A stretch of 62,412 nt of DNA, counting the filler, from Stramenopiles sp. TOSAG23-6 (lineage: Eukaryota): assembly GCA_900128565.1 (NCBI GenBank). It is 18 parts of 18 records of this genome, joined end to end, with 100 filler letters (N's around TTAATTAATTAA, not from the genome) between each part and the next. Parts side by side here need not be neighbours in the genome. Positions count along the whole stretch, not along the records: positions 45,196 to 48,561 come from LT637537.1; 17 more parts are not named here. One strand, written 5' to 3'. Position numbers and translations under genes: made by a program. This document shows positions 1 through 62,412 of the stretch, in pieces. The notes below the pieces were generated by a model. That model saw only the letters and a list, made by a program, of their open reading frames with translations, made no database searches and had not been told where the DNA came from. Each line of letters begins with the position of its first letter. The first letter of the stretch is position 1.

Positions 1-78
1 TTTTTTATTTTTTTTTTCCGTACGAAATTTTGTACCTAACGATTTTTTTTTTTTTTGAATTATTTTTCCAAAATACAT

Positions 79-522
79 GCAACAGTGTTGGCAATGCTAA
101 CAGCTACAATTCCTCAAAAATTTCAATTTGCAACATTTGACACGTATATTGATCATTTTGAAGTGACGAGTGGTTTGTGTATCCTTACAACAATTCATGT
201 TATAGTTATTAATGGAAATCCATGTAAATTAAAATGGATTTTAGAATGGAATGATGTTTTACATATGAAACTTCATAACAAAATAGATAAAGATAATAAA
301 AGATTAATTCGAAATTCACATATTGAAATATCTGTGATACAAAAAAAGAGAAAAATATCTTTAGATACAATTTTTGGTATATCGAACCGAAATACACGAA
401 ATAATATGGAATATTTACTTGAATATGATTCGGACTTGACACCAACGTATGGTACTGAAATTTTGGGACGTCTTGAAACTGCAAAATCACTTGCATTTTT
501 ACATGCAAATGCAAAAGTATAA
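79..522 (+). CDS. 3'-terminal exon of a large protein, possibly a VPS13-like C-terminal PH-type domain
   Basis: Follows an intron 3' end (TACCTAAC...TTTTTCCAAAATACAT|GCA) and is open to TAA at 522. The LCILTT...LKWILEWNDV pattern loosely resembles the VPS13 C-terminus; the family call is weak. Confidence 0.45.
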   Translation, partial: ATVLAMLTATIPQKFQFATFDTYIDHFEVTSGLCILTTIHVIVINGNPCKLKWILEWNDVLHMKLHNKIDKDNKRLIRNSHIEISVIQKKRKISLDTIFGISNRNTRNNMEYLLEYDSDLTPTYGTEILGRLETAKSLAFLHANAKV

Positions 523-599
523 ATAAAAAAGTCTATTTTTTTTTAATATAAAAAATTATTAAACCCTAACTGAATGCTACATACATACATATATCTTAT

Positions 600-1226
600 C
601 TATGGTTCCCTCCCAGGCCTGGCCGTGGAGTCAACAAACATATTTAACTGTTTAAGAACTTCTTTTTGAATAGAATATGGTAAAAACAATATTGCTTTTC
701 TATTTGATCCTACAGCTATCTTTGCAACTTCAATATCTTGTCTAATATTGGGAGATGCAAATTTAAGGTTCAATCCATCTTGTTGAACAGCTATTTTCAC
801 AATATTCTTATTGCTACGCATTTTCGTAGATAAAAATTGTAGTAAGAAACCATATTTATGCAATGCATCAATAATCACTTGATGGCTGGGCTCAATTAAT
901 GCAAATTGTAATGCCAAAGCATTTTGTAACACTGCAGAGTTGACCACACCCACGTCTTGTTTTAAGTTGTCACACGCAAACTTTAATGCTTTTCCATTTT
1001 GATTCACAGCGGCCAAGACAATTTCTCTATCACATTGTAATTCAGGGAGGAGCCACAGTATTATACCCGTTGTACGTACGGCAAGTAAGAGTAGTTCTCG
1101 GTCATTTTGTAATTCTTTGGATGCTTTTAAAATATTATATCCAGATTCTTGAACGGCAATTGTAACGATATCTTTATACTTACCAAGACCATTTAAATTG
1201 AGTGAAAGTTTTGAATTATATGACAT
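600..1226 (-). CDS. DUF4116 repeat protein
   Basis: Repeated D[RK]EIVLAAVxQNGxALxFA units, e.g. CDREIVLAAVNQNGKALKFA. Confidence 0.8.
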   Translation of the reverse strand: MSYNSKLSLNLNGLGKYKDIVTIAVQESGYNILKASKELQNDRELLLLAVRTTGIILWLLPELQCDREIVLAAVNQNGKALKFACDNLKQDVGVVNSAVLQNALALQFALIEPSHQVIIDALHKYGFLLQFLSTKMRSNKNIVKIAVQQDGLNLKFASPNIRQDIEVAKIAVGSNRKAILFLPYSIQKEVLKQLNMFVDSTARPGREP

Positions 1227-1385
1227 ATATTGTTATACAATATTTTTTTTTATACAATTTGAAATTCATTAATTTTTGTGACATTCTAAAAAAAAATGTT
1301 GAAACAAAGTAGCAAACATTATAAAAATCGTACAAAAAAACGTAAACATGTAGATACAAATACATTATTAAAAACATTACAAAAA

Positions 1386-3369
1386 TCATACAAAAAAAAC
1401 GTAATACATTATGAAAACATACCTATCACCAGATGTCTTTCTTTCCATCATAAGTTTGATATAATCTTCTTTTCGCCATTTCAAAGGTTTCTCCTTACAT
1501 GCCTTATACTTTGGTTTAAACTTTCCAAAGGGTTCTGATGTAATACAAGGAGACTTTTGTAATTTTATTTTTCGATGTTTTTGACAAACATCAAGGAATC
1601 TATCAACATAATTATCACATACTACTCCAGTAGATGATTGTGGAACATCTTTACATGACTGAACCCTAACTTTATCACGACAGTCAACTAAAGTTACTTC
1701 CTGGGGTCTTTTCGCCAAAGGTGGTGGAGGTTTTGGACCAAAAAACTCATCTGTAAAAAGTGGATTTTTAAATTCTTCAATTTTCTTTTTTGCAAGATCA
1801 ACAATTATTTTGTCAGTTTGTAAATTCTTTGCTGCATATTGAATTGCAATTCCAGATTGAATGACTGCAGCTTTTACCATTTCCCGGTCAGCTTGTATAG
1901 ATTCATTGGCAACACTCAAAATTAGTCCATTTGATTGAATAGCGCGGAGAAGAATATTTCTTTCTGGTGAAATTAAGGCAAATTCTATGNNNNNNNNNNN
2001 NNNNNNNNNNNNNNNNNNNNNNNNNNATTCTATGGCATATCCATCTTGAAGGATAGCTGCATTTACAATCTCTACATCTTTTTTCAAATTATCTGAAGCA
2101 TATTCTAAAGCTCTCCCACTGCATTCTACAGCATCTAGTACAAGACTTTTTATATTTCTTAAACGAATTGACGCAAATTGCAACGCAAAACCATTTTGCT
2201 GTACTGCAGCACGTACAATATTAATATCATCTTGGAGAGGACGACAAGCATGAGCTAATTGGTTTCCATCATCAGACACAGCTGCATATAAAACGTCTCT
2301 GTCACAACGCAATCGCAACGGATACTTATTCAGTGATAAAGTTGTATCATAAGACACATCATCCGTACTTTTTCGTTTTTTCATGGATTCTAAAAAATCA
2401 ACCTTTTCTTTACTCTCTTCCCAGATACGGTGTCTGGTGATACATCTTTGATGCAAATGATGACCAATACGCCCCTCTGGACTTTTGCATCGACCGGTTA
2501 ATGTGGCAGGCACACAGATGTCCAACTGCTTGTCAATATACGACGAACATCCTGTGAATTTCAATACACTTGGAATAAGAGACCGTATCGTGAAAAAATA
2601 TTTCAAAAAAAAATCGTTAGGTACAAAATTACGTACTAGTACAAGAATTTAGTTTCAAAAACGAATGATGAAAACGTACACAGTCATCAATTAATATTTT
2701 ACTTGTAGGACTGCAATTCACAAGAGTAATGCCCGATTTTTGAATACCATCGTTTACCCATTTCATTCCAGATTTTGTCCCAGCAAGAAGTCTAGACCCC
2801 CAAAGTTGGCTCAAATAACTCATTCCGGTGAATGGTCCAAATACAACACGTGTCCGCATTTCAGTATTTGGGTGTATCATTCTAGGAGTAGCGCGACGTA
2901 AATTTGCAATCCTGGAGTTGTAATAATCTGGAGTAAATACAATACTGTCACGTTCAGAACTATATATGCTTTCTGGTTCAGGTTCCATTGGAGTGACTAC
3001 GCTTGGAATGAACAACTCTGGTTCAGGTTCCATTCTTGACAGGTACGTATTATGAGGAATGTTACGCAAGTGCATTTCATCTGTTTCTTTCAAATCGCTA
3101 GTATCTCTATGACTCACATCAGGGTGTCGTGTTTGATCATAAAGGGCAAGAGTTCTTACATTTTCTAGAGGAGTGTTGCTCTTAGAAAAGGACAATGCAT
3201 CCAATTCACCTTCAGGTTCCAGTGCAACTTGAGGATCAATAAGGGACTGTTGTACATGACTTTCGGGTGAATATTTTGGATGGACCACCTTTGTACATTC
3301 ACATAAAAATGAACTTTCTAGGAAAACAATTACACAAAGTGTAAGAAACATTCTTAATGATGATTTCAT
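1386..3369 (-). CDS. Signal-peptide-bearing DUF4116 repeat protein (2 exons: 3369-2680, 2582-1386)
   Basis: Hydrophobic N-terminus (MKSSLRMFLTLCVIVFLES). The two listed ORFs join in phase 0 across intron 2679-2583 (GTACGT...GATACGG). DUF4116 repeats (DINIVRAAVQQNGFALQFAS) lie in exon 2, which contains an internal N gap. Confidence 0.7.
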
Positions 3370-3384
3370 TTTGGTTACAAATCT

Positions 3385-3484
3385 NNNNNNNNNNNNNNNN
3401 NNNNNNNNNNNNNNNNNNNNNNNNNNNNTTAATTAATTAANNNNNNNNNNNNNNNNNNNNNNNNNNNNNNNNNNNNNNNNNNNN
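3385..3484. other. Artificial contig spacer N44-TTAATTAATTAA-N44 (first of 17)
   Basis: Identical 100-nt spacers, with stops in all six frames, start at 3385, 6867, 10349, 13830, 17311, 20787, 24262, 27735, 31208, 34680, 38152, 41624, 45096, 48562, 52028, 55493 and 58953. Contig lengths never increase (3384 down to 3360 nt). Confidence 0.98.
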
Positions 3485-5755
3485 CAGAAACAAATACGTC
3501 ATAGAGAAAGAGCCGTAGTTCAAATGGAAAAAGAATTTACTCGGGATGAACGAGAAGCTAGGATGAAAAAAATGTTTGAAATCGCCGACACAGACAATAG
3601 TGGAACTCTTGATAAAGATGAACTTCGAATTTGTCTTCAAAATGCAGGTTTTGGTTTTTCAAAAGCTGAAATAGAGTTTATGGTAGTAGAATCCGATGCA
3701 GATGGCGATGGGGGTGTTGACTTCAACGAGTTTATACCACTTTGTTATGAAATGATGATAGAAAATCTCGCAAAGTCTCTTCCAGATGAAGAAGCTGTGA
3801 AGGCAGAACAAGATGCGTTTAAAAAACAACAACAAGCTGAATGGAAAGCAAATCCAGGAATGCCACTACTACATGGTACACTAGTAGGTCATTGGGAAGT
3901 TATGAGTGATGATAACGGAAATTTATATTATTACCATAGACGATCTCAACAAAGTGTTTGGGATGCTCCAGCTGAAATTTTACAACACGCAGCAAAATTA
4001 GCAAAACGAAATAAAAAAGTTGAAAGACGAACTATATTCGGGGAAGCTGGAAAACTGCGAAAGAAGAAACTAGCCATCGCTGCAGCAAAAGCTGCAGGTA
4101 GAGCCATTGAAGAAAACTTGGGAGAAAAAATAGCACCATCGGTTGCAGCTCAATTAGCATCATTTTCCGCAAAGAAATGGGCATTACGGGCTGCGGTGAA
4201 ATCATCACAGGCGCAATTAGTACTGAATGAACTACACAAAAAACGGCGACAAAAAGAGAAAGAAATGAAAGCACAACAAGAAAAAAAAGAAATAAGCGAT
4301 AGACTTGCCGCAGAAACTCCGAGAGAAGTGCGTGAAGCGCGAGAAATTGAGCGATTAAAAAAAGAAGAACATGATAAGTTTTACCGAAATCGGAAAATGG
4401 TTGAATTAGAAAAGGAGTTATTAGATATATTGAAACACACTAGTTATCCTGCGTCAGAATCAGCTCCTGCAATGGCTCTAGGATGTGGTAAAGGTGCACA
4501 AGAGCCAAAAATACTGGTAGAACTCATGAAACAACTAGTACGTCGTGCTGAAAATAAAGCATATTTTAATAGGACTAATACAGTCTTAGAGTTTGACGCG
4601 GTGAAGAATTGTTTTCAACAAGCGCTTTGGACCTCATGTGAGCGTGGATGGGAGGATACTGTTGCAATATGTGTCAAAGTGGCAAGTGATCCGAGGGAGT
4701 TAGTAAGCCTTGGGAAAAAAAATAATACAGGTGAAACACCACTAGCATTGTCATGTCGACATTTTCGTTTCGGTAATGTAAATACTCTAATGTCTGGAAG
4801 TATAACTCTCTCAAAGCCATGTTTTTCTCGAGGTCGATCTGCGTTACATTGGGCATGTGATGCAGAAGCCAGTAGACTACCATTAAATAAAATGACCCAA
4901 CATGAATCAAAGGAGCAATACAAAAAACGTAAGTTACAAAGGGAAAATGGTGTTCTTGCTTTGGTTAATATCTTAATAGATAATGGTGCAATGCTTGAAC
5001 CACTAGATGACGGTTGTCGGACACCTCTCCATTTAGCAGCGCAGAGAGAAGATTCACGCATTACAAGAGCTCTACTCAATGCTAAAAGTACTCGGAAAGG
5101 CGGAGATAAAAAATATCGCTCAGATGCACAAGCACTTAGAGGAGAAACACCCTTGCACGAGGCTGCAAAGTATGGTCGTGTGGAAAATATTAAATTACTA
5201 CTTGATGCAGGTGCAATTGTAAATTCGCCAACCTTTGGTCGAGAAGATACAGCTGCACATTGGGCTGCTGGTGCAGGACAAACCGAAGCACTCAGAGTTC
5301 TTTTGGATGCAAAAACTCCCGTACATATTCATGATCGATGCGGTAGAGCGCCAATTCATATTGCTGCTGCGAAAGGGCATACGTCGACAATAACTTTGCT
5401 ACTTGAACGTGGAGCTTCTTTAAATGCTCCTGACGGTGGTGGACTGAGTCCTCTACATTATGCTGTAAAAGCTGGACACTTGGATGCAACTATATTAATC
5501 ATAGAAAGTGGTGGCGACCAACATGTCAAGACTCGATCAGGTATGAATTTATTACATCTTGCATCAATGAGAGGGTACTTATTATTAGCACAGAAATTGT
5601 TAGAAAAAGGAGTGGATGCTGAGGAACCAGACAATCGTGGAAGAACACCTGTACAACTTGCAGAAAATCACGGTAAAACGAAAGTGTGTGGGTTCTTTCA
5701 TACTCCACTTGCAAAGAATCTCGCGGCAAGGAACCAACTCGAGAGAATAAATTAA
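3485..5755 (+). CDS. EF-hand + WW + ankyrin-repeat protein (5'-partial)
   Basis: EF-hand loops DTDNSGTLDKDEL and DADGDGGVDFNEF; WW domain (HWEVMSDDNGNLYYYHRRSQQSVWDAP); multiple ankyrin repeats (GETPLHEAA, GRAPIHIAA, GLSPLHYAV). Confidence 0.9.
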   Translation, partial: QKQIRHRERAVVQMEKEFTRDEREARMKKMFEIADTDNSGTLDKDELRICLQNAGFGFSKAEIEFMVVESDADGDGGVDFNEFIPLCYEMMIENLAKSLPDEEAVKAEQDAFKKQQQAEWKANPGMPLLHGTLVGHWEVMSDDNGNLYYYHRRSQQSVWDAPAEILQHAAKLAKRNKKVERRTIFGEAGKLRKKKLAIAAAKAAGRAIEENLGEKIAPSVAAQLASFSAKKWALRAAVKSSQAQLVLNELHKKRRQKEKEMKAQQEKKEISDRLAAETPREVREAREIERLKKEEHDKFYRNRKMVELEKELLDILKHTSYPASESAPAMALGCGKGAQEPKILVELMKQLVRRAENKAYFNRTNTVLEFDAVKNCFQQALWTSCERGWEDTVAICVKVASDPRELVSLGKKNNTGETPLALSCRHFRFGNVNTLMSGSITLSKPCFSRGRSALHWACDAEASRLPLNKMTQHESKEQYKKRKLQRENGVLALVNILIDNGAMLEPLDDGCRTPLHLAAQREDSRITRALLNAKSTRKGGDKKYRSDAQALRGETPLHEAAKYGRVENIKLLLDAGAIVNSPTFGREDTAAHWAAGAGQTEALRVLLDAKTPVHIHDRCGRAPIHIAAAKGHTSTITLLLERGASLNAPDGGGLSPLHYAVKAGHLDATILIIESGGDQHVKTRSGMNLLHLASMRGYLLLAQKLLEKGVDAEEPDNRGRTPVQLAENHGKTKVCGFFHTPLAKNLAARNQLERIN

Positions 5756-5826
5756 ACTACGAAACAACTAAATAAATAAAATAATTCCAGAATATGATTT
5801 AATTTCACAAATAATATTTGTATAAG

Positions 5827-6817
5827 CTAAGTTTCATAGTCACCAATAACGCCAGTCATATTAGCTCGTCGAAGGTTTGCATTGGTAAGGCACGCACCTT
5901 CTAATCTAGCACCTTCTAAATTAGCTCCCCATAAATTACATCCTTTCATGTTTGTACTACTAAGATCGGTACCCGACAGATTACTACCTTCAAGATTTGC
6001 ACCCTTCAGATTGCAACCAGAGAGATCAAAACCACTTAAATTAGCGCCATAAAATATACATCCTTGTAAATTTGCCTTGGTGAATGTGACCCCTTTCAGA
6101 ATCGATCCTTGTAAATTAGCTCTTCTTAGGTTGACACTATTAAAACAAGCATTTGTAAAGTCACAGTTACAGAGCTGAGTTTTTCGAAGGATGGCACCAG
6201 TTAAATCTGCCCCTACTAGATTACTACCATTCAAGGAAGCATTACTCATATCAGCTCTTTGAAGCCTTGCACTAGTTAATATTGAATTCTCTAAATCACA
6301 ATTACGTAAGTCACATTCACTCATGTCAGCTTTAGTCAGCATAGCACCACGAAGTGTAAGCCAACTTAAATCAAGCCCAGTGAGTATTGTATTTGGAAGC
6401 TGCAGTGCTTTATACTCGATCCGTTTTGGAGTCTCTCCTTCATTCGTTAATTTTCCATTGGTATTTTTCCGACTGATATTCTTTGCTAGATATTCATTCT
6501 TAGGTATCAAATCACAATTTATCATCTTTAATAAATCTGATCGATTCAAGATATTCCTATCTTTATTTAATTCTCTAAGTTTTAAATGACATAGATTCAC
6601 TAAACCTCTAACTTGAAAAAATTCTGCTTCTTGGCATATTTGATGAATTGTTATACTGTCATCGGGAAGATATAAAGAACCATCCCTCAAATAATTTAAA
6701 ATATATCGAAAGTGAGTGGGATCTCTATCTAAAAATAAAGCATCAGCGTCATCGTGAGTTGTACTCATAACTTTCGACCTACCACTACACTGAGTGTCTG
6801 GCCTAGTTCTATGTATC
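5827..6817 (-). CDS. BTB/POZ (T1) + pentapeptide-repeat protein, KCTD9-like (5'-partial)
   Basis: BTB_2 motif FLDRDPTHFRYILNYLRDG...EAEFFQV followed by long A[DN]Lxx pentapeptide repeats. Preceded by an intron 3' end (...CATCATACAT|). Confidence 0.88.
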
Positions 6818-7040
6818 ATGTATGATGAAAAAATATTTCAAAAAAAAAAACCTAAATTTGTTAGGTNNNNNNNNNNNNNNNNNNNNNNNNNNNNNNNNNN
6901 NNNNNNNNNNTTAATTAATTAANNNNNNNNNNNNNNNNNNNNNNNNNNNNNNNNNNNNNNNNNNNNTTAATTTTTTTTTTCGTACGAAATTTTGTACCTA
7001 AAAATTTTTTTTTTTTTTGAATTATTTTTCCAAAATAAAT

Positions 7041-8720
7041 ATACCTTGTCTTGGTCAATTAGTTGTTAAAGCTTGTCAACGATACAACCGTAGAAATGGT
7101 AGCTTTCCAGCAACAATTGTCCTTTATCGTCCATCGAATGGTGCAGGACAACAAGAGAGAACGTTGCTCGACGACTTGAAAGTTATTAACATGGCATTTA
7201 AGGATATGGGTGTTTGTTTTATTTCAAATTTTTTCAAATTTTTTTTCAAATTTTTTTTCAAATTTTTTTTCAAATTTTTTNNNNNNNNNNNNNNNNNNNN
7301 NNNNNNNNNNNNNNNNNNNNNNNNNNNNNNNNNNNNNNNNNNNNNNNNAAATTTTTTCAAATTTTTTTTCAAATTTTTTTTCAAATTTTTTTTCAAATTT
7401 TTTTCAAATTTTTTTTTTCGTACATTTTTTCGTAGCTAACTTTTATATATATTTATACATAAATATAATCTACTGTACATGTCCCTGAAGTTCAATTCGA
7501 TGAACATGGTGGAATTAATGCACAATTGAGTACGTGTTAATAATTTAAATGTATTCAAATTTTTTAATAATTTTTTTATTAATTTTTTTTCCATATTTTG
7601 AACTCAAAAAAAAAAAAAAAAATTCAAATATTTTCTTATAAATACATGCAGCGCTCCTCGTCTTGCTCTTATTGAATATTGTACTAATCCAAAGGAACGT
7701 TTTGGAGAACAACGATTGAAGTCGGATGATAAGGTGTATAATGTCCCTGCTGGAACAGTCATTTGTGATCCTGAATTTCAACGTAAAGGTCATGGTTCAT
7801 CTTTTTTTACAGTTTCACATGTACGTTTTTTTTTTTGAGTTCAAAATATGGAAAAAAAATNNNNNNNNNNNNNNNNNNNNNNNNNNNNNNNNNNNNNNNN
7901 NNNNNNNNNNNNNNNNNNNNNNNNNNNNNNNNNNNNNNNNNNNNNNNNNNNNNTTTTTTCATACGAAATTTCGTACCTAACCAAATACATTTTTTTTTTA
8001 AATATTTTTATACAACAAAGGATTCAACATTTGCAGCAAAACCTGTCGCTTTTGATTTAGTGACAGAAAATGTAAAACACGATGACGTCACTTTTTCATT
8101 ATTTTCAAAATTGAAAGATACGCCAAAAGTGGATGAGGATGGTGAACCTGTCGGAATGCATTTCTTTCCATTTGGATCTGGATCATCAAATGATGAATGT
8201 ATGTTTTTTTTTTTTTTTTTTGACGAATAAATTGTCTTATCTTTACTTCAATTGGTCTGGCGCCGTTCGCGTCCCAGCACCATGTACGATAACCCTAACC
8301 CTAATATATACCCCTACAACCCTAACCCTAACGCTATTCCTACTACTATATATATATATATATATATATTTTTTTTATAGTAAATTTTGTACCTAAACTA
8401 AAAAGATTTTTTTTTTTGAAATATTTTTTAAATTTTATGTAAATTGGCACAAAAAGCAGCAGAAGCAATTACAGCTGTGTATGGAAGTACAAACACCGAC
8501 GAAATTCGAATTGCAGAAGCCATTGATCGCGCTGAACATGTTTGTTCCCAATATGAATTTCTGATTTTTTTTTTTTAACTTTTTTAAATTTTTTCTTAAT
8601 TTTTTAATTTTTTTTTTCGAAATATTTTTACAATTAAATTTTTTTATACTAAACGAAAAAAATCGAAAAAAAAAAATGAAATATTTTCACAAAAGATAGA
8701 CACATATGTTTTACTTGTAA
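7041..8720 (+). CDS. Argonaute, Piwi-clade, C-terminal PIWI domain (5'-partial, multi-exon)
   Basis: Exons 7041-7211, 7481-7529, 7648-7820, 8021-8198, about 8220-8283, 8439-8539 and 8700-8720 give PxTIVLYR, NVPAGTVI, FFTVSH, LTNKLSYLYFNWSGAVRVPAPCKLA and terminal MFYL-stop, all PIWI hallmarks. One junction (8199-8220) looks collapsed in the assembly. Confidence 0.85.
7224..7410 (+). repeat. Tandem ~12-nt repeat (CAAATTTTTTTT) inside a Piwi intron
   Basis: Repeated caaattttttt(t) units on both sides of an N gap. Confidence 0.8.
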
Positions 8721-9161
8721 ATAAGCAATAAAAATACTATTGAAACAATGTAAAACCCCCTAAAAATCAATCAATGTACTACTGATTGTTTGCTCATAAA
8801 AAAAAATTGTTTTCAGTTTTTGTTTAATCGATAATAAAAAAAAAAAAAACACGAAACACAAAAAAAGGAATTTCAAAATTTTATTTTTGCGCTTTTTTTG
8901 AAATTTTGTTTTGTTTTCTTGTGTCTAAAAAATGTGTTTTGTGATTTCGTGTATACAAAATAAACAATAATAACAATAATAACAATGATAACAATAATAA
9001 CAAATATTTTTTTTTATTTTTGTTGCAATACATTTGAAAATATATTGTCACATTTCACGCACTACAAAAGATTTCGTGTCCAAGTTTGTTAGTACTATTT
9101 TGTACTTTTTATTTGGAAAAATTGTTTTCCGTGTTTTTGTACACAAGAAACCCTAACCCTA

Positions 9162-9571
9162 TCAACAACAGCCACAGCAACGCTTCGCAATTTTTGTTTC
9201 AGTAGAGCTGTCATGCCAAGTATTGTGAAAAAATATTTCAAAAAAAAAAAACTTAAAATCGTTAGGTACAAAATTATCTACGAAAAAAAAAAAAAAAAAA
9301 TCATTCAAAAAAAAACGTACAGAAAATTCCACAACAACCCATTTGTTCTGATACACTCAGCTGAATACTATTAATATTGATACTTCGGTCACAAACATGA
9401 ATTGTTGTAAAATACGTGAGAAAGTCGCTATAACGCATCCAAAAGCGACCATCATTGGAACCACCACGTTTATATCCTAACTGTCTCCTTATCTTAGGAT
9501 GCTTCTGTTTTAGTGAGGAAACAAAAATTCAAAAAAAAATCGTTAGGTACAAAATTAACTATGAAAAATTT

Positions 9572-9602
<31 letters not shown>

Positions 9603-9818
9603 GTTTAGGTACAAAATTAACTATGAAAAAAAAAACTGAAATTTCAAACATACCTCCCAGCGTTCAACATCCTTATCACTCCAATCTCCTTTCCATTCAA
9701 AAGATCCCCAAGGATTTCTTAGTTGTACCAGTTTTGTTAATCCATCAAGATCATATAAATCATATTCTGTACAAAAATATATATTTTTTTTTTTCGTGTA
9801 AAAAATATTTTTTGTTAG

Positions 9819-9859
<41 letters not shown>

Positions 9860-10253
9860 CTTTGTCCGAAGGCTATCTTTGAAAATAAAATAAAAAACTT
9901 TGAAAAGAGTACAACATACACGACATTGAAGTAAAGAATAGGCATGCCCAGCAACAAGACCAACTTTTTCATCACGTTCCTCTTTCCCTGATGATATTCC
10001 ACATGTACTGTAAAAATGTATTTAAAAAAAAAAAAAAAAAAATTTAAAAAAAAAAAAAATTTTCAAAAAAAAAAAAAAATGTAAAATACATGAAAAAAAC
10101 GTACATCCAATGACAGCGCGTTTATTTAGATAATTCTGTAATGTTTGAAATAACAAATCATCAGGCACTTTATCTTTGCATGTCCGAAACAAAATTTTAA
10201 ATTTCGATTTATGTGGAAGAGTTTCTGTTGAATTTGTTTGACCGCCTGTAAAC
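9162..10253 (-). CDS. Calpain-family cysteine protease, catalytic domain C-terminal half (5'-partial, multi-exon)
   Basis: Spliced exons give FTGG, VIGCGI, GLVAGHAYSLL (catalytic His), LRNPWG (catalytic Asn), WKGDWSD and DGRFWM, ending CCGCC-stop. Introns at 10104-10003, 9919-about 9768, 9653-9505 and 9320-9218. Confidence 0.9.
10003..10104 (-). other. Non-canonical intron GT-AT (calpain)
   Basis: GGA T|GTACGT...ACAGTACAT|GT GGA restores VIGCGI; the AG 5 nt upstream is out of frame. Confidence 0.82.
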
Positions 10254-10501
10254 ATGTATTTTGGAAAAATATTTCAAAAAAAATATATATATCGTTAGGT
10301 ACAAAATTTCGTACGAAAAAAAAATCATACAAAAAAAAAATAAAACATNNNNNNNNNNNNNNNNNNNNNNNNNNNNNNNNNNNNNNNNNNNNTTAATTAA
10401 TTAANNNNNNNNNNNNNNNNNNNNNNNNNNNNNNNNNNNNNNNNNNNNTACGAAATTTTGTACCTAATGATTTTTTTTTCAAATATTTTTCCAAAATACA
10501 T

Positions 10502-11664
10502 ACACAAAAATCAGATCACGAAAAAAGTCATGAATGTTCTCCTGTCTTTCTCCAATTTCTTGATTGTACGTGGCAATTGATGCGTCAATACCCAAATTGC
10601 TTTCAGTTTAACTCCGACTTACTTGTATTTCTAGGTCATCAGTTGTATACTTGCTCTTTTGGTACATTTTTAGGGAATTGTGAGCGACAAGTGTGTTTTA
10701 TTTTTTTTCAATTTCGATTTTTTTTCGTACGAGATTTTGTACCTAACAAATTTTACAAAAAAAATATTTTTTCACAATACAACGTCGTGATATGAAAATT
10801 GAATCGAAAACACCATGCTTGTGGAAGTATGTTACTGGGCCTCAAAAAAGAGATTCATTTTTAAGTCCATACTATCAATGTAAAAGTAAAATTTCTGACA
10901 ACTGTGATAATTCAAATGATGTAAAGAGTTTTAGTGGCGTTTCTAGTTCACCTACTGGATCTACTGTATTGCTACCATATATTTCAACTGTAGTTCGAAA
11001 TTATTCCGTCTGGAGTGATTACTTTTATCGTTGGTGTTCTGTTCCTTCCTATTCATCTCAGATTCCGCCAAGGTCTCGACCTGAAGGTACGTTGACTGAG
11101 TTTGTTAGTGGAGAAAAGAAAATGGAGGTGGGAGTGAAGTGTGCATATGCTTCTGCAGCGGCGGTTATCGTTGGTAGCTCAGTTAATGATTTAAGTGAGC
11201 GTGAAAGATTTGTTGAATCTGCATTGACCATCGCACAAGACAAAATTAAAGAACTTGAAGCTGAATTAATAAGAATAAAATCTCTTGACAAGGTTGTGAA
11301 GGATGCAGAAACAGATAAAATACCAAGTGAAAATTCTTTATTAAACGACACTGGAAATATATCTGTGAATCTCTCTGTAGGGGATTTAGATTTTGAGTCA
11401 GATTTTGACAAGGATCCCAGACCAGATCTCGGACCAAATCTTGCGGATTTAGGCATTTCGGAAAATATTGATGATCATTGTAATAATTCTCAATCAAATT
11501 TCAACGACATGATTAATGAAGTTGACGCTCTTTTGGTACAAGATAATGCTCCTGAAAATCCAGAAACCAAAAATATTTTGGATACAGAAAAAAATCAAAA
11601 AAATCAAAATTCTAATGAAGGTATGGAAAATTCTGAAAATGTATTGACGGAAGTATATGAATGA
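10502..11664 (+). CDS. Myotubularin-related phosphatase, C-terminal part (5'-partial; exons 10502-10690, 10783-11664)
   Basis: SPVFLQFLDCTWQLMRQYPNCFQFN and FGTFLGNCERQR are myotubularin motifs, followed by WSDYFYRW and a coiled coil. Confidence 0.88.
10691..10782 (+). other. Non-canonical intron GT-AA (myotubularin)
   Basis: CAA|GTGTGT...TACCTAAC...AATATTTTTTCACAATACAA|CGT restores NCERQ|R in frame. Confidence 0.8.
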
Positions 11665-12145
11665 ATGAATGAAAAAATCAGAGATGTAGAACAAATGAAG
11701 TAAAATCGAAGAAAATGTGATACCATTTAATAAAAAGAATATAATAAATAAAATTGGTCTAGTTGAAAAAGAAAAATAAAACATATGTCAAATACTATAT
11801 TCAATTTGGGACAAAAAGGGAAAAAATTGAATATCAAATCACGGTAGAAGTTAACCCTAACTTCTACCCGTGATCAAATGAAGTCCTGAGTCAATTTAAA
11901 TGAACCAAATATTTTTTTGATCAAGTGTAAAATTATCTTGTACATCAACATTGGACTTGATATTTTTAGATTATAGTGATAAAATGATATTGTATCATAA
12001 TACAACAAAGAAGTAAACATAACGATTTTTGAGAATTCACAACTCTTCCAATTATATAAAAAAAAATAGANAATAGCAGAGGTACGTTTATATAATGCAA
12101 AGGATACCTTTGCATACCTTTCATATTCTTCATTGATTTTTAATT

Positions 12146-12586
12146 CTATAAGTCAAGTTCATTTTCATCATCACTGCCATCCATATTCTTTATCTCTTCT
12201 TCGAGCTTTTTGATCTGCTGATAGCGACGTTTCTTGGCGATCTCTTTTTGTCTAATACTATTTTGTAACTCTCTCACCTTCATCTTTCCTTTTCCCTTTA
12301 AGTCTCGATGCTTGAATGTTCCCCCAGCCTGTATGACTCGACCAGCCATGATTTCTTCGATATTATTTTTAATGACACCTGTAATCCTTCTCTGTGTCTT
12401 TGCGCCATGTACTTTCTTGCCTGACTTGACATGTCGAACCATGCCTGGGTTCAATTTAGTCAATTTTGATTTTTTCTTTATTTTTGCTTGTCGACTCTTG
12501 TTCCGCGACTTTGCTATTCTATTCCGTTTAATATTTCCGCCTCGACCACCTCCGGATTTTCGTAATTTCCCAGAACCTTGTGCCAT
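12146..12586 (-). CDS. Basic UPF0390/C19orf53-like (DUF2462) small protein
   Basis: Starts MAQGSGKL, K/R-rich, and contains ITGVIKNNIEEIMAGR, which resembles the family's I.K.IE motif. Confidence 0.6.
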   Translation of the reverse strand: MAQGSGKLRKSGGGRGGNIKRNRIAKSRNKSRQAKIKKKSKLTKLNPGMVRHVKSGKKVHGAKTQRRITGVIKNNIEEIMAGRVIQAGGTFKHRDLKGKGKMKVRELQNSIRQKEIAKKRRYQQIKKLEEEIKNMDGSDDENELDL

Positions 12587-12892
12587 TCTTTTGTGTAGTA
12601 TACACTCGTTGAAGTCAAGGTAAATGTGTTGGTAATGAGCTGTTTCTCCACCTACTACTGTTAGTAGGTAACTTCTTATCCTTAGTAGGTACACTCACGA
12701 ACTGACTATTTTTTTGACACGAAATCGAAATCGAAATAACGAAATAAAAATGTCAAGCGCAAACGTTGGCCATCCATGAGTCACCCGAGACATATAGTCC
12801 TATTTACCGTCACTTTACTTAGTAGAATATTTAGAACAGAGAATTCATTGAATACTTTGTTCGGGTTACTTTAGTTTGCGTAATTTGACGCA

Positions 12893-13776
12893 ATGACATC
12901 AAACCCCAAAAGTGCATTAGACGGTAGGTCTAAAATAGGGCATCTTAATTCCGGTGAGGCAAACGAAAATTATTGCACAACAAATACGAAAAACGGTAGA
13001 TCTCAAAAACGAGATGTTCAGAGACACAATTCGAAAAGTAAGCACAATACACAGAGTTGGTCCTCCCAGCGGGGAAATTCTGAAGGAAACAAGTCTAATA
13101 ATCAATATAAGAAGGACAAATATCGTAATAATCCCCAAAGTGCAAATCATGTGAAAAAAGAAGAGGTGCAACAGCTTATTGAAGGTAACTATTCCAACAA
13201 CTCCAACAAGAAACAAAGAACGCGTGGTACTCATATTCGACCAATACGGAATAGCGGCGAAGCTCTTTGTTTACTTGAGGATGTCATTTCTGATCCGAGG
13301 GTAAGACAAAGGTTTAATTTGTCAGACTTTGATTCCAATTCTAAGGAATCTTATAGAAACCCCACGTATGACGAGCAAGTAAGGACATGCGATATACTGC
13401 TTCATCGACTAAGGGTTTTCAAAGAAAGAATTAGAAATCCAAGTTCTCTATTAGTAGACACTTGTAACAAAATAAACCAGAAATACGGATTAAATAAACG
13501 AGAAAGAGGAAACGAGCAAAACAAAAACGTGAGAAATAATTCTCGAAACGTCCAAAAGCATCAGCACAGAAACCCTAACCCTAAACTACAAAAGAAGACA
13601 TCATCAGCATATGGTGGATGGTGTACTGTATCAAGTCAAAAACGCGAGTCAAATCAAGCAGATGTTTGGTCGAATAAAGAAGCTATCTCGGAAGACGCAG
13701 AAGAAACAAAAAGAAATGAGGAAAGAAAAAGAAATGAAGATGCTGCAAAGGAAAATAGAGAAATGGCAGAAGCGAT
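12893..13776 (+). CDS. Hypothetical N/K/Q-rich protein (3'-partial)
   Basis: Long ORF from ATG ending at an AT|GTATGT donor, followed by the start of the intron hairpin motif. Divergently oriented to the 12586 gene. Confidence 0.6.
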
Positions 13777-14278
13777 GTATGTTTTATTTTTTTTTCAATT
13801 TCGAATTTATTTTTCATACGAAATTTTGTNNNNNNNNNNNNNNNNNNNNNNNNNNNNNNNNNNNNNNNNNNNNTTAATTAATTAANNNNNNNNNNNNNNN
13901 NNNNNNNNNNNNNNNNNNNNNNNNNNNNNAATAGTTCACAATCAACGTCAATAGTGAAGATTCCTTTTATGACTGAAACAAAAACAACTACTACTTTTAC
14001 AAAGAAAAGAAAGAAAAGGAAATATAAAAAGAACCATAAATCCAGTGATATCGAATAACTCTATTTGGAAATTTAAAATTGATTCAATAATAAAAAACAA
14101 AAAAAAAACGAAAAGGAATGTACAAATTTTTAATTTTTTTATATCTCCGATTCGGTGATTTTTCAAAACAAAGCTGTAGCTATACGTTACTTTTGAAAGA
14201 GCGTTTTTGTAGGAAGAACATGTATCTTAACCGTCGATTAGCTTGAATTCATTCTACTTTACTATTCTTTCAAAGATA

Positions 14279-14899
14279 ATGTGCTCAAAGTTATTGGCAA
14301 GTCGTATCATTGCATGTGTTTGTTTCACGCTTTTCCTCGCTATGCTATTATTCCACGCAATCGGGTTCGACAAAACACTGGACGAAAAAACGTTTGATTA
14401 CACGTGTCCTCCCGTCGTTCTTACTCCTGGTATTACAAAGGTCGTTATTGCGGAAAAGGAACCTACTATCAAAACGCCTATGGTCCCAACAGCTATCATT
14501 GCAGCAACTGTAAAAGCTACTTGGAAAAGTAATGTATGGATCGGCCTCACTTCCGATGGCGATGCCTATGAAAGGTGCTTTGCGAATGGCTGTGATCCCG
14601 ATGAGGTCAAGTTGATCGCAGGTGGTCCAAAAACAAAACAAACCAAAAGCGTGACGTGGAATGCAAAAACGGGAGATTACTACGTTGTAGTTGGTGTAGC
14701 TTCCGACCTTTGCAAACCTGGAAAAACAATTGACGAGACAGTCGTAATTAAAATCCACGTACAGCTTAGTGTTGCTATGCTCGCAATTTCTATTATTATG
14801 CTTGTACTTTGCATTGCCGTGGTACTCGTACCAATTTATCGAATTCAACGCGAAGATAAAAGTGATCCAGAGACCTTGGAACCATTGTTGTCAGCATGA
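14279..14899 (+). CDS. Hypothetical membrane protein with N- and C-terminal hydrophobic segments
   Basis: Two hydrophobic stretches (IIACVCFTLFLAMLLF; VAMLAISIIMLVLCIAVVLVPI) and a C-terminal dileucine-like EPLL. Confidence 0.65.
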   Translation: MCSKLLASRIIACVCFTLFLAMLLFHAIGFDKTLDEKTFDYTCPPVVLTPGITKVVIAEKEPTIKTPMVPTAIIAATVKATWKSNVWIGLTSDGDAYERCFANGCDPDEVKLIAGGPKTKQTKSVTWNAKTGDYYVVVGVASDLCKPGKTIDETVVIKIHVQLSVAMLAISIIMLVLCIAVVLVPIYRIQREDKSDPETLEPLLSA

Positions 14900-15171
14900 A
14901 TGAAAAGATGAAATGACAGAACTATAAATTACAATAATTGTTTTTGTCAAATGTTATGAGGAAAAATATTTTGATGGTAATAAATTTTATTGTTTTTGTC
15001 ATTATGAGGAAAACTATTTTGTTGATGATAAATTTTATTGTAATATTCAATTTTCGGAACCGATAAATAGTAAGCTTCACTAACCAGCTTGCATTTCACA
15101 AATTTGAAATTTTGGTACAAAAAACATTCAAAATTTCAAAATGAAATTTTTTTTGTCAAAAAAAAAACAAT

Positions 15172-16483
15172 TTACGATTTTCGTCTTTTCTGAGGTTTTT
15201 TATTTGCANNNNNNNNNNNNNNNNNNNNNNNNNNNNNNNNNNNNNNNNNNNNNNNNNNNNNNNNNNNNNTTGCCTTTCTCTTTCTTCTCTTATTCGTTGT
15301 ACAAACCTGACCTTTTCTAAGCATTCCCAAACAAGGACTACATGTGGTACAAAATCCACATGGATGAGCGCATCGAGTTTTTTTTTCACTATGAGCATCA
15401 CAAGATTGACCTCGGAATTGCTTCGGAAATATTGCATCCATTATCTCGAAATTAAACGCCACAGAATACCCACTATCAGGATCTATGCCAATAGAAGTAT
15501 TGTGGGAAATATTTAATTAAAAAAAATCGTTAGGACAAAATTTCATACAAAAACAATGTAGGTAAACAACTCAATTCTGAAAACATACAAGGACATGCGA
15601 ATTGGTGAAACATCTCCGCCCACCTATTTTGTTGAACGTAGGTAATACAGTCACCCCACAATTGTACTAAATGGAGCACTTCGTGCTTCTCAATCGCAGT
15701 TAGACTTGGAAAGGATTTCTCTTTTTTCTTCTTTATATTTTTCTTCTTTATATTTTTCTCCTTTACGTCATCTTTTTGCTTGTTCTTCAACTTTTTCCTC
15801 ACACATTTCAAAAGCCTACAGAAACTCCATTTTGTATTTTTACGAATACACGTAATCTGTCCTTCAGGAACTTTATCGTTAATCCATTTTCCAGCCTGAA
15901 TGGATTTCTTCAAGAAAGTAACTTCACGATTCATCGTGTCACAGGCAACGACTGCATTCTTTTTTTCACATTCTGAATTTACTTTGTTTTCATCCGTATC
16001 TGAATTTCTAAATCCAACTTGAGAATTCGAGTATGCATGTGACTATGTATCTAATTGGCGAATAAAACTTAATTGGTCCATGAAACTTAGATTATAATTC
16101 ATCGTAAAGTTTGTTTCATACCAATCTGGAAATACTGAAGCTACTAGTGAAACATCATTTAGATTTACCTCGGGGTAAGGATAAAAGTTGTGCACTTCTT
16201 CTGAAATAGAAAAATAATACTTTAAATCATCCGCATTGTCTAGCTTTATCCCAGAAAATTGATAAAAATCATCATCAACTAATTCTGGCTTTTGGGAATC
16301 ATCGGTTGTACTAAAGTTAGTCTTCTTAAAGTGATGCTTCATTCGCTCATCACGGAGAACAGAATAACAATACTTAGTTGGACTTTCCAAAGCACGGGTC
16401 TCAAGTACACTGTAACAAGAAGAAGCCCCCATTTCGTTGCAGTCTGTAATATCTTTTCGGGGTGACATAATAATGTAATCCAA
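15172..16483 (-). pseudogene. Cys-rich hypothetical gene with one in-frame TAG and a GT-TT intron
   Basis: ORFs 16483-16043 and 15934-15530 share a frame and are separated only by TAG at 16045-16043. Intron 15588-15495 (CTT|GTATGT...AATACTT|CT) joins them in phase to ORF 15462-15172 (CAHPCGFCTTCSPC). Confidence 0.5.
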
Positions 16484-17410
16484 TTTCGAGCGAAACTTCT
16501 GGGTATCAAAATATTTAAAGAATGCCGAGGTTAATNNNNNNNNNNNNNNNNNNNNNNNNNNNNNNNNNNNNNNNNNNNNNNNNNNNNNNNNNNNNNNNNN
16601 NNNNNNNNNNNNNNNNNNNNNNNNNNNNNNTGTACCAATTTGCTACGGCAAATGTTACCGCGGCTGACGTCATCACGGCACAAATTGTTTCCCACGGCTG
16701 ACGTCAGCCAAAATGTTTTCCCCACAACTGGAACAAAACTGTTGATATCACATAAAAAACTAAAAAAGAATCAGCTATGGTATCTAATTCCCATCATGAT
16801 AAGCTGATATCAGTTCAAAATGAATCCAAGGTGAAATATTGATAGATTGATATAGCATTCAATTAATCGTCATTTGTCTCGGTATGAAAATTTTCANNNN
16901 NNNNNNNNNNNNNNNNNNNNNNNNNNNNNNNNNNNNNNNNNNNNNNNNNNNNNNNNNNNNNNNNNNNNNNNNNNNNNNNNNNNNNNNNNNNNNCAAAGGC
17001 GAATTTGTCTATACAATTACACTATTTGAAATAGTGATAACGTTGGGCAAAAACATGAACATGTTTTACTGAACGAAATATTTTCAAACTGGTTTCTTTT
17101 CTAATTTTTGAAATTCTGCCAAATATTCTTGAAGGAACTTATTAAATTTAAACCAAACAACCATCTAGCATCATACTCTTTCTTTGAAAATGCAAGCCAG
17201 AATGGTAAAACATTTTCTGTACCAACCACAGCAATGGAGCGCAATGTAGTTTTATTTTCATTCGTTTTCATTCAAATAGACAGTGAGTGTGTCTCTCCAG
17301 GTACGGCGAANNNNNNNNNNNNNNNNNNNNNNNNNNNNNNNNNNNNNNNNNNNNTTAATTAATTAANNNNNNNNNNNNNNNNNNNNNNNNNNNNNNNNNN
17401 NNNNNNNNNN

Positions 17411-18085
17411 CATATAGCCACAGGGAATGGGGACGGAAAGGCCGCATCAAACTGGGTGGGAACGTTGCGGTCCACTGCCAAAGGGGCAAGCGGCGGCAGT
17501 GAGGAGGCCTTGGCGAAGGAGAATTCTTCACACAGAAACGATGCCGGAGAACTGATCAGTGATGAAATAACTGGGCAAAACAAGATAGGCCGTCCACACG
17601 GAATTACGGAAAAGAAGGCAGAAAACAAAGATGTGGAGAGTAAGTATGTAGGCAACAAGACAGAAGCTCAAATGACCGGAGTGCCCGTAGGGATGCGACG
17701 CTACAAAGTCAAAGTAGCAATAAACTCAAGCCGGCTTAATTCACCCGGCAAGGCTTATTTAAGGCTCGCAGAAAAACTAGCGACACCCCTGGTGAACGAA
17801 CAGGCCTCTAAATTTAGAATGCGCGACGATACCCCCCATTCGAGAACACGGCTTCACGTGAGCAACGCAAACGATGCAAAAAAGAAGAAAACAGAGGTTG
17901 ACCGCCGCAACCGCCGGCGTGCGTACGGGCATGCCGCTGCTGCCCGATTTAAAGCAGAGAAAGCGAAACGATTAAAGAGAAAAAGTGCGAAAGAAGCTAG
18001 GGAAAGGAACAAAACCGTGCACTCGCACGTTTCAGAAAATGAAGCGAAAGGGCAGAAAAGAAAACCAATTTCGGAAGATCCATGA
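17411..18085 (+). CDS. Hypothetical basic protein (5'-partial)
   Basis: Open frame from the contig start to TGA; K/R-rich; no recognisable domain. Confidence 0.4.
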   Translation, partial: HIATGNGDGKAASNWVGTLRSTAKGASGGSEEALAKENSSHRNDAGELISDEITGQNKIGRPHGITEKKAENKDVESKYVGNKTEAQMTGVPVGMRRYKVKVAINSSRLNSPGKAYLRLAEKLATPLVNEQASKFRMRDDTPHSRTRLHVSNANDAKKKKTEVDRRNRRRAYGHAAAARFKAEKAKRLKRKSAKEARERNKTVHSHVSENEAKGQKRKPISEDP

Positions 18086-18355
18086 TGGTACACCATCACA
18101 ATATTTTTACGAGCGTACGTGATTGTAAAGTACCTGGTATTAATAGTCTATCAGGTACGAAATAGACCGACAAATGTGTATTAAAATATGAGGAACAAAA
18201 GGAGCAGATTAATTTTCGCGGTACATGAGAAAGCTATATAATAAATTTTATTAATATAATAATTATTATAGTCTTCTATTATTATACTAGACTAAAAAAA
18301 AATAACTATAATAGACTAACAGCCAATTTTTTTGATTTTAATTTACTACGAAACA

Positions 18356-18414
18356 AAATTACAGAATCAAGTTAGGATTAGGGTACGAGGAAGCTAAATT
18401 TAATTACTTAAATA
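18356..18414 (+). repeat. Left arm of a 59-bp inverted repeat
   Basis: AAATTACAGAATCAAGTTAGGATTAGGGTACGAGGAAGCTAAATTTAATTACTTAAATA matches the reverse complement of 20268-20326 with 2 mismatches. Confidence 0.85.
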
Positions 18415-18677
18415 TGAGGAAAAGGTAGTAGTATTAAATAATTTTATAGTATAATAATTCTCGTTCATTTTTACCTGTTTCTTACACTTACCGTGTACAA
18501 GTCATCTAATAATTCCTCACAAATAATAAATTGACTTTATATATCATGCCCCCGTTATTTAGTTACTGACATTTCGACATTTCGGTTTACATGAGGATGT
18601 TCGAAGTTTTTACTCTACTTCAGAACGAAGGCTGAATAAATACCACCACCCTCTAAAAGAAACAACCGGCGCTTACA

Positions 18678-20090
18678 ATGCACTGTACCACCCATTTTTC
18701 AGCGATTGGTCTGGTTGCCTTGGTCGTCTTCGTGGTGACCAATGGTGCAGTTGAGGACTGGTACGTTGACAATGGGTTCCCAGCCATTGAAGGGTTGCAT
18801 TTCCCACGTGGGGATGCCATTGCTCATATTGATATCTTAATTGATGATACAGTGTACATTCTTGAATTTTTCCCGAAGAACATGCAGAACACATCTGCAC
18901 GAATCGAACGTGCGACTGAATTCGTTGACAGATATATGGTTGAATTGATAGATAACGATTTGGAGTTCCAGGGCATCAAAGACAGGGAGGGTCAGTTCCA
19001 CGAGATGGAATTGCCCGAAATGAAGATGGAAAGGGACAAAAAAGCCGAACTGGTAGATCTGTTGGCCGATCAAATTTTACAGGAAACAAACGGTCATGCC
19101 CAATCGTACGGAAATGGCCCCATTGCAATTAAGAAAAAATGGAACCACGGGGAAGATTTGATATACCATCGCGGGGCGGTCACGATTGCGCCAAGTTTGG
19201 AGAGATTCGGCGAGTGGGAAGAATATGGAGTAGAAGTAATGTCCGCATTATTGTGCTCAAATAAACCAGAATCTCCGGTGTTTGATGTTGGCGCGAACCA
19301 AGGGTTGATTACCCTTGCGTTGCAAGATTTAAATCCTTTTCTTGAATATCACGCTTTTGAGCCGCAGCGGCACTTGCATGGCGTTATCGTCGCAAACGCT
19401 TTACTGCGTTCCCCTGCTAGGATCTTTTCGCACAACGTTGCGGTTGGGGATAAACGTGAAATTTTTACAATCCCTAAAATAGAGAGGCTTAAAAAGGGCT
19501 CATTTGCCGCTTTCGGCCTTGACCAGGACCAAAACACAGAGTTGTTAAGGGATCTAGGGTCCGAGAAGGTCCAAAGCATTCGCTTGTCTAGTTTTGTATT
19601 TCCTCCTGACCCCTCGACAACATTGGCCCTGAAATGCCCTCAACTTATCAAAATTGACGTAGAAGGGTTCGAAGACCGCGTGATCATTGGGGCAGAAGAA
19701 ATAATAAAACGCTGTCCTAGCCCCCCAGCATTATACTTCGAAAGCCATAAAGGCCGGAACGTCTCAGAGACAATGCAGTTAGTTACGGGGACTTTAAAAT
19801 ATCATCGCTGTTTCCACCACATTTATTCCTACTTTCGAGAGGACAACTTTCATAAGAACGAGAAAGATTTTAAAACGTTCGCTCCTAATTCAGACGCGTC
19901 ATCGAATCTTTTGTGCATATACCAAGAAGGTTGGCCGGACTGTGCCAACAATATCTCTCGGATTGAGGCCGCAATCTTAAAACGCGAGCTGGTACAGGTC
20001 ACGAACCAGACCATGAACAATGCCTCTGTACCAATTTGCAATTTAACACCAATGGAGGCCAACGACGACACTCGCGCGTGGTGTGCGTGA
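18678..20090 (+). CDS. FkbM-family (Methyltransf_21) SAM-dependent methyltransferase with N-terminal signal/anchor
   Basis: Motifs VFDVGANQG, AFEPQ, NVAVG and LIKIDVEGFE; hydrophobic N-terminus; intronless. Confidence 0.9.
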   Translation: MHCTTHFSAIGLVALVVFVVTNGAVEDWYVDNGFPAIEGLHFPRGDAIAHIDILIDDTVYILEFFPKNMQNTSARIERATEFVDRYMVELIDNDLEFQGIKDREGQFHEMELPEMKMERDKKAELVDLLADQILQETNGHAQSYGNGPIAIKKKWNHGEDLIYHRGAVTIAPSLERFGEWEEYGVEVMSALLCSNKPESPVFDVGANQGLITLALQDLNPFLEYHAFEPQRHLHGVIVANALLRSPARIFSHNVAVGDKREIFTIPKIERLKKGSFAAFGLDQDQNTELLRDLGSEKVQSIRLSSFVFPPDPSTTLALKCPQLIKIDVEGFEDRVIIGAEEIIKRCPSPPALYFESHKGRNVSETMQLVTGTLKYHRCFHHIYSYFREDNFHKNEKDFKTFAPNSDASSNLLCIYQEGWPDCANNISRIEAAILKRELVQVTNQTMNNASVPICNLTPMEANDDTRAWCA

Positions 20091-20267
20091 AGCTAAGAAT
20101 TACTACTACATAGATGAAAAAAAAAAAATTATATAATATCTCAAAAAACAATAACATAGTTAGGGTTAGGGGTACGAAGAAATTGTCCACACTGAAAAAT
20201 TCAATTATTTATTTTAATACAAAATGAGAGTCTTCAAACATACTATAAAAACAAGAAAATTGGCTGT

Positions 20268-20326
20268 TATTTAAGTAATTAAATTTAGCTTCGTCGTACC
20301 CTAATCCTAACTTGGTTCTGTAATTT
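20268..20326 (-). repeat. Right arm of the 59-bp inverted repeat
   Basis: Reverse complement of 18356-18414 (57/59 identical). Confidence 0.85.
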
Positions 20327-20945
20327 CGTCTCATTGATGGTTGTCAATCATCATTTTTTTTTTATAGTGGAGTCCATGAACTATCCGGAGCGATATCTGA
20401 ATTGGCATTGCTTGCAGATGAACCGTAATCAACTTCCTCATCCGATATCTCACTCAGAGATAAATCAATCCTTGTACCATCTTCCAAGCAGCGGCTTAAT
20501 TGTTGTTGAGGCCAATCAATTGGAGTCTTGACCAGAACGCGGGGAGGATCTACAATAGAAGGAGATACTGTTCTTGAACTGACACCTTCTTCATATAACA
20601 GCCAATTATTCGTTTTTTATAAGTGTGTGTATGATAGTCAAATAATTACACAAAATTAAAATAATATGGCTTACTATTATTCAATATACAATAAAACACG
20701 CCCCAACTTACTCTACTTGGCTGGTTTCCCCTCCGTGTTATAAACAGGCAGAACGTACCCGCAGTCCCCCCTAGTTCCAGCTTTCGNNNNNNNNNNNNNN
20801 NNNNNNNNNNNNNNNNNNNNNNNNNNNNNNTTAATTAATTAANNNNNNNNNNNNNNNNNNNNNNNNNNNNNNNNNNNNNNNNNNNNAAATTTTGTACCTA
20901 ACAAATTTTTTTAGATTTTTTTTGAAATATTTTTCCAAAATCCAT

Positions 20946-23391
20946 TGGTACAAACTCAAATGATCTTCATTCAGGTGGGAGCAGCATCTGTGGAGGTGGT
21001 AGAAATAGTATAGGACAAATTATTAGTCCTTCACAAGCACAAGCGTATTTTGTTTTGCCCCATTCAGAAAGAACTGCATGTATGTTTTATTTTTTTTTTA
21101 TTTTTAAATTTTAAATTTGAAATTGAATTTTTTTTTTTTTTTTTTTTTTGAAACTAAAAAAAAAAATTTTGAAATATTTTTCCAAAATACATCAGAAAGT
21201 ATGAGTCGATCGTTTGCAGTGTCTATCCCTCATAGTTCAATAACAAGCACAACACGACGAAGTTTATATGGGTCATCATTTACTAATGTACATTTTGATC
21301 AAGAATTTATTATTATTATTTTTACAAAAAAAAAAATTCATATGAAATTTCGTACCTAACAAAAAAATTGAAAAATTGAAAAATATTTTTTTTCACAAAA
21401 CATGAATCCTCATTAAATTTTCCATCAATAATGTCTCAATCATTCGGTCATGAATTTTCTCTATCTCGGTATAATTCAACAATGTCACAAAATATTTCTA
21501 ATTCATTTAACTCTAAATCAAATATTGAATCAAGATTTGAATCAAGATTTAATTCTGTTAATTCTAAATCAAATATTGAATCAAGATTTGAATCAAGATT
21601 TGAATCAAGATTTAATTCTGCTGAATGCTCTAATCGATCAAGATCAAGTCATCACAGTGCTGCAGCTATCAAAAATGAAGAAAAAGTACAAAGAAGTAAA
21701 AAAAAAAAATTACTACCATTGTACGTTGTACAAAGAAAAATAATTTCAAACAATTTTTTTTTTTTTTTTTTACATTTTTTTTTTCGTACGAAATGTTATA
21801 CCTAAGAAATTTCAGTTTTTTTTTTCATAATATTTTCACAAAATTACATACGATCAGGAGCTCAAGAACGAATTGATTGGATTAATGCAGTTGAAGCAGC
21901 ATCAAATAGAAGAGAAACAGAAAAAAAATTATCATTTACAAAATGTGATACATTTGAAAACGAAAACCCTAACTTTACAAAATATATTGACAAAGAAGAA
22001 GAACAAAATTCTTCTACCAAGTATGATACCATTGATTCATTGAACCCTAACCCTAACCCTAACCCTAGTAAAAACAATCAAAACAATCAAAACAATCCGA
22101 CACATGACATAACAGAACAACTTTTACAATTAGCTAAATTAGATCCTTTAGAAATTTTGACACGAAATGAAAAAAAATTAATTTGGTCCAATCGAATTTC
22201 GTATAGAGGTTTGATTTGGACAACACCATCTTTATTTCATAAATTGATACGTTCAATTGATTGGATGAATGAAAATATGTACGTTTATTTTTTCTTCATT
22301 ATTGTAAAAAAATTTTTTTGTAAAAAAATTTTTTTTTTTTGTAATTTTTTTTTTTTTTTAAATTCGTAGTACATTTTCATACCTAACAAAATTGTACATT
22401 TTATTTTGGAATATTGTCTCACAAAACATTGTTAATGAAATGATGAAAGAGGTACCACCTATAGAGTACTGGTTACCCGGTTCTGGCTCTGTATCTGCAT
22501 TAGTACAATCTATTGATAAGCAATATGAGACATCAAATACAACACATTCAAACCCTAACCCTAGATACGATATAAACCCTAACCCTAGATACGATATTTT
22601 ACCAAAATATTTTCCTGTCGCTCCAATAGAAATAATAACACTTTTAGGACCTACTGTTACCCACAAAAGATTTCGTGCATATGCATTACAATGTGTCCAT
22701 CGGGTATGTTTTTTTTTATTTGGGTATGTTTTTTTTTATTTACCCTAACCCTAATAATTTAATTTTTTTTTTTTGAATTATGAAAATTTTATTAATAATT
22801 TTTTTTTATTGAAATAAATTTTTCACAATACATTTATTATGCACAACTGAAGATTTCGTGCTTTATTTACCTCAATTAGTCCAATGCTTAAAAAGTGAAA
22901 TTCCATTTGACATTAAAATTGAAACAACTAACCCTAACCCTAATGAGACGAAAAAACATGATAAAACTTTACATACAAATATTTGTAGTAAAAGTAAAAA
23001 AGTGTTTGTTCAAGATATTAAACACAAAGATGTACATACATGCAATATTGAATGTGATACAGGATTTGATTCATCGACTTCGTATGATACTGTAGTTGAA
23101 GAAGATACTACGTATTTTTTATCATCGTAACAAAAAACAACTTTTTTTTTTTTTTTTTTTTTTTTTTTGTAAATTTTGTACCTAACAAAAAAAATAAAAA
23201 CAAATTTTTGAAATATTTTTTAACAATGCATTAGACCGTTACGTTGGAGACTTTGGTCACCATTGGCTAATTATCTTTGGAAGTATGCAATAGCTAATGA
23301 AACATCCGTTGGGCTTCCTTTATATTGGGCTCTTCAAGTAGAAGAACATGTTTGTGATCATTGAAAAATTTGTACCTAACAAAAACAATTG

Positions 23392-23459
<68 letters not shown>

Positions 23460-24152
23460 ATATATTTGTACCTAACAAAACAATGTTATACTTTTGAATT
23501 ATTATCCAAAGTATATGGTGCTCAACATCCTCTTTTACATTCATTACTTACACGAATGCGGGAAACAATTTTACTAATTCAAACCCAAGAAAAAGTTTGT
23601 ACGTTTTGTGTATTTTTTTTTCAATTTTTTTTTCATACGAAATTTTGTACCTAACGATTTTTTACAAAAAAAAAAAAAAACATATTTTTTTACAATATAT
23701 GGGGCGAATCAGGTTTTTTTGCTACAATTAATCGGAAAATACAATTTGGACAAACCTGTTCTGATGTTTTGTCTTCATGTATTGATGTACATTTAGCTAT
23801 TGCTGTGGGTAAGGTCAAAAAATTAGGTAATAGTGGTCGGAAATGGCGAAATAGATATGTAGTCCTGGTACGTTTTTCAAAAAATGTGATTTTTTTTTTT
23901 TTTTAAATTTTTTTTCGTACCAAAATTTGTACCTAACAAAAAAAATTTTTAAAAAATATATTTTTTCACAATACATTTGAAAGGTCGACTTCAATATTAT
24001 ATATCAGAAACAGCAACAATGCTACAAAGAGACATGCCTTTTGATACTTTTGTCCATTATGAAAATGCTTTACAATTCTTAAATGTAGTACAAATTAATG
24101 GATCAAATTTTTATCCATTCAAAATTATTTTTAAAACAAATGATGATGACAT
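20946..24152 (+). CDS. Phosphoinositide 3-/4-kinase family protein with PH-like domains (internal fragment, 10 exons)
   Basis: Spliced frame gives ERIDWINAVE (PH C-helix), the PIK helical domain (EKKLIWSNR, RSIDW, FRAYALQCV, LYLPQLVQCLKSE, LYWALQVE), a PH motif GKVKKLG..KWRNRYVVL and the kinase N-lobe IIFKTNDDD. Confidence 0.85.
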
Positions 24153-24227
24153 GTATGTTTTTTTTTTTACAAAAAAATCGAATTTTTTTTTTTTTTTTTT
24201 TGTAAAAAAATTTTTTACCTAAAAAAA

Positions 24228-24261
<34 letters not shown>

Positions 24262-24542
24262 NNNNNNNNNNNNNNNNNNNNNNNNNNNNNNNNNNNNNNN
24301 NNNNNTTAATTAATTAANNNNNNNNNNNNNNNNNNNNNNNNNNNNNNNNNNNNNNNNNNNNAAAAACCTGATTATTTGACTTGTATGTTTTCTTACATTT
24401 TTTTTTTTTTTCGTAATTTTTTTTTTTTTTTTTTTTTAAAAAATTTTTTTTTTTTTTTTTTCAAAATTTTTTTTTTTTTGTACGAGAAAAAAAAATCATA
24501 CTAACAATTTTTTTACATTTTTTTCTAAAATATTATGTACAT

Positions 24543-24769
24543 AGTATACGTATACAACAAATTATAAATTCGCGTCGAAGTAATCGTTTATTCATATCCA
24601 TTGCAAAAAACACGAAATCTAAAATATTAAATTCAAAATGTCGTCGTCAAATTTCACAATATCAACAAAAAAAAATATTAGACAATGAAACAAACAAAAT
24701 TCAAAAATTAGAAGAACAAAAAAATAATGTACGCTTTCATTTCAATTTTGAATTTATTTATTTATTTTG

Positions 24770-24805
<36 letters not shown>

Positions 24806-27734
24806 TTTTTAAAAAAAATTTTTTTCCAAAAAAAAAAAAAAAAAAAAAAAAAAAAACAATTTTCAATGAAACAAATATTTTGACTTTTTTTTGTTTTTTT
24901 TGTTTTTTCAAATATTTTTTCACAATGTATCTAGTGATTCAATTAGGTGGTTATATTAAAAATGGTATCGATGGAATCACAGTCACTTCTAATGATGATT
25001 TTGATGATAATTTTCGTTTTCATGAAAATTCATCCTATTTAAATGATAAGAATAATGATGATTTTACTTTTGATTTTAATCATGATTTTAAACATAATGA
25101 TTATTTTAATGATTATTTTCGATTTCTTGAAAATAATAATGATTTTAATAATGATGATGATTTTAATAATGATGAATTTCGATTTGCAATAGAAAAAAAG
25201 GAAAAAATGCTTGTTCGAATAAATGGTGTTATACTATCAGCAGGAAGTTCAATTGAAAGACAAGTACAGAAAAGCGTTATACAACGATTAACAAAAAAAA
25301 AANAAGAAATTCAACAAGAAATCAAAGAACAATCAGAAGAGGGTAATGGTAATGGTGATGATGATGGTAATGATGATGGTAATGGTAATGATGATGGTCA
25401 TGGTGATGATGAAGAAGATAATGAAGATAATGAAGCTAATGATGATAATGATGATAATGATGATAATGATGAAGAAGAAGATGATAAAAAATTTCAATAT
25501 GCAATAATGACACATAATTTCCCACCAATTGGTAAAACGTATGAAAATCAATTAAAAGTGAACAAAAATGATATAATTTTCATTCTTGAAGAATATAAAA
25601 GTGGAGCTAGTGAAAGATGGAGTCTGGCAATGACAATTGATAAAGAGAAAACAGGTTATGTAGCACAATCATTTTACAACATTATAACAAAAGAAGAAGC
25701 AGACATAAAATTAGATGAGGCTAAACAAGAAAAAGCAGCAATGGTTATTCAGTCTGCTTATCGTGATCGTCAAGCAAAAGCAAAACAAAATGAAGCAGCT
25801 ATGGTTATTCAGTCTGCTTATCGTGATCGTCAAGCAAAACGAAATGAAGCAATCGCAGCTGCAGAACAAGCAGCTAATGATTCCGACACCGCTGGTGGTG
25901 GTACTGGTGGTGGTACTACAGATGGTGGTGATTCCGGTAGTACAGATGGTGCAGATGCTGGTGGTAGTACACTACCACAAAAAACAAACCAACCACAGGC
26001 ACCTGGTGATTCCGGTGATTCCGGTAGTACAGATGATACAGATGGTGATGGTGATGATGATGAAGAAGAAGATAATGATGATGAAGAAGAAGATGAAGAA
26101 GAAGAAGATGATGAAGAAGAAGATGATGATGAAGAAGAAGAAGAAGAAGAAGGAGAAGAAGGAGGAGGAGAAACTACTCCTGTAGATGATGATGTTGATG
26201 TTGCTGATTCTCCAGCAGAAGAAGGCATTGGTGATGCTGATGGTGGTGAAGAAGGTGGTGGTGAAGAAGGCAAAGAATCTGTTGGCAATGCAGTTAGAAC
26301 AGATCAAAAAAAAAAAGATGGTGTTGTAAATACAAAACGTATTCTTATTCTTGGAATGAGTTCTGGTGAGTATACACGGACACACCGACCTGATACGCCA
26401 TTACGTGAGAGTTTCAATATTCCAGCGGATCAACATATTGAAATTTATTTCATTGATGATGTNTGTTTTTTTTTTTTTTTTNAAAAAAATCGAATTTNTT
26501 TTTTGTTTTTGGTTTCATACGAAATTTTGTACCTAACAAATTTTTTTCAATTTTTTTTCAATTTTAATTTTTTTTTTTTNGTTTTTTTTTNGTAAAAAAA
26601 TTTTGTATCTAACAAATTTTTTTTTTAGTAAATTTTTAAATATTTTTTCAAAATACATGGAACAGCTTCTGGTGGAGACGGTCCAGGTAAAGTGAAAGAC
26701 AAAGCATGGTACAACGCTCGCAAGTCTGGATCTTCAGAGCCCGACACAATGGACAACAAGACAACACTTTTTGATTACATTGGCAAATTTGACAATTTAC
26801 CAAAAGATTTTACAAACAATTTCTTTGATTTCATCTTAAATGATTGGTCGACAAGCAAATTTTTTCCTCCAGGATTTGGCCTTGTCCTTCAAAACTTACT
26901 ACGACAAGGAGGCCAAATACACATGCAAGATATACTGCCAAAAGTGCCATATGGTTCAGGTCCCGGGGCGAGGTGTATGGATTCTAACCAAGAGAAGTTG
27001 CAACCTCCTAATCAATATGTCATGTTATCTCAAACGATAGGTGGTGGACCTATTTACTGCATAGTAACAAATGATACGACAGTCTGGGATTTGAAGGTTG
27101 GAGTTATAACATTAAAAAACCCTGATCAATCAGCCACCAGCTACGATTCGATTATTGATATGGCAAACAATAGCAACTTACCAAATAATACTGTGGTGAA
27201 GGATATGAAGAAGAAGGTGGGATTCATGTTTTTCCCAGGCACTCCTTTTACCGTCGGTGGAATGTCCTTTGAGGATTTTACAAAAGGTGGTGGTATGAAT
27301 CAACGAATACCTTTTGAAACATATCCATTGGCTTCTTCTCGTTTAAAAAAAGCCGGTCATGAAGCGAAAAATTATGTTCAATTTGCTGCTACTGTAGATG
27401 GTGCTGCTACTGGTGGTGCTGCTGTTGATGGTGATGCTGCTGGTAAGAATCCAGCAAAACCAAATGCAGCTGCAGAACAAGCAGCTAATGATTCCGACAC
27501 TGCTGGTGGTGGTGGTGGTGGTGATGCCGGTGATGCCGGTGGTGGTGCTGGGCCTGCTGGTGATGGGTCTGCTGGTGCTTCTCCAGCAGTAGAAGAAGAA
27601 GAAGAAGAAGATGCTGGTGATGGTGATGGTGATGCTCCTCCAGCAGTAGAAGAAGAAGAAGAAGAAGAAGATGCTGGTGATGGTGATGGTGATGGTGATG
27701 CTCCTCCAGCAGTAGAAGAAGAAGAAGAAGAAGA
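24543..27734 (+). CDS. SH3 + IQ-motif protein with long acidic low-complexity regions (partial; introns 24729-24930, 26461-26658)
   Basis: SH3 (AIMTHNF..ENQLKVNKNDIIFIL..WSLA..KTGYVAQSF), two IQ motifs (AAMVIQSAYR) and D/E/G-rich tracts. Both introns are AT|GT...AT and phase-consistent. Confidence 0.75.
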
Positions 27735-27965
27735 NNNNNNNNNNNNNNNNNNNNNNNNNNNNNNNNNNNNNNNNNNNNTTAATTAATTAANNNNNNNNNN
27801 NNNNNNNNNNNNNNNNNNNNNNNNNNNNNNNNNNAAAAAAAAAAAATTGTAAAAAAAAAATTTAAAAAAAAAATTAAAAAAAAAAAAAAATTAAAAAAAA
27901 AAAAAATTTGAAAAAAACAAAAATGTAAAAAAATTTTTTAAATTTTTTTTGAAATGAAAACGTAC

Positions 27966-28579
27966 GTTGGATTCAACAAGGTAAGAAATCCAGTATAAAC
28001 AAATGATTCTTTGTCACCAGTATAAACAAATGAATTGTCTTTTTGCTTCTTGTATATTGGAGAATGTGTAATATGTGTATTCTCACGTGTCGGTGGTGTA
28101 TAAATTATACTTATATTGTGAAATGTAAGAACTTTTAACATTATGTCTATCTTTAATTCATTTTCATGACATTGTTCATTTTTCATATGAAGTTGTTTTT
28201 GAATGTTTCTTAGTGGATCAAACTTATTAGTAGTAGTAGTATTAGTAGTAGTATTATTAGTAGTAGTATTATTAGTAGTATTATTAGTAGTAGTATTATT
28301 ATTAGTAGTAGTAGTATCAGTAGTAGTATTATTCGTAGTAGTAGTATTATTAGTAGTAGTATCTGTAGTAGTAGTAGTATCAGTAGTAGTAGTAGTATCA
28401 TTATTATCACCACTATTATCACCACTATTATCACCACTATTATCACCACCATTATCAGTGCTATTATCAACTTTGGACGTTTTACGAAAAACTGATGACG
28501 CTATTGTATTAATAATGTTATTATTCAACAAAAGAGCCAAGCATATAATTATTGAGATATGTTTACGAGAAAAAAACAT
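27966..28579 (-). CDS. Secreted-type protein with Thr/Asn-rich low-complexity tract (3'-partial)
   Basis: Hydrophobic N-terminus (HISIIICLALLL), GDNS repeats and TTTNN tracts; ends at a GTACGT donor at 27965. Confidence 0.55.
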
Positions 28580-29424
28580 AATAACTCTACCCTGACGACA
28601 CACTATTAATTATGAAAAACGAATACAAACAATCCCAAACAATACAAAGTTTCACAATACGTACAACAAAATCGTAACACTTAGAAAATCGATTCAAAGC
28701 ACTAGTCTACAGATCTGTACATATGTATAATATANATATGAATGTGATTGTTATGCTAAGAGCTCTATATTAGTAGAGATATTTCTTTAGATCAAAACCT
28801 AAAGTTGAATACAATAATTTCAGAGGAGAAAGAGAAAAACAAATTGCTTTCAAAGAAATAAAAGCAAATAAAGTCTCTCTGCCTCGTTTGGAATCGGAAC
28901 GTCAAATCAACGTCAAATAAAAAAGACTCCTTTCAGGCTTTCAGGTACTCCTTTGCCTCCTTTGAAACTTCAAATAAAAGTCTTGGAATTTCTGATCCTA
29001 AACACAATGACGTTTACGTTTTAGTAAAACTAGAAAGTAATTATTCGTTTTAAAATGAGACTAGTACTACTACTACTAAGGGAGAAGGAGGAGGAGGAGC
29101 AATTTTTGAAATTGAAATTTTAAATTTTCAAGCGCGGCAAATTATTTGAAAAAAAATCTCCTATAACAGTTTTGTGCCACGAAATAATAAGCGTTTCCGG
29201 TGAGAAACACTCAAACAAAAAAAATGAAGGAAAACAGTGTCAAGTCAATGACATTGTTTTGTACAATATTTGAAACGATGCCTGAATTATCAATGAATTG
29301 TTTTGTTTATATACTCGTGAAATTTTTTTTTTTGGAATTTTGTAATTTTGTACCGAAATTTAAAATTTTGTTTACGAGATTTGTATTATTTTTTGGTAGA
29401 GAATTCGTCAAATTTGGCTCTCTT

Positions 29425-29871
29425 TCACTCTGTCATTATACCGCGCTTTTCCATTTTATCACCAAGATTTTTATCAAGTTCGATAGCTTTATTCTTCACA
29501 CAGGTTGCAGCACTCTTTACATTAGAGGAAACTCCATTCTTCTCGTCAAATTCTTTCAAGCTATTGCAAACTTTAGTTTTCGTATTTCCTACCGATGTAG
29601 AGATGCCATGTTTTTTATCAAATGAATTTACTTTATATGTGGCAACTTTTCCAGCACATTTTGCTTTGAGAGAAATATTATGTTTCTTATCAAACGTTTT
29701 GACATCAGACTGCACTTTTGTTACGCTGTCCTTGCAGTTTTGAGAGATTTGATTTTTATCGTCAAACTCTTTCACTTTCTTTGATATAGAATGCTTCTCA
29801 TCAAACTTCTGTGCAGATGCCTTGGCATTTGTTGCTGCCGCTGCAGCGGATTTCTTAAGTTTTGCGAGCAT
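29425..29871 (-). CDS. Hydrophilic repeat protein (FD[EK]K[HN]xISxK units)
   Basis: Five or six imperfect FDEKH/FDKKH repeats; ATG-to-stop ORF. Confidence 0.6.
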   Translation of the reverse strand: MLAKLKKSAAAAATNAKASAQKFDEKHSISKKVKEFDDKNQISQNCKDSVTKVQSDVKTFDKKHNISLKAKCAGKVATYKVNSFDKKHGISTSVGNTKTKVCNSLKEFDEKNGVSSNVKSAATCVKNKAIELDKNLGDKMEKRGIMTE

Positions 29872-30229
29872 GGATTGTTTATGATGTTTTTAAGCTTTTG
29901 AAAAAAGTAGACTCAAAATCGAAAGTGTGGTGGACTAAAAAAAAGTGAGAAAGAAGAGAAACATCAGAAACATCATCAAGAAGCATCGAAGAATGTCAAA
30001 AAAAATTCTTGAAAACGAAAACGAAACACGAAAACACACAAACTTGACTTGAAATTTTGAGCATTCTTGAATTTTTTTTGACATTTTTTTTTTCAATGGA
30101 CAACAAGAACGACAAGTAATATCGAAATACGTTTTTATATTTTATTCTTCAAAAAAACTTATTTGTCTAGCATCAAAAGTTCAGAAAAGACAATTTTACT
30201 ATTACTGGCATTATCATCACACTCAAGAG

Positions 30230-31141
30230 ATGGGTGCTGGAAAAAGTCGATTTCCTGTAGTATCATATAATGAAATAGATGGTACTTTTAGAAATGAAAT
30301 TGAATCTAAGAAGGCTGTCAACCAAAAGAATCAAAAGAACTACAGTAATATAACTTCTAGGTCATTAGCACTTGGTTTCACCTCTGTGAAAGACTTCACT
30401 ACAAGTAATCCTTCACCAAAAGACATATTATCTCAGAAACTTTTCACGACATTGGCAAGTTTATCACCAGGTGATACAATTAGTAAAACTACTTTACATC
30501 AGTGTTTTCCACTTCCAGGTTTACTTGGTCAACGTCTATTTGTCGCTTTTGACGTAGAACATACTGGTGTTGTCAATAAACAAGAATTTGCTGCAGCCCT
30601 AGCTACTTTAACAAGTGGTTCAATTGATGACAAATGCAATTTAATTTTTAGAATGCATGACTTAAATAACAATGGTTACGTAGATGAAACTGAACTTTTG
30701 CTCATGCTTTCAAGTTTTCCGAGTTCTGCACGAAACGTTATTTTGAAGGAAGTCAAATTGGCCCTTCAACTTGGCCATGTCTTCAAACAAAAGCATCTTG
30801 CACGAATTCCGATATTTTATAGACGTTGTGGTTGGTTATTAAAGAAACGGTATAATTTTATTCATAATATATTAGTGACTGGACATTCAAATCGATGGCG
30901 TACGTTTTTTTTTTTTTTTTTCATTTTTTTTTCATACGAAATTTTGTACCTAACAAAAACAAATTGAAAAATTTGAAAAATTTGAAAAAATATTTTTTTT
31001 GACAGTATAGGACGACAATGGTTTGACATTTTTGGTCAATATTTGCGATGGACTGTACAACCACCATGGGGTGAAGCAGGTTCGTGCAATGATGTACAAA
31101 TAAGTAATAAGACAAGTTGGATAGATTTAACATGGTATGAT
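30230..31141 (+). CDS. N-myristoylated calcineurin-B/recoverin-like EF-hand + PH-domain protein (3'-partial; intron 30900-31010)
   Basis: MGAGKS N-terminus, EF-hands (FDVEHTGVVNKQEF; DLNNNGYVDETEL) and a PH start GWLLKK...RWRRQWF across a canonical GT-AG intron. Confidence 0.8.
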
Positions 31142-31314
31142 GTATGTTTTATTTTTTTTTTTTTACAAAAAAATCGATTTTTTTTTCATACGAAATTTTG
31201 TACCTAANNNNNNNNNNNNNNNNNNNNNNNNNNNNNNNNNNNNNNNNNNNNTTAATTAATTAANNNNNNNNNNNNNNNNNNNNNNNNNNNNNNNNNNNNN
31301 NNNNNNNCAATATT

Positions 31315-31347
<33 letters not shown>

Positions 31348-31352
31348 GGGGA

Positions 31353-31407
<55 letters not shown>

Positions 31408-31422
31408 TTTTGCAATACCTAC

Positions 31423-34400
31423 ACATTCCCTTAATAGCTCACACGCATCTGCAGATAAACAAGAAGGAGGTATCGGAGGCGCGACTTTTTCCGATGCAAT
31501 ATGAAACATTGCAGTGATTGGATTTTCAAATTTCTTTTCATGCCATGGATGTATTTTGGAAAAATATTTCAAATTATTTTTTGTTAGGTACAAACTTTTT
31601 ATAAAAAAAACATTCATACAAAAAAAAAATAAAAAAACATACATTCTTTCCCGTTGCCATTTCAATTACAGTGCATGTATTGTGAAAAAAAAAATGTATG
31701 AAAAAAAAACGTTAGGTATGAAATATATTACAAAAACAAAAATTGCAAAAAAAAATTGGAAAGAAAAAAACCTACATGTAATGTAGAAAAANTATTTTTT
31801 TTTNTAAAATTCGTTAGGTACAAAATTTCGTACGAAAAGCAAATTTAAAATTGAAAAAAAAAGAAACCTACATCCAACACTCCAAATATCAGCTTTAGGC
31901 CAATCAACATGCACGTCAATTTCATGATTAAGATGTTTAAATACTTTCATTCCAGCAGTTGGAGATCTTGGACCTGGATTTATTTGCTGTTTTAAAGAGG
32001 CCGAACCCATCCGAATGACCTCTGGAGCCATCCATAATGGTGTCCCTAAAGGAAATTCAATTTGACCTGGTAAACCAAAACTTTCATTTTTACCAATTTC
32101 GAATTTATTTTTGAAACCAAAATTTTCATTTTGATTTTTTGATGTATTTTTTACATGACTGATAGAATGATCATTTTTGTAATGTATTGAAGAATTTTTA
32201 CGGAAACTTGAATATTTCCTTCGTTTTGGTGTCAATTCTTTTAAAGATTTACTTGCCTGTAGTATACGAAGAATATTAATTTTTTTTTGTTAGGTATGAA
32301 ATTTTTACACGAAAAAAATAAAAAAAAATAAATTTAAATTTAAATTTAAATTTAAAAAAAAAAATGGAATACAAAACATACACCAAAATCAGCAAGCTTT
32401 ATGATACCTCTATTACTAATTAATATATTAGCACCTTTTACATCTCGATGTGCTATACCATGATTATGTAAATATTGCAAACCTTTAATGATTTGTCTTG
32501 TGTAGCATTTTAATGCCTTTTCTGGCAAACCTGTAGGAAATTTTTTCAGTAAATCATGAACAGAGCCTCCTGGTAAATATTCCATAAAAATACGCAACGC
32601 CCATCCACAGGTAAGAGAACCATGAGTCATTGGGCTTGGCGTCCGAGTCCAATCTAAACCCTTTCGTGGAATTGATGTNTTGNGAANATATATATATANA
32701 NTTTNTNTTGGTAAATAAAACTCGTTTGGTACATGATGTACTACAAAAATAAACAATACGTTGAAAAAATATATATATAGGAGAATACACCTACATGGAC
32801 TTCTAATACGTTGTAATTGTGACGGCATTACTCCTCCTGGTAAAGGTTGTCGCTCTGTAGCAAAATAGTGCACAATATTCTCATTGGATAAAGCACGCAT
32901 TAATGAAATTTCATCTTGAAGAGTTACCAATTCGCCAGGTCTTGCTAAAGCGGCATCTAGGGATGTGACTTCTATCGGAGGTAACTCAACTTCTTTCATA
33001 GCCATAACTTGTCCATTATCGAGATTTGTTACAACAAAGACTCTACCATATTGACCTTGACCAATACATTTGCCGCGTCTCCAACGGAAAGGTGCTGGTT
33101 GAACCCATGACTTTTCATGTGGACTCAAATGCCGTTTCGGTGGTGTGATGACGCGAAAATTATTATCTTCTTTCAGAATTTCTGTACTCATTAAACCTTC
33201 TGTTGAATCAATATCTTCACTATCATCAGACACGACAACTTTACGAAAAAAATTTGAAATTAATTTACGTTTCATTGTCTTTCTTCTCCATCGAGGTGTT
33301 GTCCATAAAACTGATAATTCTTTAAGATCATCTTGAGTAGATAAATCTATTTGTTCAACAACTGCACTTTGTACTAAAAATTTATCTGGTTTAGCATTTA
33401 TGTCTTCTCTGTCTAGTAATTGTCTAACTTCTTGTTTTCGTATAATAAATTGAACATCTGTCCATTTACCTGGTTTTATAAGACCCATGTATTTTGGAAA
33501 AATATTTTGAAAAAAAAAAATTGAAAAATTTGTTAGGTACAAAATTTCGTACGAAAAAAAAATTTGAATTTCAAATTTAAAAAAAAAAAAANATACATTG
33601 CTGGTCTAACTAAATATCGATCTGGTTGTGTTGTTTTTATCTTAAATGCCACGGATTCTAAGGGTAGTGAATTTTCTAATAAAAGCTGACCAAGTGCACT
33701 TTGTGCTGTGTCTAAAGCAAAATCTATTTCATCTCTTGGTGTGCATCGTAATCTGTACTTTGGGAAAATATTTTAAAAAAAAAAGTGTTTGTTTAAGCAA
33801 AATNTTTTTTTTTTTTAATATATATATATAGCAAAACAATCAAAAATAAATGATGAAATAAAAACATACGCTTTTCTATGACGCATATCGATGACAGCAC
33901 TATTTGTTTTCTTTGAACGAATTCCATGGCGATTATTTTCACGTAATTTTTTATTACTTTGTGTACATATTTTNTGAAAAAATATTTTTTTTTTTTTTTN
34001 TAAAATTTGTTATTTTTGTTAGGTACGAAATTTCGTATGAAAAAAAAATTGAAAAAAATTGGAAAAAATTGATAAAAAATTGAAAAAAAAAACATACCAC
34101 TTTGTTTTTGAATAGTCATTTGTAAAGAAGCAACAGAACTGTTACCAGGAAATGAAGGTAATGACTTACCAGGTGAAAAAATATTTGTGTTTTTCGTGTA
34201 TGGAGATCCAATAGGCGTACCATAAGGAGTTAAAGGTTGAATTTTAAATTTATTTGGCATTGGACAATTTTGTGAAAAATATTTCATTTTTTTTAGGGTT
34301 AGTGGTTTAGTGGGTTAGGGTTAGGATTTGGAAAAAAAAAATGAAATTCATTAGGGTTAGGGTTAACACATACGATCCTCTTGGCGTACTATAAGGACTA

Positions 34401-34679
34401 ATACTATCATTCATATTTTCAATTTGAATGTGACGAATTTTCTTACGACTTTTCATATCTAATAAAGACACATTTTCTAGTACTTTTTTGTTAGGGTTAG
34501 GGCTAGGGTTAGGGTCTGTTGTATTCGGTGTAGGATTTGTTGTATTTTTTATTCTTGAAAGAAGTTTTTCAATTCCTTTACGAAACTTTTTTTTTGTTTT
34601 TGTATTTTTAAGATTCATTACATTATCAACATTATCAACATTATCAACATTATCAACATTATCAACATTTTTATCATCA
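31423..34679 (-). CDS. MSP(VAP)-domain STE11/MEKK-like Ser/Thr kinase (partial, multi-exon), copy 1
   Basis: MSP signature VAFKIKTTQPDRYLVRPAMGLIKPG; kinase motifs GQGQYGRV, MAMKEV, HRDVKGAN, DFGAS, GTPLWMAPE and DIWSVGCTVIEMATG after splicing. Confidence 0.9.
31675..31871 (-). other. Two abutting GT-AT intron units (31871-31776, 31775-31675) with no exon between them
   Basis: GGA T|GTAGGT..TACCTAAC..TTACAT|GTAGGT..TACCTAAC..AATACAT|GC ACT restores DIWSVGCTVIEM. Confidence 0.82.
33487..33596 (-). other. Non-canonical intron GT-AT within the MSP domain
   Basis: GCA AT|GTATGT...AAAATACAT|G GGT restores YLVRPAMGLI (compare VAP YCVRPNSGII). Confidence 0.85.
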
Positions 34680-34786
34680 NNNNNNNNNNNNNNNNNNNNN
34701 NNNNNNNNNNNNNNNNNNNNNNNTTAATTAATTAANNNNNNNNNNNNNNNNNNNNNNNNNNNNNNNNNNNNNNNNNNNNCAATATT

Positions 34787-34819
<33 letters not shown>

Positions 34820-34824
34820 GGGGA

Positions 34825-34879
<55 letters not shown>

Positions 34880-34894
34880 TTTTGCAATACCTAC

Positions 34895-37800
34895 ACATTC
34901 CCTTAATAGCTCACACGCATCTGCAGATAAACAAGAAGGAGGTATCGGAGGCGCGACTTTTTCCGATGCAATATGAAACATTGCAGTGATTGGATTTTCA
35001 AATTTCTTTTCATGCCATGGATGTATTTTGGAAAAATATTTCAAATTATTTTTTGTTAGGTACAAACTTTTTATAAAAAAAACATTCATACAAAAAAAAA
35101 ATAAAAAAACATACATTCTTTCCCGTTGCCATTTCAATTACAGTGCATGTATTGTGAAAAAAAAAATGTATGAAAAAAAAACGTTAGGTATGAAATATAT
35201 TACAAAAACAAAAATTGCAAAAAAAAATTGGAAAGAAAAAAACCTACATGTAATGTAGAAAAAATATTTTTTTTTNTAAAATTCGTTAGGTACAAAATTT
35301 CGTACGAAAAGCAAATTTAAAATTGAAAAAAAAAGAAACCTACATCCAACACTCCAAATATCAGCTTTAGGCCAATCAACATGCACGTCAATTTCATGAT
35401 TAAGATGTTTAAATACTTTCATTCCAGCAGTTGGAGATCTTGGACCTGGATTTATTTGCTGTTTTAAAGAGGCCGAACCCATCCGAATGACCTCTGGAGC
35501 CATCCATAATGGTGTCCCTAAAGGAAATTCAATTTGACCTGGTAAACCAAAACTTTCATTTTTACCAATTTCGAATTTATTTTTGAAACCAAAATTTTCA
35601 TTTTGATTTTTTGATGTATTTTTTACATGACTGATAGAATGATCATTTTTGTAATGTATTGAAGAATTTTTACGGAAACTTGAATATTTCCTTCGTTTTG
35701 GTGTCAATTCTTTTAAAGATTTACTTGCCTGTAGTATACGAAGAATATTAATTTTTTTTTGTTAGGTATGAAATTTTTACACGAAAAAAATAAAAAAAAA
35801 TAAATTTAAATTTAAATTTAAATTTAAAAAAAAAAATGGAATACAAAACATACACCAAAATCAGCAAGCTTTATGATACCTCTATTACTAATTAATATAT
35901 TAGCACCTTTTACATCTCGATGTGCTATACCATGATTATGTAAATATTGCAAACCTTTAATGATTTGTCTTGTGTAGCATTTTAATGCCTTTTCTGGCAA
36001 ACCTGTAGGAAATTTTTTCAGTAAATCATGAACAGAGCCTCCTGGTAAATATTCCATAAAAATACGCAACGCCCATCCACAGGTAAGAGAACCATGAGTC
36101 ATTGGGCTTGGCGTCCGAGTCCAATCTAAACCCTTTCGTGGAATTGATGTNTTGNGAANATATATATATANANTTTNTNTTGGTAAATAAAACTCGTTTG
36201 GTACATGATGTACTACAAAAATAAACAATACGTTGAAAAAATATATATATAGGAGAATACACCTACATGGACTTCTAATACGTTGTAATTGTGACGGCAT
36301 TACTCCTCCTGGTAAAGGTTGTCGCTCTGTAGCAAAATAGTGCACAATATTCTCATTGGATAAAGCACGCATTAATGAAATTTCATCTTGAAGAGTTACC
36401 AATTCGCCAGGTCTTGCTAAAGCGGCATCTAGGGATGTGACTTCTATCGGAGGTAACTCAACTTCTTTCATAGCCATAACTTGTCCATTATCGAGATTTG
36501 TTACAACAAAGACTCTACCATATTGACCTTGACCAATACATTTGCCGCGTCTCCAACGGAAAGGTGCTGGTTGAACCCATGACTTTTCATGTGGACTCAA
36601 ATGCCGTTTCGGTGGTGTGATGACGCGAAAATTATTATCTTCTTTCAGAATTTCTGTACTCATTAAACCTTCTGTTGAATCAATATCTTCACTATCATCA
36701 GACACGACAACTTTACGAAAAAAATTTGAAATTAATTTACGTTTCATTGTCTTTCTTCTCCATCGAGGTGTTGTCCATAAAACTGATAATTCTTTAAGAT
36801 CATCTTGAGTAGATAAATCTATTTGTTCAACAACTGCACTTTGTACTAAAAATTTATCTGGTTTAGCATTTATGTCTTCTCTGTCTAGTAATTGTCTAAC
36901 TTCTTGTTTTCGTATAATAAATTGAACATCTGTCCATTTACCTGGTTTTATAAGACCCATGTATTTTGGAAAAATATTTTGAAAAAAAAAAATTGAAAAA
37001 TTTGTTAGGTACAAAATTTCGTACGAAAAAAAAATTTGAATTTCAAATTTAAAAAAAAAAAAACATACATTGCTGGTCTAACTAAATATCGATCTGGTTG
37101 TGTTGTTTTTATCTTAAATGCCACGGATTCTAAGGGTAGTGAATTTTCTAATAAAAGCTGACCAAGTGCACTTTGTGCTGTGTCTAAAGCAAAATCTATT
37201 TCATCTCTTGGTGTGCATCGTAATCTGTACTTTGGGAAAATATTTTAAAAAAAAAAGTGTTTGTTTAAGCAAAATGTTTTTTTTTTTTAATATATATATA
37301 TAGCAAAACAATCAAAAATAAATGATGAAATAAAAACATACGCTTTTCTATGACGCATATCGATGACAGCACTATTTGTTTTCTTTGAACGAATTCCATG
37401 GCGATTATTTTCACGTAATTTTTTATTACTTTGTGTACATATTTTGTGAAAAAATATTTTTTTTTTTTTTTNTAAAATTTGTTATTTTTGTTAGGTACGA
37501 AATTTCGTATGAAAAAAAAATTGAAAAAAATTGGAAAAAATTGATAAAAAATTGAAAAAAAAAACATACCACTTTGTTTTTGAATAGTCATTTGTAAAGA
37601 AGCAACAGAACTGTTACCAGGAAATGAAGGTAATGACTTACCAGGTGAAAAAATATTTGTGTTTTTCGTGTATGGAGATCCAATAGGCGTACCATAAGGA
37701 GTTAAAGGTTGAATTTTAAATTTATTTGGCATTGGACAATTTTGTGAAAAATATTTCATTTTTTTTAGGGTTAGTGGTTTAGTGGGTTAGGGTTAGGATT

Positions 37801-38151
37801 TGGAAAAAAAAAATGAAATTCATTAGGGTTAGGGTTAACACATACGATCCTCTTGGCGTACTATAAGGACTAATACTATCATTCATATTTTCAATTTGAA
37901 TGTGACGAATTTTCTTACGACTTTTCATATCTAATAAAGACACATTTTCTAGTACTTTTTTGTTAGGGTTAGGGCTAGGGTTAGGGTCTGTTGTATTCGG
38001 TGTAGGATTTGTTGTATTTTTTATTCTTGAAAGAAGTTTTTCAATTCCTTTACGAAACTTTTTTTTTGTTTTTGTATTTTTAAGATTCATTACATTATCA
38101 ACATTATCAACATTATCAACATTATCAACATTATCAACATTTTTATCATCA
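34895..38151 (-). CDS. MSP-domain MEKK-like kinase, redundant contig copy 2
   Basis: Same sequence as copy 1 at offset 3472, apart from resolved Ns. Confidence 0.85.
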
Positions 38152-38258
38152 NNNNNNNNNNNNNNNNNNNNNNNNNNNNNNNNNNNNNNNNNNNNTTAAT
38201 TAATTAANNNNNNNNNNNNNNNNNNNNNNNNNNNNNNNNNNNNNNNNNNNNCAATATT

Positions 38259-38291
<33 letters not shown>

Positions 38292-38296
38292 GGGGA

Positions 38297-38351
<55 letters not shown>

Positions 38352-38366
38352 TTTTGCAATACCTAC

Positions 38367-41300
38367 ACATTCCCTTAATAGCTCACACGCATCTGCAGAT
38401 AAACAAGAAGGAGGTATCGGAGGCGCGACTTTTTCCGATGCAATATGAAACATTGCAGTGATTGGATTTTCAAATTTCTTTTCATGCCATGGATGTATTT
38501 TGGAAAAATATTTCAAATTATTTTTTGTTAGGTACAAACTTTTTATAAAAAAAACATTCATACAAAAAAAAAATAAAAAAACATACATTCTTTCCCGTTG
38601 CCATTTCAATTACAGTGCATGTATTGTGAAAAAAAAAATGTATGAAAAAAAAACGTTAGGTATGAAATATATTACAAAAACAAAAATTGCAAAAAAAAAT
38701 TGGAAAGAAAAAAACCTACATGTAATGTAGAAAAANTATTTTTTTTTNTAAAATTCGTTAGGTACAAAATTTCGTACGAAAAGCAAATTTAAAATTGAAA
38801 AAAAAAGAAACCTACATCCAACACTCCAAATATCAGCTTTAGGCCAATCAACATGCACGTCAATTTCATGATTAAGATGTTTAAATACTTTCATTCCAGC
38901 AGTTGGAGATCTTGGACCTGGATTTATTTGCTGTTTTAAAGAGGCCGAACCCATCCGAATGACCTCTGGAGCCATCCATAATGGTGTCCCTAAAGGAAAT
39001 TCAATTTGACCTGGTAAACCAAAACTTTCATTTTTACCAATTTCGAATTTATTTTTGAAACCAAAATTTTCATTTTGATTTTTTGATGTATTTTTTACAT
39101 GACTGATAGAATGATCATTTTTGTAATGTATTGAAGAATTTTTACGGAAACTTGAATATTTCCTTCGTTTTGGTGTCAATTCTTTTAAAGATTTACTTGC
39201 CTGTAGTATACGAAGAATATTAATTTTTTTTTGTTAGGTATGAAATTTTTACACGAAAAAAATAAAAAAAAATAAATTTAAATTTAAATTTAAATTTAAA
39301 AAAAAAAATGGAATACAAAACATACACCAAAATCAGCAAGCTTTATGATACCTCTATTACTAATTAATATATTAGCACCTTTTACATCTCGATGTGCTAT
39401 ACCATGATTATGTAAATATTGCAAACCTTTAATGATTTGTCTTGTGTAGCATTTTAATGCCTTTTCTGGCAAACCTGTAGGAAATTTTTTCAGTAAATCA
39501 TGAACAGAGCCTCCTGGTAAATATTCCATAAAAATACGCAACGCCCATCCACAGGTAAGAGAACCATGAGTCATTGGGCTTGGCGTCCGAGTCCAATCTA
39601 AACCCTTTCGTGGAATTGATGTNTTGNGAANATATATATATANANTTTNTNTTGGTAAATAAAACTCGTTTGGTACATGATGTACTACAAAAATAAACAA
39701 TACGTTGAAAAAATATATATATAGGAGAATACACCTACATGGACTTCTAATACGTTGTAATTGTGACGGCATTACTCCTCCTGGTAAAGGTTGTCGCTCT
39801 GTAGCAAAATAGTGCACAATATTCTCATTGGATAAAGCACGCATTAATGAAATTTCATCTTGAAGAGTTACCAATTCGCCAGGTCTTGCTAAAGCGGCAT
39901 CTAGGGATGTGACTTCTATCGGAGGTAACTCAACTTCTTTCATAGCCATAACTTGTCCATTATCGAGATTTGTTACAACAAAGACTCTACCATATTGACC
40001 TTGACCAATACATTTGCCGCGTCTCCAACGGAAAGGTGCTGGTTGAACCCATGACTTTTCATGTGGACTCAAATGCCGTTTCGGTGGTGTGATGACGCGA
40101 AAATTATTATCTTCTTTCAGAATTTCTGTACTCATTAAACCTTCTGTTGAATCAATATCTTCACTATCATCAGACACGACAACTTTACGAAAAAAATTTG
40201 AAATTAATTTACGTTTCATTGTCTTTCTTCTCCATCGAGGTGTTGTCCATAAAACTGATAATTCTTTAAGATCATCTTGAGTAGATAAATCTATTTGTTC
40301 AACAACTGCACTTTGTACTAAAAATTTATCTGGTTTAGCATTTATGTCTTCTCTGTCTAGTAATTGTCTAACTTCTTGTTTTCGTATAATAAATTGAACA
40401 TCTGTCCATTTACCTGGTTTTATAAGACCCATGTATTTTGGAAAAATATTTTGAAAAAAAAAAATTGAAAAATTTGTTAGGTACAAAATTTCGTACGAAA
40501 AAAAAATTTGAATTTCAAATTTAAAAAAAAAAAAANATACATTGCTGGTCTAACTAAATATCGATCTGGTTGTGTTGTTTTTATCTTAAATGCCACGGAT
40601 TCTAAGGGTAGTGAATTTTCTAATAAAAGCTGACCAAGTGCACTTTGTGCTGTGTCTAAAGCAAAATCTATTTCATCTCTTGGTGTGCATCGTAATCTGT
40701 ACTTTGGGAAAATATTTTAAAAAAAAAAGTGTTTGTTTAAGCAAAATNTTTTTTTTTTTTAATATATATATATAGCAAAACAATCAAAAATAAATGATGA
40801 AATAAAAACATACGCTTTTCTATGACGCATATCGATGACAGCACTATTTGTTTTCTTTGAACGAATTCCATGGCGATTATTTTCACGTAATTTTTTATTA
40901 CTTTGTGTACATATTTTNTGAAAAAATATTTTTTTTTTTTTTTNTAAAATTTGTTATTTTTGTTAGGTACGAAATTTCGTATGAAAAAAAAATTGAAAAA
41001 AATTGGAAAAAATTGATAAAAAATTGAAAAAAAAAACATACCACTTTGTTTTTGAATAGTCATTTGTAAAGAAGCAACAGAACTGTTACCAGGAAATGAA
41101 GGTAATGACTTACCAGGTGAAAAAATATTTGTGTTTTTCGTGTATGGAGATCCAATAGGCGTACCATAAGGAGTTAAAGGTTGAATTTTAAATTTATTTG
41201 GCATTGGACAATTTTGTGAAAAATATTTCATTTTTTTTAGGGTTAGTGGTTTAGTGGGTTAGGGTTAGGATTTGGAAAAAAAAAATGAAATTCATTAGGG

Positions 41301-41623
41301 TTAGGGTTAACACATACGATCCTCTTGGCGTACTATAAGGACTAATACTATCATTCATATTTTCAATTTGAATGTGACGAATTTTCTTACGACTTTTCAT
41401 ATCTAATAAAGACACATTTTCTAGTACTTTTTTGTTAGGGTTAGGGCTAGGGTTAGGGTCTGTTGTATTCGGTGTAGGATTTGTTGTATTTTTTATTCTT
41501 GAAAGAAGTTTTTCAATTCCTTTACGAAACTTTTTTTTTGTTTTTGTATTTTTAAGATTCATTACATTATCAACATTATCAACATTATCAACATTATCAA
41601 CATTATCAACATTTTTATCATCA
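38367..41623 (-). CDS. MSP-domain MEKK-like kinase, redundant contig copy 3
   Basis: Same sequence as copy 1 at offset 6944. Confidence 0.85.
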
Positions 41624-41730
41624 NNNNNNNNNNNNNNNNNNNNNNNNNNNNNNNNNNNNNNNNNNNNTTAATTAATTAANNNNNNNNNNNNNNNNNNNNN
41701 NNNNNNNNNNNNNNNNNNNNNNNCAATATT

Positions 41731-41763
<33 letters not shown>

Positions 41764-41768
41764 GGGGA

Positions 41769-41823
<55 letters not shown>

Positions 41824-41838
41824 TTTTGCAATACCTAC

Positions 41839-44800
41839 ACATTCCCTTAATAGCTCACACGCATCTGCAGATAAACAAGAAGGAGGTATCGGAGGCGCGA
41901 CTTTTTCCGATGCAATATGAAACATTGCAGTGATTGGATTTTCAAATTTCTTTTCATGCCATGGATGTATTTTGGAAAAATATTTCAAATTATTTTTTGT
42001 TAGGTACAAACTTTTTATAAAAAAAACATTCATACAAAAAAAAAATAAAAAAACATACATTCTTTCCCGTTGCCATTTCAATTACAGTGCATGTATTGTG
42101 AAAAAAAAAATGTATGAAAAAAAAACGTTAGGTATGAAATATATTACAAAAACAAAAATTGCAAAAAAAAATTGGAAAGAAAAAAACCTACATGTAATGT
42201 AGAAAAANTATTTTTTTTTNTAAAATTCGTTAGGTACAAAATTTCGTACGAAAAGCAAATTTAAAATTGAAAAAAAAAGAAACCTACATCCAACACTCCA
42301 AATATCAGCTTTAGGCCAATCAACATGCACGTCAATTTCATGATTAAGATGTTTAAATACTTTCATTCCAGCAGTTGGAGATCTTGGACCTGGATTTATT
42401 TGCTGTTTTAAAGAGGCCGAACCCATCCGAATGACCTCTGGAGCCATCCATAATGGTGTCCCTAAAGGAAATTCAATTTGACCTGGTAAACCAAAACTTT
42501 CATTTTTACCAATTTCGAATTTATTTTTGAAACCAAAATTTTCATTTTGATTTTTTGATGTATTTTTTACATGACTGATAGAATGATCATTTTTGTAATG
42601 TATTGAAGAATTTTTACGGAAACTTGAATATTTCCTTCGTTTTGGTGTCAATTCTTTTAAAGATTTACTTGCCTGTAGTATACGAAGAATATTAATTTTT
42701 TTTTGTTAGGTATGAAATTTTTACACGAAAAAAATAAAAAAAAATAAATTTAAATTTAAATTTAAATTTAAAAAAAAAAATGGAATACAAAACATACACC
42801 AAAATCAGCAAGCTTTATGATACCTCTATTACTAATTAATATATTAGCACCTTTTACATCTCGATGTGCTATACCATGATTATGTAAATATTGCAAACCT
42901 TTAATGATTTGTCTTGTGTAGCATTTTAATGCCTTTTCTGGCAAACCTGTAGGAAATTTTTTCAGTAAATCATGAACAGAGCCTCCTGGTAAATATTCCA
43001 TAAAAATACGCAACGCCCATCCACAGGTAAGAGAACCATGAGTCATTGGGCTTGGCGTCCGAGTCCAATCTAAACCCTTTCGTGGAATTGATGTNTTGNG
43101 AANATATATATATANANTTTNTNTTGGTAAATAAAACTCGTTTGGTACATGATGTACTACAAAAATAAACAATACGTTGAAAAAATATATATATAGGAGA
43201 ATACACCTACATGGACTTCTAATACGTTGTAATTGTGACGGCATTACTCCTCCTGGTAAAGGTTGTCGCTCTGTAGCAAAATAGTGCACAATATTCTCAT
43301 TGGATAAAGCACGCATTAATGAAATTTCATCTTGAAGAGTTACCAATTCGCCAGGTCTTGCTAAAGCGGCATCTAGGGATGTGACTTCTATCGGAGGTAA
43401 CTCAACTTCTTTCATAGCCATAACTTGTCCATTATCGAGATTTGTTACAACAAAGACTCTACCATATTGACCTTGACCAATACATTTGCCGCGTCTCCAA
43501 CGGAAAGGTGCTGGTTGAACCCATGACTTTTCATGTGGACTCAAATGCCGTTTCGGTGGTGTGATGACGCGAAAATTATTATCTTCTTTCAGAATTTCTG
43601 TACTCATTAAACCTTCTGTTGAATCAATATCTTCACTATCATCAGACACGACAACTTTACGAAAAAAATTTGAAATTAATTTACGTTTCATTGTCTTTCT
43701 TCTCCATCGAGGTGTTGTCCATAAAACTGATAATTCTTTAAGATCATCTTGAGTAGATAAATCTATTTGTTCAACAACTGCACTTTGTACTAAAAATTTA
43801 TCTGGTTTAGCATTTATGTCTTCTCTGTCTAGTAATTGTCTAACTTCTTGTTTTCGTATAATAAATTGAACATCTGTCCATTTACCTGGTTTTATAAGAC
43901 CCATGTATTTTGGAAAAATATTTTGAAAAAAAAAAATTGAAAAATTTGTTAGGTACAAAATTTCGTACGAAAAAAAAATTTGAATTTCAAATTTAAAAAA
44001 AAAAAAANATACATTGCTGGTCTAACTAAATATCGATCTGGTTGTGTTGTTTTTATCTTAAATGCCACGGATTCTAAGGGTAGTGAATTTTCTAATAAAA
44101 GCTGACCAAGTGCACTTTGTGCTGTGTCTAAAGCAAAATCTATTTCATCTCTTGGTGTGCATCGTAATCTGTACTTTGGGAAAATATTTTAAAAAAAAAA
44201 GTGTTTGTTTAAGCAAAATNTTTTTTTTTTTTAATATATATATATAGCAAAACAATCAAAAATAAATGATGAAATAAAAACATACGCTTTTCTATGACGC
44301 ATATCGATGACAGCACTATTTGTTTTCTTTGAACGAATTCCATGGCGATTATTTTCACGTAATTTTTTATTACTTTGTGTACATATTTTNTGAAAAAATA
44401 TTTTTTTTTTTTTTTNTAAAATTTGTTATTTTTGTTAGGTACGAAATTTCGTATGAAAAAAAAATTGAAAAAAATTGGAAAAAATTGATAAAAAATTGAA
44501 AAAAAAAACATACCACTTTGTTTTTGAATAGTCATTTGTAAAGAAGCAACAGAACTGTTACCAGGAAATGAAGGTAATGACTTACCAGGTGAAAAAATAT
44601 TTGTGTTTTTCGTGTATGGAGATCCAATAGGCGTACCATAAGGAGTTAAAGGTTGAATTTTAAATTTATTTGGCATTGGACAATTTTGTGAAAAATATTT
44701 CATTTTTTTTAGGGTTAGTGGTTTAGTGGGTTAGGGTTAGGATTTGGAAAAAAAAAATGAAATTCATTAGGGTTAGGGTTAACACATACGATCCTCTTGG

Positions 44801-45095
44801 CGTACTATAAGGACTAATACTATCATTCATATTTTCAATTTGAATGTGACGAATTTTCTTACGACTTTTCATATCTAATAAAGACACATTTTCTAGTACT
44901 TTTTTGTTAGGGTTAGGGCTAGGGTTAGGGTCTGTTGTATTCGGTGTAGGATTTGTTGTATTTTTTATTCTTGAAAGAAGTTTTTCAATTCCTTTACGAA
45001 ACTTTTTTTTTGTTTTTGTATTTTTAAGATTCATTACATTATCAACATTATCAACATTATCAACATTATCAACATTATCAACATTTTTATCATCA
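41839..45095 (-). CDS. MSP-domain MEKK-like kinase, redundant contig copy 4
   Basis: Same sequence as copy 1 at offset 10416. Confidence 0.85.
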
Positions 45096-45195
45096 NNNNN
45101 NNNNNNNNNNNNNNNNNNNNNNNNNNNNNNNNNNNNNNNTTAATTAATTAANNNNNNNNNNNNNNNNNNNNNNNNNNNNNNNNNNNNNNNNNNNN

Positions 45196-46494
45196 ATGGT
45201 CGTTAATGTCTTTCCAAATATTGTNAAAAAATATTTTTTTTTTTTGGTTAAAAAAAACAAAAAAAACGTTAGGTACAACATTTGGTACGAAAAAATGTAG
45301 GTAAAACATTCAATTTTGAAAATGTACAAGTCCCATCTCATCGGCTAAGATGGCACCTTGCCCCATATATTCTTTTACACCGCTCAGACATTCCCAAAGA
45401 AATTGAACATATTGTAAAAAAATATTTCAAAAATTAAAATTTTGTTAGGTACAAAATTTTATACGAAAAAAAAAATATTTCAAAAAAAAAATTAAAATTT
45501 TCTTAGGTACAAAATTTCATACGAAAAAAACAATTCGAAATTGAAAAGAAAACATACACACCTTCTATTTGATGTTGTTGTAAAATGTTTGATAGCCGAT
45601 ATTCAAGAATTGCACATTTTCCATTTTTCTCAAATAATTTACCTTTTGAGGGCGTGTAATTTGCTTTTGTACAATGAATGCTTCCTAGTCCTGGATTTCT
45701 ATTNATATTGTTTTTTCTTTTGTGTGGTGTTGTGACACTGGTGTCTGTAGTTGCGAGAGTGTGAGAAAGTACAAAAAAATCGTTAGGTACAAAGTTTCGT
45801 ACGAAAAATAAAAACATAAATTGAAAAAAAAAATAAATTGCGAAATTCATGATGAAAGTGTACTTTTGTTAGGAAATGGATTTTGAAACTTGCGATTAAA
45901 ATTAGATGTGTTTTTAATTTTCCCCACATTATTGTTATGAGAAGTATTCACATAATTTCCAATAAAAAACTTGCCACTGTTGAACTCTTCATCGGGTACT
46001 TGTCGAACGACTTCGGTTTCCCAATTTCCAACACCTAGAGTTTCACCTTCTTTCATTAGTTGAAATTTGAAACGAGTGACGGCCACACTTTTCCCATTCA
46101 TATTCCGCAGTTCAGCACGATTCTTTGAATTCAAAATAAGAACACCGTCCATGTATGTCTTATGCTTCTTTTTAGAATATTTACAGTACAATACCTCATA
46201 GTATTTCTTGACAACTGGAGCACTAGTAATCTTGTTTATTGTACCATTTGATTTAGTCATACTCGGCGGAACAAATTTGCTTCGCTTTCTACTCACACGT
46301 TTTAATATTGTCTTGGNTTCAGAAANAATTGTAGTGTGAGTGGTTTTCGTGTTGGTACTTCTATTTTCTTTCGAGCAAGCTGTAGAAGATACATTTTTAG
46401 NTGCTTGTACAACATTTGGATTTGAAANTCTTGGTGCCTGAAATGTACTTCGTGATCTACCAAAGCGGCGTCTTTTTAGACCAGATGGATTCAT
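45196..46494 (-). CDS. RAD54B: RAD54B-like SNF2 DNA translocase, N-terminal part (exons 46494-45864, 45744-45558, 45406-45328, 45215-45196)
   Basis: N-terminal KKKHKTYMDGVLIL motif; splicing restores LQQHQIEGVQFLWEC and SNF2 motif I GAILADEMGLGKTL. Exon phases 1/2/0 are mutually consistent. Confidence 0.8.
45216..45327 (-). other. Non-canonical intron GT-TT inside the SNF2 Walker A motif
   Basis: CTT|GTACAT...TACCTAAC...ACAATATTT|GGA AAG restores DEMGL|GKT. Confidence 0.88.
45407..45557 (-). other. Non-canonical intron GT-GT (equivalently GT-AT if slid 2 nt)
   Basis: GGT GT|GTATGT...ACAATATGT|T CAA restores HQIEGVQFLW. Confidence 0.8.
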
Positions 46495-46835
46495 TGATTT
46501 ATACTAATATATATTGTGCTCATTCATTCGATCACTTTAAGAATCGGATCTGATTTCATCACATGACATTGTATCAACATTGTAAATAGATAAAGCAAAT
46601 GACATTGTAGAGAGAGAGAATCAGAGAGTTTTGAATCAAATCTGACTGACAAAAAAATGAGATTTCGTGTTGTAGCGCTGAGAGTTGACTTGCAATGCCA
46701 TCAATATCGGCCACGTTCATCATACTACGAAGAAACCATGCACGCGTGTNTTNCNTNCAGTAGAATGATGTGTAATGTATTATGCACAANTTTNCCCGTT
46801 ATACGCATATAATTAATATAAATTAAGCGTATGAG

Positions 46836-48561
46836 ATGATAGACCTACCAGAGATTAATCAAGTTTTGCATGTCGGTAGTACTTCGTGCTTGACAGGGAC
46901 GACATGTGCGGCTATGAATGATTTTGGTAATTTCCTTNTACAGTTTGAAAAAGACGTACAACTTCATACTTTTAGCAATTTTAAAGCTCTTTGGCGGGCA
47001 TCAAAATCTCTACAAGAAATCCACAATTGTTGTCCATCAAATCATTTTTCTTCTCCCAAAGACTATACTCAAGAAATCTTTGGAGCTGCGCTGCGTTTGA
47101 GTCGATCTACGTCACTAACGAGAAAACCAAGCGTTCAGTGGCAGGTGGGAATAGTTTATATACTTTTTGTCGTGTATAAGACGCAACGTCATACACCCAA
47201 GATACCAATACGAGTGACGCCAGGTATAATGAAGTCANTGTTATCGTTATATAAGGTTTTCCACTCAGGGATTTGTAAAGAAGCGACGGAAGATGTAAAA
47301 TATATTTTTAGAACACTTCTCCAAGATAATGCGTTTTCCTTATCTGCTTTTATTGGTGCTATGTTACCTTGTAATGCCCCTTGTGATAATGATTTCCCTG
47401 GAAGCGTTGGTGATACTGGTATAGATTATGAAGCATTTCGTTTTAGTGATGAAATCAAGNAATTGAAGTCTTCACGTACTAATAGAGGTTTTACAGCTGA
47501 TTCGTATAAAAATAGCATGTCTCTTCTGGGAATTGTTGATATTGAAACTATCAATGCTGCTACATCGGAATATACAAATGCACTGATACAATTAGAAAAG
47601 GCAAAAAATNCTGTNCATGTATCCAAACAACGCCGCAGTCCGTTTTTGCGTCGTTCTTCGTCAAAAGTTAGGAAAAAAGATAATTTACAATTTAGTAAAT
47701 CGAAGTTGATATTTACATCTATAAATGATTGCTTGATGAANAATGGGCTTTTAGTCAATAATTCTGAAGAAAANATGTGTAATATACCTAGTGTGAATCA
47801 TCTACATAGTGTTGATAGTCACATTGTATCGACTAATAATGAGGATGATAATTCGTGTTTCAAATCTACAAAGTTTGATGTTTCCTCTACATCACGAAAT
47901 CTAATGGGAAAAGGTCTGAAGAAAAGTAAACCTAAATTGTCTAAGCGTGAGAAGCGACAACTCCGTCTTTATGGAAATATTTCCGATGAAAGTTTCTCTG
48001 GTGAGGAGGATATTATAGAAAATAATATGAATGACGATATTATAGAAGATAATATGAATGAGGATAGTATAGAAAATAATATGAATGAGGATATTATAGA
48101 AAATAATATGAATGAGGATATTATAGAAAATAATATGAATGAGGATAGTATAGAAAATAATATGAATGAGGATATTATAGACAATAATATGAATGAGGAT
48201 GGTGGTTTGGAATATAGTTCTGATGATGACGAAGCTCTAACCGAAAGTTTATTTTCAACAGTAAAAAATACAAAATGTATTCAAAATTCGTACTCAAACA
48301 TTTCTGACCCTAACCCTAACCCTAACTCACATGATGATTTAGGATCGGATAATGGTTCAATGACTAGAGCAGATGATGTCAACATAACGGGAAATGATAC
48401 TCTACAAATTCATCATTCGTTGGACGTTACACGTAAACGGAATCATATGACTGCATTCACAGAAAGTGTAAAAAAACAGAGTAAAACAAAGCGTCACAAA
48501 AGTAAGGATAAAAAAATAGAAAAGAAAAGTAAATCAANTAGTTCTTCTACATCTAAAAAGC
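46836..48561 (+). CDS. SNAPC1: snRNA-activating protein complex subunit 1 (SNAP43)-like (3'-partial)
   Basis: FSNFKALWR..LQEIH and QVGIVYILFVVYKTQ...KIPIRVT resemble the SNAPc_SNAP43 domain, followed by a disordered tail. Confidence 0.65.
48007..48200 (+). repeat. 27-nt coding tandem repeat (EDIIENNMN, about 7 units)
   Basis: Repeated gaggatattatagaaaataatatgaat units. Confidence 0.9.
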
Positions 48562-48661
48562 NNNNNNNNNNNNNNNNNNNNNNNNNNNNNNNNNNNNNNN
48601 NNNNNTTAATTAATTAANNNNNNNNNNNNNNNNNNNNNNNNNNNNNNNNNNNNNNNNNNNN

Positions 48662-49960
48662 ATGGTCGTTAATGTCTTTCCAAATATTGTNAAAAAATAT
48701 TTTTTTTTTTTGGTTAAAAAAAACAAAAAAAACGTTAGGTACAACATTTGGTACGAAAAAATGTAGGTAAAACATTCAATTTTGAAAATGTACAAGTCCC
48801 ATCTCATCGGCTAAGATGGCACCTTGCCCCATATATTCTTTTACACCGCTCAGACATTCCCAAAGAAATTGAACATATTGTAAAAAAATATTTCAAAAAT
48901 TAAAATTTTGTTAGGTACAAAATTTTATACGAAAAAAAAAATATTTCAAAAAAAAAATTAAAATTTTCTTAGGTACAAAATTTCATACGAAAAAAACAAT
49001 TCGAAATTGAAAAGAAAACATACACACCTTCTATTTGATGTTGTTGTAAAATGTTTGATAGCCGATATTCAAGAATTGCACATTTTCCATTTTTCTCAAA
49101 TAATTTACCTTTTGAGGGCGTGTAATTTGCTTTTGTACAATGAATGCTTCCTAGTCCTGGATTTCTATTNATATTGTTTTTTCTTTTGTGTGGTGTTGTG
49201 ACACTGGTGTCTGTAGTTGCGAGAGTGTGAGAAAGTACAAAAAAATCGTTAGGTACAAAGTTTCGTACGAAAAATAAAAACATAAATTGAAAAAAAAAAT
49301 AAATTGCGAAATTCATGATGAAAGTGTACTTTTGTTAGGAAATGGATTTTGAAACTTGCGATTAAAATTAGATGTGTTTTTAATTTTCCCCACATTATTG
49401 TTATGAGAAGTATTCACATAATTTCCAATAAAAAACTTGCCACTGTTGAACTCTTCATCGGGTACTTGTCGAACGACTTCGGTTTCCCAATTTCCAACAC
49501 CTAGAGTTTCACCTTCTTTCATTAGTTGAAATTTGAAACGAGTGACGGCCACACTTTTCCCATTCATATTCCGCAGTTCAGCACGATTCTTTGAATTCAA
49601 AATAAGAACACCGTCCATGTATGTCTTATGCTTCTTTTTAGAATATTTACAGTACAATACCTCATAGTATTTCTTGACAACTGGAGCACTAGTAATCTTG
49701 TTTATTGTACCATTTGATTTAGTCATACTCGGCGGAACAAATTTGCTTCGCTTTCTACTCACACGTTTTAATATTGTCTTGGNTTCAGAAANAATTGTAG
49801 TGTGAGTGGTTTTCGTGTTGGTACTTCTATTTTCTTTCGAGCAAGCTGTAGAAGATACATTTTTAGNTGCTTGTACAACATTTGGATTTGAAANTCTTGG
49901 TGCCTGAAATGTACTTCGTGATCTACCAAAGCGGCGTCTTTTTAGACCAGATGGATTCAT
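48662..49960 (-). CDS. RAD54B: RAD54B-like, redundant contig copy
   Basis: Same sequence as 45196-46494 at offset 3466. Confidence 0.75.
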
Positions 49961-50301
49961 TGATTTATACTAATATATATTGTGCTCATTCATTCGATCA
50001 CTTTAAGAATCGGATCTGATTTCATCACATGACATTGTATCAACATTGTAAATAGATAAAGCAAATGACATTGTAGAGAGAGAGAATCAGAGAGTTTTGA
50101 ATCAAATCTGACTGACAAAAAAATGAGATTTCGTGTTGTAGCGCTGAGAGTTGACTTGCAATGCCATCAATATCGGCCACGTTCATCATACTACGAAGAA
50201 ACCATGCACGCGTGTNTTNCNTNCAGTAGAATGATGTGTAATGTATTATGCACAANTTTNCCCNTTATACGCATATAATTAATATAAATTAAGCGTATGA
50301 G

Positions 50302-52027
50302 ATGATAGACCTACCAGAGATTAATCAAGTTTTGCATGTCGGTAGTACTTCGTGCTTGACAGGGACGACATGTGCGGCTATGAATGATTTTGGTAATTTC
50401 CTTNTACAGTTTGAAAAAGACGTACAACTTCATACTTTTAGCAATTTTAAAGCTCTTTGGCGGGCATCAAAATCTCTACAAGAAATCCACAATTGTTGTC
50501 CATCAAATCATTTTTCTTCTCCCAAAGACTATACTCAAGAAATCTTTGGAGCTGCGCTGCGTTTGAGTCGATCTACGTCACTAACGAGAAAACCAAGCGT
50601 TCAGTGGCAGGTGGGAATAGTTTATATACTTTTTGTCGTGTATAAGACGCAACGTCATACACCCAAGATACCAATACGAGTGACGCCAGGTATAATGAAG
50701 TCANTGTTATCGTTATATAAGGTTTTCCACTCAGGGATTTGTAAAGAAGCGACGGAAGATGTAAAATATATTTTTAGAACACTTCTCCAAGATAATGCGT
50801 TTTCCTTATCTGCTTTTATTGGTGCTATGTTACCTTGTAATGCCCCTTGTGATAATGATTTCCCTGGAAGCGTTGGTGATACTGGTATAGATTATGAAGC
50901 ATTTCGTTTTAGTGATGAAATCAAGNAATTGAAGTCTTCACGTACTAATAGAGGTTTTACAGCTGATTCGTATAAAAATAGCATGTCTCTTCTGGGAATT
51001 GTTGATATTGAAACTATCAATGCTGCTACATCGGAATATACAAATGCACTGATACAATTAGAAAAGGCAAAAAATNCTGTNCATGTATCCAAACAACGCC
51101 GCAGTCCGTTTTTGCGTCGTTCTTCGTCAAAAGTTAGGAAAAAAGATAATTTACAATTTAGTAAATCGAAGTTGATATTTACATCTATAAATGATTGCTT
51201 GATGAANAATGGGCTTTTAGTCAATAATTCTGAAGAAAANATGTGTAATATACCTAGTGTGAATCATCTACATAGTGTTGATAGTCACATTGTATCGACT
51301 AATAATGAGGATGATAATTCGTGTTTCAAATCTACAAAGTTTGATGTTTCCTCTACATCACGAAATCTAATGGGAAAAGGTCTGAAGAAAAGTAAACCTA
51401 AATTGTCTAAGCGTGAGAAGCGACAACTCCGTCTTTATGGAAATATTTCCGATGAAAGTTTCTCTGGTGAGGAGGATATTATAGAAAATAATATGAATGA
51501 CGATATTATAGAAGATAATATGAATGAGGATAGTATAGAAAATAATATGAATGAGGATATTATAGAAAATAATATGAATGAGGATATTATAGAAAATAAT
51601 ATGAATGAGGATAGTATAGAAAATAATATGAATGAGGATATTATAGACAATAATATGAATGAGGATGGTGGTTTGGAATATAGTTCTGATGATGACGAAG
51701 CTCTAACCGAAAGTTTATTTTCAACAGTAAAAAATACAAAATGTATTCAAAATTCGTACTCAAACATTTCTGACCCTAACCCTAACCCTAACTCACATGA
51801 TGATTTAGGATCGGATAATGGTTCAATGACTAGAGCAGATGATGTCAACATAACGGGAAATGATACTCTACAAATTCATCATTCGTTGGACGTTACACGT
51901 AAACGGAATCATATGACTGCATTCACAGAAAGTGTAAAAAAACAGAGTAAAACAAAGCGTCACAAAAGTAAGGATAAAAAAATAGAAAAGAAAAGTAAAT
52001 CAANTAGTTCTTCTACATCTAAAAAGC
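50302..52027 (+). CDS. SNAPC1: SNAPC1-like, redundant contig copy
   Basis: Same sequence as 46836-48561 at offset 3466. Confidence 0.6.
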
Positions 52028-52213
52028 NNNNNNNNNNNNNNNNNNNNNNNNNNNNNNNNNNNNNNNNNNNNTTAATTAATTAANNNNNNNNNNNNNNNNN
52101 NNNNNNNNNNNNNNNNNNNNNNNNNNNAAAAAAAATTTTTTTTTTGGTTATGTAAAAAATTTTGTATTAAAAAAAAAAAAAAAAAAAAAAGAAAATCACT
52201 TTGGAAAACGTAC

Positions 52214-52347
52214 AGAATGGCTGACATTGCTGCATACCAAGCAATGATAAACATTAGGGAGCAACAAACAAGAACACCAAGCATTGCTGTAGTCCAATGG
52301 AAATAATGCCATCTTGGTCTAAAGCCTGGCGATTTTAAAAGTGAAAG
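52214..52347 (-). CDS. Internal exon of an SLC12 cation-chloride cotransporter
   Basis: Translates LSLLKSPGFRPRWHYFHWTTAMLGVLVCCSLMFIIAWYAA, the SPG[FW]RP..YxxW..LG...C..MF..W motif of SLC12. Flanked by family-type acceptor and donor sites. Confidence 0.75.
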
Positions 52348-52470
52348 AATATTTTGTGAAAAAATTGCACTAAAAAAAAATATTTTTTTTTGTTAGGTAC
52401 GAAATTTACTACAAAAAAAAAAAAAAAAAAAAAAAATAGACAACAGAATAATATTGAATATTCAACGTAT

Positions 52471-52929
52471 AAGCTTTTTCGACCGTACAGCTTCACGAAG
52501 CTTACAATATGCCACATCAAAACGTCGTTGAAAGCCACACATAAGTTGAACTCCTGCTTCTTCACAAATATCGAAAGCATTATAAATACTTGACACAGTC
52601 TCAGATACTGGTTTTTCCGTAAATATCGCTTTTCCATACTTTGCTGCTACTTTGATTAAAGATACATGATATATCGTAGGCGTCGTTATACACACAAGAT
52701 TGATTTGAGAACCTTCTTTTCGAGTAGAATCAAGTTCGAGACATGCTTCTAAAGAAGTATTCCAAGAACAAGAATATTTTTCTGCCATTTGTTGAGCTGC
52801 TTCTTCAACTACATCGACAATACTTACAATCTTACTTTGTGGATGATTAAAGAAAAGAGGTGCACGCAATTTTCCCATCCGGCCAGTTCCGACAAGACAG
52901 ACTCCACAAACTTCATTGACTTTCGACAT
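52471..52929 (-). CDS. Gfo/Idh/MocA (inositol 2-dehydrogenase-like) oxidoreductase, N-terminal NAD-binding half only
   Basis: GVCLVGTGRMG Rossmann motif, ITTPTIYH, FTEKP and MCGFQRRFD; the C-terminal domain is absent. Confidence 0.85.
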
Positions 52930-53168
52930 TTGTTAGTCTAGAAAATATTTAATAAAGAAAGAAATATTTATTCATTCAATGAAAGAATGACTATATAAAA
53001 TCTTATTCTCCCTTGTAAATAAATTAAATTGTCCAAAAATACGAAGAGGTAGCATTAAAAAATATCAAAATTTTGATATTTGACCGAGGTCAAAAATGAC
53101 GTCATTTCCGAATTGAATCTTTACAAAAAGATGGAAAAAAATCAAATTTAAATTTTATTATTTCAAAT

Positions 53169-55244
53169 CTAATTAAAATCAGAAATATTAAATGTATTTA
53201 TGAGATACTCTAGCATTGCTTGTGCATCTTCATTACCAGCTTTAGCCGATTTAGTAAACCATTTTTCAGCTTCTTTTCTATCTACAGCAACACCATCACC
53301 AAAAAAATAACAATTACCAATCTTATATTGTGCGTCACTATTACCAGCATTAGCCGATTTCATACACCACTTGAAACCTTCTTCGTAGTCTTGAGCAACA
53401 CCATCACCACGTAGATAGCATTCACCAAGACTATTTTGTCCATGACTATTACCTGCATTTGCAGATTTAGCATACCACTTGAAAGCTTCTGTTTTGTCTA
53501 CAGCAACACCATGACCACTAAAATAACAATAACCAAGATTATTTTGTCCCATACTATGACCAGCATTAGCGGATTTAGTATACCACTTGAAAGCTTCTTT
53601 TTTATCTTCAGCAACACCATCACCATTTTCATAGCAATAACCAAGATTGTTTTGTGCATCACAATTATCTGAATTAGCAGATTTAGTATACCACTTGAAA
53701 GCTTCTTTTTTATCTACAGCAACACCATCACCAAAAAAATAACAATTACCAAGACTATTTTGTGCATTACTCTTACCGGAATTAGCTGATTTAGTATACC
53801 ATTTGAAAGCTTCTTTTTTATCTTCAGCAACACCATTACCATAAAAATAACAATTACCAAGACAATTTTGTCCAATGCTATTACCTGCAGTTGCAGATTT
53901 CGTATACCACTTGAAAGCTTCTTCTTTGTCTTCAGCAACACCAACACCATTTTCATAACATAAACCAAGACTATTTTGTCCATTGCTATTACCTAAATTA
54001 GCAGATTTTGTATACCACTTGAAAGCTTCTTTTTTGTCTTGAGCAACACCATGACCAATATCATAACAACAACCAATTTCACTTTGAGCATAACTATAAT
54101 CACTATTATCCATAAACATCTTAAATGTTTTTTTATCATCATGTTTATAACCATTCCAACCACCATATGTACATACTGCAATAGCTGTTGGAAAACCAGC
54201 AATAGCAGCAGATTCAATCATTATTTGTCCATTCTCTTGATCAATTTTCTGAAAGTCCTCGCCCCAGTATTTGGCATAACCAAGTTCAAATAAATTCTGT
54301 GCACCTTTATTTTCAATCTTTTGACGTTTCACTGCACTATTAGATGATGATGAACTCGATTTTCGTTTTTTTTCACTACTACTACTATTTGATACTTCAG
54401 GTGGTACATTCTCATCAACGGTATCCTTAAATGATTCCAATGAAGCAGATAGTATTTTCTCCTCTTCTTGAAATGTTTTGGTCAACTTTTTTAAACCATT
54501 TAAACGATCAGTTTGTTTCTTTTGAACTTCAACAATTTTTTTATATTCATTTTCAGCATCTACAATAGCACTCTTTATCTTTTCCATATTTTGTTTTGCA
54601 GCCTCAAGTTGTTTTTCTGCTTCTGGTAACTTTGTCTTTGCATTTTCAACTGCATCTTCTGCTATCTTGACTTTATTTATTTTTTCTTCTTCTTCATCTT
54701 TAATTTTACCTTCTAAAACAACAACAGATTCTTCATTGACTTTTCTCATTTGTTTTATTTTTGAAATCTGTAAAAGCCGTTTATCATTTTTCTCTTTACA
54801 TACAATAGATAATGTATCCAATGCAGATTCAACATCAGTTGTAAAAGTATTAGTATTTGTAAAAAATACTTTCAACATATTCAGACGTGACTTTTCGACA
54901 CAAGCATCAGACTGTGTGACCAACTCTATCATCTGTCTAATCACTGCAATTATGCCTTTTGGAGAGGTTGGTTGGTGACATTGTCGCCACAATAGATCTA
55001 TATTATTGTTATGTTTCGCTTGCTGTTCTCTCCATTCAATACACTGGGATTTACAATTGAAGTTCGTCACAAGGTTTGTATTAGGCAACACTTTGTTTGT
55101 TAAAGGTGAAGTATTTTTTGTACGAAAGTGTTGCATGATTGCCTCTCGTTCATATGTGCGACCATCTGCAGCAACGACAGGATCTTTGTATATATCGTGT
55201 GTAATTGGACACATTAAGTTATCAGGCACATCATTGTTTGTCAT
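53169..55244 (-). CDS. U-box + coiled-coil + Sel1-repeat protein
   Basis: U-box (CPITHDIYKDPVVAADGRTYEREAI..SPLTN) and about eight 36-aa Sel1 repeats (AQNSLGNCYFFGDGVAVDKKEAFKWYTKSA). Confidence 0.92.
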   Translation of the reverse strand: MTNNDVPDNLMCPITHDIYKDPVVAADGRTYEREAIMQHFRTKNTSPLTNKVLPNTNLVTNFNCKSQCIEWREQQAKHNNNIDLLWRQCHQPTSPKGIIAVIRQMIELVTQSDACVEKSRLNMLKVFFTNTNTFTTDVESALDTLSIVCKEKNDKRLLQISKIKQMRKVNEESVVVLEGKIKDEEEEKINKVKIAEDAVENAKTKLPEAEKQLEAAKQNMEKIKSAIVDAENEYKKIVEVQKKQTDRLNGLKKLTKTFQEEEKILSASLESFKDTVDENVPPEVSNSSSSEKKRKSSSSSSNSAVKRQKIENKGAQNLFELGYAKYWGEDFQKIDQENGQIMIESAAIAGFPTAIAVCTYGGWNGYKHDDKKTFKMFMDNSDYSYAQSEIGCCYDIGHGVAQDKKEAFKWYTKSANLGNSNGQNSLGLCYENGVGVAEDKEEAFKWYTKSATAGNSIGQNCLGNCYFYGNGVAEDKKEAFKWYTKSANSGKSNAQNSLGNCYFFGDGVAVDKKEAFKWYTKSANSDNCDAQNNLGYCYENGDGVAEDKKEAFKWYTKSANAGHSMGQNNLGYCYFSGHGVAVDKTEAFKWYAKSANAGNSHGQNSLGECYLRGDGVAQDYEEGFKWCMKSANAGNSDAQYKIGNCYFFGDGVAVDRKEAEKWFTKSAKAGNEDAQAMLEYLINTFNISDFN

Positions 55245-55592
55245 TATCTCAAAATTACTTGAATATTATTTTAGAGAAAGAGACACTATTATAGATTAGA
55301 CTTTTGACTTGTAGTAGGTACGAAGAAGTACTTTTCAGTTTTGACACGTGCTCGTCGAAAAAATATTATTACCCGGTTCACTCAATTTTTGTAATATTTT
55401 TATGACGTCGTCACTGGTCAAGTCTCTCAACAAGGTTATAGAATTGGGAAGGAATGACACGAAATTTGAAAAAAAAAAAATAATTCACCTACNNNNNNNN
55501 NNNNNNNNNNNNNNNNNNNNNNNNNNNNNNNNNNNNTTAATTAATTAANNNNNNNNNNNNNNNNNNNNNNNNNNNNNNNNNNNNNNNNNNNN

Positions 55593-58500
55593 AGCAATTC
55601 ATCATTTTTAAGAGCAATGCGAGTATTCGGACTTGAAAAATCATTAAATAGAAGCTGAGTTGTTGTGACATTTGATAATATACCCACAAATGAATAGCTT
55701 GTTGAAGAACTTGAAGTGTTTCGAGTGTAAACCCTATCACCAGTATCAAAAATATTCATTGCTCCGTTCCCTTTAATTGTAATTTTTTTGGCTCCACTAT
55801 TTGCTGCTTCATCCACTCGCAAACCAGTGTTGGAGTCATTTATTGGATTTGTAGGATCTACCACCACATCATTTAGTCCATCGCATGAGTATTTAAATTT
55901 TCCTTCCTCACAGTAATAACCAGCTGGGCATTTTTGTGGTTCAACATTACTACCTGGGCAATACCAAGCAGTTTCAGCATTCTGTAAGGAAGAATCTGGA
56001 TTTGACGAGTCCCAGATGCATGATTTCTTTTGCGTGGGAGTAGGACAGTACCAGCCAGCTGGGCAAGTATTGCTTTTAAAAGAGCCTTCTGGACAAAAAC
56101 TACCTACTATAGTGCATTCTATCTGCTCTGTAGCCGTTGGGCAATAATGACCACTCAGACAAAGGTTTGGCGACATAGTTCCACTGGGGCAGAAATATCC
56201 AATATTGTCATAGTCGGTTATTGGGTTAGACAAATCTACAGGATCATCAATTGGTGCAGAACAAGAATACTTAAATTTGCCCTCTTCACAGTAAAATCCT
56301 TCAGGGCACATCTGAGGATAATCATTTCCACCTGAACAAAGCCAAGCGGTGGTGGAGTTTATCAGAGTCTGATCAACATTATTTGTGTTCCAAACACACG
56401 ACTTCCTTGTTTTTGCTCCTGGGCAATACGAACCTGGTGGACACTTTGTCATATCCTTACTACCACTTGGACAGTAGTACGCTGAGCCATCATAAATTTC
56501 TCCCCGCTTAACTGCATTATCCATTGAATTATATGGATAATCTGACCACACACCAACCATATTCCCAGGGTCTCCAATAGTTGTACACGAGTTTTCATTT
56601 ATTCTAGCAGGATACCATGTACCAGGCGGATCTAGGGTTTCACAGTCAGACTTTGAAGTACGTTCTGGTAATGTTTTTACAGTGGCATCATCAATACATG
56701 TATCGATATCAACATTAATGTTTCCTATCATACATCCTGAAAAAGGATATGCGCATGAATATTGATACTTGCCATCTTTACAATAAAATCCTTCGGGGCA
56801 TCTTTTAAAGTTTTTTGATCCTACAGGGCAAATGTAGGCAGTTCCATCATATACGCCACCACGAGAAATAATTCCATTACTAGCGTCATATAGTGAACCC
56901 GACCAAGTGCCAGTGCTGTTATTAGGCTCACTCTTCGAAATACATTCAGCTTCATTTGATCGTGCAGGATACCATATACCTGAAGGGTTGTTATTAATGC
57001 ATGAAGTCTTATTTGAATGGGGCAAAATATCAACACCATTGCTTGAGATACACGTTGCAACATCAACATTGACATTTCCAACCATACACCCTGAAAATGG
57101 ATATTTACATGAATATTGAAACTTTCCATCTTCACAATAAAAACCAGCAATACATTGTTCTGCGCTTGAAGAGCCTTCGGGGCAGAAATACCCTGTTACA
57201 CGTGCATCCTCAAAAGAGATAGGGTTAGTCAAATCATAATTTGGTGCATCTAGTGATGGATCAGCACAATTATATTTTTTCTTTCCGTCTTCACAGTAGT
57301 AACCAGCTGTACAAAGCTTTGGTGATTTTGTACCTTGAGGGCAATAGAATCCCAAACTATAATCAAGGATTGCTTTATCTGGATCACCAATCGCAGTTAT
57401 AATAGCACTCTCGCCGCTACCCTGGCCTACAACTCCTATAGCAAAAGTTATTTCCTCGCCCACAGAATAGCCCATACCGCGATTTGACGGATTTACTGAA
57501 CATTGGATAATATCCCCATCTTTTGATATCACAACATCAAATTTTGCACCTGATCCACTTTTACTTGAAACCGAGGAAACCGATGTATATGACCCTGGAA
57601 CATAATTTGTTGAAACGCCACTACAAGATACAGAAGCAGCATTTGATTCTGCATTACTACAACTGTACTTAAACTTTCCTTCGCGACAGTAATACCCTTC
57701 AGGACACAATTCAGGGCTAGTACTTCCACCCCCACAGTAAAATTTGTCAATACATTTAGTTTGGACATGACCCTCCTCGCAGTAAAAGCCAATAGGACAT
57801 TCAATGATAATCGGACCTGAAAATTTATTTGTTATTTCATCCCCACTTCCTTCACCACATATCCAAGATTTATCCTGTCCACCTTCTGTTACTTTTCCAG
57901 CAGCAAGTGGGCTACATATCGTTTCACTTATTCCAACTGGACATTTGCCATATATACAACTAACAGCTTTAGTCGACCCCTCACTGCAAAATGTACCTGT
58001 AGGACAAGTTGTACATACATTTTGGCCAATTTCATTGTTATATTTTCCTTGCTCACAACTTCGACATATATCTATACCATGACAAAGGCCCTTCCAACGA
58101 CAACCAGGAGTTTCTTTACACTTGGACATTCCATCTACGTCTTTGTACATATTGATATTACCACAAATTTCATTTTTATCTAGAGCTGTTCCAACACAAG
58201 ACCCGTGAATCCAAATACGAGAAATATTGGGGGTGATATTGTCAGAGTCATGATCCCATTCCCCTTTACAACTATCTATAGTATTATGAGATTTATCTGA
58301 GCATCCTGGCTGAGTCCGCCATTCACAATTGGATACCTCGCAGTCACTCTGAGACGTCAAGTAACCACATTTTTCAGTCCACTTTCCCGTTAAAGCTTCA
58401 CGACAGCCCAACCAGTCACAATCACCTTTACACATTGTTTCCGTTGTTTCCCCTATATCCATAATTTTAATCTTAATTAATCCATTAAAATTATTATTTG

Positions 58501-58952
58501 CATCGCCCGCTTCAAGAATGTCACCTACACTATATCCATCTCCAGTACTACTGACGTTACAAGAGCTAATCTTGCCGCCACTTATAGTGACGTTCACTGT
58601 AGCACTTTTACCAGCACAACCATTGTCATTGAAACTTGATCTACAAATAGTTTGTACAGATAGATACGTACCATCATTCAATTCCTTTGAGTCGCTGAGG
58701 CAAATAATTGAAACAATACCAGAAGGCATTTGTGAACATTGATTAAAATGATACTGCCCAGTTTGACAAATCTGCATTGGAAAAATTGCAGAACTGGTAC
58801 CTATACTGTTTGCAGCTTCTATATTTACTGAGTATTTATCGGCTGTACTGACAGAAATATCATAAATCTCAGAAGAGCCTACTTCGCACAGGGAAGATTC
58901 ATTGTTGTATGCTAAATCACATCCGTTTCCTACTATTGAACTACACGGCATA
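55593..58952 (-). CDS. Very large Cys-rich repeat (GCC2/GCC3-like CPxGxYC) surface-type protein, internal fragment, variant 1
   Basis: Frame open across the whole contig, with many CPxG[FY]YC repeats. Confidence 0.85.
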
Positions 58953-59052
58953 NNNNNNNNNNNNNNNNNNNNNNNNNNNNNNNNNNNNNNNNNNNNTTAA
59001 TTAATTAANNNNNNNNNNNNNNNNNNNNNNNNNNNNNNNNNNNNNNNNNNNN

Positions 59053-62000
59053 AGCAATTCATCATTTTTAAGAGCAATGCGAGTATTCGGACTTGAAAAA
59101 TCATTAAATAGAAGCTGAGTTGTTGTGACATTTGATAATATACCCACAAATGAATAGCTTGTTGAAGAACTTGAAGTGTTTCGAGTGTAAACCCTATCAC
59201 CAGTATCAAAAATATTCATTGCTCCGTTCCCTTTAATTGTAATTTTTTTGGCTCCACTATTTGCTGCTTCATCCACTCGCAAACCAGTGTTGGAGTCATT
59301 TATTGGATTTGTAGGATCTACCACCACATCATTTAGTCCATCGCATGAGTATTTAAATTTTCCTTCCTCACAGTAATAACCAGCTGGGCATTTTTGTGGT
59401 TCAACATTACTACCTGGGCAATACCAAGCAGTTTCAGCATTCTGTAAGGAAGAATCTGGATTTGACGAGTCCCAGATGCATGATTTCTTTTGCGTGGGAG
59501 TAGGACAGTACCAGCCAGCTGGGCAAGTATTGCTTTTAAAAGAGCCTTCTGGACAAAAACTACCTACTATAGTGCATTCTATCTGCTCTGTAGCCGTTGG
59601 GCAATAATGACCACTCAGACAAAGGTTTGGCGACATAGTTCCACTGGGGCAGAAATATCCAATATTGTCATAGTCGGTTATTGGGTTAGACAAATCTACA
59701 GGATCATCAATTGGTGCAGAACAAGAATACTTAAATTTGCCCTCTTCACAGTAAAATCCTTCAGGGCACATCTGAGGATAATCATTTCCACCTGAACAAA
59801 GCCAAGCGGTGGTGGAGTTTATCAGAGTCTGATCAACATTATTTGTGTTCCAAACACACGACTTCCTTGTTTTTGCTCCTGGGCAATACGAACCTGGTGG
59901 ACACTTTGTCATATCCTTACTACCACTTGGACAGTAGTACGCTGAGCCATCATAAATTTCTCCCCGCTTAACTGCATTATCCATTGAATTATATGGATAA
60001 TCTGACCACACACCAACCATATTCCCAGGGTCTCCAATAGTTGTACACGAGTTTTCATTTATTCTAGCAGGATACCATGTACCAGGCGGATCTAGGGTTT
60101 CACAGTCAGACTTTGAAGTACGTTCTGGTAATGTTTTTACAGTGGCATCATCAATACATGTATCGATATCAACATTAATGTTTCCTATCATACATCCTGA
60201 AAAAGGATATGCGCATGAATATTGATACTTGCCATCTTTACAATAAAATCCTTCGGGGCATCTTTTAAAGTTTTTTGATCCTACAGGGCAAATGTAGGCA
60301 GTTCCATCATATACGCCACCACGAGAAATAATTCCATTACTAGCGTCATATAGTGAACCCGACCAAGTGCCAGTGCTGTTATTAGGCTCACTCTTCGAAA
60401 TACATTCAGCTTCATTTGATCGTGCAGGATACCATATACCTGAAGGGTTGTTATTAATGCATGAAGTCTTATTTGAATGGGGCAAAATATCAACACCATT
60501 GCTTGAGATACACGTTGCAACATCAACATTGACATTTCCAACCATACACCCTGAAAATGGATATTTACATGAATATTGAAACTTTCCATCTTCACAATAA
60601 AAACCAGCAATACATTGTTCTGCGCTTGAAGAGCCTTCGGGGCAGAAATACCCTGTTACACGTGCATCCTCAAAAGAGATAGGGTTAGTCAAATCATAAT
60701 TTGGTGCATCTAGTGATGGATCAGCACAATTATATTTTTTCTTTCCGTCTTCACAGTAGTAACCAGCTGTACAAAGCTTTGGTGATTTTGTACCTTGAGG
60801 GCAATAGAATCCCAAACTATAATCAAGGATTGCTTTATCTGGATCACCAATAGCTGTCACTGTGACAGTTTCGCCACTACCCTGCCCTATAATTTCTGAA
60901 TTGAATGATATATTTTCCCCCACAACATATCCAGTACCAGGACTTGATGGACTCACAAGACAATCTTTTATATCCCCATTTTGAGAAATTTCAAGATTGA
61001 ATTTTGCGCCTGATCCACTACCACTTGATACCGATGAGATCAATTCATATATTCCTGGAACATAATTACTTGAAATCCCAGTACATGATACAGAAGCAAT
61101 ATTTGTTTCTGATCGGCTACAACTGTACTTAAATTTTCCCTCATTGCAATAGTATCCTTCGGGACACAATTCAGGGCTAGTACTTCCGCTTTTACAGTAG
61201 TATTCATCACCACATTTAGTTTGCACATGTCCCTCCTCACAGTAAAAACCAACTGGGCATTCCGTGATGATCGGACCTGAAAATTTATTTGTTATTTCAT
61301 CTCCACTGCCTTCAGGGCATAGCCATGACTTTTGTGGACCTGCTTCTGTAACTTTTCCAGATACATATGCATCACATATAGTTTCATTCATTCCAACTGG
61401 ACACCTACCATATATACAACTAACAGCTTTAGGCGACCCCTCACTGCAAAATGTACCCGTAGGACAAGTTGTACATACATTTTGGCCAATTTCATTGTTA
61501 TATTTTCCTTGCTCACAACTTCGACATATATCTATACCATGACAAAGGCCCTTCCAACGACAACCAGGAGTTTCTTTACACTTGGACATTCCATCTACGT
61601 CTTTGTACATATTGATATTACCACAAATTTCATTTTTATCTAGAGCTGTTCCAACACAAGACCCGTGAATCCAAATACGAGAAATATTGGGGGTGATATT
61701 GTCAGAGTCATGATCCCATTCCCCTTTACAACTATCTATAGTATTATGAGATTTATCTGAGCATCCTGGCTGAGTCCGCCATTCACAATTGGATACCTCG
61801 CAGTCACTCTGAGACGTCAAGTAACCACATTTTTCAGTCCACTTTCCCGTTAAAGCTTCACGACAGCCCAACCAGTCACAATCACCTTTACACATTGTTT
61901 CCGTTGTTTCCCCTATATCCATAATTTTAATCTTAATTAATCCATTAAAATTATTATTTGCATCGCCCGCTTCAAGAATGTCACCTACACTATATCCATC

Positions 62001-62412
62001 TCCAGTACTACTGACGTTACAAGAGCTAATCTTGCCGCCACTTATAGTGACGTTCACTGTAGCACTTTTACCAGCACAACCATTGTCATTGAAACTTGAT
62101 CTACAAATAGTTTGTACAGATAGATACGTACCATCATTCAATTCCTTTGAGTCGCTGAGGCAAATAATTGAAACAATACCAGAAGGCATTTGTGAACATT
62201 GATTAAAATGATACTGCCCAGTTTGACAAATCTGCATTGGAAAAATTGCAGAACTGGTACCTATACTGTTTGCAGCTTCTATATTTACTGAGTATTTATC
62301 GGCTGTACTGACAGAAATATCATAAATCTCAGAAGAGCCTACTTCGCACAGGGAAGATTCATTGTTGTATGCTAAATCACATCCGTTTCCTACTATTGAA
62401 CTACACGGCATA
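59053..62412 (-). CDS. Cys-rich repeat protein, variant 2
   Basis: Matches variant 1 (offset 3460) except in block 60852-61458. Confidence 0.85.

What the first reader, a model, noticed from the sequence alone, without database searches (positions are those of the whole stretch)
45216..45557. RAD54B-like Walker A motif can only be built with non-AG acceptors
Seen: DEMGL and GKTL are separated by a 112-nt intron ending ...ACAATATTT|GGA AAG. The nearest downstream AG would delete G-K. The preceding intron must end GT (or AT if slid) to give HQIEGVQFLW. Known: ILADEMGLGKT is the near-invariant SNF2 motif I and the Lys is catalytic. This is the cleanest single test case for the non-canonical acceptor.
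Basis: partly seen in the sequence, partly recalled or inferred. Interest (0 to 1): 0.75.

Follow-up and report, generated by a model that had tools for sequence, protein, structure and literature searches.

The report
Transposon-derived introns lacking AG acceptors
A DNA-repair gene of an unidentified marine microbe is split by copies of a very abundant small mobile element that must be cut out at ends lacking the usual AG signal, a known kind of oddity not yet confirmed here at the RNA level.

Summary
On the minus strand, ...ILADEMGL (exon 3, 45406-45328) and GKTLTT (exon 4, 45215-45196) are separated by 112 nt. All four equivalent cut pairs end TT, TT, AT or TG, never AG. The upstream 151-nt insert ends GT, TG, AT or TA.

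Both inserts are copies of a high-copy, AT-rich, MITE-like element: its core has 35 hits in the window against 0 expected. The element starts GTAYGTTTT and carries a CTAAC box and a T-tract. It ends with an AATAY box plus two more bases, which repeat the two bases before the GT in 10 of 17 copies (permutation P 0.0013).

Two further copies split conserved MAP3K motifs and need the same cut, both GT..AT.

The best reading is introner-type, spliceosome-like introns whose 3' end is the target-site duplication rather than AG.

No spliced RNA was seen. Both RNA-library contigs over exon 3 retain intron sequence, at depth about 2.

The window is a chain of 3.4-kb contigs, and the gene breaks off 20 nt into exon 4. 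The host lineage is unresolved.

This is a new member of a known kind (Fritillaria, Amoebophrya, diplonemid and euglenid non-canonical introns).

The parts
45864..46494 (-). Exon 1 of the RAD54B-like gene (ATG at 46494-46492; 631 nt)
   Evidence: Open frame 45847-46503. Pfam ZGRF1-like_N PF10382, E 2.8e-5, residues 98-143. Covered by independent DNA contig X4 record 12 (45780-46200) and by RNA-library contigs X7 records 19 and 20.
45769..45863 (-). Intron 1 (95 nt), starting GTACAC and ending ...TTTTTTTGTAC. It holds the element core (45803-45783), but the usual 3' box is truncated.
   Evidence: The frame change between open frames 45847-46503 and 45503-45868 needs a length of 2 mod 3. Other copies of the repeat stop being alike at 45773 and at 45808-45812 (loose ends).
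45558..45768 (-). Exon 2 (211 nt), ending ...HQIEG + GT of the Val codon
   Evidence: Open frame 45503-45868. Bridged with both flanking introns by independent DNA contig X4 record 11 (45506-45808). No significant PDB or Pfam match on its own.
45407..45557 (-). Intron 2 (151 nt): two tandem element cores (45523-45503 and 45465-45445). It starts GTATGTTTTC and ends ...ACAATAT + GT. Equivalent cuts are GT..GT, TG..TG, GT..AT and TG..TA.
   Evidence: The first AG downstream would delete 24 nt coding the conserved QFLWECLS stretch that aligns to Rad54.
45328..45406 (-). Exon 3 (79 nt): (V)QFLWECLSGVKEYMGQGAILADEMGL
   Evidence: PDB 1z3i residues 63-90, E 0.0064. Pfam SNF2-rel_dom positions 6-28, E 0.1. 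Independent DNA contig X4 record 7 spans 45291-45477.
45216..45327 (-). Intron 3 (112 nt), the finding. It starts GTACATTTTC, has the core at 45289-45269 with a CTAAC box 53 nt from the 3' end and a T/A-rich tract, and ends ...NACAATAT + TT. Equivalent cuts are GT..TT, TG..TT, TT..AT and TA..TG.
   Evidence: Other genomic copies of the element stop matching at 45328, which is the intron's 5' edge (13 loose-end contigs in DNA run X4).
45196..45215 (-). Exon 4 fragment: GGA AAG ACA TTA ACG ACC AT (GKTLTT), then the contig end and linker
   Evidence: Continuation of SNF2 motif I (the motif as printed for SMARCA5 in PMC10904812).
48662..52027 (-). Second copy of the same contig (the copy of intron 3 lies at 48682-48793)
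   Evidence: blastn 99.97 % identity over 3366 nt; the only difference is G against N. Not independent evidence.
31675..31871 (-). Comparator: a 197-nt double element in a MAP3K gene, GT..AT, splitting ...DIWSVG-C / TVIEMATGK (Cys codon split T|GC)
   Evidence: tblastn of fern MAP3K P0001: HSPs q206-232 (to 31870) and q232-241 (31675-31646) are collinear. The first AG downstream would cut 29 nt.
31549..31642 (-). Comparator: a 94-nt element in the same MAP3K gene, GT..AT, between ...MATGKN and PWHEKKF...
   Evidence: tblastn P0001: q232-241 ends at 31646 and q243-282 starts at 31548, so one residue (AAT) covers q242 and there is no gap. The flanking dinucleotide is AT on both sides.

Best explanation
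The three interruptions of the RAD54B-like gene are copies of one very abundant, roughly 90-115-nt, AT-rich, non-autonomous mobile element (an 'introner'). It inserted into coding sequence with a 2-bp target-site duplication and is removed from the pre-mRNA as an intron.

The element brings its own donor (GTAYGTTTT), a branch-point-like CTAAC box inside its conserved core, and a T-rich tract. It brings no AG. The 3' cut falls two bases after a conserved AATAY box, that is, after the downstream copy of the duplicated target. The last two intron bases are therefore whatever the target was: AT in most copies, GT and TT in this gene.

Shown here: the anatomy, the family, the duplication, and the need for exactly this cut to restore conserved protein motifs.

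Inferred: that the cut is made in RNA, and that a U2-type spliceosome with relaxed 3' site choice makes it.
For: (1) Family. The 21-nt core has 35 matches in the window against 0 in 100 shuffles. It reaches depths of 10^4 in an independent marine DNA run where the unique exons have depth about 4.4.

(2) Common architecture in 17 copies:
- GTAYGTTTT start. The GT itself was required by my motif search, so it is not an independent result.
- AATAC or AATAT box in 14 of 17, followed by 2 nt.
- Last two bases: AT 11, TT 2, and GG, AA, AG, GT once each.
- CTAA[CGT] box in 14 of 17, lying 34-57 nt from the 3' end.

(3) The dinucleotide before the GT equals the last two intron bases in 10 of 17 copies; permutation P = 0.0013.

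(4) Four junctions are fixed by homology. Rad54 motif stretches flank introns 2 and 3. In the MAP3K gene, DIWSVGC/TVIEMATGK and ...GKN/PWHE are collinear with P0001 without a gap. All four need the cut 'GT ... box + 2'. The first AG downstream would remove 24, 6, 29 and 15 nt of conserved coding sequence.

(5) Open-frame test on motif-defined copies: of 9 clear cases, 7 need box + 2, 1 needs box + 0 and 1 needs box + 1.

(6) The insert-bearing DNA is real. Contigs of an independent metagenome (X4 records 7, 11, 12) bridge exon 3, exon 2 and exon 1 into their flanking introns.

(7) Density. There are 3 elements in 1.3 kb of this gene, and every interruption examined in the 3.4-kb MAP3K contig belongs to the family. 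All flanking frames are intact and some duplications have already decayed (7 of 17 differ). This argues for long residence under selection, which requires removal from the message.
Against: No spliced RNA was seen.

Both RNA-library contigs covering exon 3 run on into intron sequence at depth about 2.3-2.6. These are X9 record 21 (45302-45513) and X12 record 2 (45328-45478), both from poly(A) metatranscriptomes. They could be unspliced RNA or DNA carry-over.

The 'box + 2' arithmetic is what any insertion with a 2-bp duplication gives, spliced or not, so points 3 and 5 prove insertion, not splicing.

Two clear open-frame cases do not follow the rule (c2c, c6c).

Intron 1 lacks the standard 3' box.

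Where the two flanking dinucleotides are identical, the cut could equally lie 2 nt upstream (NN..AY instead of GT..NN).

No snRNA or splicing-factor gene could be examined, because no genome is held and the window has no Rfam hits.
Confidence: 0.65

Rival explanations
1. Non-spliceosomal, structure-guided excision, as proposed for euglenid (and possibly hemistasiid diplonemid) nonconventional introns. The short inverted ends (GUA...UAC plus U-run/A-run) pair and bring the two cut sites together, and an unknown enzyme cuts with a 2-nt stagger and ligates.
For: The borders are variable at the 3' end. There are direct repeats at the junctions (10 of 17). The ends GTA/TAC are inverted, and in 2 of 6 minimum-energy folds they pair, leaving a 2-nt 3' overhang. 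Such introns are described for euglenids and hemistasiids (abstract of PMC4770533; passages of PMC12621601).
Against: The folds are no better than shuffles (z from -1.44 to +0.60, 6 of 6). The euglenid hallmark pairing of +4..+6 with -8..-6 is not possible (YGU against AAA). The element carries a strong donor, a CTAAC box and a T-tract, which nonconventional introns are said to lack (passage of PMC11282704).
Confidence: 0.13
2. The elements are simply unspliced transposon insertions. In that case this RAD54B-like copy (and the other genes) are recently broken, or the elements are removed at the DNA level in another nucleus or life stage.
For: The 'element + 2 nt' rule follows from insertion alone. 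The only RNA-library contigs over exon 3 retain intron sequence. All DNA seen carries the elements.
Against: Eleven or more insertions lie in intact frames of several genes, including conserved kinase and ATPase motifs. Duplications have decayed in 7 of 17 copies while the frames stay open. The copies examined lie in the sense orientation and carry donor and branch signals: both 180-nt flanks are open for at least 56 codons in the sense strand in 11 of 18, and in the antisense strand in 0 of 18 (a weak test). Standard-code long frames and TTAGGG-type repeats give no sign of a ciliate-like dual genome.
Confidence: 0.1
3. Canonical splicing to the nearest AG is used, giving an in-frame product without G-K (intron 3) and without QFLWECLS (intron 2), that is, an ATPase-dead or regulatory isoform.
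For: Both AG alternatives happen to be in frame, at 6 and 24 nt.
Against: The skipped codons are the conserved ones: they align to Rad54 and include the Walker A Gly-Lys. In the MAP3K gene the AG alternative is out of frame at one junction (29 nt) and deletes PWHEK at the other.
Confidence: 0.05
4. Assembly artefact: the last 30 nt of a low-quality contig were mis-joined, so GKTLTT is not really downstream of exon 3.
For: Exon 4 is only 20 nt long, at a contig end, with an N 10 nt away. It was not checked against independent reads. The assembly is redundant and fragmented.
Against: The insert has the complete family architecture up to its 3' box. GKT then follows in exactly the register the family rule predicts. 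Independent DNA contig X4 record 5 confirms 45227-45320.
Confidence: 0.04

Closest known systems
Non-canonical, MITE-derived introns of the larvacean Fritillaria borealis and F. pellucida (Henriet 2019, recalled and seen only as cited; Soo et al. 2026, PMC13326754, introduction and one results section read)
   Same: The introns derive from small transposons. The 3' splice site is built from the target-site duplication. The 3' ends are mostly AT or AC with a YAY triplet as the last three bases; here CAT or TAT in 11 of 17. Conserved U2-type signals are otherwise kept.
   Different: In Fritillaria the main classes start AG (AG/AC, AG/AT) and the duplicated triplet is 3 nt (TAC/YAY). Here the start is a regular GTAYGT and the repeat is 2 nt. 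The gene content of the window looks protist-like, and the nearest hits of a BTB-pentapeptide protein are unnamed EukProt and metagenome proteins, not named tunicate proteins. Splicing is experimentally shown there but not here.
Introner elements of Micromonas, Aureococcus, dinoflagellates and others (review PMC11282704, passages)
   Same: Hundreds to thousands of near-identical short elements sit in introns. They have target-site duplications and short inverted ends. One splice site comes from the element and the other from the duplicated target.
   Different: Classical introners end up with GT/GC-AG borders. In this family only 1 of 17 copies ends in AG.
Non-canonical repeated introns of the parasitic dinoflagellate Amoebophrya (as summarised in PMC11282704; PMC7789003 seen in the search listing only)
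   Same: A marine protist with more than 60 % non-GT-AG introns that are multi-copy and have duplications and inverted repeats.
   Different: There the duplications are 3-5 nt, both borders vary, and U1 snRNA was not found. Here the donor is a strict GTAYGT.
Non-canonical introns of diplonemids: hemistasiids (Thakur 2025, PMC12621601) and those predicted from single-cell genomes of eupelagonemids (Gawryluk 2016; not held, known only through citing passages)
   Same: Abundant marine protists in which about 97 % of introns are non-GT-AG. A MITE origin has been proposed. In the single-cell data the introns were predicted without transcripts, as here. Diplonemid canonical introns start G/GTATG.
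   Different: Hemistasiid intron ends are G/C-rich inverted repeats with no conserved dinucleotide. Here the introns are about 80-90 % A+T with a fixed donor. Whether the window's organism is a diplonemid was not established.
Euglenid nonconventional and 'intermediate' introns (PMC4770533, abstract)
   Same: One canonical border (5' GT) combined with a non-canonical 3' border. There are direct repeats at the junctions, and new copies are still being acquired.
   Different: The defining +4..+6/-8..-6 pairing and a stable end-joining structure are not found.

Membership tests
U2-type GT-AG spliceosomal intron | 5' GT with a GTAAGT/GTATGT-like donor | tested here: met
   Intron 3 starts GTACAT, intron 2 GTATGT and intron 1 GTACAC. 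The family consensus is GTAYGTTTT (the GT was imposed by my search).
U2-type GT-AG spliceosomal intron | Branch-point consensus (CTRAY) upstream of a pyrimidine tract | tested here: met
   A CTAA[CGT] box is present in 14 of 17 copies, 34-57 nt from the 3' end; in intron 3 it lies at 53 nt. The tract after it is T-rich by direct reading. The consensus is recalled general knowledge.
U2-type GT-AG spliceosomal intron | 3' terminal AG | tested here: not met
   None of the four equivalent cuts of intron 3 or of intron 2 ends in AG. Only 1 of 17 family copies ends in AG.
U2-type GT-AG spliceosomal intron | Removal shown in RNA | tested here: inconclusive
   There are no spliced joints among the RNA-run contigs, and two unspliced contigs lie over exon 3 at depth about 2.
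U12-type (minor) intron | Donor [AG]TATCCTT and branch box TCCTTAAC close to the 3' end (consensus recalled) | tested here: not met
   The donors are GTAYGTTTT. The box is ACCTAAC, 34-57 nt from the end.
Introner / MITE-derived intron | Many near-identical copies located in introns | tested here: met
   35 core matches against 0 expected. Every interruption examined in the RAD54B-like and MAP3K genes belongs to the family.
Introner / MITE-derived intron | Target-site duplication at the junctions | tested here: met
   A 2-nt direct repeat in 10 of 17 copies, permutation P 0.0013. It is TT/TT for intron 3 and GT/GT for intron 2.
Introner / MITE-derived intron | Terminal inverted repeats | tested here: inconclusive
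   Only GTA...TAC plus a T-run and an A-run. The folds are not better than shuffles.
Fritillaria-type non-canonical intron | YAY as the last three intron bases and before the 5' site; AG/AC and AG/AT classes | tested here: not met
   YAY is last in 11 of 17 copies (CAT 9, TAT 2). For introns 2 and 3 this holds only in the slid register (TAT). The 5' end is GT, not AG, and the repeat is 2 nt, not 3.
Euglenid nonconventional intron | Pairing of +4,+5,+6 with -8,-7,-6 and a stable structure joining the ends (PMC4770533, abstract) | tested here: not met
   +4..+6 is YGT and -8..-6 is AAA. The z-scores are -1.44 to +0.60 in 6 of 6 folds.
SNF2 / RAD54B-like ATPase (the host gene) | Motif I ...DEMGLGKT... 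and the stretch before it | tested here: met
   Exon 3 aligns to Rad54 1z3i residues 63-90. GKT follows after removal of 112 nt. The motif is printed contiguously for SMARCA5 in PMC10904812. On its own, exon 3 is below the Pfam cut-off (12.1 against 24.9 bits).
SNF2 / RAD54B-like ATPase (the host gene) | Remaining helicase motifs (II-VI) | not testable with these tools
   The contig ends 20 nt into exon 4, and no genome is held.

The most novel reading that the evidence does not exclude
In this marine protist the second splicing step does not read an AG at all. The 3' cut is placed by a ruler, two bases beyond a conserved AATAY box, which is the inner edge of the transposon. The spliceosome (or a dedicated factor, by analogy with the divergent U2AF paralogues of Fritillaria) thereby removes 'element plus one copy of its 2-bp target duplication' whatever those two bases are. 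That would make any insertion of this element into a gene harmless, and would explain its spread to thousands of copies.
Probability: 0.3. Interest if true: 0.75.

Novelty: new member of a known kind. Interest (0 to 1): 0.5.

Why it matters
If the cut is confirmed in RNA, this family would be a clean natural system for studying how a 3' splice site can be chosen without AG. The donor, branch box and T-tract are conventional and nearly invariant, so only the acceptor differs. The acceptor's last two bases vary with the insertion target.

The Walker A junction is a good assay point, because the AG alternative gives an in-frame but ATPase-dead product.

The family also adds a case to the growing list of aquatic eukaryotes whose genes were flooded by intron-forming transposons.

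There is a practical side too: gene finders that insist on GT-AG will mis-annotate almost every gene of this organism.

Tried and rejected
- RNA evidence. One search and one laying were allowed. Only 15 of 54 joints were shown, and those shown link repeat copies of other loci. Depth ratios between the repeat core and the exons differ between DNA and RNA runs, but depths are summed over organisms, so I draw nothing from them.
- Relatives of exon 1. None among longer proteins. None in JGI metagenome contigs: 222 pattern matches, 0 confirmed.
- Element core in JGI metagenome contigs: 1 locus (L001), which shows only the 5' half of an element beside unrelated sequence.
- Rfam and tRNA scans of the window: nothing.
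- PDB searches with exon 2 alone and with the 10-codon MAP3K exon alone: no hits. The 38-aa exon-3 frame is too short for the search for homologous proteins.
- Host lineage. The nearest hits of the MAP3K are ferns and vertebrates at 55-62 % identity over a third of the query. A BTB-pentapeptide protein's best hit is an unnamed EukProt protein at 51 %. The Atlas gives only plant and animal KCTD9-like clusters. None of this places the organism.
- Earlier scan notes: nothing relevant.
- Ideas rejected. Ciliate-type DNA elimination: the standard code gives long frames and the telomere-like repeats are TTAGGG-type. U12-type introns: the donor and branch box are wrong. A euglenid-type fold.
Full report
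WHAT THE WINDOW IS. The 62,412 bases are not one locus. They are 18 contigs of 3,360-3,384 nt, sorted by length and joined by N44-TTAATTAATTAA-N44 linkers. Several contigs are repeated outright: 31308-34679 occurs four times, and 45196-48561 occurs twice (the second copy differs at 1 of 3366 positions, and that one is an N). The finding lies at the very edge of contig 45196-48561. The gene runs on the minus strand, and the contig ends 20 nt after the acceptor in question. No whole genome is held.

THE OBSERVATION. On the minus strand an open frame starts at the ATG at 46494 and encodes 210 codons with a ZGRF1-like N-terminal domain (PF10382, E 2.8e-5). Two more coding pieces follow.
- Exon 2 is 45768-45558 and ends ...HQIEG(V).
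- Exon 3 is 45406-45328 and reads (V)QFLWECLSGVKEYMGQGAILADEMGL.
- Exon 3 aligns to zebrafish Rad54 (1z3i) residues 63-90 (E 0.0064), and weakly to the start of Pfam SNF2-rel_dom.
- After 112 more bases the sequence reads GGA AAG ACA TTA ACG ACC (GKTLTT, 45215-45196).
- In SNF2 ATPases these two pieces are contiguous, as in the SMARCA5 sequence printed in PMC10904812.

Because of shared bases at the two borders, four cuts give the same message: TT..AT, TG..TT, GT..TT and TA..TG. None ends in AG. The first AG lies 6 nt inside the exon and would delete exactly Gly-Lys. The upstream 151-nt insert likewise allows GT..GT, TG..TG, GT..AT or TG..TA. Its first downstream AG would delete eight conserved codons. 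The exon lengths sum to 921 nt, so exon 4 starts in phase 0.

WHAT THE INSERTS ARE. All three interruptions of the gene contain a 21-nt core, CGTAYRAAAYTTYGTACCTAA. It occurs 35 times in the window against none in 100 shuffles. Lining up the copies with their flanks shows one element family of about 90-115 nt and 72-91 % A+T. Tandem doubles also occur, at 151-198 nt. The architecture is:
- a GTAYGTTTT start, then a T-rich stretch;
- the core, which ends in ACCTAAC and so contains a branch-point-like CTAAC;
- a T/A-rich tract with a recurrent GAAATATTTTT;
- a box AATAC or AATAT (14 of 17 copies), followed by two more bases before the coding sequence resumes.

Those last two bases are AT in 11 of 17 copies, TT in 2, and GG, AA, AG and GT once each. 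In 10 of 17 they repeat the two bases that precede the GT (permutation P 0.0013). That is the signature of a transposon with a 2-bp target-site duplication. For the finding's intron the repeat is TT/TT; for the upstream intron it is GT/GT.

In an independent marine DNA run, contigs from other copies of the element stop matching at 45328, exactly at the 5' edge of intron 3. The core reaches summed depths of 10^4 where the unique exons have about 4.4. The same run has contigs that bridge exons 1, 2 and 3 into their flanking inserts, so the arrangement is real DNA and not an amplification or assembly chimera. The acceptor itself (45216-45225) could not be checked this way.

IS THE SAME CUT NEEDED ELSEWHERE? 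Yes. On contig 31308-34679 a MAP3K gene is interrupted repeatedly by the family. A fern MAP3K (P0001) aligns by tblastn in consecutive pieces:
- ...ADIWSVGC ends at 31870;
- CTVIEMATGK is 31675-31646;
- PWHEKKF... starts at 31548.

The shared Cys is one codon split T|GC. One residue (AAT) fills query position 242, so both junctions are collinear without a gap. That holds only if 31871-31675 (a double element) and 31642-31549 are removed, and both are GT..AT. The first AG downstream would cost 29 and 15 nt of these motifs.

I also ran a frame-continuity test on motif-defined copies. It listed 36 motif pairs, many of them with an internal false 3' motif. Among those with the complete 3' box, nine gave a clear answer (best at least twice the runner-up and at least 40 codons). 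Seven need 'box + 2', one needs 'box + 0' (9218-9320) and one needs 'box + 1' (22724-22833). By my own binomial arithmetic, 7 or more of 9 at a chance of one third has P about 0.008. This rule is also what an unspliced insertion with a 2-bp duplication would show. It therefore proves the insertion mechanism, not splicing.

HOW IT MOST LIKELY WORKS. The element carries, in the sense orientation of every host gene examined, a yeast-like donor (GTAYGT), a CTAAC box 34-57 nt from the end, and a T-rich tract, but no AG. Three points argue that the elements are removed from the message:
- The elements are dense: three in 1.3 kb here, and every interruption examined in the kinase gene.
- The frames around them are intact.
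- 7 of 17 duplications have already diverged.

The conserved signals point to a U2-type spliceosome whose 3' site choice does not depend on AG. I put this at 0.65.

I tested the euglenid-type alternative (ends brought together by pairing, unknown enzyme). Six introns fold no better than shuffles (z from -1.44 to +0.60). The ends pair in only two of six minimum-energy structures.

Where the flanking dinucleotides are identical, the cut could equally be NN..AY, which would give TAT or TAC ends as in Fritillaria. The copy at 30900-31010, whose flanks differ, would be a plain GT..AG intron in the GT..NN register. That favours this register slightly.

EVIDENCE AGAINST. No spliced RNA was found. Three marine metatranscriptome runs were laid as contigs. 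None of the 15 listed joints removes intron 1 or 2, and 39 joints were not shown. The only two RNA-library contigs over exon 3 continue into intron sequence. They are X9 record 21 (45302-45513) and X12 record 2 (45328-45478), both from poly(A) libraries at depth 2.3-2.6. The tool warns that DNA can be present in such libraries, so this may be pre-mRNA, carry-over, or true retention.

COMPARISON WITH WHAT IS KNOWN. The principle is known: small transposons become introns, and one splice site is made from the target duplication.
- Introner elements of Micromonas and others (PMC11282704) end up GT-AG.
- In Fritillaria borealis only 5 % of introns are GT/AG. 3' AT (34 %) and 3' AC (28 %) dominate, a YAY triplet forms the 3' end, and divergent U2AF paralogues bind such ends (PMC13326754).
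- Amoebophrya has more than 60 % non-canonical, repeated introns.
- Hemistasiid diplonemids have about 97 % non-canonical introns with G/C-rich pairing ends. Single-cell genomes of eupelagonemids were predicted, without transcripts, to be rich in non-canonical introns (PMC12621601; PMC6792441).

The present family differs from each of these: a fixed canonical donor, a 2-bp duplication, extreme A+T content and a CAT-type consensus end.

The host could not be placed. The gene content looks protist-like: DUF4116, BTB-pentapeptide, Sel1-U-box, FkbM methyltransferase. The sequence occurs in marine metagenomes of several studies. I could not read Gawryluk 2016 or Henriet 2019, so the family may already be in print for this or a related organism. 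My searches of the held library found no description of it.

VERDICT. The thing is a member of the known class of transposon-derived non-canonical introns, with its own neat anatomy. Interest is moderate (0.5). It would rise if RNA shows that the cut truly ignores the terminal dinucleotide.

Noticed in passing
whole window; linkers at 3429, 6911, ... 58997: The window is a chain of 18 contigs of about 3.37 kb, sorted by length and joined by N44-TTAATTAATTAA-N44. Four identical or near-identical copies of one contig (31308-45095) and two of another (45196-52027) inflate every count made on the raw window.
   Followed up: yes
34351-34502 (copies at 37823-, 41295-, 44767-44918): Telomere-like (TTAGGG)n runs, which read CCCTAA on the gene's strand, lie inside an intron of the same family in the MAP3K contig (starts GTATGTGTT, ends ...CACAAAAT + TG). 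They take the place of the usual core. Each CCCTAACCC repeat contains a CTAAC, so the repeats could serve as branch sites.
   Followed up: partly
48308-48325 (and 51774-51791); 13573-13584; 22045-22062: Short (CCCTAA)2-3 runs also lie within long open frames, where they read PNPNPN, for example in the SNAPC1-like frame. Whether they are coding or are further small introns is unknown.
   Followed up: no
46827-48560 (+): A 578-codon uninterrupted frame with a SNAPC1 domain (PF09808, E 6e-21) lies head to head with the RAD54B-like gene, about 400 nt from its ATG. It has no element insertions and contains an acidic NMNEDIIEN-type tandem repeat.
   Followed up: no
31675-31871 and 45407-45557: Elements occur as tandem doubles. 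In the MAP3K double, the two copies are separated only by AT (the 3' end of one element, then AT, then the GTAGG start of the next). Each double must be removed as one unit to keep the frame.
   Followed up: partly
55593-58952 versus 59053-62412: Two contigs are 95.7 % identical over their full length. Each is one 1151-codon frame with a weak ephrin-receptor-like repeat. They may be alleles, paralogues or two cells of a mixed assembly. No elements are present.
   Followed up: no
45411-45558 and 45744-45854: The element core has summed contig depths of 10^3-10^4 in the marine metatranscriptome runs X7 and X9 as well as in the DNA run, so element-bearing RNA (or carried-over DNA) is very abundant in sea-water libraries.
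   Followed up: no
32600-32800 (-): Between ...HYFATER and ALRIFMEYLPGGS of the MAP3K gene lies an insert of about 240 nt with an element core and several Ns. It happens to stay open in frame, so stop-based gene finders would read it through as protein.
   Followed up: no
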